A stretch of DNA of 33,897 bases from a virus. The stretch lies in IMG/VR virus record IMGVR_UViG_3300044712_000063, positions 1 to 33,897 of that record; one strand, written 5' to 3'. The number at the start of each line of letters is the position of its first letter. Position 1 is the first letter of the stretch. The notes beneath the pieces were generated by a model. It did not search any database and had not been told where the DNA came from. It saw only the letters and a list, made by a program, of their open reading frames with translations. Below, piece after piece: positions 1 to 33,897 of the stretch. A program made the position numbers and the translations under genes.

Positions 1-127
1 AATACTATTTCAACTATCATCAGCAATCTGATTGACATTTTCATCAGTGTCACATCAGAGGTAGGCAAAAGCACAAACGGATTTGAGGCACTAGGAAAGG
101 TGCTAGGCGGAATACTTACACTAGCCA
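1..127. repeat. Left copy of an exact 127-nt terminal direct repeat (identical to 33771..33897); most likely a circular-assembly overlap
   Basis: Compared by eye: bases 1-127 equal 33771-33897. An open reading frame runs through the junction in phase. Confidence 0.95.
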
Positions 128-1758
128 TCACACCATTAAAGGCTGCATTCTTTGGTATCAAGTTAGTCATCAAAGAGATTCAGCTAGCCTGGGAACAATC
201 ACCATTTGGGAATAAGGATCAGACTGTCATCAAGGAATTGACAGCTAGTATTGATGAGACAAAAGCAAGCCTATCAGAAACAGGCAAAAATGCTGTAGCA
301 GCTGGAAAGGATATATACAACAATTTCAGTGAGGCGGCATCATCAGTGGTAGAGGTAGTCAGTAAGACTGTAGACAAGGCCAGCAAAATGAATGTGGCTG
401 CAATCTATGAGCAGTCAAAAGCTACCATTGCCCTACAGAATCAGGCAAAGATTGCTGCTGCACAGTTAGCAGGTTTGGTTGAAAAATATGATAGACAGGC
501 TGAACAGCTTAGACAGATTAGAGATGATGAGTTCAAAAGCATTGATGAAAGGATAGCAGCAAATGCTGAACTGGGCAAAGTATTAGATCAGCAGGAAAAA
601 GCACAGAAAGCCCTGGCACAGCAAAAGGTGGCAGCAGCTGCTGCTGAATTATCACAGAACAAACAGTCAGTAGAATTACAGGCTGCATTGATAGAGGCAC
701 AAAATGAAGTGGCAGCAGTAGAGGCACAGGTGGCAGGTTTAAGATCTGAGCAATTAGTGAATGCAACTGCATTGACAAAGGAAAAGCTAGCCCTGGATCA
801 ATCTATTGCAGCTAGTGAAAATAAACTACTGGTAGATCGTAAAAAGGCAAATGCTGAATTGATCAAAGATGAGATCATAAAACTAGAAACACAAAAGCAG
901 ATTGCAAAAGAGGAAGCTGATCTAGAACTAGCCAGGCTACAGCAAAACATAGACAATACAAACAAAGGCACACAGGCTAGGGTGGATGCTGAGATTGCCT
1001 ATGCTGAAAAGAAACAGGAAATAGATCTGTCACTTGAATCATTCGAAAATCAGATAGCAGTTGCAAAATATACTAGAGAAATTGAGGATCTAGACAGATT
1101 GCAGACAGCTAGAGGTGTAGAGTATGAAGCTAGACTAGCAGCACTAGATGCAGAGCAGGTACTAGTGCAAGAGGCATTTGACAATAAGCTGATCACTGAA
1201 AAGGAATACAATGACAAAGTAAAATCATTGACTGATCAGAGAATAGCATACCAGGATGCAGAATTACAGGCAAAAATACAGTTTGCAAATGCTATAGGCG
1301 GTGTATTTGCAGGATTGTCAGGTTTGTTTGAGCAAGGCACTACAGCTGCAAAGGTAGCAGGACTGGCAGAGATTGCAATAGGTACTGGTGTGGGATATAT
1401 TCAGGGCTTAGACATTGCTCAAAAGTCTGCAAAGGCTACAGGGCCAGGTGCTGCATTTGCATTTCCGATTTTCTATGCTACACAGGTGGCTGCTGTATTA
1501 GGTGCTGCTGCTAAGGCAAAGCAGATCCTGACACAGGTAAAAGGTGGAGGCGGTGGAGGTGCTACACCTACAGCACCATCATTGGCAGCTGCACCAGTAG
1601 TGCCTGCATCACCAATTCAGAACACAGTGACACAGCTAGATAGTAATACAGTCAATCAGCTAGGATCTGCTACAAACAGAGCCTATGTACTAGAAACAGA
1701 TGTGACAAACAGCCAGGAAAGGATCACTAGAATAAACAGAGCAGCACGATTAACATAA
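1..1758 (+). CDS. Tape-measure-like protein, C-terminal part. The gene starts at 33501 and crosses the circular junction; the full gene is 2028 nt / 675 aa.
   Basis: Frame 1 is open from base 1 and in phase with 33501..33897 once 33771 is equated with 1. The protein has long Ala/Gln/Glu/Lys coiled-coil stretches, a Gly/Ala hydrophobic segment and a GGGGG tract. The track start at 100 (GTG) is an artefact of the linear window. Confidence 0.75.
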   Translation, partial: NTISTIISNLIDIFISVTSEVGKSTNGFEALGKVLGGILTLAITPLKAAFFGIKLVIKEIQLAWEQSPFGNKDQTVIKELTASIDETKASLSETGKNAVAAGKDIYNNFSEAASSVVEVVSKTVDKASKMNVAAIYEQSKATIALQNQAKIAAAQLAGLVEKYDRQAEQLRQIRDDEFKSIDERIAANAELGKVLDQQEKAQKALAQQKVAAAAAELSQNKQSVELQAALIEAQNEVAAVEAQVAGLRSEQLVNATALTKEKLALDQSIAASENKLLVDRKKANAELIKDEIIKLETQKQIAKEEADLELARLQQNIDNTNKGTQARVDAEIAYAEKKQEIDLSLESFENQIAVAKYTREIEDLDRLQTARGVEYEARLAALDAEQVLVQEAFDNKLITEKEYNDKVKSLTDQRIAYQDAELQAKIQFANAIGGVFAGLSGLFEQGTTAAKVAGLAEIAIGTGVGYIQGLDIAQKSAKATGPGAAFAFPIFYATQVAAVLGAAAKAKQILTQVKGGGGGGATPTAPSLAAAPVVPASPIQNTVTQLDSNTVNQLGSATNRAYVLETDVTNSQERITRINRAARLT

Positions 1759-1770
1759 AAACATTAAAAC

Positions 1771-2376
1771 ATGGAAAGAAAATTACCAATTTACAATTTA
1801 GAGATTCTGTCTGATGTAGACAGTGACATGGAGGTAGACTATGTGGCACTGGTAGACAGGCCTGCAATAGACAAAAACTTTTTAGCATTCAATCAAAACA
1901 ATGTACAACTATCATTTGCCATCCAGGATGAGGATGAGCAGATCATCACAGGTGCATTGATGCTGGCTGACAAACCTATCTATAGAAATGATGAGAATGG
2001 TGAATACTATGTAGTGTTCACAAAAGACACTATCAAACGAATAGCACAAAAGTTTTTTGCTAAGGGTTACCAATCAAATGTCAATCTAATGCATGACAGT
2101 GGTCAGCAGTTACAAGGTTTGACAATGTTTGAATCATGGATCACTGACAGCAAAAGAGGCATCCAGGCTATGAAAGGATTTGAGGATGTACCTGATGGCA
2201 GCTGGTTTGGATCATTCAAAGTAGACAATCCTGAGGTATGGAAAATGATCAAAGATGGCAAAGTCAGAGGATTTTCAGTTGAGGGCTTATTCAGTTACAA
2301 AAAAGCTGACATGCAAGCAGAACAGGTACAGGATCTATGGTCACAGATCCAGGACATTCTTAGTCAGGTGAAATAA
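1771..2376 (+). CDS. Prohead serine protease, XkdF-like (Peptidase_S78_2 type)
   Basis: N-terminal '...YVALVDRPAIDKNF' and C-terminal 'GSWFGSFKVDNPEVWKMIKDGKVRGFSVEG' match the remembered XkdF family signature. It sits directly upstream of the scaffold and capsid genes. Confidence 0.8.
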   Translation: MERKLPIYNLEILSDVDSDMEVDYVALVDRPAIDKNFLAFNQNNVQLSFAIQDEDEQIITGALMLADKPIYRNDENGEYYVVFTKDTIKRIAQKFFAKGYQSNVNLMHDSGQQLQGLTMFESWITDSKRGIQAMKGFEDVPDGSWFGSFKVDNPEVWKMIKDGKVRGFSVEGLFSYKKADMQAEQVQDLWSQIQDILSQVK

Positions 2377-2382
2377 TGTAAA

Positions 2383-2411
2383 GGGGTAGCAATGACAGCT
2401 GCCCCTTTTTC
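2383..2411 (+). terminator. Rho-independent terminator-like hairpin
   Basis: GGGGTAGC (2383-2390) pairs with GCTGCCCC (2398-2405) with one G-U pair, followed by TTTTT. Confidence 0.6.
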
Positions 2412-2464
2412 TATGTGGTCACTTTGACATACACAAACTATTTATGGACTAAATAAGATATTAT

Positions 2465-3103
2465 ATGACACCATTAGAAGCTGTATTAAAGATCAAAGCA
2501 ATGTTTGAGCAAGCTGGGGCGAATTTCGCTGATCCTATTGTTCCTGCTGTTGATCCTGCTGCACCAGTTGCAGAGCCTGCTGTGATGCCTATTGAGGCAG
2601 CAAAAGAGTATGATTTGAAAGCTGGCGGAAAAGTAATGATTGACATGCTAGAAGTTGGCGGTTTAGTTACATTAGTAGATGAAGCTGGAAACACTGCACC
2701 TGCACCTGCTGGCGAACATGAGTTAGTAGATGGCACTATCATCATTTTAGATGAGACTGGCAAAATTTTAGAGATCAAATCTGCACAGGTAGAAGCACCT
2801 GAGGTAGAGATAGAGATCACTGCACCAGTAGAGCCTACAGAGGCAGAATTGAAAATCAAAGAATTGCAAGCTGCTATTGATGAATTGAAAAAAGATGCTG
2901 AAATGAAAAAGGCAATGATGTCTGCATCAGATGCAAAATTCAGCAAAGCCATCAGTGATTTATCAGATGTGATTGTAGGAATGATCAATACATCATCTGC
3001 AAATTCTACTGAAAATCCAAAAGATAAATTCAATCAGCATGTAGAAAGCAAGGATGAAAAAATGAAAAGATTTTTAGATTTAGCTAAGAATATAAACAAA
3101 TAA
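2465..3103 (+). CDS. Putative scaffolding protein
   Basis: Acidic, Ala/Pro/Glu-rich and helical, with no enzymatic motif. It lies between the protease and the capsid gene. Codon usage is TTA/GGT/GTA-rich like the capsid gene. Confidence 0.55.
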   Translation: MTPLEAVLKIKAMFEQAGANFADPIVPAVDPAAPVAEPAVMPIEAAKEYDLKAGGKVMIDMLEVGGLVTLVDEAGNTAPAPAGEHELVDGTIIILDETGKILEIKSAQVEAPEVEIEITAPVEPTEAELKIKELQAAIDELKKDAEMKKAMMSASDAKFSKAISDLSDVIVGMINTSSANSTENPKDKFNQHVESKDEKMKRFLDLAKNINK

Positions 3104-3135
3104 CAATTTTCTAAAACAAACAAAAAACAAATAAC

Positions 3136-4086
3136 ATGGCATTTGACGTATCAGCATTAGCTACATACACAAAGGAAAATCAAGACCTTTTAGTAGCATC
3201 ATCTGTATTAGGTAGCAAGACTGCTAGCTTAATCAAATCACAGGGCAATGTGATGGTAGGTGTGAAATCTAGCGAGAAGATTAACATCATGGACACTGAC
3301 GCATTCTTTCAGGATGGATCATCTTGCGGATTCAACGCATCAGGTACAACTACATTCACACAAAGAACAGTGACTGTAGGTAAAATTAAAGTGAATGAGG
3401 CTTTATGTCCAAAAGACTTAGAAAGAACTTATTTGCAAAAGGCTTTACCAGCAGGATCTAAATATGATTCAGTAGTATTTGCTGAGGAATATTCAACAAG
3501 AAAAACTGAAAAAATTGCTAGTCAATTAGAAATCGGTTTATGGCAGGGTGATACTTCATCTGCTGATGGTAATAAAAACAAATTTGATGGTGTTATCAAA
3601 TTAGCAACTGCTGCTGGCGGTGCTGTAGTAGATGCTAACACTAGCACATACTTCGGTAGTACTGCAACTGCAATCACTGCTGCAAATGTTATTGCTGTAT
3701 TTGATGCAGTATACAAAGCTATCCCAGCTGAGGTAGTAGCAAAAGATGACACAGCAATTTTCTGTGGTATGGATGTTTTCAGAACTTACACTATTGCATT
3801 AAAGAATGCAAACATGTTCAGCTATTCTTATGATGGCAAAGCTGATTCTGAGTTCGTATTGCCAGGTACATCAATCAAAGTGATTGCAGTACAAGGTTTA
3901 AATGGTACAAACAAAATCTATGCAATGAGAATTTCTAACTTATTCATTGGTACAGATTTATTGAATGAAGAAGAAAGATTTGAAATTTTCTATGCAAAAG
4001 AAGCTGATCAAGTTCGTTTTGTATCTGAGTTCAAAATGGGTGTAAACTTTGCATTCCCTGCGGAAATCGTAAAGTTCACAGTATAA
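3136..4086 (+). CDS. Major capsid protein (HK97-fold type inferred)
   Basis: 316 aa, placed after protease and scaffold, with a distinct codon usage suggestive of high expression. A strong terminator follows. The start context is AACAAATAACATGG. Confidence 0.75.
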   Translation: MAFDVSALATYTKENQDLLVASSVLGSKTASLIKSQGNVMVGVKSSEKINIMDTDAFFQDGSSCGFNASGTTTFTQRTVTVGKIKVNEALCPKDLERTYLQKALPAGSKYDSVVFAEEYSTRKTEKIASQLEIGLWQGDTSSADGNKNKFDGVIKLATAAGGAVVDANTSTYFGSTATAITAANVIAVFDAVYKAIPAEVVAKDDTAIFCGMDVFRTYTIALKNANMFSYSYDGKADSEFVLPGTSIKVIAVQGLNGTNKIYAMRISNLFIGTDLLNEEERFEIFYAKEADQVRFVSEFKMGVNFAFPAEIVKFTV

Positions 4087-4092
4087 TTATAC

Positions 4093-4125
4093 AGGGCAGG
4101 GATTGATTTTCCTGCCCTATTTTTA
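4093..4125 (+). terminator. Rho-independent terminator after the capsid gene
   Basis: AGGGCAGG (4093-4100) pairs with CCTGCCCT (4111-4118), loop 10 nt, then ATTTTT. Confidence 0.8.
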
Positions 4126-4147
4126 AAAAAAATAAAACATTCAAAAT

Positions 4148-4660
4148 ATGTCATGTGCATTAACACAGGGATATACACTAGATTGCAAGGATAGCATTGG
4201 CGGCATAAAAGCTGTTTGGTTTATTGCTGCTGGTGATGTTTCAGCAATTACTGAGGCATCAGGGGTAGTGACTGCTATCACTAAAGCATCTGGAAAAGTA
4301 TTCTATAAATATCAGCTTGTAAAGCAAAGCAGTTCATTGACTGAGAATGTGAACGCAAATGTGCAAAATGGCACAGTGTTCTATGCTCAGGAATTAGCTA
4401 TTGTATTAAATAAGATGCAGGCAAACACTAGAAATGAAATTCTATTGTTAGCTAAAAACAATTTGTTAGCTGTAGTAGAAGATGCGAACGGCAAATACTG
4501 GTTATTAGGAAAGAGTAACGGATTAGACCTTACTGCTGGATCTAGTGCAACTGGTACTGCTCAGGCAGATAGAAACGGCTACACATTGACATTCAGTGCT
4601 GGCGAAAAAGAATTAGCACCTGAGGTGACTAGTTCATTGATTGCAGGATTGACAGCGTAG
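4148..4660 (+). CDS. Abundant virion protein, putative major tail (tube) protein
   Basis: 170 aa, flanked by terminators on both sides, with codon usage like the capsid gene. The beta-rich pattern '...DANGKYWLLGKSNGLDL...ADRNGYTLTFSAGEKE' resembles siphovirus tail-tube proteins as I remember them. Confidence 0.45.
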   Translation: MSCALTQGYTLDCKDSIGGIKAVWFIAAGDVSAITEASGVVTAITKASGKVFYKYQLVKQSSSLTENVNANVQNGTVFYAQELAIVLNKMQANTRNEILLLAKNNLLAVVEDANGKYWLLGKSNGLDLTAGSSATGTAQADRNGYTLTFSAGEKELAPEVTSSLIAGLTA

Positions 4661-4692
4661 GCTTTCGTGGTTTTCAAATAGTAGGTAGTCGG

Positions 4693-4723
4693 CCAGTCTC
4701 TCAAAAGGAGGCTGGTTTTTTTT
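4693..4723 (+). terminator. Rho-independent terminator
   Basis: CCAGTCT (4693-4699) pairs with AGGCTGG (4709-4715) with one G-U pair, followed by T8. Confidence 0.7.
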
Positions 4724-4758
4724 GTGGTAAAAGTCAGTGTAGATGCTATTTATCATTG

Positions 4759-5136
4759 ATGATATATTTAAGAAAAGGGCATACAGATGATGTGATAGTA
4801 ACTTTGAAAGAAAAGCAAACACTATCTGCACCAAATTATCTATTCTATTTCAAACAAAGATCTAGCAATGATGTGGTGAAATTTGTGCTATTGAATGCAG
4901 CAGACACATCACAATACAAAGATAGATACAACAAATTCAGCATTAATGGTGTGACACATTTTTCTAATGAGTTAGCAGGTGAGTGGGAATACATGATCTA
5001 TGAACAGACCAGTACTACCAATCTAGATCCTGCCCTGGCTACTACTTTACTAGAAACAGGCATCATGAGATTGTCAGATACTGATAGTTTCAATTTCACT
5101 GAATATTCAACGAATAACACATTTATAGTAAGATAA
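4759..5136 (+). CDS. Hypothetical virion-module protein
   Basis: ORF in the structural operon. ATG at 4759 is preferred over the track's TTG at 4756. Its TAA overlaps the portal ATG (TAATG). Confidence 0.7.
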   Translation: MIYLRKGHTDDVIVTLKEKQTLSAPNYLFYFKQRSSNDVVKFVLLNAADTSQYKDRYNKFSINGVTHFSNELAGEWEYMIYEQTSTTNLDPALATTLLETGIMRLSDTDSFNFTEYSTNNTFIVR

Positions 5137-7160
5137 TGACAAACGATTTAGTAATATTGAATTTTGCTGAGGCTAGACAGCCTGAGTACAGAGAAAAAAA
5201 GGGCAGCGGATATATTGAGTTTGGTGAGAGAAATGACTATCCTGGCTACCTTTTAAGCCTATACAATAAGAGTGCAAAGCACAATGCTATTGTGAGAGGG
5301 AAAGTGAATTACATCATAGGAAATGGATGGGCTACAAAAGAGGCTGATCCAGCTGCTGAGGCTTTCATCAATAAGGTGAACAGCTTTGATGAATCATTGA
5401 ATGATTTGACTAGAAAAGTAGACATTGACATTGAGGTGTTTGGTGGGGCATACTTAGAGGTGATATGGTCAGAGTTTGGCGGTCAGCTTACTGAGATAGG
5501 TCACATTGACTACACAAAGATCAGATCAAACAAAGACAATACATCATTTTGGTACAAACAGGACTGGACAGATAGAAAGGAAAAGGAAATAGTATTACCT
5601 GCATTCAATACACAGAACAGACAAGGAAAGCAGATTTTATACATTAAGGAATACAGACCAGGTTTAGAAACTTATGCACTACCTGGCTACATGGGGGCAT
5701 TGAACTTTATTGAATCAGATATTGAGGTATCTAGACATGTACTAGGAAATGCTCAGACAGGGTTTTCTGCTAGTAAACTGATCACATTGCCAAATGGTGA
5801 GCCTACACCTGATGAAAAAAGAAACATTGAAAAAAGGTTTGAAAATAGATTCACTGGATCTGATGGCAAAAAGTTCATTCTATCATTTGTGCAGAATGCA
5901 GACAGAAAGCCTATAGTTGAAGATCTAGGGGCATCTGATTTGACAAAAGAGGATTTCAGCAGAGTAGATACAATGATCCAGCAGAACATTTTTGCAGGAC
6001 ATCAGATCACTACACCTGCATTGTTTGGTATCAGTGAGCCTGGCAAATTAGGCACTAGATCAGAGATGAGGGATGGCTATGAGATATTCAAAAACACCTA
6101 TGTAAATGATAAGCAGCAATTCTTAGAAAGCATTTTCAATATGCTAGCTAGATTGAAAGGTGTGACACAGGAACTGTACATTCAGCCTGTAGAGCCTATC
6201 AGTTTTGAGTTTAGTGAAAATATCATTGCACAGGTAGCACCAAAAGAATGGATCTTAGAAAAGATGGGTATTGATGCATCCAAATATTTACCAATGCCTG
6301 ATGGGACAGTAGCACCACAGGATCAGTCAGTGAATGAGCATTTGAAAGGATTGAAAGGCAGAGAGTGGCAGAACATGCAAAGGATCATAAGAGAATATAC
6401 AAAGGGAAAGATCACCAGGGATCAGGCTACAGCTATGCTAAAAGGTGGCTATGCTTTGAGTGATGATGAGGTGAACACATGGCTAGGCGAGGATGAACAG
6501 ACACAGGCTTTCAAATTTAGTGAGGATGATGTGATCAATATCTTTGCACAGTTTGGTGAGGATGAGGACAAATACAGTGTTTTAAAAAAAAAGAATGTTA
6601 AGTTCAATTCAGTAGAATCAATGGATGATGATGAGGTGATGTCTATGCAGTTTGCTGATATGGTATTGAGTGATCTAGAAAAAAATGTGATTGACTTAGT
6701 GACTAAGGATAAGAGGATCACACCTGAGGTTTTGGCTGAGGTGACATCTACTGAATTGGCAATCATCATCAATGTGATGGAAAGACTTGACAAGGCAGGC
6801 ATTTTAAAACAAAAGGTAGTAGGTGGAGTGATTGAAAGACAGCCAGTGAAACCATTGAGTAAATTGACACCAGGTGAGCCTGCACAGACTACAAATTTCA
6901 AAGTAGTTTACAAATATGACTGGGATTTTGAAAAACTTGCTAGAGTTGGTGCAGTGGCAGATTCTAGTACATCTAGATCATTTTGTAAAAGATTGATGGC
7001 ATTGAAAAAAGTCTATAGCAGATCAGACATTCAGGCTATCACAGCTAGACTAGGCTACAGTGTTTTTGATCGTAGAGGTGGATGGTGGACAATGCCTACA
7101 GGTGATCACAGCCCTAGCTGTAGACATACATGGGTGAGCAATATAGTAATTAAAAAATAA
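5136..7160 (+). CDS. Portal protein with a C-terminal MuF / SPP1 gp7-like head-morphogenesis domain (fusion)
   Basis: 674 aa in the head module. The N-terminal ~450 aa is portal-sized. An acidic linker follows, and the C-terminus 'SRSFCKRL...GGWWTMPTGDHSPSCRHTW' resembles the 'C...HPNCRC' end of MuF-family proteins. Confidence 0.6.
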   Translation: MTNDLVILNFAEARQPEYREKKGSGYIEFGERNDYPGYLLSLYNKSAKHNAIVRGKVNYIIGNGWATKEADPAAEAFINKVNSFDESLNDLTRKVDIDIEVFGGAYLEVIWSEFGGQLTEIGHIDYTKIRSNKDNTSFWYKQDWTDRKEKEIVLPAFNTQNRQGKQILYIKEYRPGLETYALPGYMGALNFIESDIEVSRHVLGNAQTGFSASKLITLPNGEPTPDEKRNIEKRFENRFTGSDGKKFILSFVQNADRKPIVEDLGASDLTKEDFSRVDTMIQQNIFAGHQITTPALFGISEPGKLGTRSEMRDGYEIFKNTYVNDKQQFLESIFNMLARLKGVTQELYIQPVEPISFEFSENIIAQVAPKEWILEKMGIDASKYLPMPDGTVAPQDQSVNEHLKGLKGREWQNMQRIIREYTKGKITRDQATAMLKGGYALSDDEVNTWLGEDEQTQAFKFSEDDVINIFAQFGEDEDKYSVLKKKNVKFNSVESMDDDEVMSMQFADMVLSDLEKNVIDLVTKDKRITPEVLAEVTSTELAIIINVMERLDKAGILKQKVVGGVIERQPVKPLSKLTPGEPAQTTNFKVVYKYDWDFEKLARVGAVADSSTSRSFCKRLMALKKVYSRSDIQAITARLGYSVFDRRGGWWTMPTGDHSPSCRHTWVSNIVIKK

Positions 7161-7165
7161 TAACA

Positions 7166-7759
7166 ATGAGCAGAAATATACTTTTTATTTCAGTAGATAC
7201 AATAAAGGAAAGAACAGGCCTGCATGCAAATGTGGATGAAAAATTGATACTGCCTGAGATCCTGACAGCACAGGACATGTACATATTGCCTGCACTGGGA
7301 ACTGGACTTTATGAAAGATTGCAGGATGGTGTGGCAGCAAATGATTTGACATCAAATGAATCTGATCTCATTGATAGATACATCACAAACTGCCTGGTAT
7401 ACTATGTCATGAGTGAGTTGCCTATGGGCTTATCATATCAGTTCTACAATAAAGGTGTAGTAAGAAAGAGCAGTGAAAATACTGATCTGCCATCTGCACA
7501 GGACATGATTGATGTGGCAGATAGATACAGATCTAGGGCTGAGTTCTACAAACAAAGACTAGTAAAATATTTAAAGCAGGCATCTACTAGTGTGATGTTT
7601 CCTTTGTATAACAATCCAGGAAACGGTGTAGATACGATCATACCTGACAATCAATCATACACTACTAGCATTTGGCTGGGTGATGATTGCTGTGAAAAGA
7701 ACATGACATTTGAGGAAAAATATCAAGGGAACATAAACAGATGCTGTGATGGCGAATAA
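7166..7759 (+). CDS. Hypothetical structural protein (possible head-tail adaptor)
   Basis: The ORF follows the portal gene. No motif recognised; the tail is Cys-rich (CCEK...RCCDGE). Confidence 0.7.
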   Translation: MSRNILFISVDTIKERTGLHANVDEKLILPEILTAQDMYILPALGTGLYERLQDGVAANDLTSNESDLIDRYITNCLVYYVMSELPMGLSYQFYNKGVVRKSSENTDLPSAQDMIDVADRYRSRAEFYKQRLVKYLKQASTSVMFPLYNNPGNGVDTIIPDNQSYTTSIWLGDDCCEKNMTFEEKYQGNINRCCDGE

Positions 7760-7818
7760 AACATATAGTAGAAAAAATCAGGATAAGTTGAAAATTTATC
7801 TAGAAAAACAAACAAAAA

Positions 7819-8280
7819 ATGGCAGCAAAAACATTGACACTAAACCAAATAGTAAAACAGGTAAAAGCAATAGCAGAGGCACATCAGCAAATTAATACTG
7901 TTTATTTTGGTGACTTTGATGAGTTTCTAGGTGAGAGTGCTGACAATATCTATCCAGCAATGTACTTTGATGTAGTGCCTAGCAATATATCTACTAGAAC
8001 ATTGACATTGAATTTCACTTTGTATTTCTTTGATCGTATGCTACCTGAAAAGGTGAATGAGACTGAGGGACTGAGTGATATGCTATCTGTAGCACAGGAC
8101 ATCATTGCACAGCTTATGTTCAATGAATTTGAATTTGAAATGAGTACTAGTGTGAATTTGACACCTATCACAGAGGACACACCTGACAATTTAGTAGCAT
8201 GGAAAGCTGACATCAGCCTGAATTTACCATTTACATCTGATAGATGTCAAGTACCAACAAACTACCAATATCCTGAATAA
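7819..8280 (+). CDS. Hypothetical structural protein (possible neck / head-completion protein)
   Basis: ORF between the adaptor-like gene and the tail fibre. The call is positional only. Confidence 0.65.
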   Translation: MAAKTLTLNQIVKQVKAIAEAHQQINTVYFGDFDEFLGESADNIYPAMYFDVVPSNISTRTLTLNFTLYFFDRMLPEKVNETEGLSDMLSVAQDIIAQLMFNEFEFEMSTSVNLTPITEDTPDNLVAWKADISLNLPFTSDRCQVPTNYQYPE

Positions 8281-8294
8281 ACCTATTTATAAAC

Positions 8295-10865
8295 ATGGCA
8301 AATAAGAAAATAAACGAACTAGACAGTAGGTCATCATTGAGCCTATCAGATTTGATGGCGGTGGGTGATCCTAGTACTGGCTATTTATATAAGACTACCA
8401 TCAGTGATTTAAAAACACTGACAGGTGCAGGGGTGATTTCATTTAATGGCAGATTTGGGGCTGTATCACCTGCTGAGGGTGACTACACACTGACACAGCT
8501 GAGTGATGTGATCATCACTACTGCTGCCAATGGGAACATCATCAAATACAATGGATCAAACTGGGTGAATGTACCAATGTACACAGGAACTATTGCACAG
8601 TATGTGGATGGCACTGGTGCATATCAAACATTCCCTACACTATTGTCATCTGATAGATTAGTGACTGAGGTGAGAAATACATCAGGTGCTACAATGACAA
8701 AAGGAACTGTAGTTTATTTGAATGGATCTAGTGGTACATTGCCAACAATAGCAAAGGCAAAGGCTGATGCAGAATCTACATCTACAGGTACATACGGAGT
8801 GGTGCAAAATGATATTGCAAACAATGCCAATGGATATGTGGTAGTGATAGGTAATTTGACAGGCATTGACACATCAGCATATTCAGCTGGTGCTATTTTA
8901 TGGCTATCACCTACAACAGCAGGCGGATTCACTACTACTAAGCCAGTAGCACCAAACAATGCAGTGTATGTGGGGATAGTGACTAGATCAAACAATACAC
9001 AGGGGACTATTGAGGTAAAAATACAAAACGGATATGAACTAGAGGAATTGCACAATGTGCTGATCACATCTGCTGCAAACAATGATGGACTATTTTGGGA
9101 AAGTTCTACATCTTTATGGAAAAATAAAAGCATTTCAACTGTACTAGGTTATACACCAGCGAATGCTAGTTCTGTAGTGCCAAATACTAGAACATTAACA
9201 ATAAACGGAACTGCCTATGATTTGAGTGCAGACAGAACATGGACAATACCTACACATGATGCAGTGACTATAGGCACAGCAAATGGATTGAGTTTGTCAG
9301 GCCAGGCTTTGTCATTAGCATTAGCTAGCACTAGTGCAACTGGTGCATTGAGCAGCACAGACTGGAATACATTTAATGGCAAACAAAACGCGATTACCTT
9401 AACTACAACAGGAACAAGTGGTGCGGCTACTTTAGTTGGTTCAACTTTAAATATCCCTAACTATACTACGGACTTAAGCGGATATGTTCCATATACAGGT
9501 GCGACTAACAACGTTAATTTAGGAGAAAATGATTTGTTTTCAAGGAATATTACCAATAAGCAAATTATAAAAATAGATGGTTATGTAAGCGGTTCAAGTA
9601 CTTTGGCAGGTGCTTTAGGAATTAAAACTTCATCAGCAGGGTTTACTTATGGCGGAACAGGTTACATTTCAATTACAAGTAACGATACAAATGCTTTGAC
9701 TGTTGTAAACGAAAGCGGTGTATGGTCTAAAATATCTTTTAATTCAATAAGTTCAAATAGAACATTTACATTTCCTAATGCTTCTGGAACTATTGCTTTA
9801 ACAAGCGATATACCTACTGTTGCAGGTGTTTATTTGCCTTTAGCAGGAGGTACTTTAACAGGTGCATTAAGCGGAACAAGAGCAAGTTTTTCACAATCAA
9901 CATCAGTATCAAGTGTTTATGGTTATAATGGTTTTACAGGTGGAACAGGAATAGAAGGGGGTGCAGGTAATGGCGAAGCAGGGTATTTTTCAAACAATTC
10001 AACTACTTACCCTGTAATAGAATTAGTTTCTTTGAGTGCAACTAAATTCATTAGAGCAATCAATAGTTCTGCAGCAGAGGTATTTAATATTAGTTCAACA
10101 GGTGGTGGATATTTTGCAGGTAGTGTAGGAATTGGAACGACAAGTCCAAGTTATAAATTATCGGTTGTTGGTCCAAATGGCGGTACTGCAATTTCTTGGA
10201 CTGATAATATAAATAACACAGGGTATTTAAGTATTAGGGGTACTGCTGCTGCAATTGGTGCTGACAATAATTTACTTTTTGAAACTGCTGCTACCGAACG
10301 TATGCGTATTACAAGCGGTGGTACTTTATTATTAGGTAGAACTACATTACCTAATACAAACTATAAATTTATCGCAAACGTAGGCAGTGATTTAAATATC
10401 GCTTTTGGTGTTCAAGGTGGTGAGTCATCAATAGAATCTTTTAATGATGCAATCAATCAAAGTAAGGCTTTGAGGATTTACGGATACCCTTTATATTTAC
10501 CGGTTCAAGCCGGCGATACAACAGGTTCTGGTGCAAATATGTATATAGACGGAACAACAGGAAGAATATATCGTTCAACTTCATCTTTAAAGTATAAAAA
10601 TAATGTAGAAAATTATACTAAAGGATTGGCAGAAGTTATGCAAATGCGACCTGTTACTTATAATAGCAAAAATGAAAATGAAACGCAAACTTTTGCAGGT
10701 TTTATTGCAGAGGAAATTCACGATTTAGGATTGGCGGAATTTGTACAATATGCAGAAGATGAAACGCCTGATGCTTTATCTTATGGTAATATGGTTTCTT
10801 TATTAGTTAAAGCAATTCAAGAACAACAAGCACAAATAGAAGATATAAAAGCTAGATTAAACTAA
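8295..10865 (+). CDS. Tail fibre / receptor-binding protein with a C-terminal intramolecular chaperone (Peptidase_S74) domain
   Basis: 856 aa, Gly/Ser/Thr-rich. It carries the 'LSSTDWNTFNGKQN' motif. The C-terminus 'SSLKYKNNVENYTKGL..MRPVTY...GFIAEE...LSYGNMVSLLVKAIQEQQ' matches the remembered S74 auto-cleaving chaperone signature. Confidence 0.85.
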   Translation: MANKKINELDSRSSLSLSDLMAVGDPSTGYLYKTTISDLKTLTGAGVISFNGRFGAVSPAEGDYTLTQLSDVIITTAANGNIIKYNGSNWVNVPMYTGTIAQYVDGTGAYQTFPTLLSSDRLVTEVRNTSGATMTKGTVVYLNGSSGTLPTIAKAKADAESTSTGTYGVVQNDIANNANGYVVVIGNLTGIDTSAYSAGAILWLSPTTAGGFTTTKPVAPNNAVYVGIVTRSNNTQGTIEVKIQNGYELEELHNVLITSAANNDGLFWESSTSLWKNKSISTVLGYTPANASSVVPNTRTLTINGTAYDLSADRTWTIPTHDAVTIGTANGLSLSGQALSLALASTSATGALSSTDWNTFNGKQNAITLTTTGTSGAATLVGSTLNIPNYTTDLSGYVPYTGATNNVNLGENDLFSRNITNKQIIKIDGYVSGSSTLAGALGIKTSSAGFTYGGTGYISITSNDTNALTVVNESGVWSKISFNSISSNRTFTFPNASGTIALTSDIPTVAGVYLPLAGGTLTGALSGTRASFSQSTSVSSVYGYNGFTGGTGIEGGAGNGEAGYFSNNSTTYPVIELVSLSATKFIRAINSSAAEVFNISSTGGGYFAGSVGIGTTSPSYKLSVVGPNGGTAISWTDNINNTGYLSIRGTAAAIGADNNLLFETAATERMRITSGGTLLLGRTTLPNTNYKFIANVGSDLNIAFGVQGGESSIESFNDAINQSKALRIYGYPLYLPVQAGDTTGSGANMYIDGTTGRIYRSTSSLKYKNNVENYTKGLAEVMQMRPVTYNSKNENETQTFAGFIAEEIHDLGLAEFVQYAEDETPDALSYGNMVSLLVKAIQEQQAQIEDIKARLN

Positions 10866-10872
10866 CAAACCA

Positions 10873-10892
10873 GGTGTGTCAAGTGGCACACC
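10873..10892 (+). other. Hairpin just after the tail-fibre stop codon (no U-tract)
   Basis: GGTGTG (10873-10878) pairs with CACACC (10887-10892), loop 8 nt. Confidence 0.35.
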
Positions 10893-10907
10893 ACAAAACA
10901 ATACGGA

Positions 10908-11159
10908 ATGACCAAAGCAATTAGTGCAGTAAGCACCTGGAATAATGGTGCAGCAGTTTCAGCTACAAAGCTGTATTTGAAATGTATCAATGATGACCTG
11001 GACACAGAGTCAGTCTACTACTATGAGATCAGGACATCAGCAGATCTGCCAGTGGCAAACGGAAACCTGACCATGTCAGGGACTGACTACACATCCAGGA
11101 CAGACAATGACTACACCTGGGACTGGGCAGCAGATGAATTGGGACTGACACTGACCTAG
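10908..11159 (+). CDS. Hypothetical small protein downstream of the fibre
   Basis: 83-aa ORF. It is locally richer in GC, with many GAC/CTG codons. Confidence 0.6.
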   Translation: MTKAISAVSTWNNGAAVSATKLYLKCINDDLDTESVYYYEIRTSADLPVANGNLTMSGTDYTSRTDNDYTWDWAADELGLTLT

Positions 11160-11200
11160 TAAAAAATGGCTGAAAAGCTATATATAAAAAACACAAAAGC

Positions 11201-11617
11201 ATGAAATTAAAACTACATGAAGTGGTAGCACTTCACTATGAATTGAACGGAATCACAAAGCAAGGGCAGGATGGATCTAGTGAAATCATCAGTCAAGGTT
11301 TGTTGAAACAAAAGACAAACATGAAAACTAAGCTGTACCTACAGAGATTGAATGCTGTAGTAGCAGATGAGTTCAAACTGTATTCTGAGGCTGAACAGGA
11401 ACTATTCAAAAAGTATGGTGAGGAAAAGGATGGCATGATCACTGTAGCAAAAGAAAAGTGGGCTGAGTTAGTAAAGGAGAAAGAGGACTTATTGACAGCT
11501 GAGAAAGACATAGATGTAGTGAATTTATGGTCAGGTGCAATGACCATTGACACTGTAGCTGAGATTGAAACAGATGAAGTCTACCCAGTTTTTTTAAAAT
11601 TGATAGATAGTAAATAG
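11201..11617 (+). CDS. Hypothetical protein
   Basis: 138-aa helical, charged ORF. Its stop abuts the next ATG. Confidence 0.65.
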   Translation: MKLKLHEVVALHYELNGITKQGQDGSSEIISQGLLKQKTNMKTKLYLQRLNAVVADEFKLYSEAEQELFKKYGEEKDGMITVAKEKWAELVKEKEDLLTAEKDIDVVNLWSGAMTIDTVAEIETDEVYPVFLKLIDSK

Positions 11618-11836
11618 ATGACAAATATTGCAGTTTTTTTAGCAGGCCAGGCCATAGCCATCATCATTGGATTGATAGGCATATATGTAAAAGTAAGTTT
11701 GAAACTTAAAGAACTTGAGGTCAGAGTGAGTATGGTAGAAAAGAATGAGGACAGCATAGCTAAAAAGCTGGACAATATCATAGAGACTATCAATAAGCTG
11801 GCAATATCAATGCAAAACAAACAAGACAGAGAATAA
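11618..11836 (+). CDS. Single-pass membrane protein with a coiled-coil tail (holin / antiholin candidate)
   Basis: It has the N-terminal TM segment 'IAVFLAGQAIAIIIGLIGIYV' followed by a charged helix, and it is the first gene of the lysis cluster. Confidence 0.55.
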   Translation: MTNIAVFLAGQAIAIIIGLIGIYVKVSLKLKELEVRVSMVEKNEDSIAKKLDNIIETINKLAISMQNKQDRE

Positions 11837-12324
11837 TGAGACTGATCATCCTAGCTGTGTTATTGTCTAGCTGCTCAATGATGCACAAAGCATCCAGCAA
11901 GCAAATGAAAGACAGCACAGCTGTGATCACAGACAATACCAGGCAATATGTCAAAACTGACAGCATTGCCACATCTACAAACAAAGAGATAGAAACAGCA
12001 GACCTAGTGGTAGTACTAAAAGATACAGCCACTGGGTTTGTAGTTTTATCAGGTGATAGTTTCACCATCCCTGCAAAGGCCATCAAAGAGATCAGACAAA
12101 AAAGGCAAAAGCAAAAGCAATCAGATCAATCTACACAGGTCATCAAAGACCAGGCAATCATCACAGACACCAGGCAAAAGGTCACAGTCAAACAGAAAGA
12201 TGTGACAAAAGACAAGCATGTCACTAGACTTTCATGGTGGTGGATTTTGGTGATAATAGGATCAGTTCTGCTATATATAAGCAGAAAAAAGATCTATGCA
12301 ATTTATAAAGCATTTACTATCTAA
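11836..12324 (+). CDS. Unimolecular spanin (u-spanin) candidate
   Basis: It has an N-terminal lipoprotein signal with the lipobox 'LLSSC' and a C-terminal TM segment 'LSWWWILVIIGSVLLYI'. It lies adjacent to the holin and endolysin. Confidence 0.6.
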   Translation: MRLIILAVLLSSCSMMHKASSKQMKDSTAVITDNTRQYVKTDSIATSTNKEIETADLVVVLKDTATGFVVLSGDSFTIPAKAIKEIRQKRQKQKQSDQSTQVIKDQAIITDTRQKVTVKQKDVTKDKHVTRLSWWWILVIIGSVLLYISRKKIYAIYKAFTI

Positions 12325-12544
12325 TGATGGGCTAGTCAGCAGCAAAAGGTTTGCTGGCATTGCTGCATTTGTGAATGCTATTGTACTGGGCTATCTGCCC
12401 AATTCAAAACAGTATGTATTTGAGGGATTTCTGTGGTATTCTGCTGCTGTGTTTGGAGTGACTGCATTTGAAAAATTTACCAAAAATGAAAGATCAAAAG
12501 ACACTAGAGAGGATTCAGCTACTGCATCCCAAACTGAGGGATGA
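12296..12544 (+). CDS. Holin candidate (two TM segments)
   Basis: 82 aa with TM segments 'FAGIAAFVNAIVLGYL' and 'GFLWYSAAVFGVTAF' and a charged C-terminus. It overlaps the endolysin start. Confidence 0.6.
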   Translation: MQFIKHLLSNDGLVSSKRFAGIAAFVNAIVLGYLPNSKQYVFEGFLWYSAAVFGVTAFEKFTKNERSKDTREDSATASQTEG

Positions 12545-12992
12545 GGCACTAGAACTGTATGATGAGATAGTAGCAGCATTGACAGGATCAGCAGCATGCA
12601 GGTTTTCGTACACACTGAGGACATTTGCAGAGCAGGATGCACTTTATGCCCAGGGCAGATCAAAGCCTGGCAAAGTGGTCACAAATGCCAAAGGGGGGCA
12701 GTCATATCACAATTACGGACTAGCCATTGATATTGTGTTACTAGCGGACAAAGATCACAATGGATCATTTGAGAGTGCAGTATGGGACACCAGGACAGAT
12801 TTTGATGGTGATAAAAAGGCAGACTGGATGGAGGTAGTACAGATATTTAAGAGATACGGATTTGAGTGGGGCGGTGAGTGGAAATTCAAAGATGATCCAC
12901 ATTTTCAAAAATCATTCGGAAAATCTATATATGAACTGAGAGCATTGCACACAGCTGGGAAAGTAGACAAAAACGGCTTTGTGTTAATTTAA
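12486..12992 (+). CDS. Endolysin, peptidase M15 (VanY / L-alanyl-D-glutamate peptidase-like)
   Basis: 'QSYHNYGLAIDI' and 'DDPHFQ' supply the His/Asp/His zinc ligands typical of M15 cell-wall peptidases. ATG at 12486 is preferred over the track's TTG at 12468. Confidence 0.8.
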   Translation: MKDQKTLERIQLLHPKLRDEALELYDEIVAALTGSAACRFSYTLRTFAEQDALYAQGRSKPGKVVTNAKGGQSYHNYGLAIDIVLLADKDHNGSFESAVWDTRTDFDGDKKADWMEVVQIFKRYGFEWGGEWKFKDDPHFQKSFGKSIYELRALHTAGKVDKNGFVLI

Positions 12993-13024
12993 AAATGGGT
13001 GACTAAACTACTGAAAGCAAAACT

Positions 13025-13888
13025 TTGAAAAACAATAGACCTAGACTATCAGAAAAAGAGTACAACTGGTGGCAGTTAAAAAAATTGACTGACAAAAAAA
13101 TCTATTCTGTACTGCTCAAATCAGATGAGCATGGCTGGCTGACTGACCTAAATGTGCAGAGGTGTATCAATAGAGTGCTGCAATGTAATCACTTTGATGA
13201 GGTGGCACTACTAGGTGATCTGATGGATCTGCCCTATATTTCTAGGCATGAGAAAAAACTATTTGATGATGGCATACTGGCTGGCTACAGTGAGATCAAA
13301 GAGGTAGAATATACAAAGGAACAGATCCTGCATCCATTGAGGCTGTCTACTGATGCAAAGATCAGATTCATACCAGGCAATCATGATGAGAGGATCACAA
13401 AGCCCCACATGAATAGTAAAAGCCAGCTGGCTAGGCTTGCTGTCTTATTCAAAGAGTACAAATCTACAGAAATACAAAAGATCCTTTCATTTGATGACTA
13501 TGGCATTGAATGGGATGGCAAAGACTATATAAACTGGTTTGACATCTTTACTGGTGTGCATGGTCTATCACTGTCTAAAAATGCAGGTGAGAAAAACATC
13601 TATGAATACATGGGTAGTGGTGCATCAGGACACAGCCATAGATTAAACTACAAACCGATCACAAATAGAAACAATCCCTATGTGTGGCTAGAAGTGGGAT
13701 GTGGCAGGGTGAGGACTGAGGTAGAGTATTTCCCTACAGGTAAAATCCCTGACTGGCAGCATGGGTTTGCTACTATTCACTTTTACACAATAGACAAAGA
13801 AATATTCTTTTTTGCTCAGACACATCAGATCATTGATGGCAAATGCCTGTACAATGGTGTAGTGTATGATGGTACAAAAATACTATAA
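13025..13888 (+). CDS. Calcineurin-like metallophosphoesterase
   Basis: Ordered motifs 'SDEHG', 'GDLMD', 'GNHDE' and 'GHSH' are present. The start is TTG; there is no in-frame ATG nearby. Confidence 0.75.
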   Translation: MKNNRPRLSEKEYNWWQLKKLTDKKIYSVLLKSDEHGWLTDLNVQRCINRVLQCNHFDEVALLGDLMDLPYISRHEKKLFDDGILAGYSEIKEVEYTKEQILHPLRLSTDAKIRFIPGNHDERITKPHMNSKSQLARLAVLFKEYKSTEIQKILSFDDYGIEWDGKDYINWFDIFTGVHGLSLSKNAGEKNIYEYMGSGASGHSHRLNYKPITNRNNPYVWLEVGCGRVRTEVEYFPTGKIPDWQHGFATIHFYTIDKEIFFFAQTHQIIDGKCLYNGVVYDGTKIL

Positions 13889-13891
13889 GCT

Positions 13892-14164
13892 ATGTATATC
13901 ACAAATCATAAAATCAATAAAGCTGACACAGCAAAAGCAAGTGAGATACAGGTAGGAGGTGGACACTATGCCAGTTTGAAAATACAGCCCACAGAGTTCA
14001 TACATGCGAATGGTGTGCCATTCATTGAGGGCAATGTGATCAAGTATGTGATGAGACATAGACAAAAAAATGGAATTGAGGATCTGAAAAAAGCTAGACA
14101 CTACATTGACCTATTGATTGAATTTGAGTATGGAAAAGAAAGTGAACGAGATGACATTGGATGA
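13892..14164 (+). CDS. DUF3310-family phage protein
   Basis: 'GGGHYASLKIQPTEFI...GNVIKYVMRHRQKNGIEDLKKARHYIDLL' matches the remembered DUF3310 signature. Confidence 0.8.
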   Translation: MYITNHKINKADTAKASEIQVGGGHYASLKIQPTEFIHANGVPFIEGNVIKYVMRHRQKNGIEDLKKARHYIDLLIEFEYGKESERDDIG

Positions 14165-14276
14165 GCAGGAATCCTGGCTGGTTAAAAAACTACAGGAATA
14201 CTATGCAAAGCAGGATGACATCAAAAGACTACTGGCTACTGTGAGAGGTGGTCAGCGAATAAAAATAAACGAATGA
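14151..14276 (+). CDS. Small ORF (41 aa, MTLDEQESWLVKKLQEYYAKQDDIKRLLATVRGGQRIKINE), not in the ORF track
   Basis: Translated by hand. It fills the 14165-14272 gap, and its TGA overlaps the next ATG (ATGA at 14273-14276). Confidence 0.5.
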   Translation: MTLDEQESWLVKKLQEYYAKQDDIKRLLATVRGGQRIKINE

Positions 14277-14860
14277 TAGACTTTGTGCAGCATGTTAAAA
14301 ACACATGCAAAACTTTTGATGTAAAATGTGAACTGAGAAACACAAAGTATCTAAAACTAGATGCAAAAAATAGATGTGCAGGGTACTTTGATGACACAGT
14401 GCCTGTACTTGCATGTGCTATGAATAGACCTGATGCACTAGAGATCCTGGTGCATGAGTTTGCACATTTCACCCAATGGGGTGAGCAGTGTGAGGCATGG
14501 ACAAATGCATTTGACAATAAAGCCTATGATCGTTTTGGGGCAATGCTAGAGGGCAAAAAAGTCAGGAATCTGCAATACTATCTAGGACTGTGCAGGGATC
14601 TAGAACTTGACAATGAGATCAGATCTGTCAATCTGATCAAAAAATTCAAACTACCAATAGACAAAAAGCAATACATAAAAAAGGCAAACACCTACATCTA
14701 TTTTTATAACTGGATGGTGATCAGCAAAAGATGGTGTAAATCTAGCAATAGCCCCTATAAGAATCAAAGGCTGATGGAGGTGATGCCTGATCATTTTGAT
14801 AATGACTACACCATTTTGCCTAAACATATAGAGCAGATCTATAGAGAGGAAAATATTTAA
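14273..14860 (+). CDS. Putative zinc metalloprotease (HExxH; SprT/ImmA-like)
   Basis: 'RCAGYFDD...ALEILVHEFAHFTQW' contains an HEFAH motif in a SprT-like context. Confidence 0.5.
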   Translation: MIDFVQHVKNTCKTFDVKCELRNTKYLKLDAKNRCAGYFDDTVPVLACAMNRPDALEILVHEFAHFTQWGEQCEAWTNAFDNKAYDRFGAMLEGKKVRNLQYYLGLCRDLELDNEIRSVNLIKKFKLPIDKKQYIKKANTYIYFYNWMVISKRWCKSSNSPYKNQRLMEVMPDHFDNDYTILPKHIEQIYREENI

Positions 14861-14884
14861 ACTTTGTTTTTCATAGTGTGATAG

Positions 14885-14913
14885 GCCTGGCATTTCTATG
14901 CTGGGCTATTTTT
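14885..14913 (+). terminator. Terminator-like hairpin
   Basis: GCCTGGCA (14885-14892) pairs with TGCTGGGC (14899-14906) with two G-U pairs, followed by TATTTTTA. Confidence 0.45.
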
Positions 14914-14923
14914 ATTTAAAATA

Positions 14924-14955
14924 TTTGGATAGTAAATGATTGTTTACTATATTTG
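14924..14955 (+). promoter_or_regulatory. Bacteroidota-type promoter: -33 TTTG and -7 TAtaTTTG
   Basis: TTTG lies at 14924-14927 and TATATTTG at 14948-14955, 20 nt apart, matching the published Bacteroides/Flavobacterium consensus. The site is just downstream of a terminator and 20 nt upstream of an ATG. Confidence 0.6.
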
Positions 14956-14974
14956 CCATCTAAAACACACAAAC

Positions 14975-15070
14975 ATGAAAAAACAAACAAACTATGGCAT
15001 CCAGGCCATCATCATTTTGATCACTGCATTTTCAGTATTAGCTATCTTACAAGATCCATTTTGCAAATAA
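14975..15070 (+). CDS. Small hydrophobic peptide (31 aa, MKKQTNYGIQAIIILITAFSVLAILQDPFCK), not in the ORF track
   Basis: Translated by hand. It is the first ATG after the promoter, has one TM-like segment, and its TAA overlaps the next ATG (TAATG at 15068-15072). Confidence 0.45.
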   Translation: MKKQTNYGIQAIIILITAFSVLAILQDPFCK

Positions 15071-15531
15071 TGGACTACACTATTGAAAATGGGTGTAAGG
15101 TATTCACAGGTGAGTACCTTAAAAACAGAGGCACATGCTGTAAAAACGGCTGTAAGAACTGCCCATACAAGACATGCAACAAATGTGGAGAGACAAAGCT
15201 GAAAGATGATTTCTACAAAAGGTGGGATTCTATTGATGGCCACTATCATCAGTGCAAGTACTGCATTAAGATGCTACACATTAAGATCAAACAGAGAAAA
15301 GCAATGTATAATTTTTTTTTAAACAAACACATGACAAAAGAGGAATTTTTCAGGGTAGTGCCTGCCAAACAGTTTTTCACAAAATACTGCACAGGGATCA
15401 CAAACTACTACCACAAACTGAGAGGGTATGATGGGAACAAAAAACAGATTGATTTCACAGATCAGGAAAAAAAGTACATGACTAAATGTGCAGCCAAACT
15501 AGGCAAAGACCTGGCAAATGTCAAATTCTAG
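15070..15531 (+). CDS. Cysteine-rich protein (DUF5522-like CxxGCxxCPY motif plus a zinc-ribbon-like CxxC...CxxC)
   Basis: 'FTGEYLKNRGTCCKNGCKNCPYKTCNKCGETK...HYHQCKYC'. ATG at 15070 is preferred, because the track's TTG at 14953 lies inside the promoter -7 box. Confidence 0.6.
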   Translation: MDYTIENGCKVFTGEYLKNRGTCCKNGCKNCPYKTCNKCGETKLKDDFYKRWDSIDGHYHQCKYCIKMLHIKIKQRKAMYNFFLNKHMTKEEFFRVVPAKQFFTKYCTGITNYYHKLRGYDGNKKQIDFTDQEKKYMTKCAAKLGKDLANVKF

Positions 15532-15565
15532 TTTAAAAATAATTTTGAAAAAAAGTGATAATTAT

Positions 15566-15596
15566 TTTGGTAGTATAAAATCTTTTACTAATTTAG
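15566..15596 (+). promoter_or_regulatory. Promoter-like element: TTTG, 19-nt spacer, then TAatTTAG (one mismatch)
   Basis: TTTG lies at 15566-15569 and TAATTTAG at 15589-15596. The region is bracketed by GTGATA (15555-15560) and TATCAC (15597-15602), an inverted repeat. Confidence 0.35.
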
Positions 15597-15617
15597 TATC
15601 ACAAAACACAAAACACT

Positions 15618-15956
15618 ATGAAAGTATTATTTAAAATCATTGACTTTAATGTAGACAGAGATGACAATGCATTGACTGTGGAATTGAACACACACAATAC
15701 ATGTCACATTCAGCTAGATCAATTTGAGGCATGGCTGGAAAGGACTGATAGACTTGACTGGGTAAATGACTGGGCTGATCATGATGGTGATCATTGCCAG
15801 GTGTCAGGGAAATATTCTATCACTGAGTACTGGGGGATTTATTTGGGATGTATTCACAAAGACATCTATGACTACATTGTGATCAATTTTATTGATCCGA
15901 TTAAAGGCATCAAAGATTCTATAACTAAAATAACAAATGAATATGCAGCAGGATAA
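15618..15956 (+). CDS. Acidic early protein, unknown function
   Basis: 112 aa, rich in Asp/Glu/Trp ('DWVNDWADHDGDHCQ'). It is the first gene after a promoter-like region. Confidence 0.65.
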   Translation: MKVLFKIIDFNVDRDDNALTVELNTHNTCHIQLDQFEAWLERTDRLDWVNDWADHDGDHCQVSGKYSITEYWGIYLGCIHKDIYDYIVINFIDPIKGIKDSITKITNEYAAG

Positions 15957-16143
15957 AATGCCTACATGGTGTGATCTAGTACCACAGGAAAGACATCAGC
16001 TGCTGGGTGAGTTAGTAGATGCAATGATCTACAGCCCAGTAGCAGTAATGACAATTCAAAGTCTTTTAAAAGGCTTTAAGAGAAACGGATATGTAAGATC
16101 TACAATTCTACCAAATTCAAATATCACAAATGAAAACCAGTAA
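15937..16143 (+). CDS. Hypothetical small protein
   Basis: 68-aa ORF overlapping both neighbours by a few codons. Confidence 0.55.
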   Translation: MNMQQDKMPTWCDLVPQERHQLLGELVDAMIYSPVAVMTIQSLLKGFKRNGYVRSTILPNSNITNENQ

Positions 16144-16795
16144 ACAAATGACAAATCCAAACATTTACCAGGCTATCAATAGCATCATGCAGGACATTAG
16201 TGCTATAGGTAAAAACAAAAAGAACAGCCAGCAGGGCTATTCATTCAGGGGCATTGATGACATGTACAATGCATTGCAGCCAATGTTCAAAGAACACAAT
16301 GTATTCATTACTAGCAATGTGCTAGAATCTAAAAGAGAGGAAAGACAAACAGCTAAGGGAGGCACACTGATTTATACCATTGCTAAATGTCAGTTCAAGT
16401 TCTATACTATTGATGGATCATTCATTGAATCTATCATTGAGGGAGAGGCAATGGATTCAGGTGACAAGTCTACAAACAAGGCAATGTCTACTGCATTGAA
16501 ATATGCTTTGATGCAAATGTTTCTGATCCCTACAGAGGAAAAACTAGATACTGAATATCACAGCCATGAGGTAGTAGCAAAGACAGTGAAACAGCCTGAT
16601 CCAGTATTGAATGAAATTGATTTAATGGCCAGGAAAGTCTACACTACTGCTGATGACATATTGATAGTGCTGGATAGCTGTGAGACCATTGGACAGCTTA
16701 ATACACTATATCACATGAATAGTAAGCTAGTAGAGGAATCAAATATCAAATCACAATTCACAATAAAGAAAGATGCAATCAGAAAAACTATCTAA
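16130..16795 (+). CDS. ERF-family single-strand annealing recombinase
   Basis: 'GYSFRGIDDMYNALQPMF' and 'DKSTNKAMSTALKYALMQMFLIPTEE' match the remembered ERF signature. An alternative start is ATG at 16148. Confidence 0.8.
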   Translation: MKTSKQMTNPNIYQAINSIMQDISAIGKNKKNSQQGYSFRGIDDMYNALQPMFKEHNVFITSNVLESKREERQTAKGGTLIYTIAKCQFKFYTIDGSFIESIIEGEAMDSGDKSTNKAMSTALKYALMQMFLIPTEEKLDTEYHSHEVVAKTVKQPDPVLNEIDLMARKVYTTADDILIVLDSCETIGQLNTLYHMNSKLVEESNIKSQFTIKKDAIRKTI

Positions 16796-17213
16796 ACTAG
16801 ATGACATAAAAGTGGGTGAAATATCACCCACTAAATTTGGCCTGGATCTAATGGCTGAGGCTATAGCAGAACAGGTGCAGAATGGCAATTTAAACGCATT
16901 AGACACAGCCATCAGGCTGAATGCTATGGAACAGCTGACAAAGATGATCAAAGATAAAATCAGCAAGGATGTAATGAATGAACTGTACAAACATCCAAAG
17001 CAAAAAGCAGAGATCAATGGTGTGCAGGTATCAGAATTTAGTAGTGTGAAATATGACTACAGCCATCTACCTGGATGGTCAGAACTGGATCAGCAGATAG
17101 CAGAACTGACTGAGAAAAGAAAGGCCATTGAGGATCATGAGAAAACATATCACAAAGGTGATTTGCCTATCAAATCAAGTACAGTGACATTCAAAATTCA
17201 AATACCAAAATAA
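16773..17213 (+). CDS. Hypothetical protein of the recombination module
   Basis: 146-aa ORF overlapping the ERF 3' end. Confidence 0.65.
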   Translation: MQSEKLSKLDDIKVGEISPTKFGLDLMAEAIAEQVQNGNLNALDTAIRLNAMEQLTKMIKDKISKDVMNELYKHPKQKAEINGVQVSEFSSVKYDYSHLPGWSELDQQIAELTEKRKAIEDHEKTYHKGDLPIKSSTVTFKIQIPK

Positions 17214-17214
17214 C

Positions 17215-17412
17215 ATGGCAAAATCATTTAAAACACCTGGTCAAAAAATCAGGGAGTATATAGAACAAAATGAAATATTTACAGGTAATGACTGGCAGCC
17301 ATTTTTTGATCAGATTGACACTGAATTTAGAACATCAATTATATCAGCTGCTAAGTATGGCAGTGGTGATCCTGACAAGTACTATTTCATGAATTATATT
17401 GATAACGATTAA
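17215..17412 (+). CDS. Hypothetical small protein
   Basis: 65-aa ORF with the AAATAACATGG start context. Confidence 0.6.
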   Translation: MAKSFKTPGQKIREYIEQNEIFTGNDWQPFFDQIDTEFRTSIISAAKYGSGDPDKYYFMNYIDND

Positions 17413-17423
17413 AATCCAATAAC

Positions 17424-17717
17424 ATGGCAAATCAAGATGAGAAAATCCGCTTAGGTAGTGGAAAGAAAAAAAGTGAATCATGGTTTAAAACATCTTTGTG
17501 CATAGATGATGCATTAGATCATGCATTTGAGTATAATGGGAAAAGGTATGTAAAAGTAGACATCAATGTCTATTCTGAGCCTGATAAGTTCGGCAAAGAT
17601 GTAAAGGTGACACTGGACACATACAAGCCTGATCAAACAAAATCAGCAAATGCACCAGTCAAAAAATCTGCACCTGTAGTAGATGCTGAAATCATTGATG
17701 GTGATCTACCATTTTAA
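17424..17717 (+). CDS. Small protein ending in an SSB-like acidic tip (DGDLPF); putative compact ssDNA-binding protein or SSB-tail mimic
   Basis: 97 aa: a ~70-aa beta-rich core, then a Pro/Ala/Lys linker, then the C-terminal 'IIDGDLPF', which resembles the bacterial SSB 'DDDIPF' tip. It lies next to ERF. Confidence 0.5.
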   Translation: MANQDEKIRLGSGKKKSESWFKTSLCIDDALDHAFEYNGKRYVKVDINVYSEPDKFGKDVKVTLDTYKPDQTKSANAPVKKSAPVVDAEIIDGDLPF

Positions 17718-17725
17718 TTTTAAAT

Positions 17726-17750
17726 AGCCCAGTCTAAATGGCTGGGCTTT
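17726..17750 (+). terminator. Rho-independent terminator
   Basis: AGCCCAG (17726-17732) pairs with CTGGGCT (17742-17748), followed by TTT. Confidence 0.6.
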
Positions 17751-17761
17751 AATGATTTGCA

Positions 17762-17959
17762 ATGTTTGGAAATAGGAAATATAATATAAAGGATGTAGAT
17801 ACAAAAGGATGGATCTATCTGTACAAAAATGACAAATTGATCAGGGATAGACCATTTTGTTCTAGAAAATTACGGAGAAAATTTTTGAATGAATTTATGA
17901 AAGTATGTAAGACAGGAACACCTGATTGCTACTACATTGACATAAAACTTGACATGTAA
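17762..17959 (+). CDS. Hypothetical small basic protein
   Basis: 65-aa ORF; the first gene of a two-gene unit bracketed by terminators. Confidence 0.6.
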   Translation: MFGNRKYNIKDVDTKGWIYLYKNDKLIRDRPFCSRKLRRKFLNEFMKVCKTGTPDCYYIDIKLDM

Positions 17960-17961
17960 AT

Positions 17962-18231
17962 ATGTACGACTATAATACAAGCCTGCCAGCATATAATGAG
18001 GCAAAGCAAAACATAAACAATAAACAGCAGGATGTCCTGGATGCTATTGAAAAACTAGGTGTGTGCTGTGATCATCAGATTGCTGAATACCTGGGCTGGC
18101 CTATCAATAGGGTGACACCTAGGAGGGGTGAAATGGTAGATGCAGGAAAGATACATATTGCATTCAGGGGCAAAGATTTTGAGACAGGTAGGACAGTAAA
18201 TTTTTGGAAAATATCAAATTTTATTTTGTAG
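17962..18231 (+). CDS. Winged-helix DNA-binding protein
   Basis: 'QQDVLDAIEKLGVCCDHQIAEYLGWPINRVTPRRGEMVDAGKI' has a MarR-like wHTH pattern. Confidence 0.6.
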   Translation: MYDYNTSLPAYNEAKQNINNKQQDVLDAIEKLGVCCDHQIAEYLGWPINRVTPRRGEMVDAGKIHIAFRGKDFETGRTVNFWKISNFIL

Positions 18232-18275
18232 TTTCAATTTATTTGAACATATTTGAAAAACGATTCATGCAGTAG

Positions 18276-18290
18276 TGGATGACTGGATGA
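18276..18290 (+). repeat. Tandem TGGATGA-C-TGGATGA direct repeat, with an inverted ATCCA at 18324-18328
   Basis: Read directly. It lies in the 123-nt non-coding gap between the wHTH gene and the replisome-organiser gene. Confidence 0.5.
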
Positions 18291-18311
18291 GTTTATTGGT
18301 TTGTAATAACC

Positions 18312-18349
18312 TGCCCCTTTGCGATCCACAGCACTGGGGCATTTTTTTT
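18312..18349 (+). terminator. Rho-independent terminator
   Basis: TGCCCC (18312-18317) pairs with GGGGCA (18336-18341), followed by T8. Confidence 0.65.
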
Positions 18350-18354
18350 AAACT

Positions 18355-19122
18355 ATGGGTAAAAGATTTACTGATACAGAGAAATGGAAAAAGCCATTTA
18401 TAAGGGGCTTACAAGCCCCATACAAACTACTATGGCTGTACATCTGTGATGACTGTGATCATGCAGGAATTTGGCAGGTAGACATTGAAGTGGCACAAAT
18501 TAGAGTGGGGGAAAAACTAGATGAAAAAAAAGCACTACAATTTTTTGGTGATAAGGTTATCCCTATTGATGGTGGGACAAAATGGTTTATACCAGCTTTC
18601 ATAGAGTTTCAATATCCATCAGGCCTGAGTGAAAATAACAAGGCACACACTGGAATCATAAAAATTTTAGAAAAATATCAAAACCAAATAAATGACTTTA
18701 AGCCCCTTGGAAGCCCCTTGCAAGGGGACAAGGATATGGATATGGATAAGGATAAGGAAATGGATAAGGTAATGGATAAGGAAAGGAAACCAAAAAAAAC
18801 AGATCATCTATTTTCAGAATCACCATTTTTTGAATTAGAAACTTTTAAAAACCAGTTCATAGGTACACAGTATGAGGGTGCGAATTTTAACTACTACCAT
18901 GAGGTAATCAATAACTGGTCAGCATCAAACGGAAACAAAAAAAAGGACTGGATTGCTACAGCTAAAAACTGGATGGCATCAGACATGACAAAAGGAAAAT
19001 TCATTGATAACAAATTCAAACCAAATACAAATGGAAATTCAAAAACATACCAAACAAGAACTAGCCATATCACAGACGAGCAGCTTAACCAGGCAATTTT
19101 TAAACGCAGTCATGGTGGGTAG
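18355..19122 (+). CDS. Putative replisome organiser / replication initiation protein
   Basis: The N-terminus 'FTDTEKWKKPFIRGLQAPYKLLWLYICDDCDHAGIW' resembles phage replisome-organiser N-domains. The call also rests on position and an internal DK/M low-complexity linker. Confidence 0.45.
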   Translation: MGKRFTDTEKWKKPFIRGLQAPYKLLWLYICDDCDHAGIWQVDIEVAQIRVGEKLDEKKALQFFGDKVIPIDGGTKWFIPAFIEFQYPSGLSENNKAHTGIIKILEKYQNQINDFKPLGSPLQGDKDMDMDKDKEMDKVMDKERKPKKTDHLFSESPFFELETFKNQFIGTQYEGANFNYYHEVINNWSASNGNKKKDWIATAKNWMASDMTKGKFIDNKFKPNTNGNSKTYQTRTSHITDEQLNQAIFKRSHGG

Positions 19123-19651
19123 TACTGGGAAAGTACACAATGAACTATGCAGATACAAAGACAAAGGGAATCCAATGCCATTGGCTATCATTGAGAATAT
19201 ACCTGTAAGCAGTAGACTACCAGCCCTGGCAGCAAACTATGGCACAGATAAGATTGCAGCTGTAGTGGCAAAGGCTATCACAAAGGCATTGTCAAATTTC
19301 AATCTTAGGGTAGGTATGAATGCAGACCAGGTGCTAGAGTTAGCCTATGCACTGATTGATTCATCTGCTGAGGATCAGCTAGCATTTGAGGACATCATGC
19401 TTTTTCTAGATGGGATGACCAGGTTTAAATATGGGAAAGTCTATGATCGTATGGATATGCCTACATTTTTTGAGATGCTAGAAGTATACAGAGAACAAAG
19501 ACACCAGGAATTTATCAGCAAAAGAGATGAGAATCATTCACAATTCAAAGCAATGGGTGATTCAAATAGGATGTTACTAGACACAGAAAAAGAGGCATTC
19601 AGAGATGCCATGAAAAACTACATGCAAACAAATGCAAAAAATAATCAGTAA
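19112..19651 (+). CDS. Hypothetical replication-module protein
   Basis: ATG at 19112 overlaps the upstream stop codon. The track's start at 19004 would overlap the previous gene by 119 nt. Confidence 0.6.
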   Translation: MVGSTGKVHNELCRYKDKGNPMPLAIIENIPVSSRLPALAANYGTDKIAAVVAKAITKALSNFNLRVGMNADQVLELAYALIDSSAEDQLAFEDIMLFLDGMTRFKYGKVYDRMDMPTFFEMLEVYREQRHQEFISKRDENHSQFKAMGDSNRMLLDTEKEAFRDAMKNYMQTNAKNNQ

Positions 19652-19692
19652 AATATTTTTTACTATCAAAAATTTAATTGTACATTTGGAAT

Positions 19693-20007
19693 ATGAAAGA
19701 TTTGACAGTTTCACAAATTACAGCAGAGGCAATCAAAATACTGGATTCTAGATTCTGTTTTGTATGGAGGCAAAATAATCTAGCAGTAAAAGGCAGGACA
19801 TTTAATGGACTAAAAGGTGTACCTGACATCATAGGGTACAATAAATTTACTGGTGTCAGTGTTTATTGTGAGGTGAAAACTATCAATGATAAAATGAGCC
19901 AGTATCAAATAGATTTTATGAATAAGGCAAAAACATCAGGATGCCACTGCCTGATAGCTACTGATCAAAATGGTCAGGTAGTTTTAAAAGAGTGGACAAA
20001 CTACTAA
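19693..20007 (+). CDS. VRR-NUC / PD-(D/E)xK nuclease (possible Holliday-junction resolvase)
   Basis: 'GVPDIIGY...VYCEVKT' forms a PD...E-x-K motif. ATG at 19693 is preferred over TTG at 19678. A TAcaTTTG box lies at 19681-19688. Confidence 0.6.
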   Translation: MKDLTVSQITAEAIKILDSRFCFVWRQNNLAVKGRTFNGLKGVPDIIGYNKFTGVSVYCEVKTINDKMSQYQIDFMNKAKTSGCHCLIATDQNGQVVLKEWTNY

Positions 20008-20010
20008 CCT

Positions 20011-20712
20011 ATGAACAAAGAGCAAATCATCACACAAATGTACCTGGACAAAGACATCAGCCAGGCAATCAGCAAAATGCAGCCAGTAGAATTGCAGGAT
20101 GATCTAAGACAGGAAATTTTTCTAGTGCTATGTGAGATGAATGATGAACGATTGTGTGGGATGTGGACTAGTGGGTATTTGAAATATTTTGTAGTGAGGA
20201 CAATGCTGAACATGGCAAAGAGTGACAGGTCTACTTTTTTCAATCAATTCAAAAAATCATTTACTGAATATTGTGATAACTATGAGAAAGCTGATGACAG
20301 CAATGGCATAGATGATGAGATGGATTCTAAGGTGAAAAAATCAATGGGTGAGTTACACTGGTACGAAAAAAATGTATTTGAACTATATGCTGACAATGGT
20401 AGGAATATTTTGAAATTGAGCAGAGATACGAAAATACCATATAGATCCCTATTTAAAACTGTAACTAAGGTTAAAAAGAAACTTTCAAAAGCAGTGAGAA
20501 AAGAGGACACCCAACAAAAAAAGCTGATAGGCAATTTCATTCATGCAGGCCTGGATGTAGTGATTGACATAAACAAAGAGACTGACATGGATGCACTACT
20601 TGACATCATGGATGAAGTGAATGAGTACATCAGAGAAAAAATTGAGGGTAGATCAAAGGATGATGTTTGCATCAAATCTATTGGAGGACTAAGAATCAAA
20701 ACTGTAATATGA
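20011..20712 (+). CDS. ECF-like RNA polymerase sigma factor with a C-terminal extension
   Basis: Region-2-like 'DLRQEIFLVL...YLKYFVVRTMLNMAKSDRSTFF' and region-4-like 'LHWYEKNVFELYADNGRNILKLSRDTKIPYRSLFKTVTKVKKKL'. Confidence 0.6.
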   Translation: MNKEQIITQMYLDKDISQAISKMQPVELQDDLRQEIFLVLCEMNDERLCGMWTSGYLKYFVVRTMLNMAKSDRSTFFNQFKKSFTEYCDNYEKADDSNGIDDEMDSKVKKSMGELHWYEKNVFELYADNGRNILKLSRDTKIPYRSLFKTVTKVKKKLSKAVRKEDTQQKKLIGNFIHAGLDVVIDINKETDMDALLDIMDEVNEYIREKIEGRSKDDVCIKSIGGLRIKTVI

Positions 20713-20963
20713 TAATTTTAAACATTCTAGCATCAGCACTATTCAGTTTCTATTTCATAGAGATGGGTAGATTTCACAAAAAATGGAAACTAGATTTCAG
20801 GCCATTCAACTGCCTGGTATGTCTACCTGCATGGGTAGCATTAGCACTGTACCTATTGCCAAACTATGTCACTGATGTGATTATAGTGATGATGGGTGCT
20901 GCAATCCTTTCCGTATTACTTAAAACATTAATGAACAAGGCTTATGAAACAGGAACACATTGA
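20709..20963 (+). CDS. Small integral membrane protein (three predicted TM segments), translationally coupled to the sigma factor gene
   Basis: ATG at 20709 overlaps the sigma gene's TGA (ATATGA). Hydrophobic segments are 'IILNILASALFSFYFI', 'CLVCLPAWVALALYLL' and 'VIIVMMGAAILSVLL'. Confidence 0.6.
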   Translation: MIILNILASALFSFYFIEMGRFHKKWKLDFRPFNCLVCLPAWVALALYLLPNYVTDVIIVMMGAAILSVLLKTLMNKAYETGTH

Positions 20964-21279
20964 TTTTATTGAAAAGAACAAAATCAATTTTGACACAGTA
21001 AAACTAGGGTACACTAGAAACATACCTATCCAGGATTTACAAATGTATGAGCATATCTATCATTTGTATTTGAATCCTAGCTATGTATTGACATACTGGT
21101 GTGGTGATTGTGTATTTGACATGCTAAAACGATTGATGTACTACTATGAGGGATTGCCAAAAGCAGAGCCTGTAGTAGAAGATAATCGCATTGAGTGGTA
21201 TGAAACACCTGTACAAGTTAGACTTAATGTACAAGAAGATCCAAAACCAAAAGCAAAACCGAAAGCAAAAAAGAAATAA
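20944..21279 (+). CDS. Hypothetical protein with a Lys/Pro-rich tail
   Basis: 111-aa ORF ending in 'KPKAKPKAKKK'. Confidence 0.6.
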   Translation: MKQEHIDFIEKNKINFDTVKLGYTRNIPIQDLQMYEHIYHLYLNPSYVLTYWCGDCVFDMLKRLMYYYEGLPKAEPVVEDNRIEWYETPVQVRLNVQEDPKPKAKPKAKKK

Positions 21280-21286
21280 AAATATT

Positions 21287-21360
21287 GTCACCCTGGGATC
21301 TATTTTTTAAAAATTAAACATTAATAATAAAATAGTAATTCGGGGGAAACCTGGGGTGAC
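21287..21360 (+). promoter_or_regulatory. Long imperfect hairpin enclosing an AT-rich loop
   Basis: GTCACCCTGGG (21287-21297) pairs with CCTGGGGTGAC (21350-21360): 11 bp including two G-U pairs. An inner CTATTTT / AAAATAG pairing is possible. ATTTTT follows. Confidence 0.4.
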
Positions 21361-21377
21361 ATTTTTAAACTACCACT

Positions 21378-21488
21378 ATGAAAGCACTACAATTTTTACA
21401 CTTTATTTTTATCTGTGTGCCACTGGCCTGCATGCTATATGTCACAGCTATCACATTGCAAAAAATTTTCAGCTTAATTAAGAAATGA
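21378..21488 (+). CDS. Small hydrophobic peptide (36 aa, MKALQFLHFIFICVPLACMLYVTAITLQKIFSLIKK), not in the ORF track
   Basis: Translated by hand. Its TGA overlaps the glycosyltransferase ATG (ATGA at 21485-21488). Confidence 0.45.
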   Translation: MKALQFLHFIFICVPLACMLYVTAITLQKIFSLIKK

Positions 21489-22492
21489 GACTACTAGTAA
21501 TCACCCAGCAAAACAGTGGGGTAGGCTATCACAGACTGATGCTACCTATCTACTACATGGCAAAAGATTATGCCTATTTCACAGATACTATAAATGATGA
21601 GGTACTATCAGAAAAGTTTGATCTAGTAGTAGTCAATAGGTACATACCCAGCTGCCACATATCTAATTTGATAGCATACAGGGAAAAGTATGGATTTAAA
21701 CTAATAGTAGACATTGATGACTACTGGCATCTAGATCCATGGCATATCCTTTATGGTCAGTATGAGGCACAGCCTATCATAGATCACATAAAAGCAGCTG
21801 ATCTAGTGACATGTACAAATATGAAATTAAGAGGTGAAATCAGCAAAATAAATGAGAATGTACATGTGATTCCAAATGCATTGCCATTTGGCAAAGATCA
21901 GTTCACAGATGTACATGTACCAGGTGAAAATGTCAGGGTAGTCTACACAGGATCTATCACACATCAAAAGGATGTGGCATTGCTAGGCAATCCATTCAAA
22001 AAGATTTTATCTGACAAAGTACTAGTCAATAAAATGCATTTTACATTGTGTGGATATGATCCAGCAAATGAATACAGCAAAATGATATGGCATAGAATGA
22101 TTCATGATTTTACATGTGGTCTGAAAATGCCAGGTGCAGTCAAAAAAGCATTGCCTATCATGGAATACATGAATTTCTATAATGAGGCTGACATTTCAGT
22201 AGTGCCACTGGTATCTAGCAAGTTCAATGGCATGAAATCAAACCTGAAAGTATTAGAGGCTGCCACTAAAAAGATCCCTGTCATTGTCAGCAATGTAGAT
22301 CCATACAAAGGCTGTCCCTATGCAGTCAAGGTAGAGAATCAAACTGACTGGTATAAAAACCTAAAAAAACTAGCAAATGATGCTATTTATAGGGAAGAGA
22401 TGGGTGAGGCAAACTATGAGTGGTGCAGCACTTATTTCCATTTGGATAAGATAAACGAACTGAGAGAGCAGCTGTACAGGTCATTGATATGA
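21485..22492 (+). CDS. Glycosyltransferase, GT-B fold (GT1/GT4-like)
   Basis: The C-terminal half 'ADISVVPLVSSKFNGMKSNLKVLEAATKKIPVIVSN' resembles the nucleotide-sugar-binding E-x7-E region of GT4 enzymes. Confidence 0.65.
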   Translation: MRLLVITQQNSGVGYHRLMLPIYYMAKDYAYFTDTINDEVLSEKFDLVVVNRYIPSCHISNLIAYREKYGFKLIVDIDDYWHLDPWHILYGQYEAQPIIDHIKAADLVTCTNMKLRGEISKINENVHVIPNALPFGKDQFTDVHVPGENVRVVYTGSITHQKDVALLGNPFKKILSDKVLVNKMHFTLCGYDPANEYSKMIWHRMIHDFTCGLKMPGAVKKALPIMEYMNFYNEADISVVPLVSSKFNGMKSNLKVLEAATKKIPVIVSNVDPYKGCPYAVKVENQTDWYKNLKKLANDAIYREEMGEANYEWCSTYFHLDKINELREQLYRSLI

Positions 22493-22746
22493 AAAAACAC
22501 ATAAAGGTCTACCTGGATCACTTTGACTATGATACAGATGACTACATACCATGTGAGGTCTGTGGCAGAAAGGCAGTAGACATTCACCATATCAAAGCCA
22601 GGGGGATGGGTGGATCAAATACAAAGGATGTGATTGAAAACCTACAGGCACTGTGCAGACAATGTCACCTGGACTATGGAGACAAAAAACAATGGATGGA
22701 ATATTTAAAAACTAAGCATAAAGAGACACTAGATGGCAAAAGGTAG
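22489..22746 (+). CDS. HNH endonuclease
   Basis: 'CEVCGRKAVDIHHIKARGMGGS...NLQALCRQCH' is a classical HNH / zinc-finger motif. Confidence 0.8.
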   Translation: MKKHIKVYLDHFDYDTDDYIPCEVCGRKAVDIHHIKARGMGGSNTKDVIENLQALCRQCHLDYGDKKQWMEYLKTKHKETLDGKR

Positions 22747-22855
22747 CAGCAATAGTACAAAGGTAAATTTCGGAAAACGAAAGCAGGGACATGCAAAAAA
22801 GAGTTTTAACAAACATTCACCTAGGCCAAAAGCCTACAGAGGTCAAGGCAGATGA
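22733..22855 (+). CDS. Very basic 40-aa protein (MAKGSSNSTKVNFGKRKQGHAKKSFNKHSPRPKAYRGQGR), not in the ORF track
   Basis: Translated by hand. It bridges the 22747-22851 gap, overlaps the HNH 3' end by 14 nt, and its TGA overlaps the next ATG (ATGA at 22852-22855). Confidence 0.5.
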   Translation: MAKGSSNSTKVNFGKRKQGHAKKSFNKHSPRPKAYRGQGR

Positions 22856-23097
22856 GAGACATCAATAAACGAAAGCTGAACAAGCTGATAGCCATTTGGC
22901 AGATCCTGACACATAAGTGCTACTATGTAGCTACCTGCAAAACAGGAATGAACAATGACACCATGAATCAGGTCAGCTTTATGACTAAGGGAATGGCTAA
23001 CACCATAGCCCACAATTTGACTGACATCATAGTACAGGATGAGATGCAGGACAATGCAGTGAATGAAGCCATGAATATATTAAACGGAATCAAATAA
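22852..23097 (+). CDS. Hypothetical protein
   Basis: 81-aa ORF. Confidence 0.6.
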   Translation: MRDINKRKLNKLIAIWQILTHKCYYVATCKTGMNNDTMNQVSFMTKGMANTIAHNLTDIIVQDEMQDNAVNEAMNILNGIK

Positions 23098-23104
23098 ACT
23101 ACCT

Positions 23105-23410
23105 ATGACACCAAAAGAAAAAGCAGCAGTACTAGTGAATCAAATGTATGAGGTATTCAATATGGATAAATATCCTGATGTTTTAATTGATGAAACTGAC
23201 AATGAATTGAATGACAAGCTATGGGACAAGAACAGAGAACTATTTGAATCAATCTATAAAAAGTTTGCCAAACAGTCTGCATTGATAGCAGTAGATGAAT
23301 TAATCTATTTTGGAGATACTGAACTTTTATCATCATTAATATTTGATGGAAATCAATATTGTGATAGAGATTTTTTTATAGATGTTAAAAAAGAAATAGA
23401 GGCACTATGA
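23105..23410 (+). CDS. Hypothetical protein
   Basis: 101-aa ORF. The 'AKQSALIAVDELI' motif recurs in many uncharacterised phage proteins, as far as I remember. Confidence 0.6.
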   Translation: MTPKEKAAVLVNQMYEVFNMDKYPDVLIDETDNELNDKLWDKNRELFESIYKKFAKQSALIAVDELIYFGDTELLSSLIFDGNQYCDRDFFIDVKKEIEAL

Positions 23411-23757
23411 TAATACTACCAGCACAAATTGAAAGCATAGCATCACGAAAGGATAAGACTGTCAGGATCACACTAGGCACACAGGAACTATCACCTGCAC
23501 AGGCTGCTGAGATCTTTCAGATGAATCAAAAGTTTTGCTATACAGCCATCAAAGAGGAACTATTCACTACCACAGAGGCAGATGAGATCAATGCATTGAA
23601 AACTGACCTTGACACAGAAAAGACACCCAGCCAAAGACTGAGGGGCATCCTTTATGTGAACTATCAGCAAAAGGCTGAGGGCTACAAAGACTTTGCCACA
23701 TACTACCAGGCAAAGATGGAAAAAATATGTGACCACTTTAAAAGCAAACTAGACTGA
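23407..23757 (+). CDS. Hypothetical protein
   Basis: 116-aa ORF with an ATGA overlap to the upstream gene. Confidence 0.6.
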   Translation: MIILPAQIESIASRKDKTVRITLGTQELSPAQAAEIFQMNQKFCYTAIKEELFTTTEADEINALKTDLDTEKTPSQRLRGILYVNYQQKAEGYKDFATYYQAKMEKICDHFKSKLD

Positions 23758-23758
23758 T

Positions 23759-24238
23759 ATGACATTCATACATAGAACTGCAATAATAGGAGACAATGTA
23801 CAAATAGGTGATAATGTGTACATAGGTGCATACTGCATCATAGGATCTGCACCTGAGTGGAAAGGCAAAGAGAAAGAGGACAAAGGTGTGATCATTCACA
23901 ATGGGGCTAGATTGACAGGACTGGTGACAGTAGATTCAGGGGCAGAAAAGCCTACAGTGATAGGTGAGAACTGCTACCTGATGAAACACAGCCATGTAGG
24001 TCATGATGCCACATTAGAGGATGGTGTCACTTTAAGCTGTGGGGCAAAAGTGGGTGGACATTCTATCATAGGCAAAGGGACAAACATAGGACTGAATGCA
24101 GTGATCCATCAGAAACTGAATGTGCCAGGTGGGTGCATGATAGGTGCATCAGCATTCATAGGAAAGAAAACAGAATTGAAACCAAATGCAAAGTATGCAG
24201 GTGTGCCTGCCAAATATATAGGAGAAAACATCAGATGA
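23759..24238 (+). CDS. Left-handed beta-helix (hexapeptide-repeat) acyltransferase, LpxA-like, lacking the C-terminal helical domain
   Basis: Hexapeptide repeats run from 'IHRTAIIGDNVQIGDNVYIG'. 'LMKHSHVGHDATLEDGVTLSCGAKVGGHSIIG' parallels the E. coli LpxA 'AHIAHDC' catalytic-His region as I remember it. It is 159 aa versus about 260 aa for LpxA. Confidence 0.65.
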   Translation: MTFIHRTAIIGDNVQIGDNVYIGAYCIIGSAPEWKGKEKEDKGVIIHNGARLTGLVTVDSGAEKPTVIGENCYLMKHSHVGHDATLEDGVTLSCGAKVGGHSIIGKGTNIGLNAVIHQKLNVPGGCMIGASAFIGKKTELKPNAKYAGVPAKYIGENIR

Positions 24239-24861
24239 GAGTAGCAGTCATATTTTTAAATTATCAGAGGCATGATCATACATCCAGGACACTGGAAAGC
24301 ATCCACAATGCAGGGCATCCATTTGACCTGTTCACTATTGACAGGAAAGGCATTGCAGCTGCCATCAATGAGGGGCTAGATAAGGCATGGGACTATGATG
24401 CAATAGTCACAGCAGCAAATGACATAGTAATGCCTGACAACTGGCTTAAAACAATGATAGGCTATATCCAGGCAATACCAAACACAGGTATGTGTGGAAT
24501 CCACTGTGTAGAGGGTGCAGGTACACCTGAAAATATCAATGGTGTGCTAGTCAATAGATCATTCACAGCATTTGGCAATGTGATCATACCTGCCACAGCA
24601 TTCAGAGAGGTGGGCTACTTTGCAGAGGAATACGATCCATACGGAATGCAGGATTCTGACTATTCATATAGACTTAACAAACTAGGCTTTGTCAATTACT
24701 ACATCCCTAGCATCACCAGCAATCACATAGGCCATGATGTAGGTCAGCAAACTGACTACAGAAAGATGAAAGATGAGGGGCTTAACAAAGCACAGGATGT
24801 ATGGAATAAATTGACAGCCTGGTATGATTCAACTAATAACTACAAAAGATTGAAAAGATGA
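24235..24861 (+). CDS. Glycosyltransferase family 2
   Basis: 'VAVIFLNYQRHDHT...', 'AAAINEGL', 'VTAANDIVMPDNW' and 'MQDSDYSYRL' give a GT-A/GT2 pattern. ATG at 24235 overlaps the upstream TGA. The track's start at 24133 is an out-of-frame overlap with the acyltransferase gene. Confidence 0.7.
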   Translation: MRVAVIFLNYQRHDHTSRTLESIHNAGHPFDLFTIDRKGIAAAINEGLDKAWDYDAIVTAANDIVMPDNWLKTMIGYIQAIPNTGMCGIHCVEGAGTPENINGVLVNRSFTAFGNVIIPATAFREVGYFAEEYDPYGMQDSDYSYRLNKLGFVNYYIPSITSNHIGHDVGQQTDYRKMKDEGLNKAQDVWNKLTAWYDSTNNYKRLKR

Positions 24862-25124
24862 TACCTATAGTGATACCAATTTTGTGCCACAATGATGAGA
24901 CTATTGTGCTGAGAGACTTAGATGTAAAAACTACCTACACTAGATTGACTGAGGTAGATTTCATGTTTTTCACCATAGACTTTGCATGTAGGTATGAACA
25001 GGATGGGAAAGAGTACACAGAGATAGTATCAGGTGAGGATTCATTTGTGAGCAGTCTATCATTCAAACAATTTCAGGACATAGTGTATAAAACAAATATT
25101 TATGGCAAAGGCAGCAGCAACTAA
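24858..25124 (+). CDS. Hypothetical protein
   Basis: 88-aa ORF with an ATGA overlap to the upstream gene. Confidence 0.55.
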   Translation: MIPIVIPILCHNDETIVLRDLDVKTTYTRLTEVDFMFFTIDFACRYEQDGKEYTEIVSGEDSFVSSLSFKQFQDIVYKTNIYGKGSSN

Positions 25125-25596
25125 GAAAAAAGCTGCATCTAAAAAGGCAGCAGAAAAGAAACCAGTGGGGAGACCTAAAAACATAGAGACACCTGAGATC
25201 ATGTGGCAGCTATTCCAGCAATATGCAAAAGAGACAAAGAGCAAACCATTAATAGTGAAAGACTGGGTGGGTGGCATAGCAAAAGAGGTCTACAGAGAAA
25301 AGGAAAGGCCATTAACATTGGAGGGCTTTGAAATCTTTGTGATGGACAAACTAGACATGTCAGATCTAGATCAGTATTTTGCAAATAGAGAGGGCAGGTA
25401 CACAAATTTTGTGTCTGTCTGTTCACGCATAAGGAAAAACATCAGAGAGGATCAGATAGCAGGCGGCATGGCAGGGATATACAATCCATCCATCACACAG
25501 CGGTTGAATGGTCTGACTGAAAAGATCCAGGAAGATGGTAACAAAGAGGTGACCATCAAAGTGAAGTACGAAAAGAAAGAAACACCAAAAGACTAG
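25102..25596 (+). CDS. terS: Terminase small subunit
   Basis: It has a Lys/Ala-rich N-terminus, 'GRPKNIETPE', 'PLTLEGFEIFV' (HTH) and '...IAGGMAGIYNPSI', a remembered Terminase_2-type pattern. It lies upstream of terL. Confidence 0.7.
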   Translation: MAKAAATKKKAASKKAAEKKPVGRPKNIETPEIMWQLFQQYAKETKSKPLIVKDWVGGIAKEVYREKERPLTLEGFEIFVMDKLDMSDLDQYFANREGRYTNFVSVCSRIRKNIREDQIAGGMAGIYNPSITQRLNGLTEKIQEDGNKEVTIKVKYEKKETPKD

Positions 25597-25619
25597 CTGA
25601 TGGGTGATTAAGATCAGCT
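25595..25619 (+). other. Perfect 7-bp-stem hairpin / palindrome just after terS (no U-tract)
   Basis: AGCTGAT (25595-25601) pairs with ATCAGCT (25613-25619), loop 11 nt. Confidence 0.4.
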
Positions 25620-25656
25620 GAATAGATAACAAAAGCACATTTTAAAAAACATACCT

Positions 25657-25962
25657 ATGAAATGGAAACACAAAGTAACTGGATGGACTGCACAGACAGC
25701 ATATTATGAAATGCCAAAATCATCAATTACATGTACAATGATAAAAGATGATAAGCAGGTAAATTTTCATATACCACACGAATTGATTGATGCTGATGAT
25801 AACTGGATACCACAGCCTGATGAAAGATGGCTATATAAGCAAATGACTGCTATGGAGTTTATGGATGCATTTGCAATGACTACTGATCCATCAGGACAAT
25901 CACATGATGCATTTGTTGTAAAATCTTTAATTGATAAAAACTATAATATCACAAACGAATAG
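25657..25962 (+). CDS. Hypothetical protein between terS and terL
   Basis: 101-aa ORF. Its TAG overlaps the terL GTG start. Confidence 0.6.
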   Translation: MKWKHKVTGWTAQTAYYEMPKSSITCTMIKDDKQVNFHIPHELIDADDNWIPQPDERWLYKQMTAMEFMDAFAMTTDPSGQSHDAFVVKSLIDKNYNITNE

Positions 25963-27131
25963 TGGAAAAGACAGTCAGACTAAATGAATTGCATGTAAAC
26001 CAGCAAAAGGTAGTAGATGGCCATAAAAGGTTTTCTGTGCTATCATGTGGTAGAAGATGGGGCAAATCAGCCCTGGCTATCAATCTACTATCTGAGACTG
26101 CCATAGATGGCAAACTAGCTGGGTATTTCACACCTACATACAAACTACTTGATGGGACATTCAATGAGTGCCTGCATGCATTAGAGCCTATCATATCCAG
26201 GAAAAATGATCATCAATTCATTGAACTGATCACAGGTGGCAAAATAGAGTTTTGGAGTTTAGAGAATGAACTGGCAGGTAGATCTAGGAGGTATCACAGA
26301 AACATCATAGATGAAGCGGCATTCGTCAAAAACCTATGGCACAGATGGACTGAATCAATCAGACCTACACTGACAGACTTTAAAGGGGATGCATTCTTTC
26401 TGTCTACACCTAAGGGCAAAAATGACTTTCATAGAATATGGCAGAGAGGCAAATCAGGTGACAAAGGATGGACTAGCTGGCAGATGTCCACCTATGACAA
26501 TCCCTACATAGATCCTAGTGAGATTGATGAGGCTAGATCAGATCTGCCTGAGTTAGCATTCAGCCAGGAATACATGGCAGAGTTCAATGAGAATGTGGCA
26601 AATCCGTTTGGTGCTATGTTTATCCAGCAGTGTACCTATCCAATGAGCAATGAGCCAGCGGTATGCTATGGCATTGACCTGGCAAAGTCTTTTGACTACA
26701 CAGTGATCATAGGCCTAGATAACAATGGCACAGTGTGTCACTTTGATCGTTTCCAGGAAGATTGGAGGTCTACTAAGCAGAGGATCATGAATCTGCCCAG
26801 GTCACCTATCCTGATGGATAGCACTGGTGTGGGTGATCCTATCTTTGAGGATCTACAGGCACAGGGACTAGATGTGACAGGGTTTAAATTCAGCAGCACA
26901 TCTAAGCAGCAGCTGATGACAGGACTGCAAACAGCAATACAGCAAAGAAAGATTGCATTTCCTGAGGGTGCGATCACAGCTGAACTGAACATCTTTGAAT
27001 ATGAGTTCACACCAGGTGGTGTCAAATATTCTGCACCTAGTGGTTTTCATGATGACTGTGTGATGGCTTTGGCACTGGCATGGAATAACCATAATCAAAG
27101 GAGGGGCAGTGGTAGATACAGCTTTGCGTAA
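25962..27131 (+). CDS. terL: Terminase large subunit
   Basis: Walker A 'CGRRWGKS' and Walker B 'IIDEAAF' are present. Nuclease acidic residues lie in 'YGIDLAKSFDYTVI', 'LMDSTGVGD' and 'FHDDCVMALALA'. The start is GTG. Confidence 0.9.
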   Translation: MEKTVRLNELHVNQQKVVDGHKRFSVLSCGRRWGKSALAINLLSETAIDGKLAGYFTPTYKLLDGTFNECLHALEPIISRKNDHQFIELITGGKIEFWSLENELAGRSRRYHRNIIDEAAFVKNLWHRWTESIRPTLTDFKGDAFFLSTPKGKNDFHRIWQRGKSGDKGWTSWQMSTYDNPYIDPSEIDEARSDLPELAFSQEYMAEFNENVANPFGAMFIQQCTYPMSNEPAVCYGIDLAKSFDYTVIIGLDNNGTVCHFDRFQEDWRSTKQRIMNLPRSPILMDSTGVGDPIFEDLQAQGLDVTGFKFSSTSKQQLMTGLQTAIQQRKIAFPEGAITAELNIFEYEFTPGGVKYSAPSGFHDDCVMALALAWNNHNQRRGSGRYSFA

Positions 27132-27185
27132 AGCTATAGCATTACTTGCCTAAACAAAAAGTCAATTTATTACTTTACTAAATAA

Positions 27186-27261
27186 GAAATATATTTCCAA
27201 AATCATAAAATACTGCATACAAAATCACTACAATTCAATCAAATTAGAAACATATTTCCAA
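27186..27261 (+). repeat. Direct repeat GAAA[T/C]ATATTTCCAA, two copies 61 nt apart, in the AT-rich leader
   Basis: Copies at 27186-27200 and 27247-27261. Each is followed about 20 nt later by ATAAA(A)TACTG. Confidence 0.5.
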
Positions 27262-27308
27262 TTTTAAAATTCAGTATAAATACTGATAAATAGTAAAAGA
27301 TATTGTAC

Positions 27309-27316
27309 TATATTTG
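27309..27316 (+). promoter_or_regulatory. TAtaTTTG -7 box upstream of the moron array
   Basis: Exact TAnnTTTG match 24 nt upstream of the ATG at 27340. No clean -33 TTTG was seen. Confidence 0.45.
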
Positions 27317-27339
27317 TGTTTCAACAAAACCAATAAACT

Positions 27340-27783
27340 ATGAAAACATTTAAAGAGCTATTTGCTGGTACTGGAATAGAACCAACAACAAATGAAAATG
27401 GTGGTGTAGATTACAATTTTAATGCTACATTAAAAACAAACGCAGAAGCTTCTGACAAAGCTGTTCTATTAACACCAAAAGGTACATTAACAATAGGAGA
27501 GGAGTATTCAAGTCCTTCTATATCATTCTATAAAAATAATGAAGTTGAAGATGTTATTACTATTAAGTACACTAAGTTTATGTATAAGGGCGAAGAAGTA
27601 AAAGATTTGCAGACCATTTACGATATAATCAAATCATTAACAACAATAGAACTGCCAAGTGATTGGGATATAGATAAAGAAGCATTTAAAGTGCCATTTG
27701 ATGGTAGTGATAACTTTTATGATAGAAGTTTTATCAAGGGTGCTAAATGGATGAAAGAACAAATACTTAACCAAAACAAATAA
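27340..27783 (+). CDS. Moron-array ORF A, unknown function (147 aa)
   Basis: Low-GC ORF with no TM segment or signal peptide. It ends '...NQNK' inside the junction element. Confidence 0.7.
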   Translation: MKTFKELFAGTGIEPTTNENGGVDYNFNATLKTNAEASDKAVLLTPKGTLTIGEEYSSPSISFYKNNEVEDVITIKYTKFMYKGEEVKDLQTIYDIIKSLTTIELPSDWDIDKEAFKVPFDGSDNFYDRSFIKGAKWMKEQILNQNK

Positions 27784-27789
27784 CCTATG
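27769..27789 (+). repeat. Junction element copy 1: AACCAAAACAAATAACCTATG
   Basis: It spans the last four codons, the stop of ORF A and the ATG of ORF B. Confidence 0.85.
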
Positions 27790-27975
27790 AACAAAGATAA
27801 TATGGAAGATCAACTAATGCATACGCCAATAACAAGAGTAGAGGTGATTAACCACGCTAAAAATGATAAACCTATTGGTAGATTGTTAACGCTATATAAA
27901 GAGTTAGGCGATTTCCGTTCGGTTGAATTATCATTTCAAGATGGAGGCAAAACATTAAAAATATTTTTAGACTAA
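27787..27975 (+). CDS. Moron-array ORF B, unknown function (62 aa)
   Basis: Low-GC ORF. Confidence 0.6.
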   Translation: MNKDNMEDQLMHTPITRVEVINHAKNDKPIGRLLTLYKELGDFRSVELSFQDGGKTLKIFLD

Positions 27976-27988
27976 CAAATAACCTATG
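27974..27988 (+). repeat. Junction element copy 2 (3' 15 nt only): AACAAATAACCTATG
   Basis: Here the internal TAA is not the stop codon of ORF B, whose stop is at 27973-27975. Confidence 0.8.
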
Positions 27989-28198
27989 GAAGAGAATACA
28001 AAAGATTTAAAAAATTTATGGGAAGTAGTTAATGCTTTATGCATTTTTAATAAAGGATGGAGTACTGATAATGAAAAAATATTATTTGATAATGCTTCTG
28101 AAATAATAACTAAAAGAGCAGATTATCTTCAATTATTAAACGATAAAAAACTTATAGAAGATAAAATGGAAAAATATTTTCCAAACCAAAACAAATAA
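27986..28198 (+). CDS. Moron-array ORF C, unknown function (70 aa)
   Basis: Low-GC ORF ending '...NQNK'. Confidence 0.6.
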   Translation: MEENTKDLKNLWEVVNALCIFNKGWSTDNEKILFDNASEIITKRADYLQLLNDKKLIEDKMEKYFPNQNK

Positions 28199-28204
28199 CC
28201 CATG
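28184..28204 (+). repeat. Junction element copy 3: AACCAAAACAAATAACCCATG
   Basis: Read directly. Confidence 0.85.
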
Positions 28205-28480
28205 AAAACAGCAATGCAAGAAGCAATAGAAATAATTGAAGAAAGGTTAAAAATATTATCTATTGTACAACAAACCGAATCAACTATGGGATCAATATCA
28301 GGGTATCAATACTCAAAATATCTATTGATGGATTTACTTGAAAAAGAAAAAAAGCAGATAAAAATACTGACTGATGCACTTGAAAGAATTAAAGATTGGG
28401 ATGATGAAATGCATAGTGAATGGGATGATCAAGGAGAATTTGCAAGATTTACACTAAAAACTTATAACCAAAACAAATAA
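28202..28480 (+). CDS. Moron-array ORF D, unknown function (92 aa, acidic, Trp/Asp-rich C-terminal half)
   Basis: Low-GC ORF ending '...NQNK'. Confidence 0.65.
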   Translation: MKTAMQEAIEIIEERLKILSIVQQTESTMGSISGYQYSKYLLMDLLEKEKKQIKILTDALERIKDWDDEMHSEWDDQGEFARFTLKTYNQNK

Positions 28481-28486
28481 CCCATG
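28466..28486 (+). repeat. Junction element copy 4: AACCAAAACAAATAACCCATG
   Basis: Read directly. Confidence 0.85.
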
Positions 28487-28696
28487 AACACACCATTACA
28501 AAACCTAAAGTATTATTTTAGAAATGATGAAACGATTACAAAAAGAGAATTAGAAAGAGCCATTGATGCATTATTTGATAATGAGAGATCATTTTTTATA
28601 GAGGCTTTTAATAAGGGAGTTGCATCTACAGGAGTAATATCTTTAGGGTTAAATAAAGGATTGGATTCTTACAATAGCCTATACAAAACAAACTAG
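28484..28696 (+). CDS. Moron-array ORF E, unknown function (70 aa)
   Basis: Low-GC ORF, followed by a terminator. Confidence 0.6.
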   Translation: MNTPLQNLKYYFRNDETITKRELERAIDALFDNERSFFIEAFNKGVASTGVISLGLNKGLDSYNSLYKTN

Positions 28697-28729
28697 TATA
28701 AGAATTAAACAAAACAATCAATTTGAAAG

Positions 28730-28754
28730 CCCAGCCCAAAAAGCTGGGTTTTTC
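28730..28754 (+). terminator. Rho-independent terminator closing the moron array
   Basis: CCCAGC (28730-28735) pairs with GCTGGG (28743-28748), followed by TTTTT. Confidence 0.75.
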
Positions 28755-28765
28755 TATTTATTGGT

Positions 28766-29440
28766 ATGACATGGAAAGACATCAATGTATTTCAGTGGCA
28801 GCAATTAGCTGACCTACAAAACAATAAGGATGGAATATCAGATGAGGATCTGTCCATCAAGACTATTGCAATCATCACAAATCTGACTGAGCAGCAGATC
28901 AAAGAAATGGGTGAAAGAAAACTGTTTAGGATGGCCAGCAGGCTTAAATTCCTACAGAATAAGTTTGAGGTGACACATGTAGACTATATCCATACAAAGA
29001 CTAGGAGGTACAGGTGTGTGTATGACATTAAAGGAATGCCTACAGCTAGATACATTGAATCAAAACACTTTGCAGCAAATTTTGATGATAACATCCACAG
29101 GATTGCAGCTAGTATGGTGATGCCACAAAAAAGAAACTGGTGGGGCAAATGGGTGGATGATAAGTACCAGGCAGAGAAACATGAGCAGTATGCAGATGAT
29201 CTATTGACTGCACCTATCACTGAGGTCTTAGGATCTACGGTTTTTTTTTGTCATGCATACAGGAACTGGATAAGAGTTTCAAAGGGCTATTTGATATGGC
29301 AGATGATGATGACAGCGAAGATGAGCAGGTTGCAAGCAGAGATAGTGTATCAGGGTTTATGCAGCGTTTTGGATGGATTTATCAGGCCACAATCGTATCA
29401 GAGCATGAAAAAATCAGACTTGAACAAGTCTATGATATGA
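28766..29440 (+). CDS. Virion-module protein, zero-frame product (224 aa) of a gene containing a T9 slippery tract
   Basis: The ORF begins 12 nt after the terminator. The zero frame stays open for 64 codons beyond the T9 tract. Confidence 0.6.
   Translation: MTWKDINVFQWQQLADLQNNKDGISDEDLSIKTIAIITNLTEQQIKEMGERKLFRMASRLKFLQNKFEVTHVDYIHTKTRRYRCVYDIKGMPTARYIESKHFAANFDDNIHRIAASMVMPQKRNWWGKWVDDKYQAEKHEQYADDLLTAPITEVLGSTVFFCHAYRNWIRVSKGYLIWQMMMTAKMSRLQAEIVYQGLCSVLDGFIRPQSYQSMKKSDLNKSMI
29242..29248 (+). other. T_TTT_TTT slippery heptamer within a T9 run (29241-29249), in phase for -1 frameshifting
   Basis: Zero-frame codons are GTT TTT TTT TGT. A -1 shift continues as L-S-C-I-Q-E-L-D-K..., which is the 29248..29535 ORF. 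Confidence 0.5.
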
Positions 29441-29535
29441 TGACAATACAATTTTTAAATGACCTATCCTATTTGAAAGCAAAAGCAGAGTATGACAAAG
29501 AGCAGATAAAAAAATCGTATGGCCAAAAGCATTAA
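29248..29535 (+). CDS. -1 frame continuation (95 codons). With 28766..29248 it would give a fusion of about 256 aa. Alternatively it is an independent 79-aa ORF from ATG 29296.
   Basis: The sequence looks like real protein ('MADDDDSEDEQVASRDS...FGWIYQATIVSEHEKIRLEQVYDMM...'). It overlaps the zero-frame ORF by 193 nt. Confidence 0.55.
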   Translation: MSCIQELDKSFKGLFDMADDDDSEDEQVASRDSVSGFMQRFGWIYQATIVSEHEKIRLEQVYDMMTIQFLNDLSYLKAKAEYDKEQIKKSYGQKH

Positions 29536-30226
29536 GCAAATACAGGATGAGATAGTGAATGATGGATTCCTGGACAATCTAGGGAATGATTCTACAGACT
29601 ATGCAGAAATGGGTGAGTTCCCATCAGTAGAGCAGTTCATGATCAGATCTGCTGCTGCATTTGTGCTGCAAATAAAAGAGGTACTGAATAGGCAGGGGAA
29701 AGTATCTAGTGGAGGTTTAGAGGATGGCATATCAGATGGTGGGCTTAATAAGACAGGGAATGGCTATCAGATCAGCATAGGATGGGATGCATCAGATCCT
29801 GCATCAAAGTACTATGATTTTGTCAATAAGGGTGTCAAAGGTGTAGTGTCAGGCAATCCATCCAGCAGCCCCTATGCATTTAAAAATCTGAAAGTATCTA
29901 GGAATATGCAAAAAAGCATTTTACTATGGTACAGAAAAAGAGGCAATGCAGCTAGAAATGAAGATCAAAGAAAAAAGCTATCAGCTACACAAAGGAAAAA
30001 TAGAAGTCTGAAAAGGAAAGTAGATGCAGCTACAAATCTGAAATCAATGGCCTATGCTACAGCTGTGAACATTAAAAAGAAAGGTATCAAAAGATCAGGA
30101 TTCTTTGATGACACCATCAATAGTGTATTTGGACAAAGTTTTCTAGATGCACTATCTAAGGTAGTAGGCCAGGATGTGAGAATAGCAATCAGGCAAGCAA
30201 ATAACAAATTAAACGAAAATAAGTAA
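29519..30226 (+). CDS. Hypothetical virion protein
   Basis: 235-aa ORF with a basic central region ('RKRGNAARNEDQRKKLSATQRKNRSLKRK'). Confidence 0.65.
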   Translation: MAKSIKQIQDEIVNDGFLDNLGNDSTDYAEMGEFPSVEQFMIRSAAAFVLQIKEVLNRQGKVSSGGLEDGISDGGLNKTGNGYQISIGWDASDPASKYYDFVNKGVKGVVSGNPSSSPYAFKNLKVSRNMQKSILLWYRKRGNAARNEDQRKKLSATQRKNRSLKRKVDAATNLKSMAYATAVNIKKKGIKRSGFFDDTINSVFGQSFLDALSKVVGQDVRIAIRQANNKLNENK

Positions 30227-30229
30227 GAC

Positions 30230-31405
30230 ATGGCAATAACAATCACCAGTACACCTGAGGCATATCCATCAGCACATGATGATCTGTACTTTGTGGCTAC
30301 ATCAGACAATGCTACACAGGCAGGTTTCAAATATGTGTTTGATGTGTACATCAGCAGCAATTTAGTAGCAAGGATCAAACTGTTTCCTGATCCTGGGACA
30401 GCTAAGGGAATATTCAATGCAGGTGGAATTGTGAGAGACTACCTGGCAGGATATTTCAAACCAAACACTACACAGACAGCATTTGCCTACACTGGCAATG
30501 ATCTGTATACAGACTACCAGGTGAGATTTGGTGAGGACTATGGTGGCACTACCTACACAAACCTGGCTAGTGGTGACTATAAAGCATTCAATTTTGTGAA
30601 TCCTGTTTTTAGGGATTTCAGCACATCCTATTTTCAGCCAAAGATCAGCAGCTGGCTGACAGGCAGAGATGTAGCAGCAGCTGAGGTGCAGATGGGTGAG
30701 AAACTGTACACAGGCTGGATGAATACAGCAGGCACTACTACAAATTTAACTTTGACAGTGCAAAAATATTTGAATGGTGGCGGTGCAAATGGATCACCAT
30801 CTACAGGTGCATCTGTGACATGTAGTGCATTTGTACTATTTGATTTGTCACCTGCTGCATTGAATGCATATCTAGGCAGTGAATTTATCACAGCATCTAC
30901 TTATCAGTATGGTGTAAAGGTGAACTATGGCGGCAATCAGTCTGCTGAGTTTAAAATCAGACTAGCATGTCAGCCTAGATGGACACCAGTATCACTGCAT
31001 TTTCTTAATAGACTAGGCGGATATGATACCATGACATTCAGACTAGTGAATAGAAGATCTGCACAGGTAGAAAGAAAAAGCTACAATCAGATGGAGTGGC
31101 AGTATAATGCAGGCAGCATGACCAGGTATGATTCATTCAAAAGGATCAATGCAGGCAGCAATACATTTGCTGTGAATGAGACAGTAAGTTTCAAACTAAT
31201 TAGTGACTATATTAATCAGACTGACTATTTATGGGCGAAGGATCTGATCACTAGCCCTGAGGTATACTATGAGCAAGGTGGGTACTACTATCCTGTTTCA
31301 ATAGGGACAAATACCTGGGATGAGAAAATCAGAGCAGCAGATAAGATGTTCAACTTTGAGTTGAATGTGGAATTTGCACAAAAAATAAATAGTCAATACA
31401 GATGA
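30230..31405 (+). CDS. Hypothetical tail / baseplate protein
   Basis: 391-aa beta-rich ORF in the operon leading to the tape-measure-like gene. Confidence 0.65.
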   Translation: MAITITSTPEAYPSAHDDLYFVATSDNATQAGFKYVFDVYISSNLVARIKLFPDPGTAKGIFNAGGIVRDYLAGYFKPNTTQTAFAYTGNDLYTDYQVRFGEDYGGTTYTNLASGDYKAFNFVNPVFRDFSTSYFQPKISSWLTGRDVAAAEVQMGEKLYTGWMNTAGTTTNLTLTVQKYLNGGGANGSPSTGASVTCSAFVLFDLSPAALNAYLGSEFITASTYQYGVKVNYGGNQSAEFKIRLACQPRWTPVSLHFLNRLGGYDTMTFRLVNRRSAQVERKSYNQMEWQYNAGSMTRYDSFKRINAGSNTFAVNETVSFKLISDYINQTDYLWAKDLITSPEVYYEQGGYYYPVSIGTNTWDEKIRAADKMFNFELNVEFAQKINSQYR

Positions 31406-33501
31406 TAAGTACAGAGATATACATAGAGAATCAGCGGCTGGATCTGTCAAAGGATCTATCTGCTGAGTTCACATATAACATTGATGACATCAAAGACTTT
31501 GCATCTAGGAATACTAACTTTTCTAAAACGATAGTACTACCAGGAAATGCAGTGAACAATAAACTATTTGGTCACATCTTTGAGTTTGGATCATCAAACT
31601 TTTTTGATGAGAATCAGCCAAATGTGGGTTACAATTACAATGTATCAAAAGCAGCATCATGTGTGGTGTTCATTGACAAAGTACAGATTTTTAAAGGCAT
31701 TCTGAGAATATTAGAAATTGTCATAGACAATGGCACAATAGAATACGAATGTGTAGTGTTTGGTGAATTGGGTGGATTCATTAATGAATTAGGAAACAAA
31801 AAGCTGGAAAATCTAGACTTTTCTGCCTATGATCATGACTGGACACTAGCAAACATCCAGGCATCCTGGGACACAGTGAATGGATCAGGCTACTACTACC
31901 CATTGATTGACTATGGAAAGGTGAGCAGCACAAACAAACATGACTGGGACATCAGAGCATACAGGCCTGCATTCTATGTCAGGGAATACCTAGATAAGAT
32001 CATCACAAATTCAGGCTACACCTATGAAGCCCCATTTTTCAATAGTGCTGTATTTCGCAGGCTGATAGTTCCACACAATCAGAAACAGCTAGTGAAAACT
32101 ACTAGTAATTTCAACAAGGCCTATGTCACTGAGCCTGAGGAAATACTATCAGACAGGACAATTTCATTTGATACAGTGACAGGATCAGGTTTGGTAGTGA
32201 GTGGATCAAATAGAACATTCACATACACAGGTGATACATCTATCACATTGAAAATGGAATATGAATTTAATGGTGATTCAACTAGTGGCATTTTCAGGAT
32301 AGCTAGAAATGGATCTACAGTGTATCAATATGATTTTGAGGGTAGCATAGGCATAGGCGGTGTGTTTGAACTGCTAGTGAATAAAGATGATGCAATCAGT
32401 TTCAGATTCAGCAATACAGCACCTAATAGAGATGATCCGCCTGTAGTGGTGAATGATGGACAGGTTTTCTTTTATTCTGATTCATTTGTCACTACACCAG
32501 TGACAGTGAATGATTCACTAGTGATGGCTGATGTAATACCAAAGGGTGTATTTCAAAGAGACTTTTTTGCATCCATCATAAAGATGTTCAACATGTATGT
32601 AGTAGAGGACACATTCAGATCAAAGCATCTGATCATTAAGCCATACATTGAATACTATGATTTTGATGGTCAATCATTGCTAGCAGTGGATGATTTCAAT
32701 AGTCTATTGCAGGTGAATCCTACAGACTTTCTATTGCTTACTGATGGCACAATACAATACCTAGACTGGTCATATAAGGTTGAAAGATCAAAGCCAATGA
32801 GATTGAAGCCTATGAGTGAATTGAATGGTAGATACTTTGAGTTCAAATACAAAGATGATGCAGACTGGTACAATGAGCAATATCAGAAAAAATACAGCCA
32901 GTCATACGGCACTAGATTAGAGGACAGTGGGTTTGATTTTGCAAAAGAAAAACAAACAGCTGAGGTCATTTTTTCAGCTACACCACTGGTGGGATATGAG
33001 GGAGAGGACAAAGTATTCAGCACAATATTCAAACTGAATAACAATGTAGAGGATGCCACTGATCATAATATCAGAATAATGCAGGCAAAGAAAGTGACAG
33101 GTGTGACTAGCTATGCAGTCAAAAATAATGGTACAACACTAGCTACTTTGACTACTTATGGATATGCTGGACACCTGGATGATCCTGATGCACCAAATGC
33201 GGATTTGAACTTTGGAGTGCCACAGCAGCTGTTTTTTGAATTGGCTACAGACTATCCAACAGCAAACCTGTTCAATGCATACTGGTCAGAATATGTGGCA
33301 GAGATAACAAACAAAGACAGTAAGCTATTAAGTGTATATGTCTACCTAAAAGCGAAAGACATATTCAATCTAGACTTTGCAAAGCTGATCTATATAGATG
33401 GGGCTTTATGGAGGCTGAATACTATCATAGACTACAATCCTACAGACATAGGAATCACAAAAGCAGAATTTTTAAAAGTAATTGAAACAACATACGAATA
33501 A
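31402..33501 (+). CDS. Large tail / baseplate protein
   Basis: 699-aa ORF with an ATGA overlap upstream and a TAATG overlap downstream. No enzymatic motif recognised. Confidence 0.7.
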   Translation: MISTEIYIENQRLDLSKDLSAEFTYNIDDIKDFASRNTNFSKTIVLPGNAVNNKLFGHIFEFGSSNFFDENQPNVGYNYNVSKAASCVVFIDKVQIFKGILRILEIVIDNGTIEYECVVFGELGGFINELGNKKLENLDFSAYDHDWTLANIQASWDTVNGSGYYYPLIDYGKVSSTNKHDWDIRAYRPAFYVREYLDKIITNSGYTYEAPFFNSAVFRRLIVPHNQKQLVKTTSNFNKAYVTEPEEILSDRTISFDTVTGSGLVVSGSNRTFTYTGDTSITLKMEYEFNGDSTSGIFRIARNGSTVYQYDFEGSIGIGGVFELLVNKDDAISFRFSNTAPNRDDPPVVVNDGQVFFYSDSFVTTPVTVNDSLVMADVIPKGVFQRDFFASIIKMFNMYVVEDTFRSKHLIIKPYIEYYDFDGQSLLAVDDFNSLLQVNPTDFLLLTDGTIQYLDWSYKVERSKPMRLKPMSELNGRYFEFKYKDDADWYNEQYQKKYSQSYGTRLEDSGFDFAKEKQTAEVIFSATPLVGYEGEDKVFSTIFKLNNNVEDATDHNIRIMQAKKVTGVTSYAVKNNGTTLATLTTYGYAGHLDDPDAPNADLNFGVPQQLFFELATDYPTANLFNAYWSEYVAEITNKDSKLLSVYVYLKAKDIFNLDFAKLIYIDGALWRLNTIIDYNPTDIGITKAEFLKVIETTYE

Positions 33502-33897
33502 TGGCAAACGAAAAAGTAGGTGTAGACATTGAAGTCAATACTGGTGATTCTGACAAAAAGCTAGAGGAAACCAAAGAAAAGATTGATGACCTGGGTGATA
33601 GTGCAAAGAAATCTGCCAAAGATGCCAAAGGTGCAAGCGGTGCATTTGGATCATTAGGCAATGCATTGAAGTCACTGGGGATCATCACAGTGATTGCTAG
33701 TGCATTTAATTTTTTTAAAGAAACACTGAGTAAAAATCAGAAAGTAGCTGACAGTGTAGCTGCTGTGTTCAATACTATTTCAACTATCATCAGCAATCTG
33801 ATTGACATTTTCATCAGTGTCACATCAGAGGTAGGCAAAAGCACAAACGGATTTGAGGCACTAGGAAAGGTGCTAGGCGGAATACTTACACTAGCCA
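33501..33897 (+). CDS. Tape-measure-like protein, N-terminal part (continues into 1..1758 across the circular junction)
   Basis: ATG at 33501 overlaps the upstream TAA. The frame stays open to the window end. The sequence is 'MANEKVGVDIEVNTGDSDKKLEETKEKIDDLGDSAKK...', followed by hydrophobic segments. Confidence 0.75.
   Translation, partial: MANEKVGVDIEVNTGDSDKKLEETKEKIDDLGDSAKKSAKDAKGASGAFGSLGNALKSLGIITVIASAFNFFKETLSKNQKVADSVAAVFNTISTIISNLIDIFISVTSEVGKSTNGFEALGKVLGGILTLA
33771..33897. repeat. Right copy of the 127-nt terminal direct repeat
   Basis: Identical to 1-127. The unit genome length is therefore 33,770 bp. Confidence 0.95.

What the first reader, a model, noticed from the sequence alone, without database searches (positions are those of the whole stretch)
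21378..24861. Glycan-modification cluster (GT-B glycosyltransferase, truncated LpxA-like acyltransferase, GT2) just upstream of the packaging genes
A small, apparently integrase-less phage devotes about 10% of its genome to an operon with two glycosyltransferases of different folds (21485-22492 GT-B type; 24235-24861 GT2). It also encodes a 159-aa hexapeptide-repeat acyltransferase. That protein keeps the LpxA-like 'H-x-x-H-D' catalytic region ('SHVGHDA') but lacks the C-terminal helical domain of LpxA. Interspersed are an HNH endonuclease, a 36-aa hydrophobic leader peptide, a 40-aa very basic peptide and three unknown ORFs. There is no flippase or GtrA-like membrane partner and no integrase, so this is not a classical seroconversion cassette. 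There are also no base-hydroxymethylase or dNMP-kinase genes that would point to DNA hypermodification. The genes share the backbone's CpG-poor, CTAG-rich signature, so they are long-standing residents. Plausible roles are glycosylation or acylation of virion proteins (as described for some mycobacteriophages), remodelling of a host envelope glycolipid or capsule precursor to block superinfection, or a novel DNA sugar modification.
Basis: partly seen in the sequence, partly recalled or inferred. Interest (0 to 1): 0.62.

Follow-up and report, generated by a model that had tools for sequence, protein, structure and literature searches.

The report
Phage glycan-building cluster with mini-LpxA
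A complete, uncultured 34-kb lytic phage carries three intact sugar-handling enzymes (a core GT-B glycosyltransferase plus a swappable pair of a miniature LpxA-like acyltransferase and a small GT2) that most likely build a short acetylated glycan on a non-DNA target; the target is unknown, and the miniature acyltransferase is a widespread, uncharacterised phage family.

Summary
In detail: every ORF, domain and coordinate holds, and so do the negative claims (no integrase, GtrA, thymidylate-synthase homolog, TET/JBP or C5-methylase). The interpretation needs revising. The region is not one old operon.

- **GT-B** is a core gene of this uncultured ~33-kb phage family (34 of 35 terminase-anchored relatives). 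It belongs to the same family as phAPEC8 gp073/gp074.
- **LbH plus GT2** is an accessory pair. The two are always together, occur in 22 of 35 relatives, and are absent from five complete ones. In most relatives they sit beside GT-B.
- In the window, an HNH gene, a 40-aa basic ORF and three unknown ORFs split them. The HNH and basic ORF look packaging-associated.

The LbH is a "mini-LpxA". It keeps LpxA's H122, H125, D126, H144, H160, Q161 and N198 and lacks two coils and the C-terminal domain. Its clade (70–83% identical) also occurs in crAss-like and ~114-kb phages, always beside GT-A enzymes. Cellular cousins, including the PDB 8e62 group, occupy the N-acetyltransferase slot of UDP-diacetamido-uronic-acid clusters.

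DNA glycosylation is unlikely. I cannot separate virion-protein glycosylation (favoured) from host-envelope remodelling. The host is unknown.

The parts
20667..20963 (+). Small multi-pass membrane protein (98 aa, motif RPFNC..CL..W). Syntenic with GT-B throughout the family. A possible membrane partner, but that role is uncertain.
   Evidence: Found upstream of GT-B in all relatives with enough flank. Its homologs directly abut GT-B in L034 and L062. Kyte-Doolittle 19-residue maximum 2.36. No significant family hit.
21378..21488 (+). 36-aa single-pass hydrophobic ORF. Its stop overlaps the GT-B start (ATGA).
   Evidence: A hydrophobic ORF of 33-44 aa abuts the GT-B start in every member of the window's subclade despite strong sequence divergence. 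It is absent in more distant relatives.
21485..22492 (+). GT-B-fold, GT4-like glycosyltransferase (335 aa). Core gene of the phage family.
   Evidence: Pfam Glyco_trans_1_4 at 3e-9; phrog_7162 at 5e-61. Model pLDDT 91.5; nearest solved folds are GlgM, PglA, BshA, HepE and TarM. Present in 34 of 35 TerL-anchored loci. Invariant D76, D78, D79, H87, H160, D163, N248, K251, S252, K255 and E258, also in phAPEC8 gp073/gp074.
22489..22746 (+). Small HNH endonuclease (85 aa). An insertion between GT-B and LbH; probably packaging-associated and not part of the glycan chemistry.
   Evidence: PF01844 at 2.7e-10. Absent from the compact GT-B/basic/LbH/GT2 arrangement of many relatives and lies near TerS elsewhere.
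22733..22855 (+). Conserved 40-aa very basic protein (MAK..FGKRK.G..K..NK..YRGQGR).
   Evidence: The 39-40-aa ORF is kept in more than 40 relatives at 48-95% identity. Its position varies: after GT-B, after HNH, or directly before TerS. Only a weak hit to phrog_17967, E 0.012.
22852..23757 (+). Three ORFs of unknown function (81, 101 and 116 aa) that separate GT-B from LbH in the window.
   Evidence: No significant family hits apart from phrog_21441 (unknown function) for the 101-aa ORF. The 101-aa ORF was found in no relative. The 116-aa ORF recurs next to GT2 or upstream of TerS in relatives.
23759..24238 (+). 'Mini-LpxA' left-handed beta-helix acyl/acetyltransferase (159 aa). Accessory gene, always paired with GT2.
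   Evidence: Hexapep at 2e-20. PDB 8e62 at 1.5e-33 over the full length, then LpxAs. Keeps E. coli LpxA H122, H125, D126, H144, H160, Q161 and N198; lacks residues ~38-72 and the C-terminal domain. Over 1200 homologs at 70-77% identity. Supported phage clade, 97/97.
24235..24861 (+). Minimal GT-A-fold GT2 glycosyltransferase (208 aa). Start overlaps the LbH stop.
   Evidence: Glycos_transf_2 at 2.6e-6. Model pLDDT 93.4; GT-A neighbours ppGalNAc-T2, WrtF, SpsA and TarP. D63 invariant with N62 nearly so (the 'ND' of a DxD-equivalent), and invariant Y136, G137, D140, R146, H164 and D168. LbH lies immediately upstream in 71 of 77 GT2-anchored loci.

Best explanation
**Shown.** The region holds three intact, soluble, cytoplasmic enzymes.
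- A GT4-like GT-B glycosyltransferase that is a core gene of this lytic phage family.
- An accessory, translationally coupled pair: a miniature LpxA/8e62-like beta-helix acyltransferase and a minimal GT-A GT2.

In relatives the three genes are usually contiguous, in either order. In the window they are split by an HNH gene, a small basic ORF and three unknown ORFs.

**Inferred mechanism.**
1. The enzymes draw on host nucleotide-sugar pools.
2. The mini-LpxA acetylates (or short-chain acylates) position 3 of a UDP-HexNAc-type sugar, from an acyl-CoA donor. Its active-site histidines match LpxA, and its cellular cousins occupy the 3-N-acetyltransferase slot of UDP-GlcNAc3NAcA pathways.
3. The GT2 (an inverting family) and the GT-B (GT4-like, a retaining family) each add one sugar. 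The product is a short, acetylated glycan.

**Inferred acceptor, the weakest step.** One or more virion structural proteins, made late in infection. This would be analogous to mycobacteriophage and chlorovirus virion glycosylation, with the accessory enzymes varying the glycan between related phages.
For: **Enzymes look intact and active.**
- Domains and folds.
- Invariant catalytic-type residues.
- No membrane segments in the three enzymes.

**The genes are functionally linked.**
- LbH and GT2 co-occur in 22 of 22 cases, and LbH lies immediately upstream of GT2 in 71 of 77 loci.
- They are contiguous with GT-B in two different gene orders.

**LbH always has glycosyltransferase partners.** In crAss-like and ~114-kb phages it sits between two GT-A enzymes with overlapping start and stop codons.

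**LbH chemistry.**
- LpxA residues are retained.
- Cellular relatives lie between GFO/IDH/MocA and DegT genes, with a UDP-sugar 6-dehydrogenase nearby, in capsule clusters.

**Pointers to a virion target.**
- GT-B is core in a phage with no integrase.
- The cluster lies directly upstream of TerS and TerL on a one-strand genome.
- In crAss-like phages the cassette is embedded in the structural module next to the ring proteins.
- Relatives swap in a PLOD-type GT (a protein-glycosylating family, 1e-23) and a sugar-O-methyltransferase-like enzyme at the same locus.
- No GtrA was found.

**DNA routes are excluded**.
Against: - Nothing identifies the acceptor directly.
- Fold neighbours are generic (TM ~0.6-0.7, 11-16% identity) and include enzymes that act on lipid-linked acceptors, such as PglA.
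- No S/T/P-rich C-terminal acceptor tails or long collagen-like repeats were seen in the structural proteins.
- Small membrane ORFs next to GT-B and the capsule or O-antigen context of the LbH's cellular cousins fit an envelope target just as well.
- In the ~114-kb phage and in phAPEC8 the homologous genes lie in replication or early-type neighbourhoods, not structural ones.
- The acyl donor and sugar substrate of the mini-LpxA are untested. The phage encodes no dehydrogenase or aminotransferase to make a 3-amino sugar.
- Expression timing is unknown, because the promoter and terminator scans were at chance level.
Confidence: 0.4

Rival explanations
1. Host-envelope remodelling. The enzymes act at the inner face of the membrane on undecaprenyl-phosphate-linked O-antigen, capsule or LOS precursors, or on another envelope glycolipid. 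They add or acetylate sugars so that the receptor is masked. This would block superinfection or stop progeny being lost on cell debris.
For: - GT4-type fold neighbours include PglA, and Pfam GT4-type hits are typical of lipid-linked pathways.
- Cellular cousins of the LbH lie in capsule clusters with Wza, Wzc and Wzx.
- The crAss-like phages pair LbH with a GT6-like enzyme, a family used in O-antigen-type glycans.
- A positionally conserved single-pass ORF abuts GT-B, and the membrane protein o20667 is syntenic with it.
- Cyanophage GT sets are commonly read as cell-surface modifiers (PMC12801897).
Against: - The phage is lytic, with no integrase.
- GT-B is a core gene, not a moron.
- No GtrA was found, and no flippase or polymerase turned up in the ORF scans.
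- The small TM ORF exists only in one subclade.
- All known phage seroconversion systems of this type are in temperate phages (established knowledge).
Confidence: 0.3
2. Another cytoplasmic acceptor or a metabolic role. The enzymes glycosylate a host or phage protein that is not part of the virion, or the conserved basic 40-aa peptide, or a small molecule. Alternatively the mini-LpxA mainly diverts UDP-GlcNAc-type precursors, for example making a dead-end 3-O-acyl sugar that interferes with host lipid A or cell-wall synthesis.
For: - The LbH keeps LpxA's UDP-GlcNAc-site histidines.
- It is far more conserved (70-83%) than its GT partners, which are sometimes not even homologous. That is expected for an enzyme tied to a universal metabolite.
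- Fold neighbours of GT-B include small-molecule GTs such as BshA and GlgM.
- The basic ORF lies between GT-B and LbH in 41 loci.
Against: - LbH is never found without glycosyltransferases beside it, which argues for a glycan product and against simple precursor diversion.
- The basic ORF moves to the TerS side in other clades, and it is absent from the crAss-like and 114-kb contexts and from some GT-B genomes.
Confidence: 0.15
3. DNA sugar hypermodification. The glycosyltransferases decorate phage DNA to evade restriction.
For: - The locus lies in a hotspot where relatives carry ParB-methyltransferase-like, SAM-methyltransferase-like and PAPS-reductase-like genes (these identities were read from the sequences and not profile-tested, except for the 223-aa Methyltransf_24 enzyme).
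- Phage GT-A and GT-B enzymes do glycosylate DNA in other phages (bioRxiv 10.1101/2023.12.21.572611; PMC13326640).
Against: - All known routes need a hydroxyl handle made by a thymidylate-synthase homolog or by a C5-methyltransferase plus a TET/JBP dioxygenase. None is present in the complete genome in six frames at E <= 1 (the Tet_JBP model had no control hit above its cut-off, so that negative is weaker).
- No dNMP kinase or DNA polymerase was detected in the ORF scans.
- T4 beta-GT is not among the top 50 fold neighbours.
- The genome shows extreme avoidance of CG-containing restriction-type palindromes: TCGA 1 observed against about 111 expected, GCGC 0 against 41. That is the strategy of a phage with unprotected DNA (inference).
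- Pyle et al. regard GT contigs without such partners as unlikely DNA modifiers.
Confidence: 0.05
4. Inactive or decaying passengers. The genes are hitch-hiking remnants with no current function.
For: - The window's arrangement is disrupted by insertions compared with the compact form in relatives.
- The first Glu of the GT4 E-x7-E motif is not kept in GT-B, and the first Asp of DxD is replaced in GT2 (my reading of the alignments).
Against: - All three ORFs are full length.
- Their family-specific invariant residues hold across proteins only 26-50% identical.
- The models are confident.
- GT-B is present in 34 of 35 relatives.
- LbH is 70-83% identical across unrelated phages, which indicates strong purifying selection.
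Confidence: 0.03

Closest known systems
Mycobacteriophage virion glycosylation (Freeman et al. 2023, Cell Host Microbe; cited) and chlorovirus PBCV-1 capsid glycosylation
   Same: - Virus-encoded, cytoplasmic glycosyltransferases with no membrane translocation machinery.
- The genes vary between related viruses.
- The proposed target is virion proteins.
   Different: - No sequence relationship was shown.
- The hosts are different and, here, unknown.
- No acceptor tails were recognised in the structural proteins.
- Here a mini-LpxA-type acyltransferase is part of the kit.
- Nothing has been tested experimentally.
E. coli LpxA (UDP-GlcNAc 3-O-acyltransferase)
   Same: - Left-handed beta-helix.
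- Keeps H122, H125, D126, H144, H160, Q161 and N198.
- Hits the NCBIfam lpxA models at 2.6e-24 and 6.4e-24.
   Different: - 159 aa against 262 aa.
- Lacks two coils (~residues 38-72) and the entire C-terminal helical domain.
- Scores 85.9 bits against the equivalog cut-off of 231.
- Sits in a phage glycosyltransferase operon and not in lpxD-fabZ-lpxA-lpxB.
PDB 8e62 ('UDP-N-acetylglucosamine acyltransferase', 189 aa) and its ~186-aa cellular relatives, which occupy the WlbB/WbpD slot of UDP-2,3-diacetamido-2,3-dideoxy-glucuronic acid clusters
   Same: - Best solved relative: E 1.5e-33, about 44% identity, full length including the G-x-P-A-K-x-I-G ending.
- Same short LpxA-like architecture.
- The His-Asp, GGH and IHQ motifs are shared.
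   Different: - The cellular proteins are about 25 aa longer at the C-terminus and fall outside the phage clade.
- They lie between GFO/IDH/MocA and DegT genes, which the phage lacks.
- I could not determine the source organism or assayed activity of 8e62.
- The pathway assignment comes from gene order plus my knowledge of WlbA/B/C and WbpA/B/D/E. It was not tested here.
phAPEC8 (Phapecoctavirus) gp071-gp074 tandem glycosyltransferases and the Klebsiella phage KP2025 homolog
   Same: - gp073 and gp074 belong to the same GT-B family: 29-35% identity over the full length, with all signature residues invariant.
- They also sit in a multi-GT cluster in a lytic phage.
   Different: - 150-kb myoviruses of Enterobacteria.
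- The cluster lies between the endolysin and the primase.
- No LbH partner was found at E <= 1e-3.
- The function is also unknown, with nothing in the literature searched.
GtrABC-type O-antigen seroconversion cassettes of temperate phages
   Same: Phage-encoded GT2-type enzyme. There is a weak hit to the GtrB-like phrog_841, E 5.6e-4.
   Different: - No GtrA.
- No integrase.
- No membrane GtrC-type transferase.
- The GT2 here is a 208-aa soluble protein.
Phage DNA glycosylation (T4 alpha/beta-GT; C5-MT + 5mYOX + GT clusters; 5hoC arabinosylation)
   Same: Phage GT-A and GT-B enzymes, which sometimes lie near the terminase and near ParB or methyltransferase genes.
   Different: - No thymidylate-synthase homolog, 5mYOX/TET or C5-methyltransferase anywhere in the complete genome.
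- T4 beta-GT is not among the top structural neighbours.

Membership tests
LpxA (acyl-ACP--UDP-GlcNAc O-acyltransferase) | Catalytic His125 and the UDP-GlcNAc-site residues H122, H144 and H160 (E. coli numbering) | tested here: met
   Alignment to E. coli K-12 LpxA. H125, D126, H144, H160, Q161 and N198 are invariant, and H122 is aligned with H79.
LpxA (acyl-ACP--UDP-GlcNAc O-acyltransferase) | C-terminal alpha-helical domain (~residues 200-262) and a full-length beta-helix | tested here: not met
   The phage protein ends two to four residues after the N198 equivalent and lacks ~residues 38-72.
LpxA (acyl-ACP--UDP-GlcNAc O-acyltransferase) | Scores above the curated equivalog cut-off (TIGR01852, 231 bits) | tested here: not met
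   85.9 bits.
LpxA (acyl-ACP--UDP-GlcNAc O-acyltransferase) | Uses acyl-ACP to 3-O-acylate UDP-GlcNAc | not testable with these tools
   Needs an enzyme assay.
WlbB/WbpD-position UDP-aminosugar 3-N-acetyltransferase (8e62-like group) | Gene lies between a GFO/IDH/MocA 3-dehydrogenase and a DegT aminotransferase, with a UDP-sugar 6-dehydrogenase nearby | tested here: not met
   True for the cellular relatives. None of these genes is in the window or in any phage context examined.
WlbB/WbpD-position UDP-aminosugar 3-N-acetyltransferase (8e62-like group) | Falls in the same clade as the cellular ~186-aa proteins | tested here: not met
   The phage ~160-aa proteins form their own supported clade (97/97). 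The 8e62 and Psychrobacter groups lie outside it.
GT4-like GT-B glycosyltransferase | Two-Rossmann GT-B fold with GT4-type structural neighbours, and a Pfam GT1/GT4-clan hit above cut-off | tested here: met
   pLDDT 91.5. Neighbours GlgM, PglA, BshA, HepE and TarM at E 1e-15 to 1e-11. Glyco_trans_1_4 scores 37.6 bits against a cut-off of 27.
GT4-like GT-B glycosyltransferase | Canonical E-x7-E motif in the C-terminal domain | tested here: inconclusive
   The second Glu (E258) is invariant. The position eight residues upstream is not Glu. Instead N248, K251, S252 and K255 are invariant (my reading of the motif register).
GT2 (GT-A fold, inverting) | GT-A fold and a Pfam Glycos_transf_2 hit above cut-off | tested here: met
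   pLDDT 93.4. Neighbours ppGalNAc-T2, WrtF, SpsA and TarP. PF00535 scores 27.9 bits against a cut-off of 23.3.
GT2 (GT-A fold, inverting) | DxD metal-binding motif and a downstream acidic catalytic residue | tested here: inconclusive
   The motif reads (A/G/S/D)-N-D, with D63 invariant and N62 nearly so. The first Asp is present only in the distant 260-aa relatives. 'YG.(Q/D)D' has invariant D140.
GtrABC seroconversion cassette | GtrA flippase-like membrane protein, a GtrB bactoprenol GT with C-terminal TM segments, a serotype-specific GtrC, and a temperate phage with an integrase | tested here: not met
   No PF04138, PF00589 or PF00239 in six frames. The GT2 has no TM segment.
Phage DNA glycosylation pathway | An enzyme that makes the hydroxyl handle: a thymidylate-synthase homolog, or a C5-methyltransferase plus a 5mYOX/TET dioxygenase | tested here: not met
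   PF00303, PF12851 and PF00145 are absent at E <= 1 in the complete genome. Controls rang above cut-off for PF00303 and PF00145 but not for PF12851.
Virion glycosylation system (mycobacteriophage type) | Glycan demonstrably attached to capsid or tail proteins and dependent on the phage GTs | not testable with these tools
   Needs purified virions and mass spectrometry. Only positional evidence is available.

The most novel reading that the evidence does not exclude
The ~160-aa mini-LpxA defines a phage-specific, horizontally exchanged 'glyco-acetyl kit'. It makes a nucleotide sugar that the host does not make (a 3-O- or 3-N-acyl UDP-HexNAc). Partner GT-A and GT-B enzymes then place that sugar on virion proteins of several unrelated aquatic phage lineages, crAss-like phages included. 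That would be the first virion-glycosylation system described outside actinobacteriophages and giant viruses, and a new enzymatic use of the LpxA scaffold.
Probability: 0.25. Interest if true: 0.7.

Novelty: new variant of a known kind. Interest (0 to 1): 0.45.

Why it matters
Most glycosyltransferase genes in viral metagenomes have no known target. Pyle et al. found about 65% of them with no DNA-modification partner.

This case contributes four things:
- A well-defined, very common and strongly conserved phage enzyme family, the mini-LpxA, which always travels with glycosyltransferases.
- A GT-B family that is core to one phage lineage and also present in cultured E. coli phages (phAPEC8 type), so the question can be tested in laboratory strains.
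- Evidence that the module is exchanged between unrelated phages, including crAss-like phages.
- A solved structure of a close relative (8e62) on which to model substrates.

If the target is the virion, it would extend phage glycosylation well beyond mycobacteriophages, with consequences for adsorption, stability and immune recognition. If the target is the host envelope, it would be a seroconversion-like function in strictly lytic phages.

Tried and rejected
- **Near-identical DNA in cultured phages:** none.
- **Cultured relatives through TerL or the putative capsid protein:** best TerL match 35% identity to a Halorubrum phage, and none for the capsid protein. No host can be taken from isolates.
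- **Host through prophage or co-binned relatives:** nothing close in 401 sampled Bacteroidota genomes plus 5 named MAGs. Hints of a Bacteroidota host are too weak to claim: a Bacteroides-type sigma-70 hit at E 0.005, DUF5053 and LbH sharing with crAss-like phages.
- **Identity of PDB 8e62:** not found in the literature or among deposited phages. The nearest sequences are metagenomic.
- **'LbH family is phage-restricted':** Cellular ~186-aa relatives exist, but they lie outside the phage clade.
- **'LbH+GT2 is one conserved pair in all lineages':** rejected. The GT2 beside LbH in the crAss-like and 114-kb phages is not detectably homologous to the window's GT2.
- **Basic 40-aa peptide as the dedicated glycosylation substrate:** rejected as the leading idea because its position tracks HNH and TerS.
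- **Collagen-like or S/T-rich acceptor regions in structural proteins:** nothing convincing.
- **Promoter and terminator scan:** at chance level.
- **Rfam and tRNA scans:** nothing.
- **Sequence-only PDB searches for GT-B and GT2:** uninformative.
- **Earlier findings of this scan:** none.

Full report
**1. Observation**

The window is a complete virus record of 33,897 bp with a 127-bp exact direct terminal repeat. All substantial ORFs lie on the + strand. Every ORF named in the finding exists at the stated coordinates.

Profile searches confirm the domains:

| ORF | Coordinates | Result |
|---|---|---|
| GT-B | 21485-22492 | Glyco_trans_1_4 3e-9, above cut-off; phrog_7162 'glycosyltransferase' 5e-61 |
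| HNH | 22489-22746 | PF01844 3e-10 |
| LbH | 23759-24238 | Hexapep 2e-20 |
| GT2 | 24235-24861 | Glycos_transf_2 2.6e-6, above cut-off |
| TerS | 25102-25596 | PHROG terminase small subunit |
| TerL | 25962-27131 | PHROG terminase large subunit |

AlphaFold models built on alignments of relatives are confident:
- GT-B has pLDDT 91.5 and a two-Rossmann fold. Its nearest solved structures are the GT4-type enzymes GlgM, PglA, BshA, HepE and TarM.
- GT2 has pLDDT 93.4 and a GT-A fold. Its nearest structures are ppGalNAc-T2, WrtF, SpsA and TarP.

None of the three enzymes has a membrane segment.

No tyrosine or serine integrase, GtrA, thymidylate-synthase homolog, TET/JBP dioxygenase or C5-methyltransferase was found. 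Control genomes gave hits above cut-off for every model except Tet_JBP, so that one negative is weaker. Pfam and PHROG scans of the other ORFs found no kinase or polymerase.

The compositional signature is real. CpG observed/expected is 0.06 in the cluster and 0.17 elsewhere, and CTAG is 1.55 and 1.72.

**2. The region is not one old operon**

I fetched relatives by GT-B (42 loci), by GT2 (more than 100 loci) and, to avoid query bias, by TerL. They belong to a large uncultured family of phages, mostly 32-35 kb (up to about 42 kb).

Among the 35 TerL-anchored loci with at least 6.5 kb upstream:
- GT-B is present in 34.
- LbH and GT2 are present in 22, and always together.
- The single locus without GT-B (L240) has a different set instead: a 260-aa GT2, a PLOD-type GT and a methyltransferase.

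Five relatives that are 98-100% complete have GT-B but no LbH anywhere in the record. So GT-B is a core gene, and LbH plus GT2 is an accessory pair.

The genes are nevertheless linked:
- LbH lies immediately upstream of GT2 in 71 of 77 GT2-anchored loci.
- In most relatives the three enzymes are contiguous, either as GT-B / 40-aa ORF / LbH / GT2 (for example L100, L116, L123) or as LbH / GT2 / GT-B (L248, L263, L266, L268, L283, L288, L290).
- Staying neighbours through a rearrangement is good evidence for a shared function.

In the window the compact form is interrupted by the HNH gene and three unknown ORFs. The HNH gene and the conserved basic 40-aa ORF (MAK..FGKRK.G..NK..YRGQGR) move with the TerS side of the locus in other clades. 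I therefore read them as packaging-associated and not part of the glycan chemistry.

The stretch between GT-B and the terminase is a cargo hotspot. Relatives carry an alternative GT2 + PLOD-like GT (PF25342, 1e-23) + Methyltransf_24 set there. They also carry ParB-methyltransferase-like, SAM-methyltransferase-like and PAPS-reductase-like genes, which I identified by reading the sequences and did not profile-test.

**3. The LbH is the most informative gene**

Its best solved relative is PDB 8e62, not LpxA. 8e62 is a 189-aa protein named 'UDP-N-acetylglucosamine acyltransferase' (E 1.5e-33, full length, about 44% identity). LpxAs follow (3r0s at 6e-20).

Aligned to E. coli K-12 LpxA, the phage protein:
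- keeps H122, H125, D126, H144, H160, Q161 and N198;
- lacks two helix coils (~residues 38-72);
- ends two to four residues after the N198 equivalent, so it lacks the whole C-terminal helical domain.

It scores 85.9 bits against the lpxA equivalog cut-off of 231. It is therefore LpxA-like in its active site but is not an LpxA.

The family is large. More than 1,200 proteins of 157-165 aa are 70-77% identical to the window's. Close copies occur in two unrelated phage types, and in both the LbH overlaps its neighbours' start and stop codons:
- A ~114-kb phage with RNR, RecA and dUTPase genes: GT2 (251 aa) / LbH / GT2 (210 aa).
- crAss-like phages: GT6-like (251 aa) / LbH / GT2 (212 aa), embedded in the structural module beside the ring proteins.

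The GT partners differ between lineages. The window's GT2 is not detectably homologous to those 210-212-aa GT2s, while the LbH copies are 74-83% identical.

A maximum-likelihood tree places the window, crAss-like and 114-kb-phage copies in one supported clade of ~160-aa proteins (97/97). Copies from unrelated phages are intermixed at shallow depth, which fits horizontal exchange.

Cellular relatives exist but fall outside that clade. They are ~186-aa proteins, and the group includes 8e62's nearest relatives and Psychrobacter proteins. They lie in capsule-type clusters between a GFO/IDH/MocA oxidoreductase and a DegT aminotransferase, next to a UDP-sugar 6-dehydrogenase. From established knowledge of the WlbA-WlbB-WlbC and WbpA/B/D/E pathways (recalled, not tested here), that is the slot of the 3-N-acetyltransferase that finishes UDP-2,3-diacetamido-2,3-dideoxy-glucuronic acid.

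LpxA and this slot have one thing in common: acyl transfer to position 3 of a UDP-GlcNAc-derived sugar. That is the basis for my inference about the phage enzyme. The phage encodes no dehydrogenase or aminotransferase, so its substrate must come from the host or must be a hydroxyl group.

**4. GT-B and GT2 residues**

GT-B has family-specific invariant residues: H16-R17, D76/D78/D79 in 'VDIDDYWH', H87, H160, D163, F247-N248, K251-S252, K255 and E258. All are also invariant in phAPEC8 gp073 and gp074 and in the Klebsiella phage KP2025 homolog. The family thus has cultured members in lytic E. coli phages, where four GT genes sit in tandem between the endolysin and the primase. The first Glu of the usual GT4 E-x7-E motif is not kept (my reading of the register).

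GT2 has an (A/G/S/D)-N-D motif in place of DxD, in which D63 is invariant and N62 nearly so, and an invariant 'YG.(Q/D)D…R'.

Both enzymes look active. Their fold neighbours are too distant (TM 0.6-0.7, 11-16% identity) to identify the acceptor.

**5. What it most likely does**

- **Shown:** three intact, soluble enzymes, functionally linked by gene neighbourhood, in a lytic phage.
- **Inferred:** they use host nucleotide sugars. The mini-LpxA acetylates or acylates position 3 of a UDP-HexNAc-type sugar. GT2 and GT-B each add one sugar. The product is a short acetylated glycan.
- **Acceptor, not shown.** I favour virion proteins, at about 0.4, for these reasons:
  - GT-B is core to a strictly lytic family.
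  - It sits directly before the packaging and structural genes.
  - In crAss-like phages the LbH cassette lies inside the structural module.
  - Relatives substitute a PLOD-type (protein-glycosylating) GT and a sugar-O-methyltransferase-like enzyme at the same locus.
  - There is no translocation machinery.
- **Host-envelope remodelling** remains a serious rival, at about 0.3:
  - GT4-type enzymes and the LbH's cellular cousins belong to capsule and O-antigen pathways.
  - A positionally conserved single-pass ORF abuts GT-B in this subclade.
  - A small membrane protein, o20667, is syntenic with GT-B across the family.
- **DNA glycosylation** is unlikely, at about 0.05:
  - Every known route needs a thymidylate-synthase homolog, or a C5-methyltransferase plus a TET-like dioxygenase, and the complete genome has none.
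  - The genome avoids CG-containing palindromes to an extreme degree, which is the behaviour of unprotected DNA.

**6. What is known and what is new**

Phage glycosyltransferase clusters are known in three roles: DNA glycosylation, seroconversion and virion glycosylation. This cluster fails the defining features of the first two and cannot be tested for the third.

New here:
- The mini-LpxA phage clade and its constant association with glycosyltransferases across unrelated phages.
- The finding that GT-B is a lineage core gene that shares a family with genes of phAPEC8-type phages.

I found no literature on either.

The host is unknown. There are no cultured relatives and nothing close in 401 sampled Bacteroidota genomes.

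**Verdict:** a real and moderately interesting gene set of a known general kind, with an uncharacterised enzyme family at its centre.

Noticed in passing
whole window; compare L005, L011, L014, L009 with L012, L100, L116, and with L046, L050: Extreme CpG depletion. Observed/expected is 0.16-0.17 genome-wide. TCGA occurs once against ~111 expected, CCGG twice against 41, and GCGC never against 41. Arg codons are almost all AGA or AGG. The depletion is lineage-specific: close relatives score 0.10-0.22, while relatives only ~55-60% identical in protein score a normal ~0.94-1.05. The unrelated ~114-kb and crAss-like phages that share the LbH clade are also depleted (0.24-0.29). Sampled Bacteroidota loci are normal. 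This suggests a shared host or a shared CpG-directed defence pressure.
   Followed up: partly
window 22733-22855: A conserved 39-40-aa highly basic protein (MAK..FGKRK.G..K..NK..YRGQGR) present in more than 40 relatives. Its position shifts between after GT-B, after HNH and directly before TerS. It may be a DNA-binding or packaging-associated peptide. The only family hit is a weak one to phrog_17967.
   Followed up: partly
window 22489-22746: An 85-aa HNH endonuclease close to TerS and TerL. Small HNH proteins next to terminases assist packaging in some phages (HK97 gp74 type, from memory), so this may be a packaging factor and not a homing endonuclease. It is present in many but not all relatives.
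   Followed up: no
L016:11362-13429, L017, L023, L032, L035, L240: At the same locus these relatives carry an alternative three-gene set: a 260-aa GT2, a PLOD-type GT domain protein (PF25342, 1e-23) and a Methyltransf_24 / rhamnosyl-O-methyltransferase-like enzyme. L240 has this set and no GT-B.
   Followed up: partly
window 20011-20712, 20667-20963, 20944-21279: A conserved block upstream of GT-B throughout the family: a 233-aa protein with a weak Bacteroides-type sigma-70 hit (E 0.005), a small membrane protein with an RPFNC..CL..W motif, and a CxxC protein ending in a basic KKRGRPKK-like tail.
   Followed up: partly
window 5136-7160 and 100-1758: A 674-aa ORF with portal-protein PHROG hits (about 1e-30) lies downstream of the protease and the putative capsid gene. 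A 552-aa 'virion structural protein' precedes the protease. The head-gene order is unusual, and the putative capsid protein (3136-4086) has no match in deposited phages.
   Followed up: no
L013, L019, L021, L023, L025, L026, L033 (immediately downstream of GT-B): Proteins of about 390 aa that, by my reading of the sequence, have a ParB-like N-terminus fused to a methyltransferase. L015 has a PAPS-reductase-like gene at the same hotspot. None of these was profile-tested. They look like anti-restriction cargo next to GT-B.
   Followed up: no
L050:6353-7270 and L210:4341-5267 (crAss-like phages): A 305-308-aa protein with no Pfam hit directly precedes the GT6-like gene. It contains an 'HDCDIIF' stretch that resembles a DxD motif and could be a third glycosyltransferase of the cassette.
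   Followed up: no

Follow-up and report, generated by a model that had tools for sequence, protein, structure and literature searches.

An exact 21-nt stop/start element joins the small genes of an accessory array inserted behind terL and recurs across viral contigs

Whether phage mosaicism originates at dedicated conserved sequences on gene boundaries or through random recombination and subsequent selection has long been debated. Morons, extra DNA between genes that are adjacent in relatives, were reportedly described by Juhala et al. 2000 and Hendrix et al. 2000. In the nin region of lambdoid phages, small non-essential ORFs follow one another beside NinG/Rap, the stop codon of one abutting the start codon of the next, and to our knowledge no conserved sequence common to phage groups lies at the nin junctions. 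Stoperators of L5 and Cluster A phages are 13–14 bp repressor sites of one immunity group. The start-associated sequences (SAS) of Cluster K mycobacteriophages are 13 bp long with a Shine-Dalgarno (SD) core (GGGATAGGAGCCC), number 11–19 copies per genome within one cluster, are thought to have a translational role and sometimes include the stop codon of the upstream gene (PMC3203893, where the stoperators of mycobacteriophage L5 are also mentioned). Promoter-early stem-loops (PeSL) of T4-type phages combine a terminator stem-loop with a sigma-70 promoter (PMC2839356, PMC4122927). In Bacteroidia, SD-less start sites are enriched in A at −11 to −14 and show little structure, and F. johnsoniae favours A at −3 and −6 (PMC6847099).

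The window analyzed here comprises the 33,897 nt of IMG/VR virus record IMGVR_UViG_3300044712_000063 (positions 1 to 33,897), in which an AT-rich block of 1.55 kb with five small genes lies between terL and the next gene (Table 1). Sequence searches matched what the earlier note had reported for its junctions, namely three exact copies of the 21-mer AACCAAAACAAATAACCYATG (27769, 28184 and 28466, all on the + strand) and 15 nt kept at 27974. Shuffling the sequence 100 times gave an expectation of 0 copies, and the window holds no further copy within 3 mismatches, although a weaker copy of the 15-mer lies at 27328, in front of ORF1. The 21-mer was found in at least 120 IMG/VR contigs of 4–287 kb, the loci being collected as exact matches, so that perfect copies are overrepresented, and cassette genes also occur on contigs of ~300 kb. 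The genes directly after it encode 154 different proteins, which among the matches listed fall into at least 75 families. On the contrary, just 5 contigs carry it among 185,579 bacterial and archaeal species genomes, it is absent from 50,697 GenBank phage records, and its sequence was found in no paper. The element is pan-phage and not private to one genome. This wide spread had not been noticed in the earlier note. One exact 21-mer bounding unrelated small-gene families from a 34-kb phage to contigs of nearly 300 kb offers a concrete, mutable test case for phage gene swapping and for SD-independent reinitiation in Bacteroidia.

Like SAS, the element is short, asymmetric and exact, stands a few nucleotides before the starts of many unrelated non-structural genes in one orientation, that of the genes, and is absent from the host genome. 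Unlike SAS, it measures 21–25 nt, lacks an SD sequence, abuts the ATG, has a stop in each frame, lies at the boundaries of cassettes and is spread over contigs of 4–287 kb. The SAS core can pair with the 3′ end of 16S rRNA, whereas G is missing from the part of the element that precedes the ATG. In its extended form, (T)AACCAAAACAAATAACCYATG(A), the T at −1 and the A at +21 may follow from AT-rich codon bias and a preference for Lys/Asn as second codon.

Comparison with relatives identifies 27176–28724 as a horizontally acquired, inserted accessory array. Backbone homology breaks off at 27132–27175 and picks up again at 28725–28749, and the gap between terL and the next gene is 1635 nt here versus 53–398 nt in 18 of the 19 close relatives (TerL 88–94% identical) with a measurable gap; in the wider family it ranges from 0 to 2349 nt. 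With a GC content of 0.282 against 0.383 in the remaining genome, 27132–28754 is the lowest-GC 1.6-kb window of the genome (the next lowest outside it reaches 0.344). Its CpG observed/expected ratio is 0.37 versus 0.15 in the backbone, and 12 CG dinucleotides are seen in the block versus 4.8 expected under backbone depletion (arithmetic from computed counts). One relative, L022, carries at the same site a different array of six ORFs, which has nothing but ORF5, the junctions and the terminator in common with ours. There the element is fused onto the 3′ end of terL, inside which lies an identical copy of the 12-mer ACTATATTTGTG that surrounds our promoter box, and the place of the decayed terminal copy is taken by TACAAAACAAATAACATATG plus a 5-codon stub. 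Around the block, no target-site duplication and no terminal inverted repeat was convincing; we observed just a 7-nt TCAATTT microhomology.

These results agree with most of what the earlier note had said of the block. All five + strand ORFs (147, 62, 70, 92 and 70 aa) are present, hand counts of 25–28% GC against 40% come close to the computed values, and the 208-nt leader holds a box of the TAtaTTTG type (TATATTTG at 27309, without a −33 TTTG). Foreignness is borne out by variation in presence and content at the terL|next-gene site together with the distinct GC and CpG, the 21-mer is not a genome-wide junction sequence, and no virion family was matched. Two claims stood only in part. The terminator taken to be the block's own is a strong hairpin at 28725–28753, but a hairpin followed by TTTTCTATTTA lies directly 5′ of the next gene in every relative without the block, so the place of this terminator belongs to the backbone and is not the block's alone; the stem is similar to those of the array terminators in L022 and L001, and L022 has both an array terminator and the backbone hairpin. 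The single CTAG at 28693 is there, but its depletion is not significant. Composition alone predicts ~4 copies, and we rejected CTAG avoidance as a mark of foreignness; the backbone has 188 copies versus 190 by its own trinucleotide expectation.

The block resembles a moron in being extra DNA of deviant composition between genes adjacent in relatives, with a promoter-like box before it and a terminator behind it; it is unlike one in being a five-gene array instead of one gene, in sharing its terminator position with the backbone and in having a repeated adapter inside. We consider it probably a multi-gene moron, and the interval from terL to the following backbone gene a recurrent insertion hot spot.

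Table 1. Features of the block, its flanks and a further gene of the same phage, with evidence or remarks.
Feature	Position	Strand	Evidence or remark
terL (large terminase), left backbone flank	25962..27131	+	phrog_2 E=2e-37; Terminase_6N/6C
Backbone intergenic remnant, common to block-less relatives	27132..27175	+	L001/L002/L007-L009 homology ends here
Inserted AT-rich accessory array, leader and five cassettes	27176..28724	+	missing in 18/19 relatives; GC 0.278
Leader box 1 AAATAAGAAATATATTTCCAA, palindromic core GAAATATATTTC, candidate operator	27180..27200	+	direct repeat D10
Leader box 2 AAATTAGAAACATATTTCCAA, 61 nt past box 1	27241..27261	+	repeat search
AGTATAAATAC box, kept in ORF1-homolog leaders	27273..27283	+	L208 alignment, L209 sequence
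TATATTTG, predicted Bacteroidota-type −7 promoter box (TAnnTTTG)	27309..27316	+	23 nt before ATG
Degenerate element copy as 5′ leader of ORF1 (AACAAAACCAATAAACTATG)	27323..27342	+	repeat families D2-D5
ORF1, 147 aa, ends WMKEQILNQNK	27340..27783	+	mosaic family, ~200 members
Junction 1, exact 21-mer, T at position 17	27769..27789	+	
ORF2, 62 aa	27787..27975	+	phrog_10600
Junction 2, 15-nt core; contained TAA is not the ORF2 stop	27974..27988	+	
ORF3, 70 aa	27986..28198	+	47% aa homolog in L163 array
Junction 3, exact 21-mer, rare C17 variant	28184..28204	+	
ORF4, 92 aa, MKTAMQE...LEKEKEQI family	28202..28480	+	231 representatives at 50% identity
Nucleotide-conserved hinge for LEKEKKQI, intragenic module boundary	28331..28361	+	93-100% nt matches, >15 unrelated loci
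Junction 4, exact 21-mer, rare C17 variant	28466..28486	+	
ORF5, 70 aa	28484..28696	+	89% aa homolog in L022, different neighbour before it
Decayed terminal element copy (ACAAAACAAACTAG)	28683..28696	+	L022 counterpart
Intrinsic terminator hairpin	28725..28753	+	-19.3 kcal/mol, z = -3.7
224-aa gene, right backbone flank	28766..29440	+	after terL in all relatives; no family match
Erf-like single-strand annealing protein gene, same phage	16130..16795	+	phrog_155 E=1e-30

The way the junction is spelled supports the earlier proposal that its conservation acts on nucleotides rather than on the peptide, as judged from sequence comparison. Where the element encodes Asn-Gln-Asn-Lys-stop (NQNK), the spelling AAC CAA AAC AAA TAA is near-fixed, being used in 126 of 134 cases at motif-ascertained loci and in 4 of the 5 TerL-ascertained cases, and this despite AAT making up 70% of the Asn codons of array genes; about one third of the element copies are not read as NQNK. 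Junctions are identical while the dS of the flanking cassettes runs from 0.43 up to saturation. After 154 of the 174 copies of the 17-mer core (89%), YATG follows at the same spacing, and the C17 variant was seen elsewhere in 2 of 154 copies. An alternative that these numbers address is that the element has no function of its own and consists of the inherited 3′ end (..YYNQTYNQNK-stop) and the start region of the MKTAMQE family, in young copies spread by tandem duplication and recent exchange. This family is indeed the commonest neighbour, found upstream of the element at 30% of sites and downstream at 14%, and its consensus C-terminus is YYNQTYNQNK, a tail in which the 5′ half of the element is repeated. 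We nevertheless find such an origin quite improbable, given that the family stands on neither side at 57% of sites, that the element is identical beside cassettes with saturated synonymous sites, that it also occurs in non-coding leaders after promoters, and that the ATG spacing is so widely kept.

At the RNA level, three of the four junctions fold with 0 to −0.1 kcal/mol, and the −4.9 kcal/mol of junction 3 reflects a small upstream hairpin, the element itself being unpaired in all four. Its AAAA tract occupies −14 to −11, which together with low structure and the lack of an extra AUG nearby likens it to the SD-less start regions of Bacteroidia (PMC6847099). In this phage, only 2 of 39 backbone genes have SD-like motifs, and backbone genes show maxima of A at −13 and −11, a pattern shared with F. 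johnsoniae (PMC6847099). The element differs from those start regions in being exact instead of degenerate, in being absent from host genomes and in lacking A at −3 and −6, where it has C and U (the latter being the T of TAA), respectively, and thus it is not simply an optimal start site. Since backbone genes, including structural ones, have similar A/C-rich leaders and never the exact 21-mer, the latter is not needed for translation in this host. Of 153 sites, 101 have the upstream ORF ending at the frame-0 TAA, 29 at the −1 TAA and 9 at the TGA of ATGA. All three stops are used, and a three-frame-stop “design” is in itself a weak argument.

In L087, L146 and L159, a TTTG-N19-TAnnTTTG promoter stands immediately before the element. 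That the element could itself be a promoter for a phage-specific RNA polymerase or sigma factor, with each cassette transcribed separately, is hardly credible. Phage-specific promoters are ~20 nt long, exactly conserved and located at gene junctions, as the element is. It ends at the ATG, however, and would give leaderless or intragenic transcription starts; it does not match the Bacteroidota −33/−7 consensus (the host being probably a member of the Bacteroidota), no sigma-70-like site was found at any junction, a conventional TAnnTTTG box precedes the first copy, and the carriers are too diverse for one polymerase.

Conservation beyond the needs of this host's ribosome, in an asymmetric and gene-oriented sequence next to the start codon, would also be expected of a binding site for a sequence-specific regulator, protein or small RNA, that switches all cassettes together. 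Such a site could be likened to a T4 RegA-type translational operator or to the stoperators of mycobacteriophage L5, which are also short asymmetric sites in many copies at gene junctions, oriented with transcription, and its exactness would be that of the regulator's specificity. Absence from host genomes, as for start-associated sequences (PMC3203893), fits this reading, and so do the conserved palindromic boxes at array heads, from which the arrays appear to be regulated units; the leader box, for instance, is present in 3 copies before the ORF1 homolog of a 300-kb contig. Scanning IMG/VR for it with AGAAAYATATTTCCAA returned mostly chance single matches, 15 specified AT-rich bases being too few for an informative scan, and the element core followed within the next 3 kb in just 4 of 119 matches, in which it directly abuts the box. 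We regard a common regulator as unlikely, because it would have to be host-encoded or very widespread to serve carriers ranging from 34-kb phages to ~300-kb contigs, no shared factor was found among the mixed larger ORFs near the element, and vestigial stubs and cassette-level breakpoints would be left unexplained.

Those breakpoints are recurrent. Cassette homology ends at elements in L173 (27768–27998), in L022 (from 28465) and in L135 (27762–27978), and one and the same cassette has different neighbours on different contigs. The ORF2 cassette with both its junctions is 87.5% identical in L173 (dN/dS 0.08), ORF1 has an 88% nucleotide-identical copy on a 299.7-kb contig, and dN/dS is 0.16 for ORF5. 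In total, HSP endpoints are enriched 4.5-fold within 15 nt of the element; alignment endpoints at gene boundaries are also expected from random recombination with selection for intact genes, and the element by itself lengthens alignments. Vestigial stubs of 4–5 codons follow terminal junctions. Cassette proteins are themselves mosaic around nucleotide-conserved hinges, as in the ORF4 family, whose N- and C-terminal modules recombine around the LEKEKKQI hinge. This organization recalls PeSL, which are likewise conserved regulatory sequences between small non-essential ORFs of variable regions and points of homologous exchange at which unrelated genes are inserted, deleted or replaced. PeSL are structured and belong to T4-like myoviruses, whereas the element is unstructured, shorter, read as translational and found across phage lineages.

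Taken together, these observations lead us to favour, with moderate confidence, an element that acts as a translational stop/restart adapter and also lets cassettes be shuffled by offering a patch of homology. The earlier note had put forward a cassette-exchange junction and a termination-reinitiation signal as alternatives, and both fit the new evidence. The five small genes of cytoplasmic type would be cassettes from a very large pool of small genes common to uncultured phages of SD-less hosts, probably Bacteroidota. In the mRNA, the adapter would form an unstructured, G-free initiation region with a Bacteroidia-type A-tract, would end the upstream frame through its stops in three frames and would have the next gene begin 4 nt later, presumably through ribosome reinitiation; right after a promoter, it may constitute the entire 5′ leader. 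At the DNA level, copies that are identical over at least 21 nt could offer a homology patch to co-infecting phages, the Erf-type annealing protein of the phage being a possible means of short-homology recombination. Exchange at such patches would swap, insert or delete whole cassettes, and recombination there would keep the junction sequence homogeneous and spread it. We suggest only tentatively that the adapter is the core of an enzyme-independent gene-cassette system, an integron without an integrase. If it were, hundreds of small genes would have standard ends that stop, restart and recombine, phages of one host group could plug cassettes in and out by one exchange and have them expressed at once, and the junction would stay exact as perfect copies spread best.

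A dedicated DNA enzyme acting on the element, either an integron-like site-specific recombinase or a homing endonuclease that prompts cassette transfer through repair of its cuts, seems very doubtful to us. The 21–25 nt length and the asymmetry would suit a homing-endonuclease site, and genes of relevant kinds do occur nearby: the larger ORFs up to 2 kb away from the element include NinG/Rap, endonucleases, replication genes and lysozymes, a varied assortment in which NinG/Rap, a recombination nuclease, forms the largest cluster (16 ORFs) and 113 representatives include 4 matches to GIY-YIG, 3 to HNH_3 and 2 to NUMOD1. Endonuclease genes, however, lie near just a minority of arrays, and no integrase, endonuclease or recombinase was found in or beside the block of this window. 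A homing site is normally missing from the genome that encodes its enzyme. Neither do the element and block show the imperfect inverted repeats, hairpin and nearby integrase of integron attC sites, repeat search and folding having revealed no inverted repeat at the junctions. NinG, as the most frequent larger ORF near element-bearing arrays, relates them to the nin region, from which the array of this window differs in following terL and not lying beside ninG.

All five block proteins are hydrophilic, have no hydrophobic segment and show a pI of 4.8–6.2, consistent with the cytoplasmic character initially attributed to them. Searches against Pfam, NCBIfam, PADLOC and PDB sequence profiles yielded no significant match, and phrog_10600 (no function assigned), for ORF2, was the lone match in PHROGs. 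AF2 models of ORF1 and ORF4 reached a pLDDT of 63.8 and 69.0, respectively, with Foldseek E > 1 against PDB and BFVD; none of these searches returned a homologue or fold match to a known anti-defence or host-takeover protein, the putative role suggested in the earlier note. Among GenBank phages, block DNA (near and distant searches), ORF4 by tblastn and a probe of the junction plus MKTAMQE gave none or one chance-level match. The host cannot be read from relatives because TerL is at most 35% identical to that of any cultured phage. Scans for Rfam families (gathering threshold) and tRNAs found nothing.

The 21-mer also provides a handle to search metagenomes for accessory small-gene arrays, whose members are candidate host-takeover or anti-defence genes. 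Within 2 kb of the element, one larger ORF among the 113 representatives has a match to the Thoeris inhibitor Tad3.

Five ORFs (147, 62, 70, 92 and 70 aa) occupy the interval from terL to a 224-aa gene at 28766, in a block whose GC content (0.282 versus 0.383 elsewhere) is the minimum among all 1.6-kb windows of the genome. The ORFs, their 21-nt junctions and the low GC content described in the earlier note were all confirmed, and the junction element proved to reach far beyond this genome. The CpG observed/expected ratio of the block is 0.37 (by our own arithmetic, 12 CG where the depletion of the backbone predicts 4.8), and its contrast with the backbone is an independent compositional sign that points to foreign origin; other element-bearing loci have a median ratio of 0.64. 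The scarcity of CTAG, also proposed as a signal, is none, with one copy against about four expected. We compared the gap between terL and the homolog of the 224-aa gene in 80 TerL relatives taken from IMG/VR. This distance ranges from 0 to 2349 nt. It is measurable in 19 of the closest relatives (88-94% in TerL), and all but one of these have 53-398 nt. Backbone DNA homology with relatives stops at 27132-27175 and restarts at 28725-28749, which places the insert at about 27176-28724. The sole close relative with a long gap, L022, carries a different array of six small ORFs at the same site and matches the window array in nothing but ORF5 (89% aa), junction elements and terminator; the last codons of its terL are replaced by the promoter box ACTATATTTGTG and an element copy, and this terL now ends in VIHQNK-stop. 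Assorted small ORFs of lower GC content also follow terL in more distant relatives, so the site is a general hot spot. The moron reading of the earlier note is thereby borne out as to insertion, GC and CpG: the block has the position and composition of a moron, with a promoter (box TATATTTG, 23 nt upstream of the ORF1 ATG) and a terminator that are candidates only. The terminator may not be the block's own, as the predicted terminator hairpin (28725-28753) occupies a place, directly before the 224-aa gene, at which all relatives likewise carry a hairpin and TTTTCTATTTA.

The five block proteins are hydrophilic and mildly acidic, and searches for a family, fold or defence-related match to them returned nothing. 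The anti-defence or host-takeover role put forward in the earlier note is a conjecture. Purifying selection acts on ORF2 and ORF5 (dN/dS 0.08-0.28). ORF2 (27787-27975) corresponds to phrog_10600, with distant homologs, all annotated as hypothetical, in Mycobacterium and Rhodobacter phages, a spread that marks it as a small phage protein which has travelled very widely. These homologs are 38-45% identical and come from roughly 32 Mycobacterium phages and one Rhodobacter phage, RcXuper. The ORF4 family counts 231 representatives at 50% identity, and Pfam contains no model for it.

The exact 21-mer AACCAAAACAAATAACCYATG, of which no copy is expected by chance, joins ORF1 to ORF2, ORF3 to ORF4 and ORF4 to ORF5; the junction of ORF2 and ORF3 retains its last 15 nt, a looser copy stands in front of ORF1, and the window genome has no further copies even when three mismatches are allowed. 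The 21-mer is present in at least 120 IMG/VR stretches, on contigs of 4 to 287 kb among the matches listed, and, in a set of 185,579 species genomes of bacteria and archaea, on five contigs; five copies lie on one 19-kb contig binned as Sediminibacterium, and two more contigs are binned as Bacteroidetes or Draconibacterium. It was found neither in 50,697 GenBank phage records nor in the searchable literature. The element is undescribed so far, and is unusual in its exactness, its breadth and its three-frame stop/start layout. Among the matches listed, at least 154 distinct proteins (median 71 aa) are preceded by the exact 21-mer, and fall into at least 75 families, 51 being singletons. Such junctions commonly link six to nine small genes into one array, and array GC is below that of the phage's own backbone in 78 of 83 loci (mean 0.289 versus 0.337). 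Conservation around the 21-mer fades beyond about −8 to +26. The earlier note held that conservation acts here on nucleotides, which the spelling of the Asn-Gln-Asn-Lys-stop ending corroborates: it is AAC CAA AAC AAA TAA in 126 of 134 motif-ascertained and 4 of 5 TerL-ascertained loci, although 70% of the Asn codons of array genes are AAT. Junctions are also identical beside cassettes whose synonymous divergence runs from 0.43 up to saturation. The element is conserved at the nucleotide level. Mere young common descent from the 3′ end of the MKTAMQE family (ORF4-type proteins) remains a rival explanation, given that this family ends in YYNQTYNQNK and neighbours 43% of the sites, but at the other 57% neither neighbour belongs to it.

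Several features of the element relate to translation. YATG follows at the same spacing in 154 of 174 copies of its 17-mer core, which were sampled without requiring an ATG; the remainder look mostly like chance matches within coding sequence. The element is G-free and unpaired, with a minimum free energy of 0 to −0.1 kcal/mol for three of the four junction folds and, for the fourth (−4.9 kcal/mol), a small hairpin that lies upstream of the element; no Rfam family matches it. The genome does not use Shine-Dalgarno (SD) sequences, an SD-like tetramer being present in only 2 of 39 backbone genes. Backbone start sites have A peaks at −13 (74%) and −11 (69%) and are depleted in G, a pattern of Bacteroidia described for F. 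johnsoniae (PMC6847099). The element has its AAAA run at precisely −14 to −11, but −3 is C and −6 is U. Comparable leaders occur in front of backbone genes (for example ..AAAAACAAATAACATG at 3136), none of them the exact 21-mer. The best-conserved flanks are T at −1 and A at +21 (84% each), with which the element has a stop in every frame. Of 153 sites, 101 have an upstream ORF (30 aa or longer) that terminates in the frame-0 TAA, 29 have one that terminates in the −1 TAA and 9 one that terminates in the TGA of ATGA; 14 sites have no upstream ORF. Where there is no upstream gene, a Bacteroidota-type promoter, TTTG-N19-TAnnTTTG, comes immediately before the element (element-bearing loci L087, L146 and L159), so that the element makes up the whole 5′ leader. 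That the element is itself a phage-specific promoter, or a dedicated regulator-binding site, remains as a rival reading. Considering start-site style, promoter style and MAG bins, we infer that the phage host probably belongs to the Bacteroidota. In its working, the element most resembles the start-associated sequences (SAS) of Cluster K mycobacteriophages (PMC3203893) and the PeSL cassettes of T4-type phages (PMC2839356, PMC4122927), but it is a member of neither, lacking the SD core and cluster restriction of the former and the promoter and stem-loop of the latter. It is not attC-like.

Where the window resembles other contigs at the DNA level, the similarity begins and ends at junctions, and alignment endpoints in element-bearing loci lie within 15 nt of an element in 11.7% of cases versus 2.5% for local random positions. 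All five window ORFs have homologs beside different neighbours in other element-bearing contigs; a contig of 299.7 kb has a copy of ORF1 that is 88% nt-identical, preceded by a leader in which the same palindromic boxes occur. The last array junction is often followed by a useless stub (MKPGN-stop in the TerL relatives L002 and L022, MRKK-stop in L003), and the terminal element copy of the window has decayed to ACAAAACAAACTAG. The C17 variant is found at both junctions flanking ORF4 and elsewhere in only 2 of 154 copies. ORF4-type proteins differ in which N-terminal and C-terminal modules they combine on either side of an invariant LEKEKEQI hinge, whose coding DNA (28331-28361) shows 93-100% identity across more than 15 loci, and P0081-like proteins of the array pool consist of the ORF4 N-terminal half and the ORF1 tail. 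The phage itself encodes an Erf-type annealing protein. In other contigs, the larger ORFs found up to 2 kb from the element repeatedly include NinG/Rap, GIY-YIG and HNH genes, and a recombinase or homing-endonuclease target remains another explanation of the element.

Features of the window and of related contigs
Feature	Position	Strand	Remark
Portal gene	5136-7160	+	
Erf-like annealing protein	16130-16795	+	
TerS	25102-25596	+	clear identification
TerL	25962-27131	+	clear identification
Conserved 224-aa gene	starts 28766	+	right-hand neighbour of block
Leader box copies, window	27180-27200 and 27241-27261		
Leader box copies, other contigs	L209 5799-5900; L256 4709/4770; L266 1848/1908		
ORF2 and both junctions	27768-27998		87.5% identical to L173
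ORF2 alone	27762-27978		similarity to L135
ORF3	28001-28231		similarity to L163
ORF5 through terminator	28465-28753		similarity to L022
Chimeric-module examples	ORF4 28202-28480; ORF1 27340-27783		also P0074, P0081, P0084, P0127, P0166

The best-supported reading of these comparisons has two linked parts: the block would be a multi-gene moron put together from a shared cassette pool, and its junction a stop/restart adapter for SD-independent translation, whose exact identity would double as a recombination linker. A translational role would account for the fixed place of the element at ATGs, its orientation, its lack of structure, its A-tract and its use as a 5′ leader. This role leaves unexplained the retention of all 21 positions, given that looser versions suffice for backbone genes. 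Exactness, breakpoints, stubs and spread across phage lineages would instead follow from the linker role, or from selfish spread of perfect copies. The comparative patterns that suggest the linker role could, however, arise in part through selection for intact genes.

Pool proteins are chimeric, with modules of 20-50 aa joined at the invariant peptides MKTAMQE, LEKEKEQI, LTPIELPSD and WMKEQILNQNK, and the N-terminal 32 residues of ORF1 are nearly invariant across proteins otherwise 40% identical. Among larger ORFs (110 aa or more) no further than 2 kb from the element (L081-L207), a NinG/Rap-like protein is the most frequent (cluster of 16), and one representative matches the Thoeris inhibitor Tad3 (E=1e-23). 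In the close relative L001, the same site holds a single-gene moron (7168-7477) with a 53-aa ORF, a stretch TTTTGG..TATAAT that resembles a promoter, ATCAAAACACAAAAACTATG as its leader, and a terminator that is a homolog of the one in the window. The array leader of the window repeats, about 61 nt apart, a box AAAT(A/T)AGAAA(T/C)ATATTTCCAA with the palindromic core GAAATATATTTC, which has the appearance of an operator bound by a dimeric regulator. Upstream of the ORF1 homolog on the 300-kb contig the box is present three times, and the same spacing recurs in two unrelated contigs; an IMG/VR scan with the 16-mer of this box gave mostly chance matches. Leaders of ORF1 homologs also conserve AGTATAAATAC (window 27273-27283; L208 about 5940; L209 about 5915 and 5935), which contains TATAAATA, the T4 late-promoter octamer.

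All genes of the window are on the + strand. The window is an entire metagenomic contig. An exact 127-nt direct repeat at its ends (1-127 and 33771-33897) shows a circularly assembled or terminally redundant contig of ~33.77 kb, which is therefore a complete genome of about 33.8 kb. Its backbone (1-27131 and 28755-33897) is extremely depleted in CpG (observed/expected 0.15; 175 CG versus 1159 expected), with an excess of CA (1.54) and TG (1.45) in a deamination-like signature, and with 0 GCGC, 1 TCGA, 2 CCGG and 4 ACGT in 32 kb. This depletion is common to all close TerL relatives (0.06-0.20; L001-L022), versus medians of 0.5-0.75 for other phage loci. The spacer between terL and the next gene in relatives (window 27128-27175; L002-L018) consists of the recurring short motifs TAAAGCTATCCCTTTACTTT, AAAGTAAAGCTATTGACTTACTTT, ACATAAGTCAA and TTTATCAATCAA, perhaps repeats with a role in regulation or packaging; a hairpin comes next, and its stem differs between relatives by compensatory changes. 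Promoter-proximal A/C-rich leaders of element-like style occur in the backbone at 14948-14996 and 15555-15620 (TATATTTG...AACAAACAAACTATG and ATCACAAAACACAAAACACTATG), and possibly indicate where early transcription units begin.
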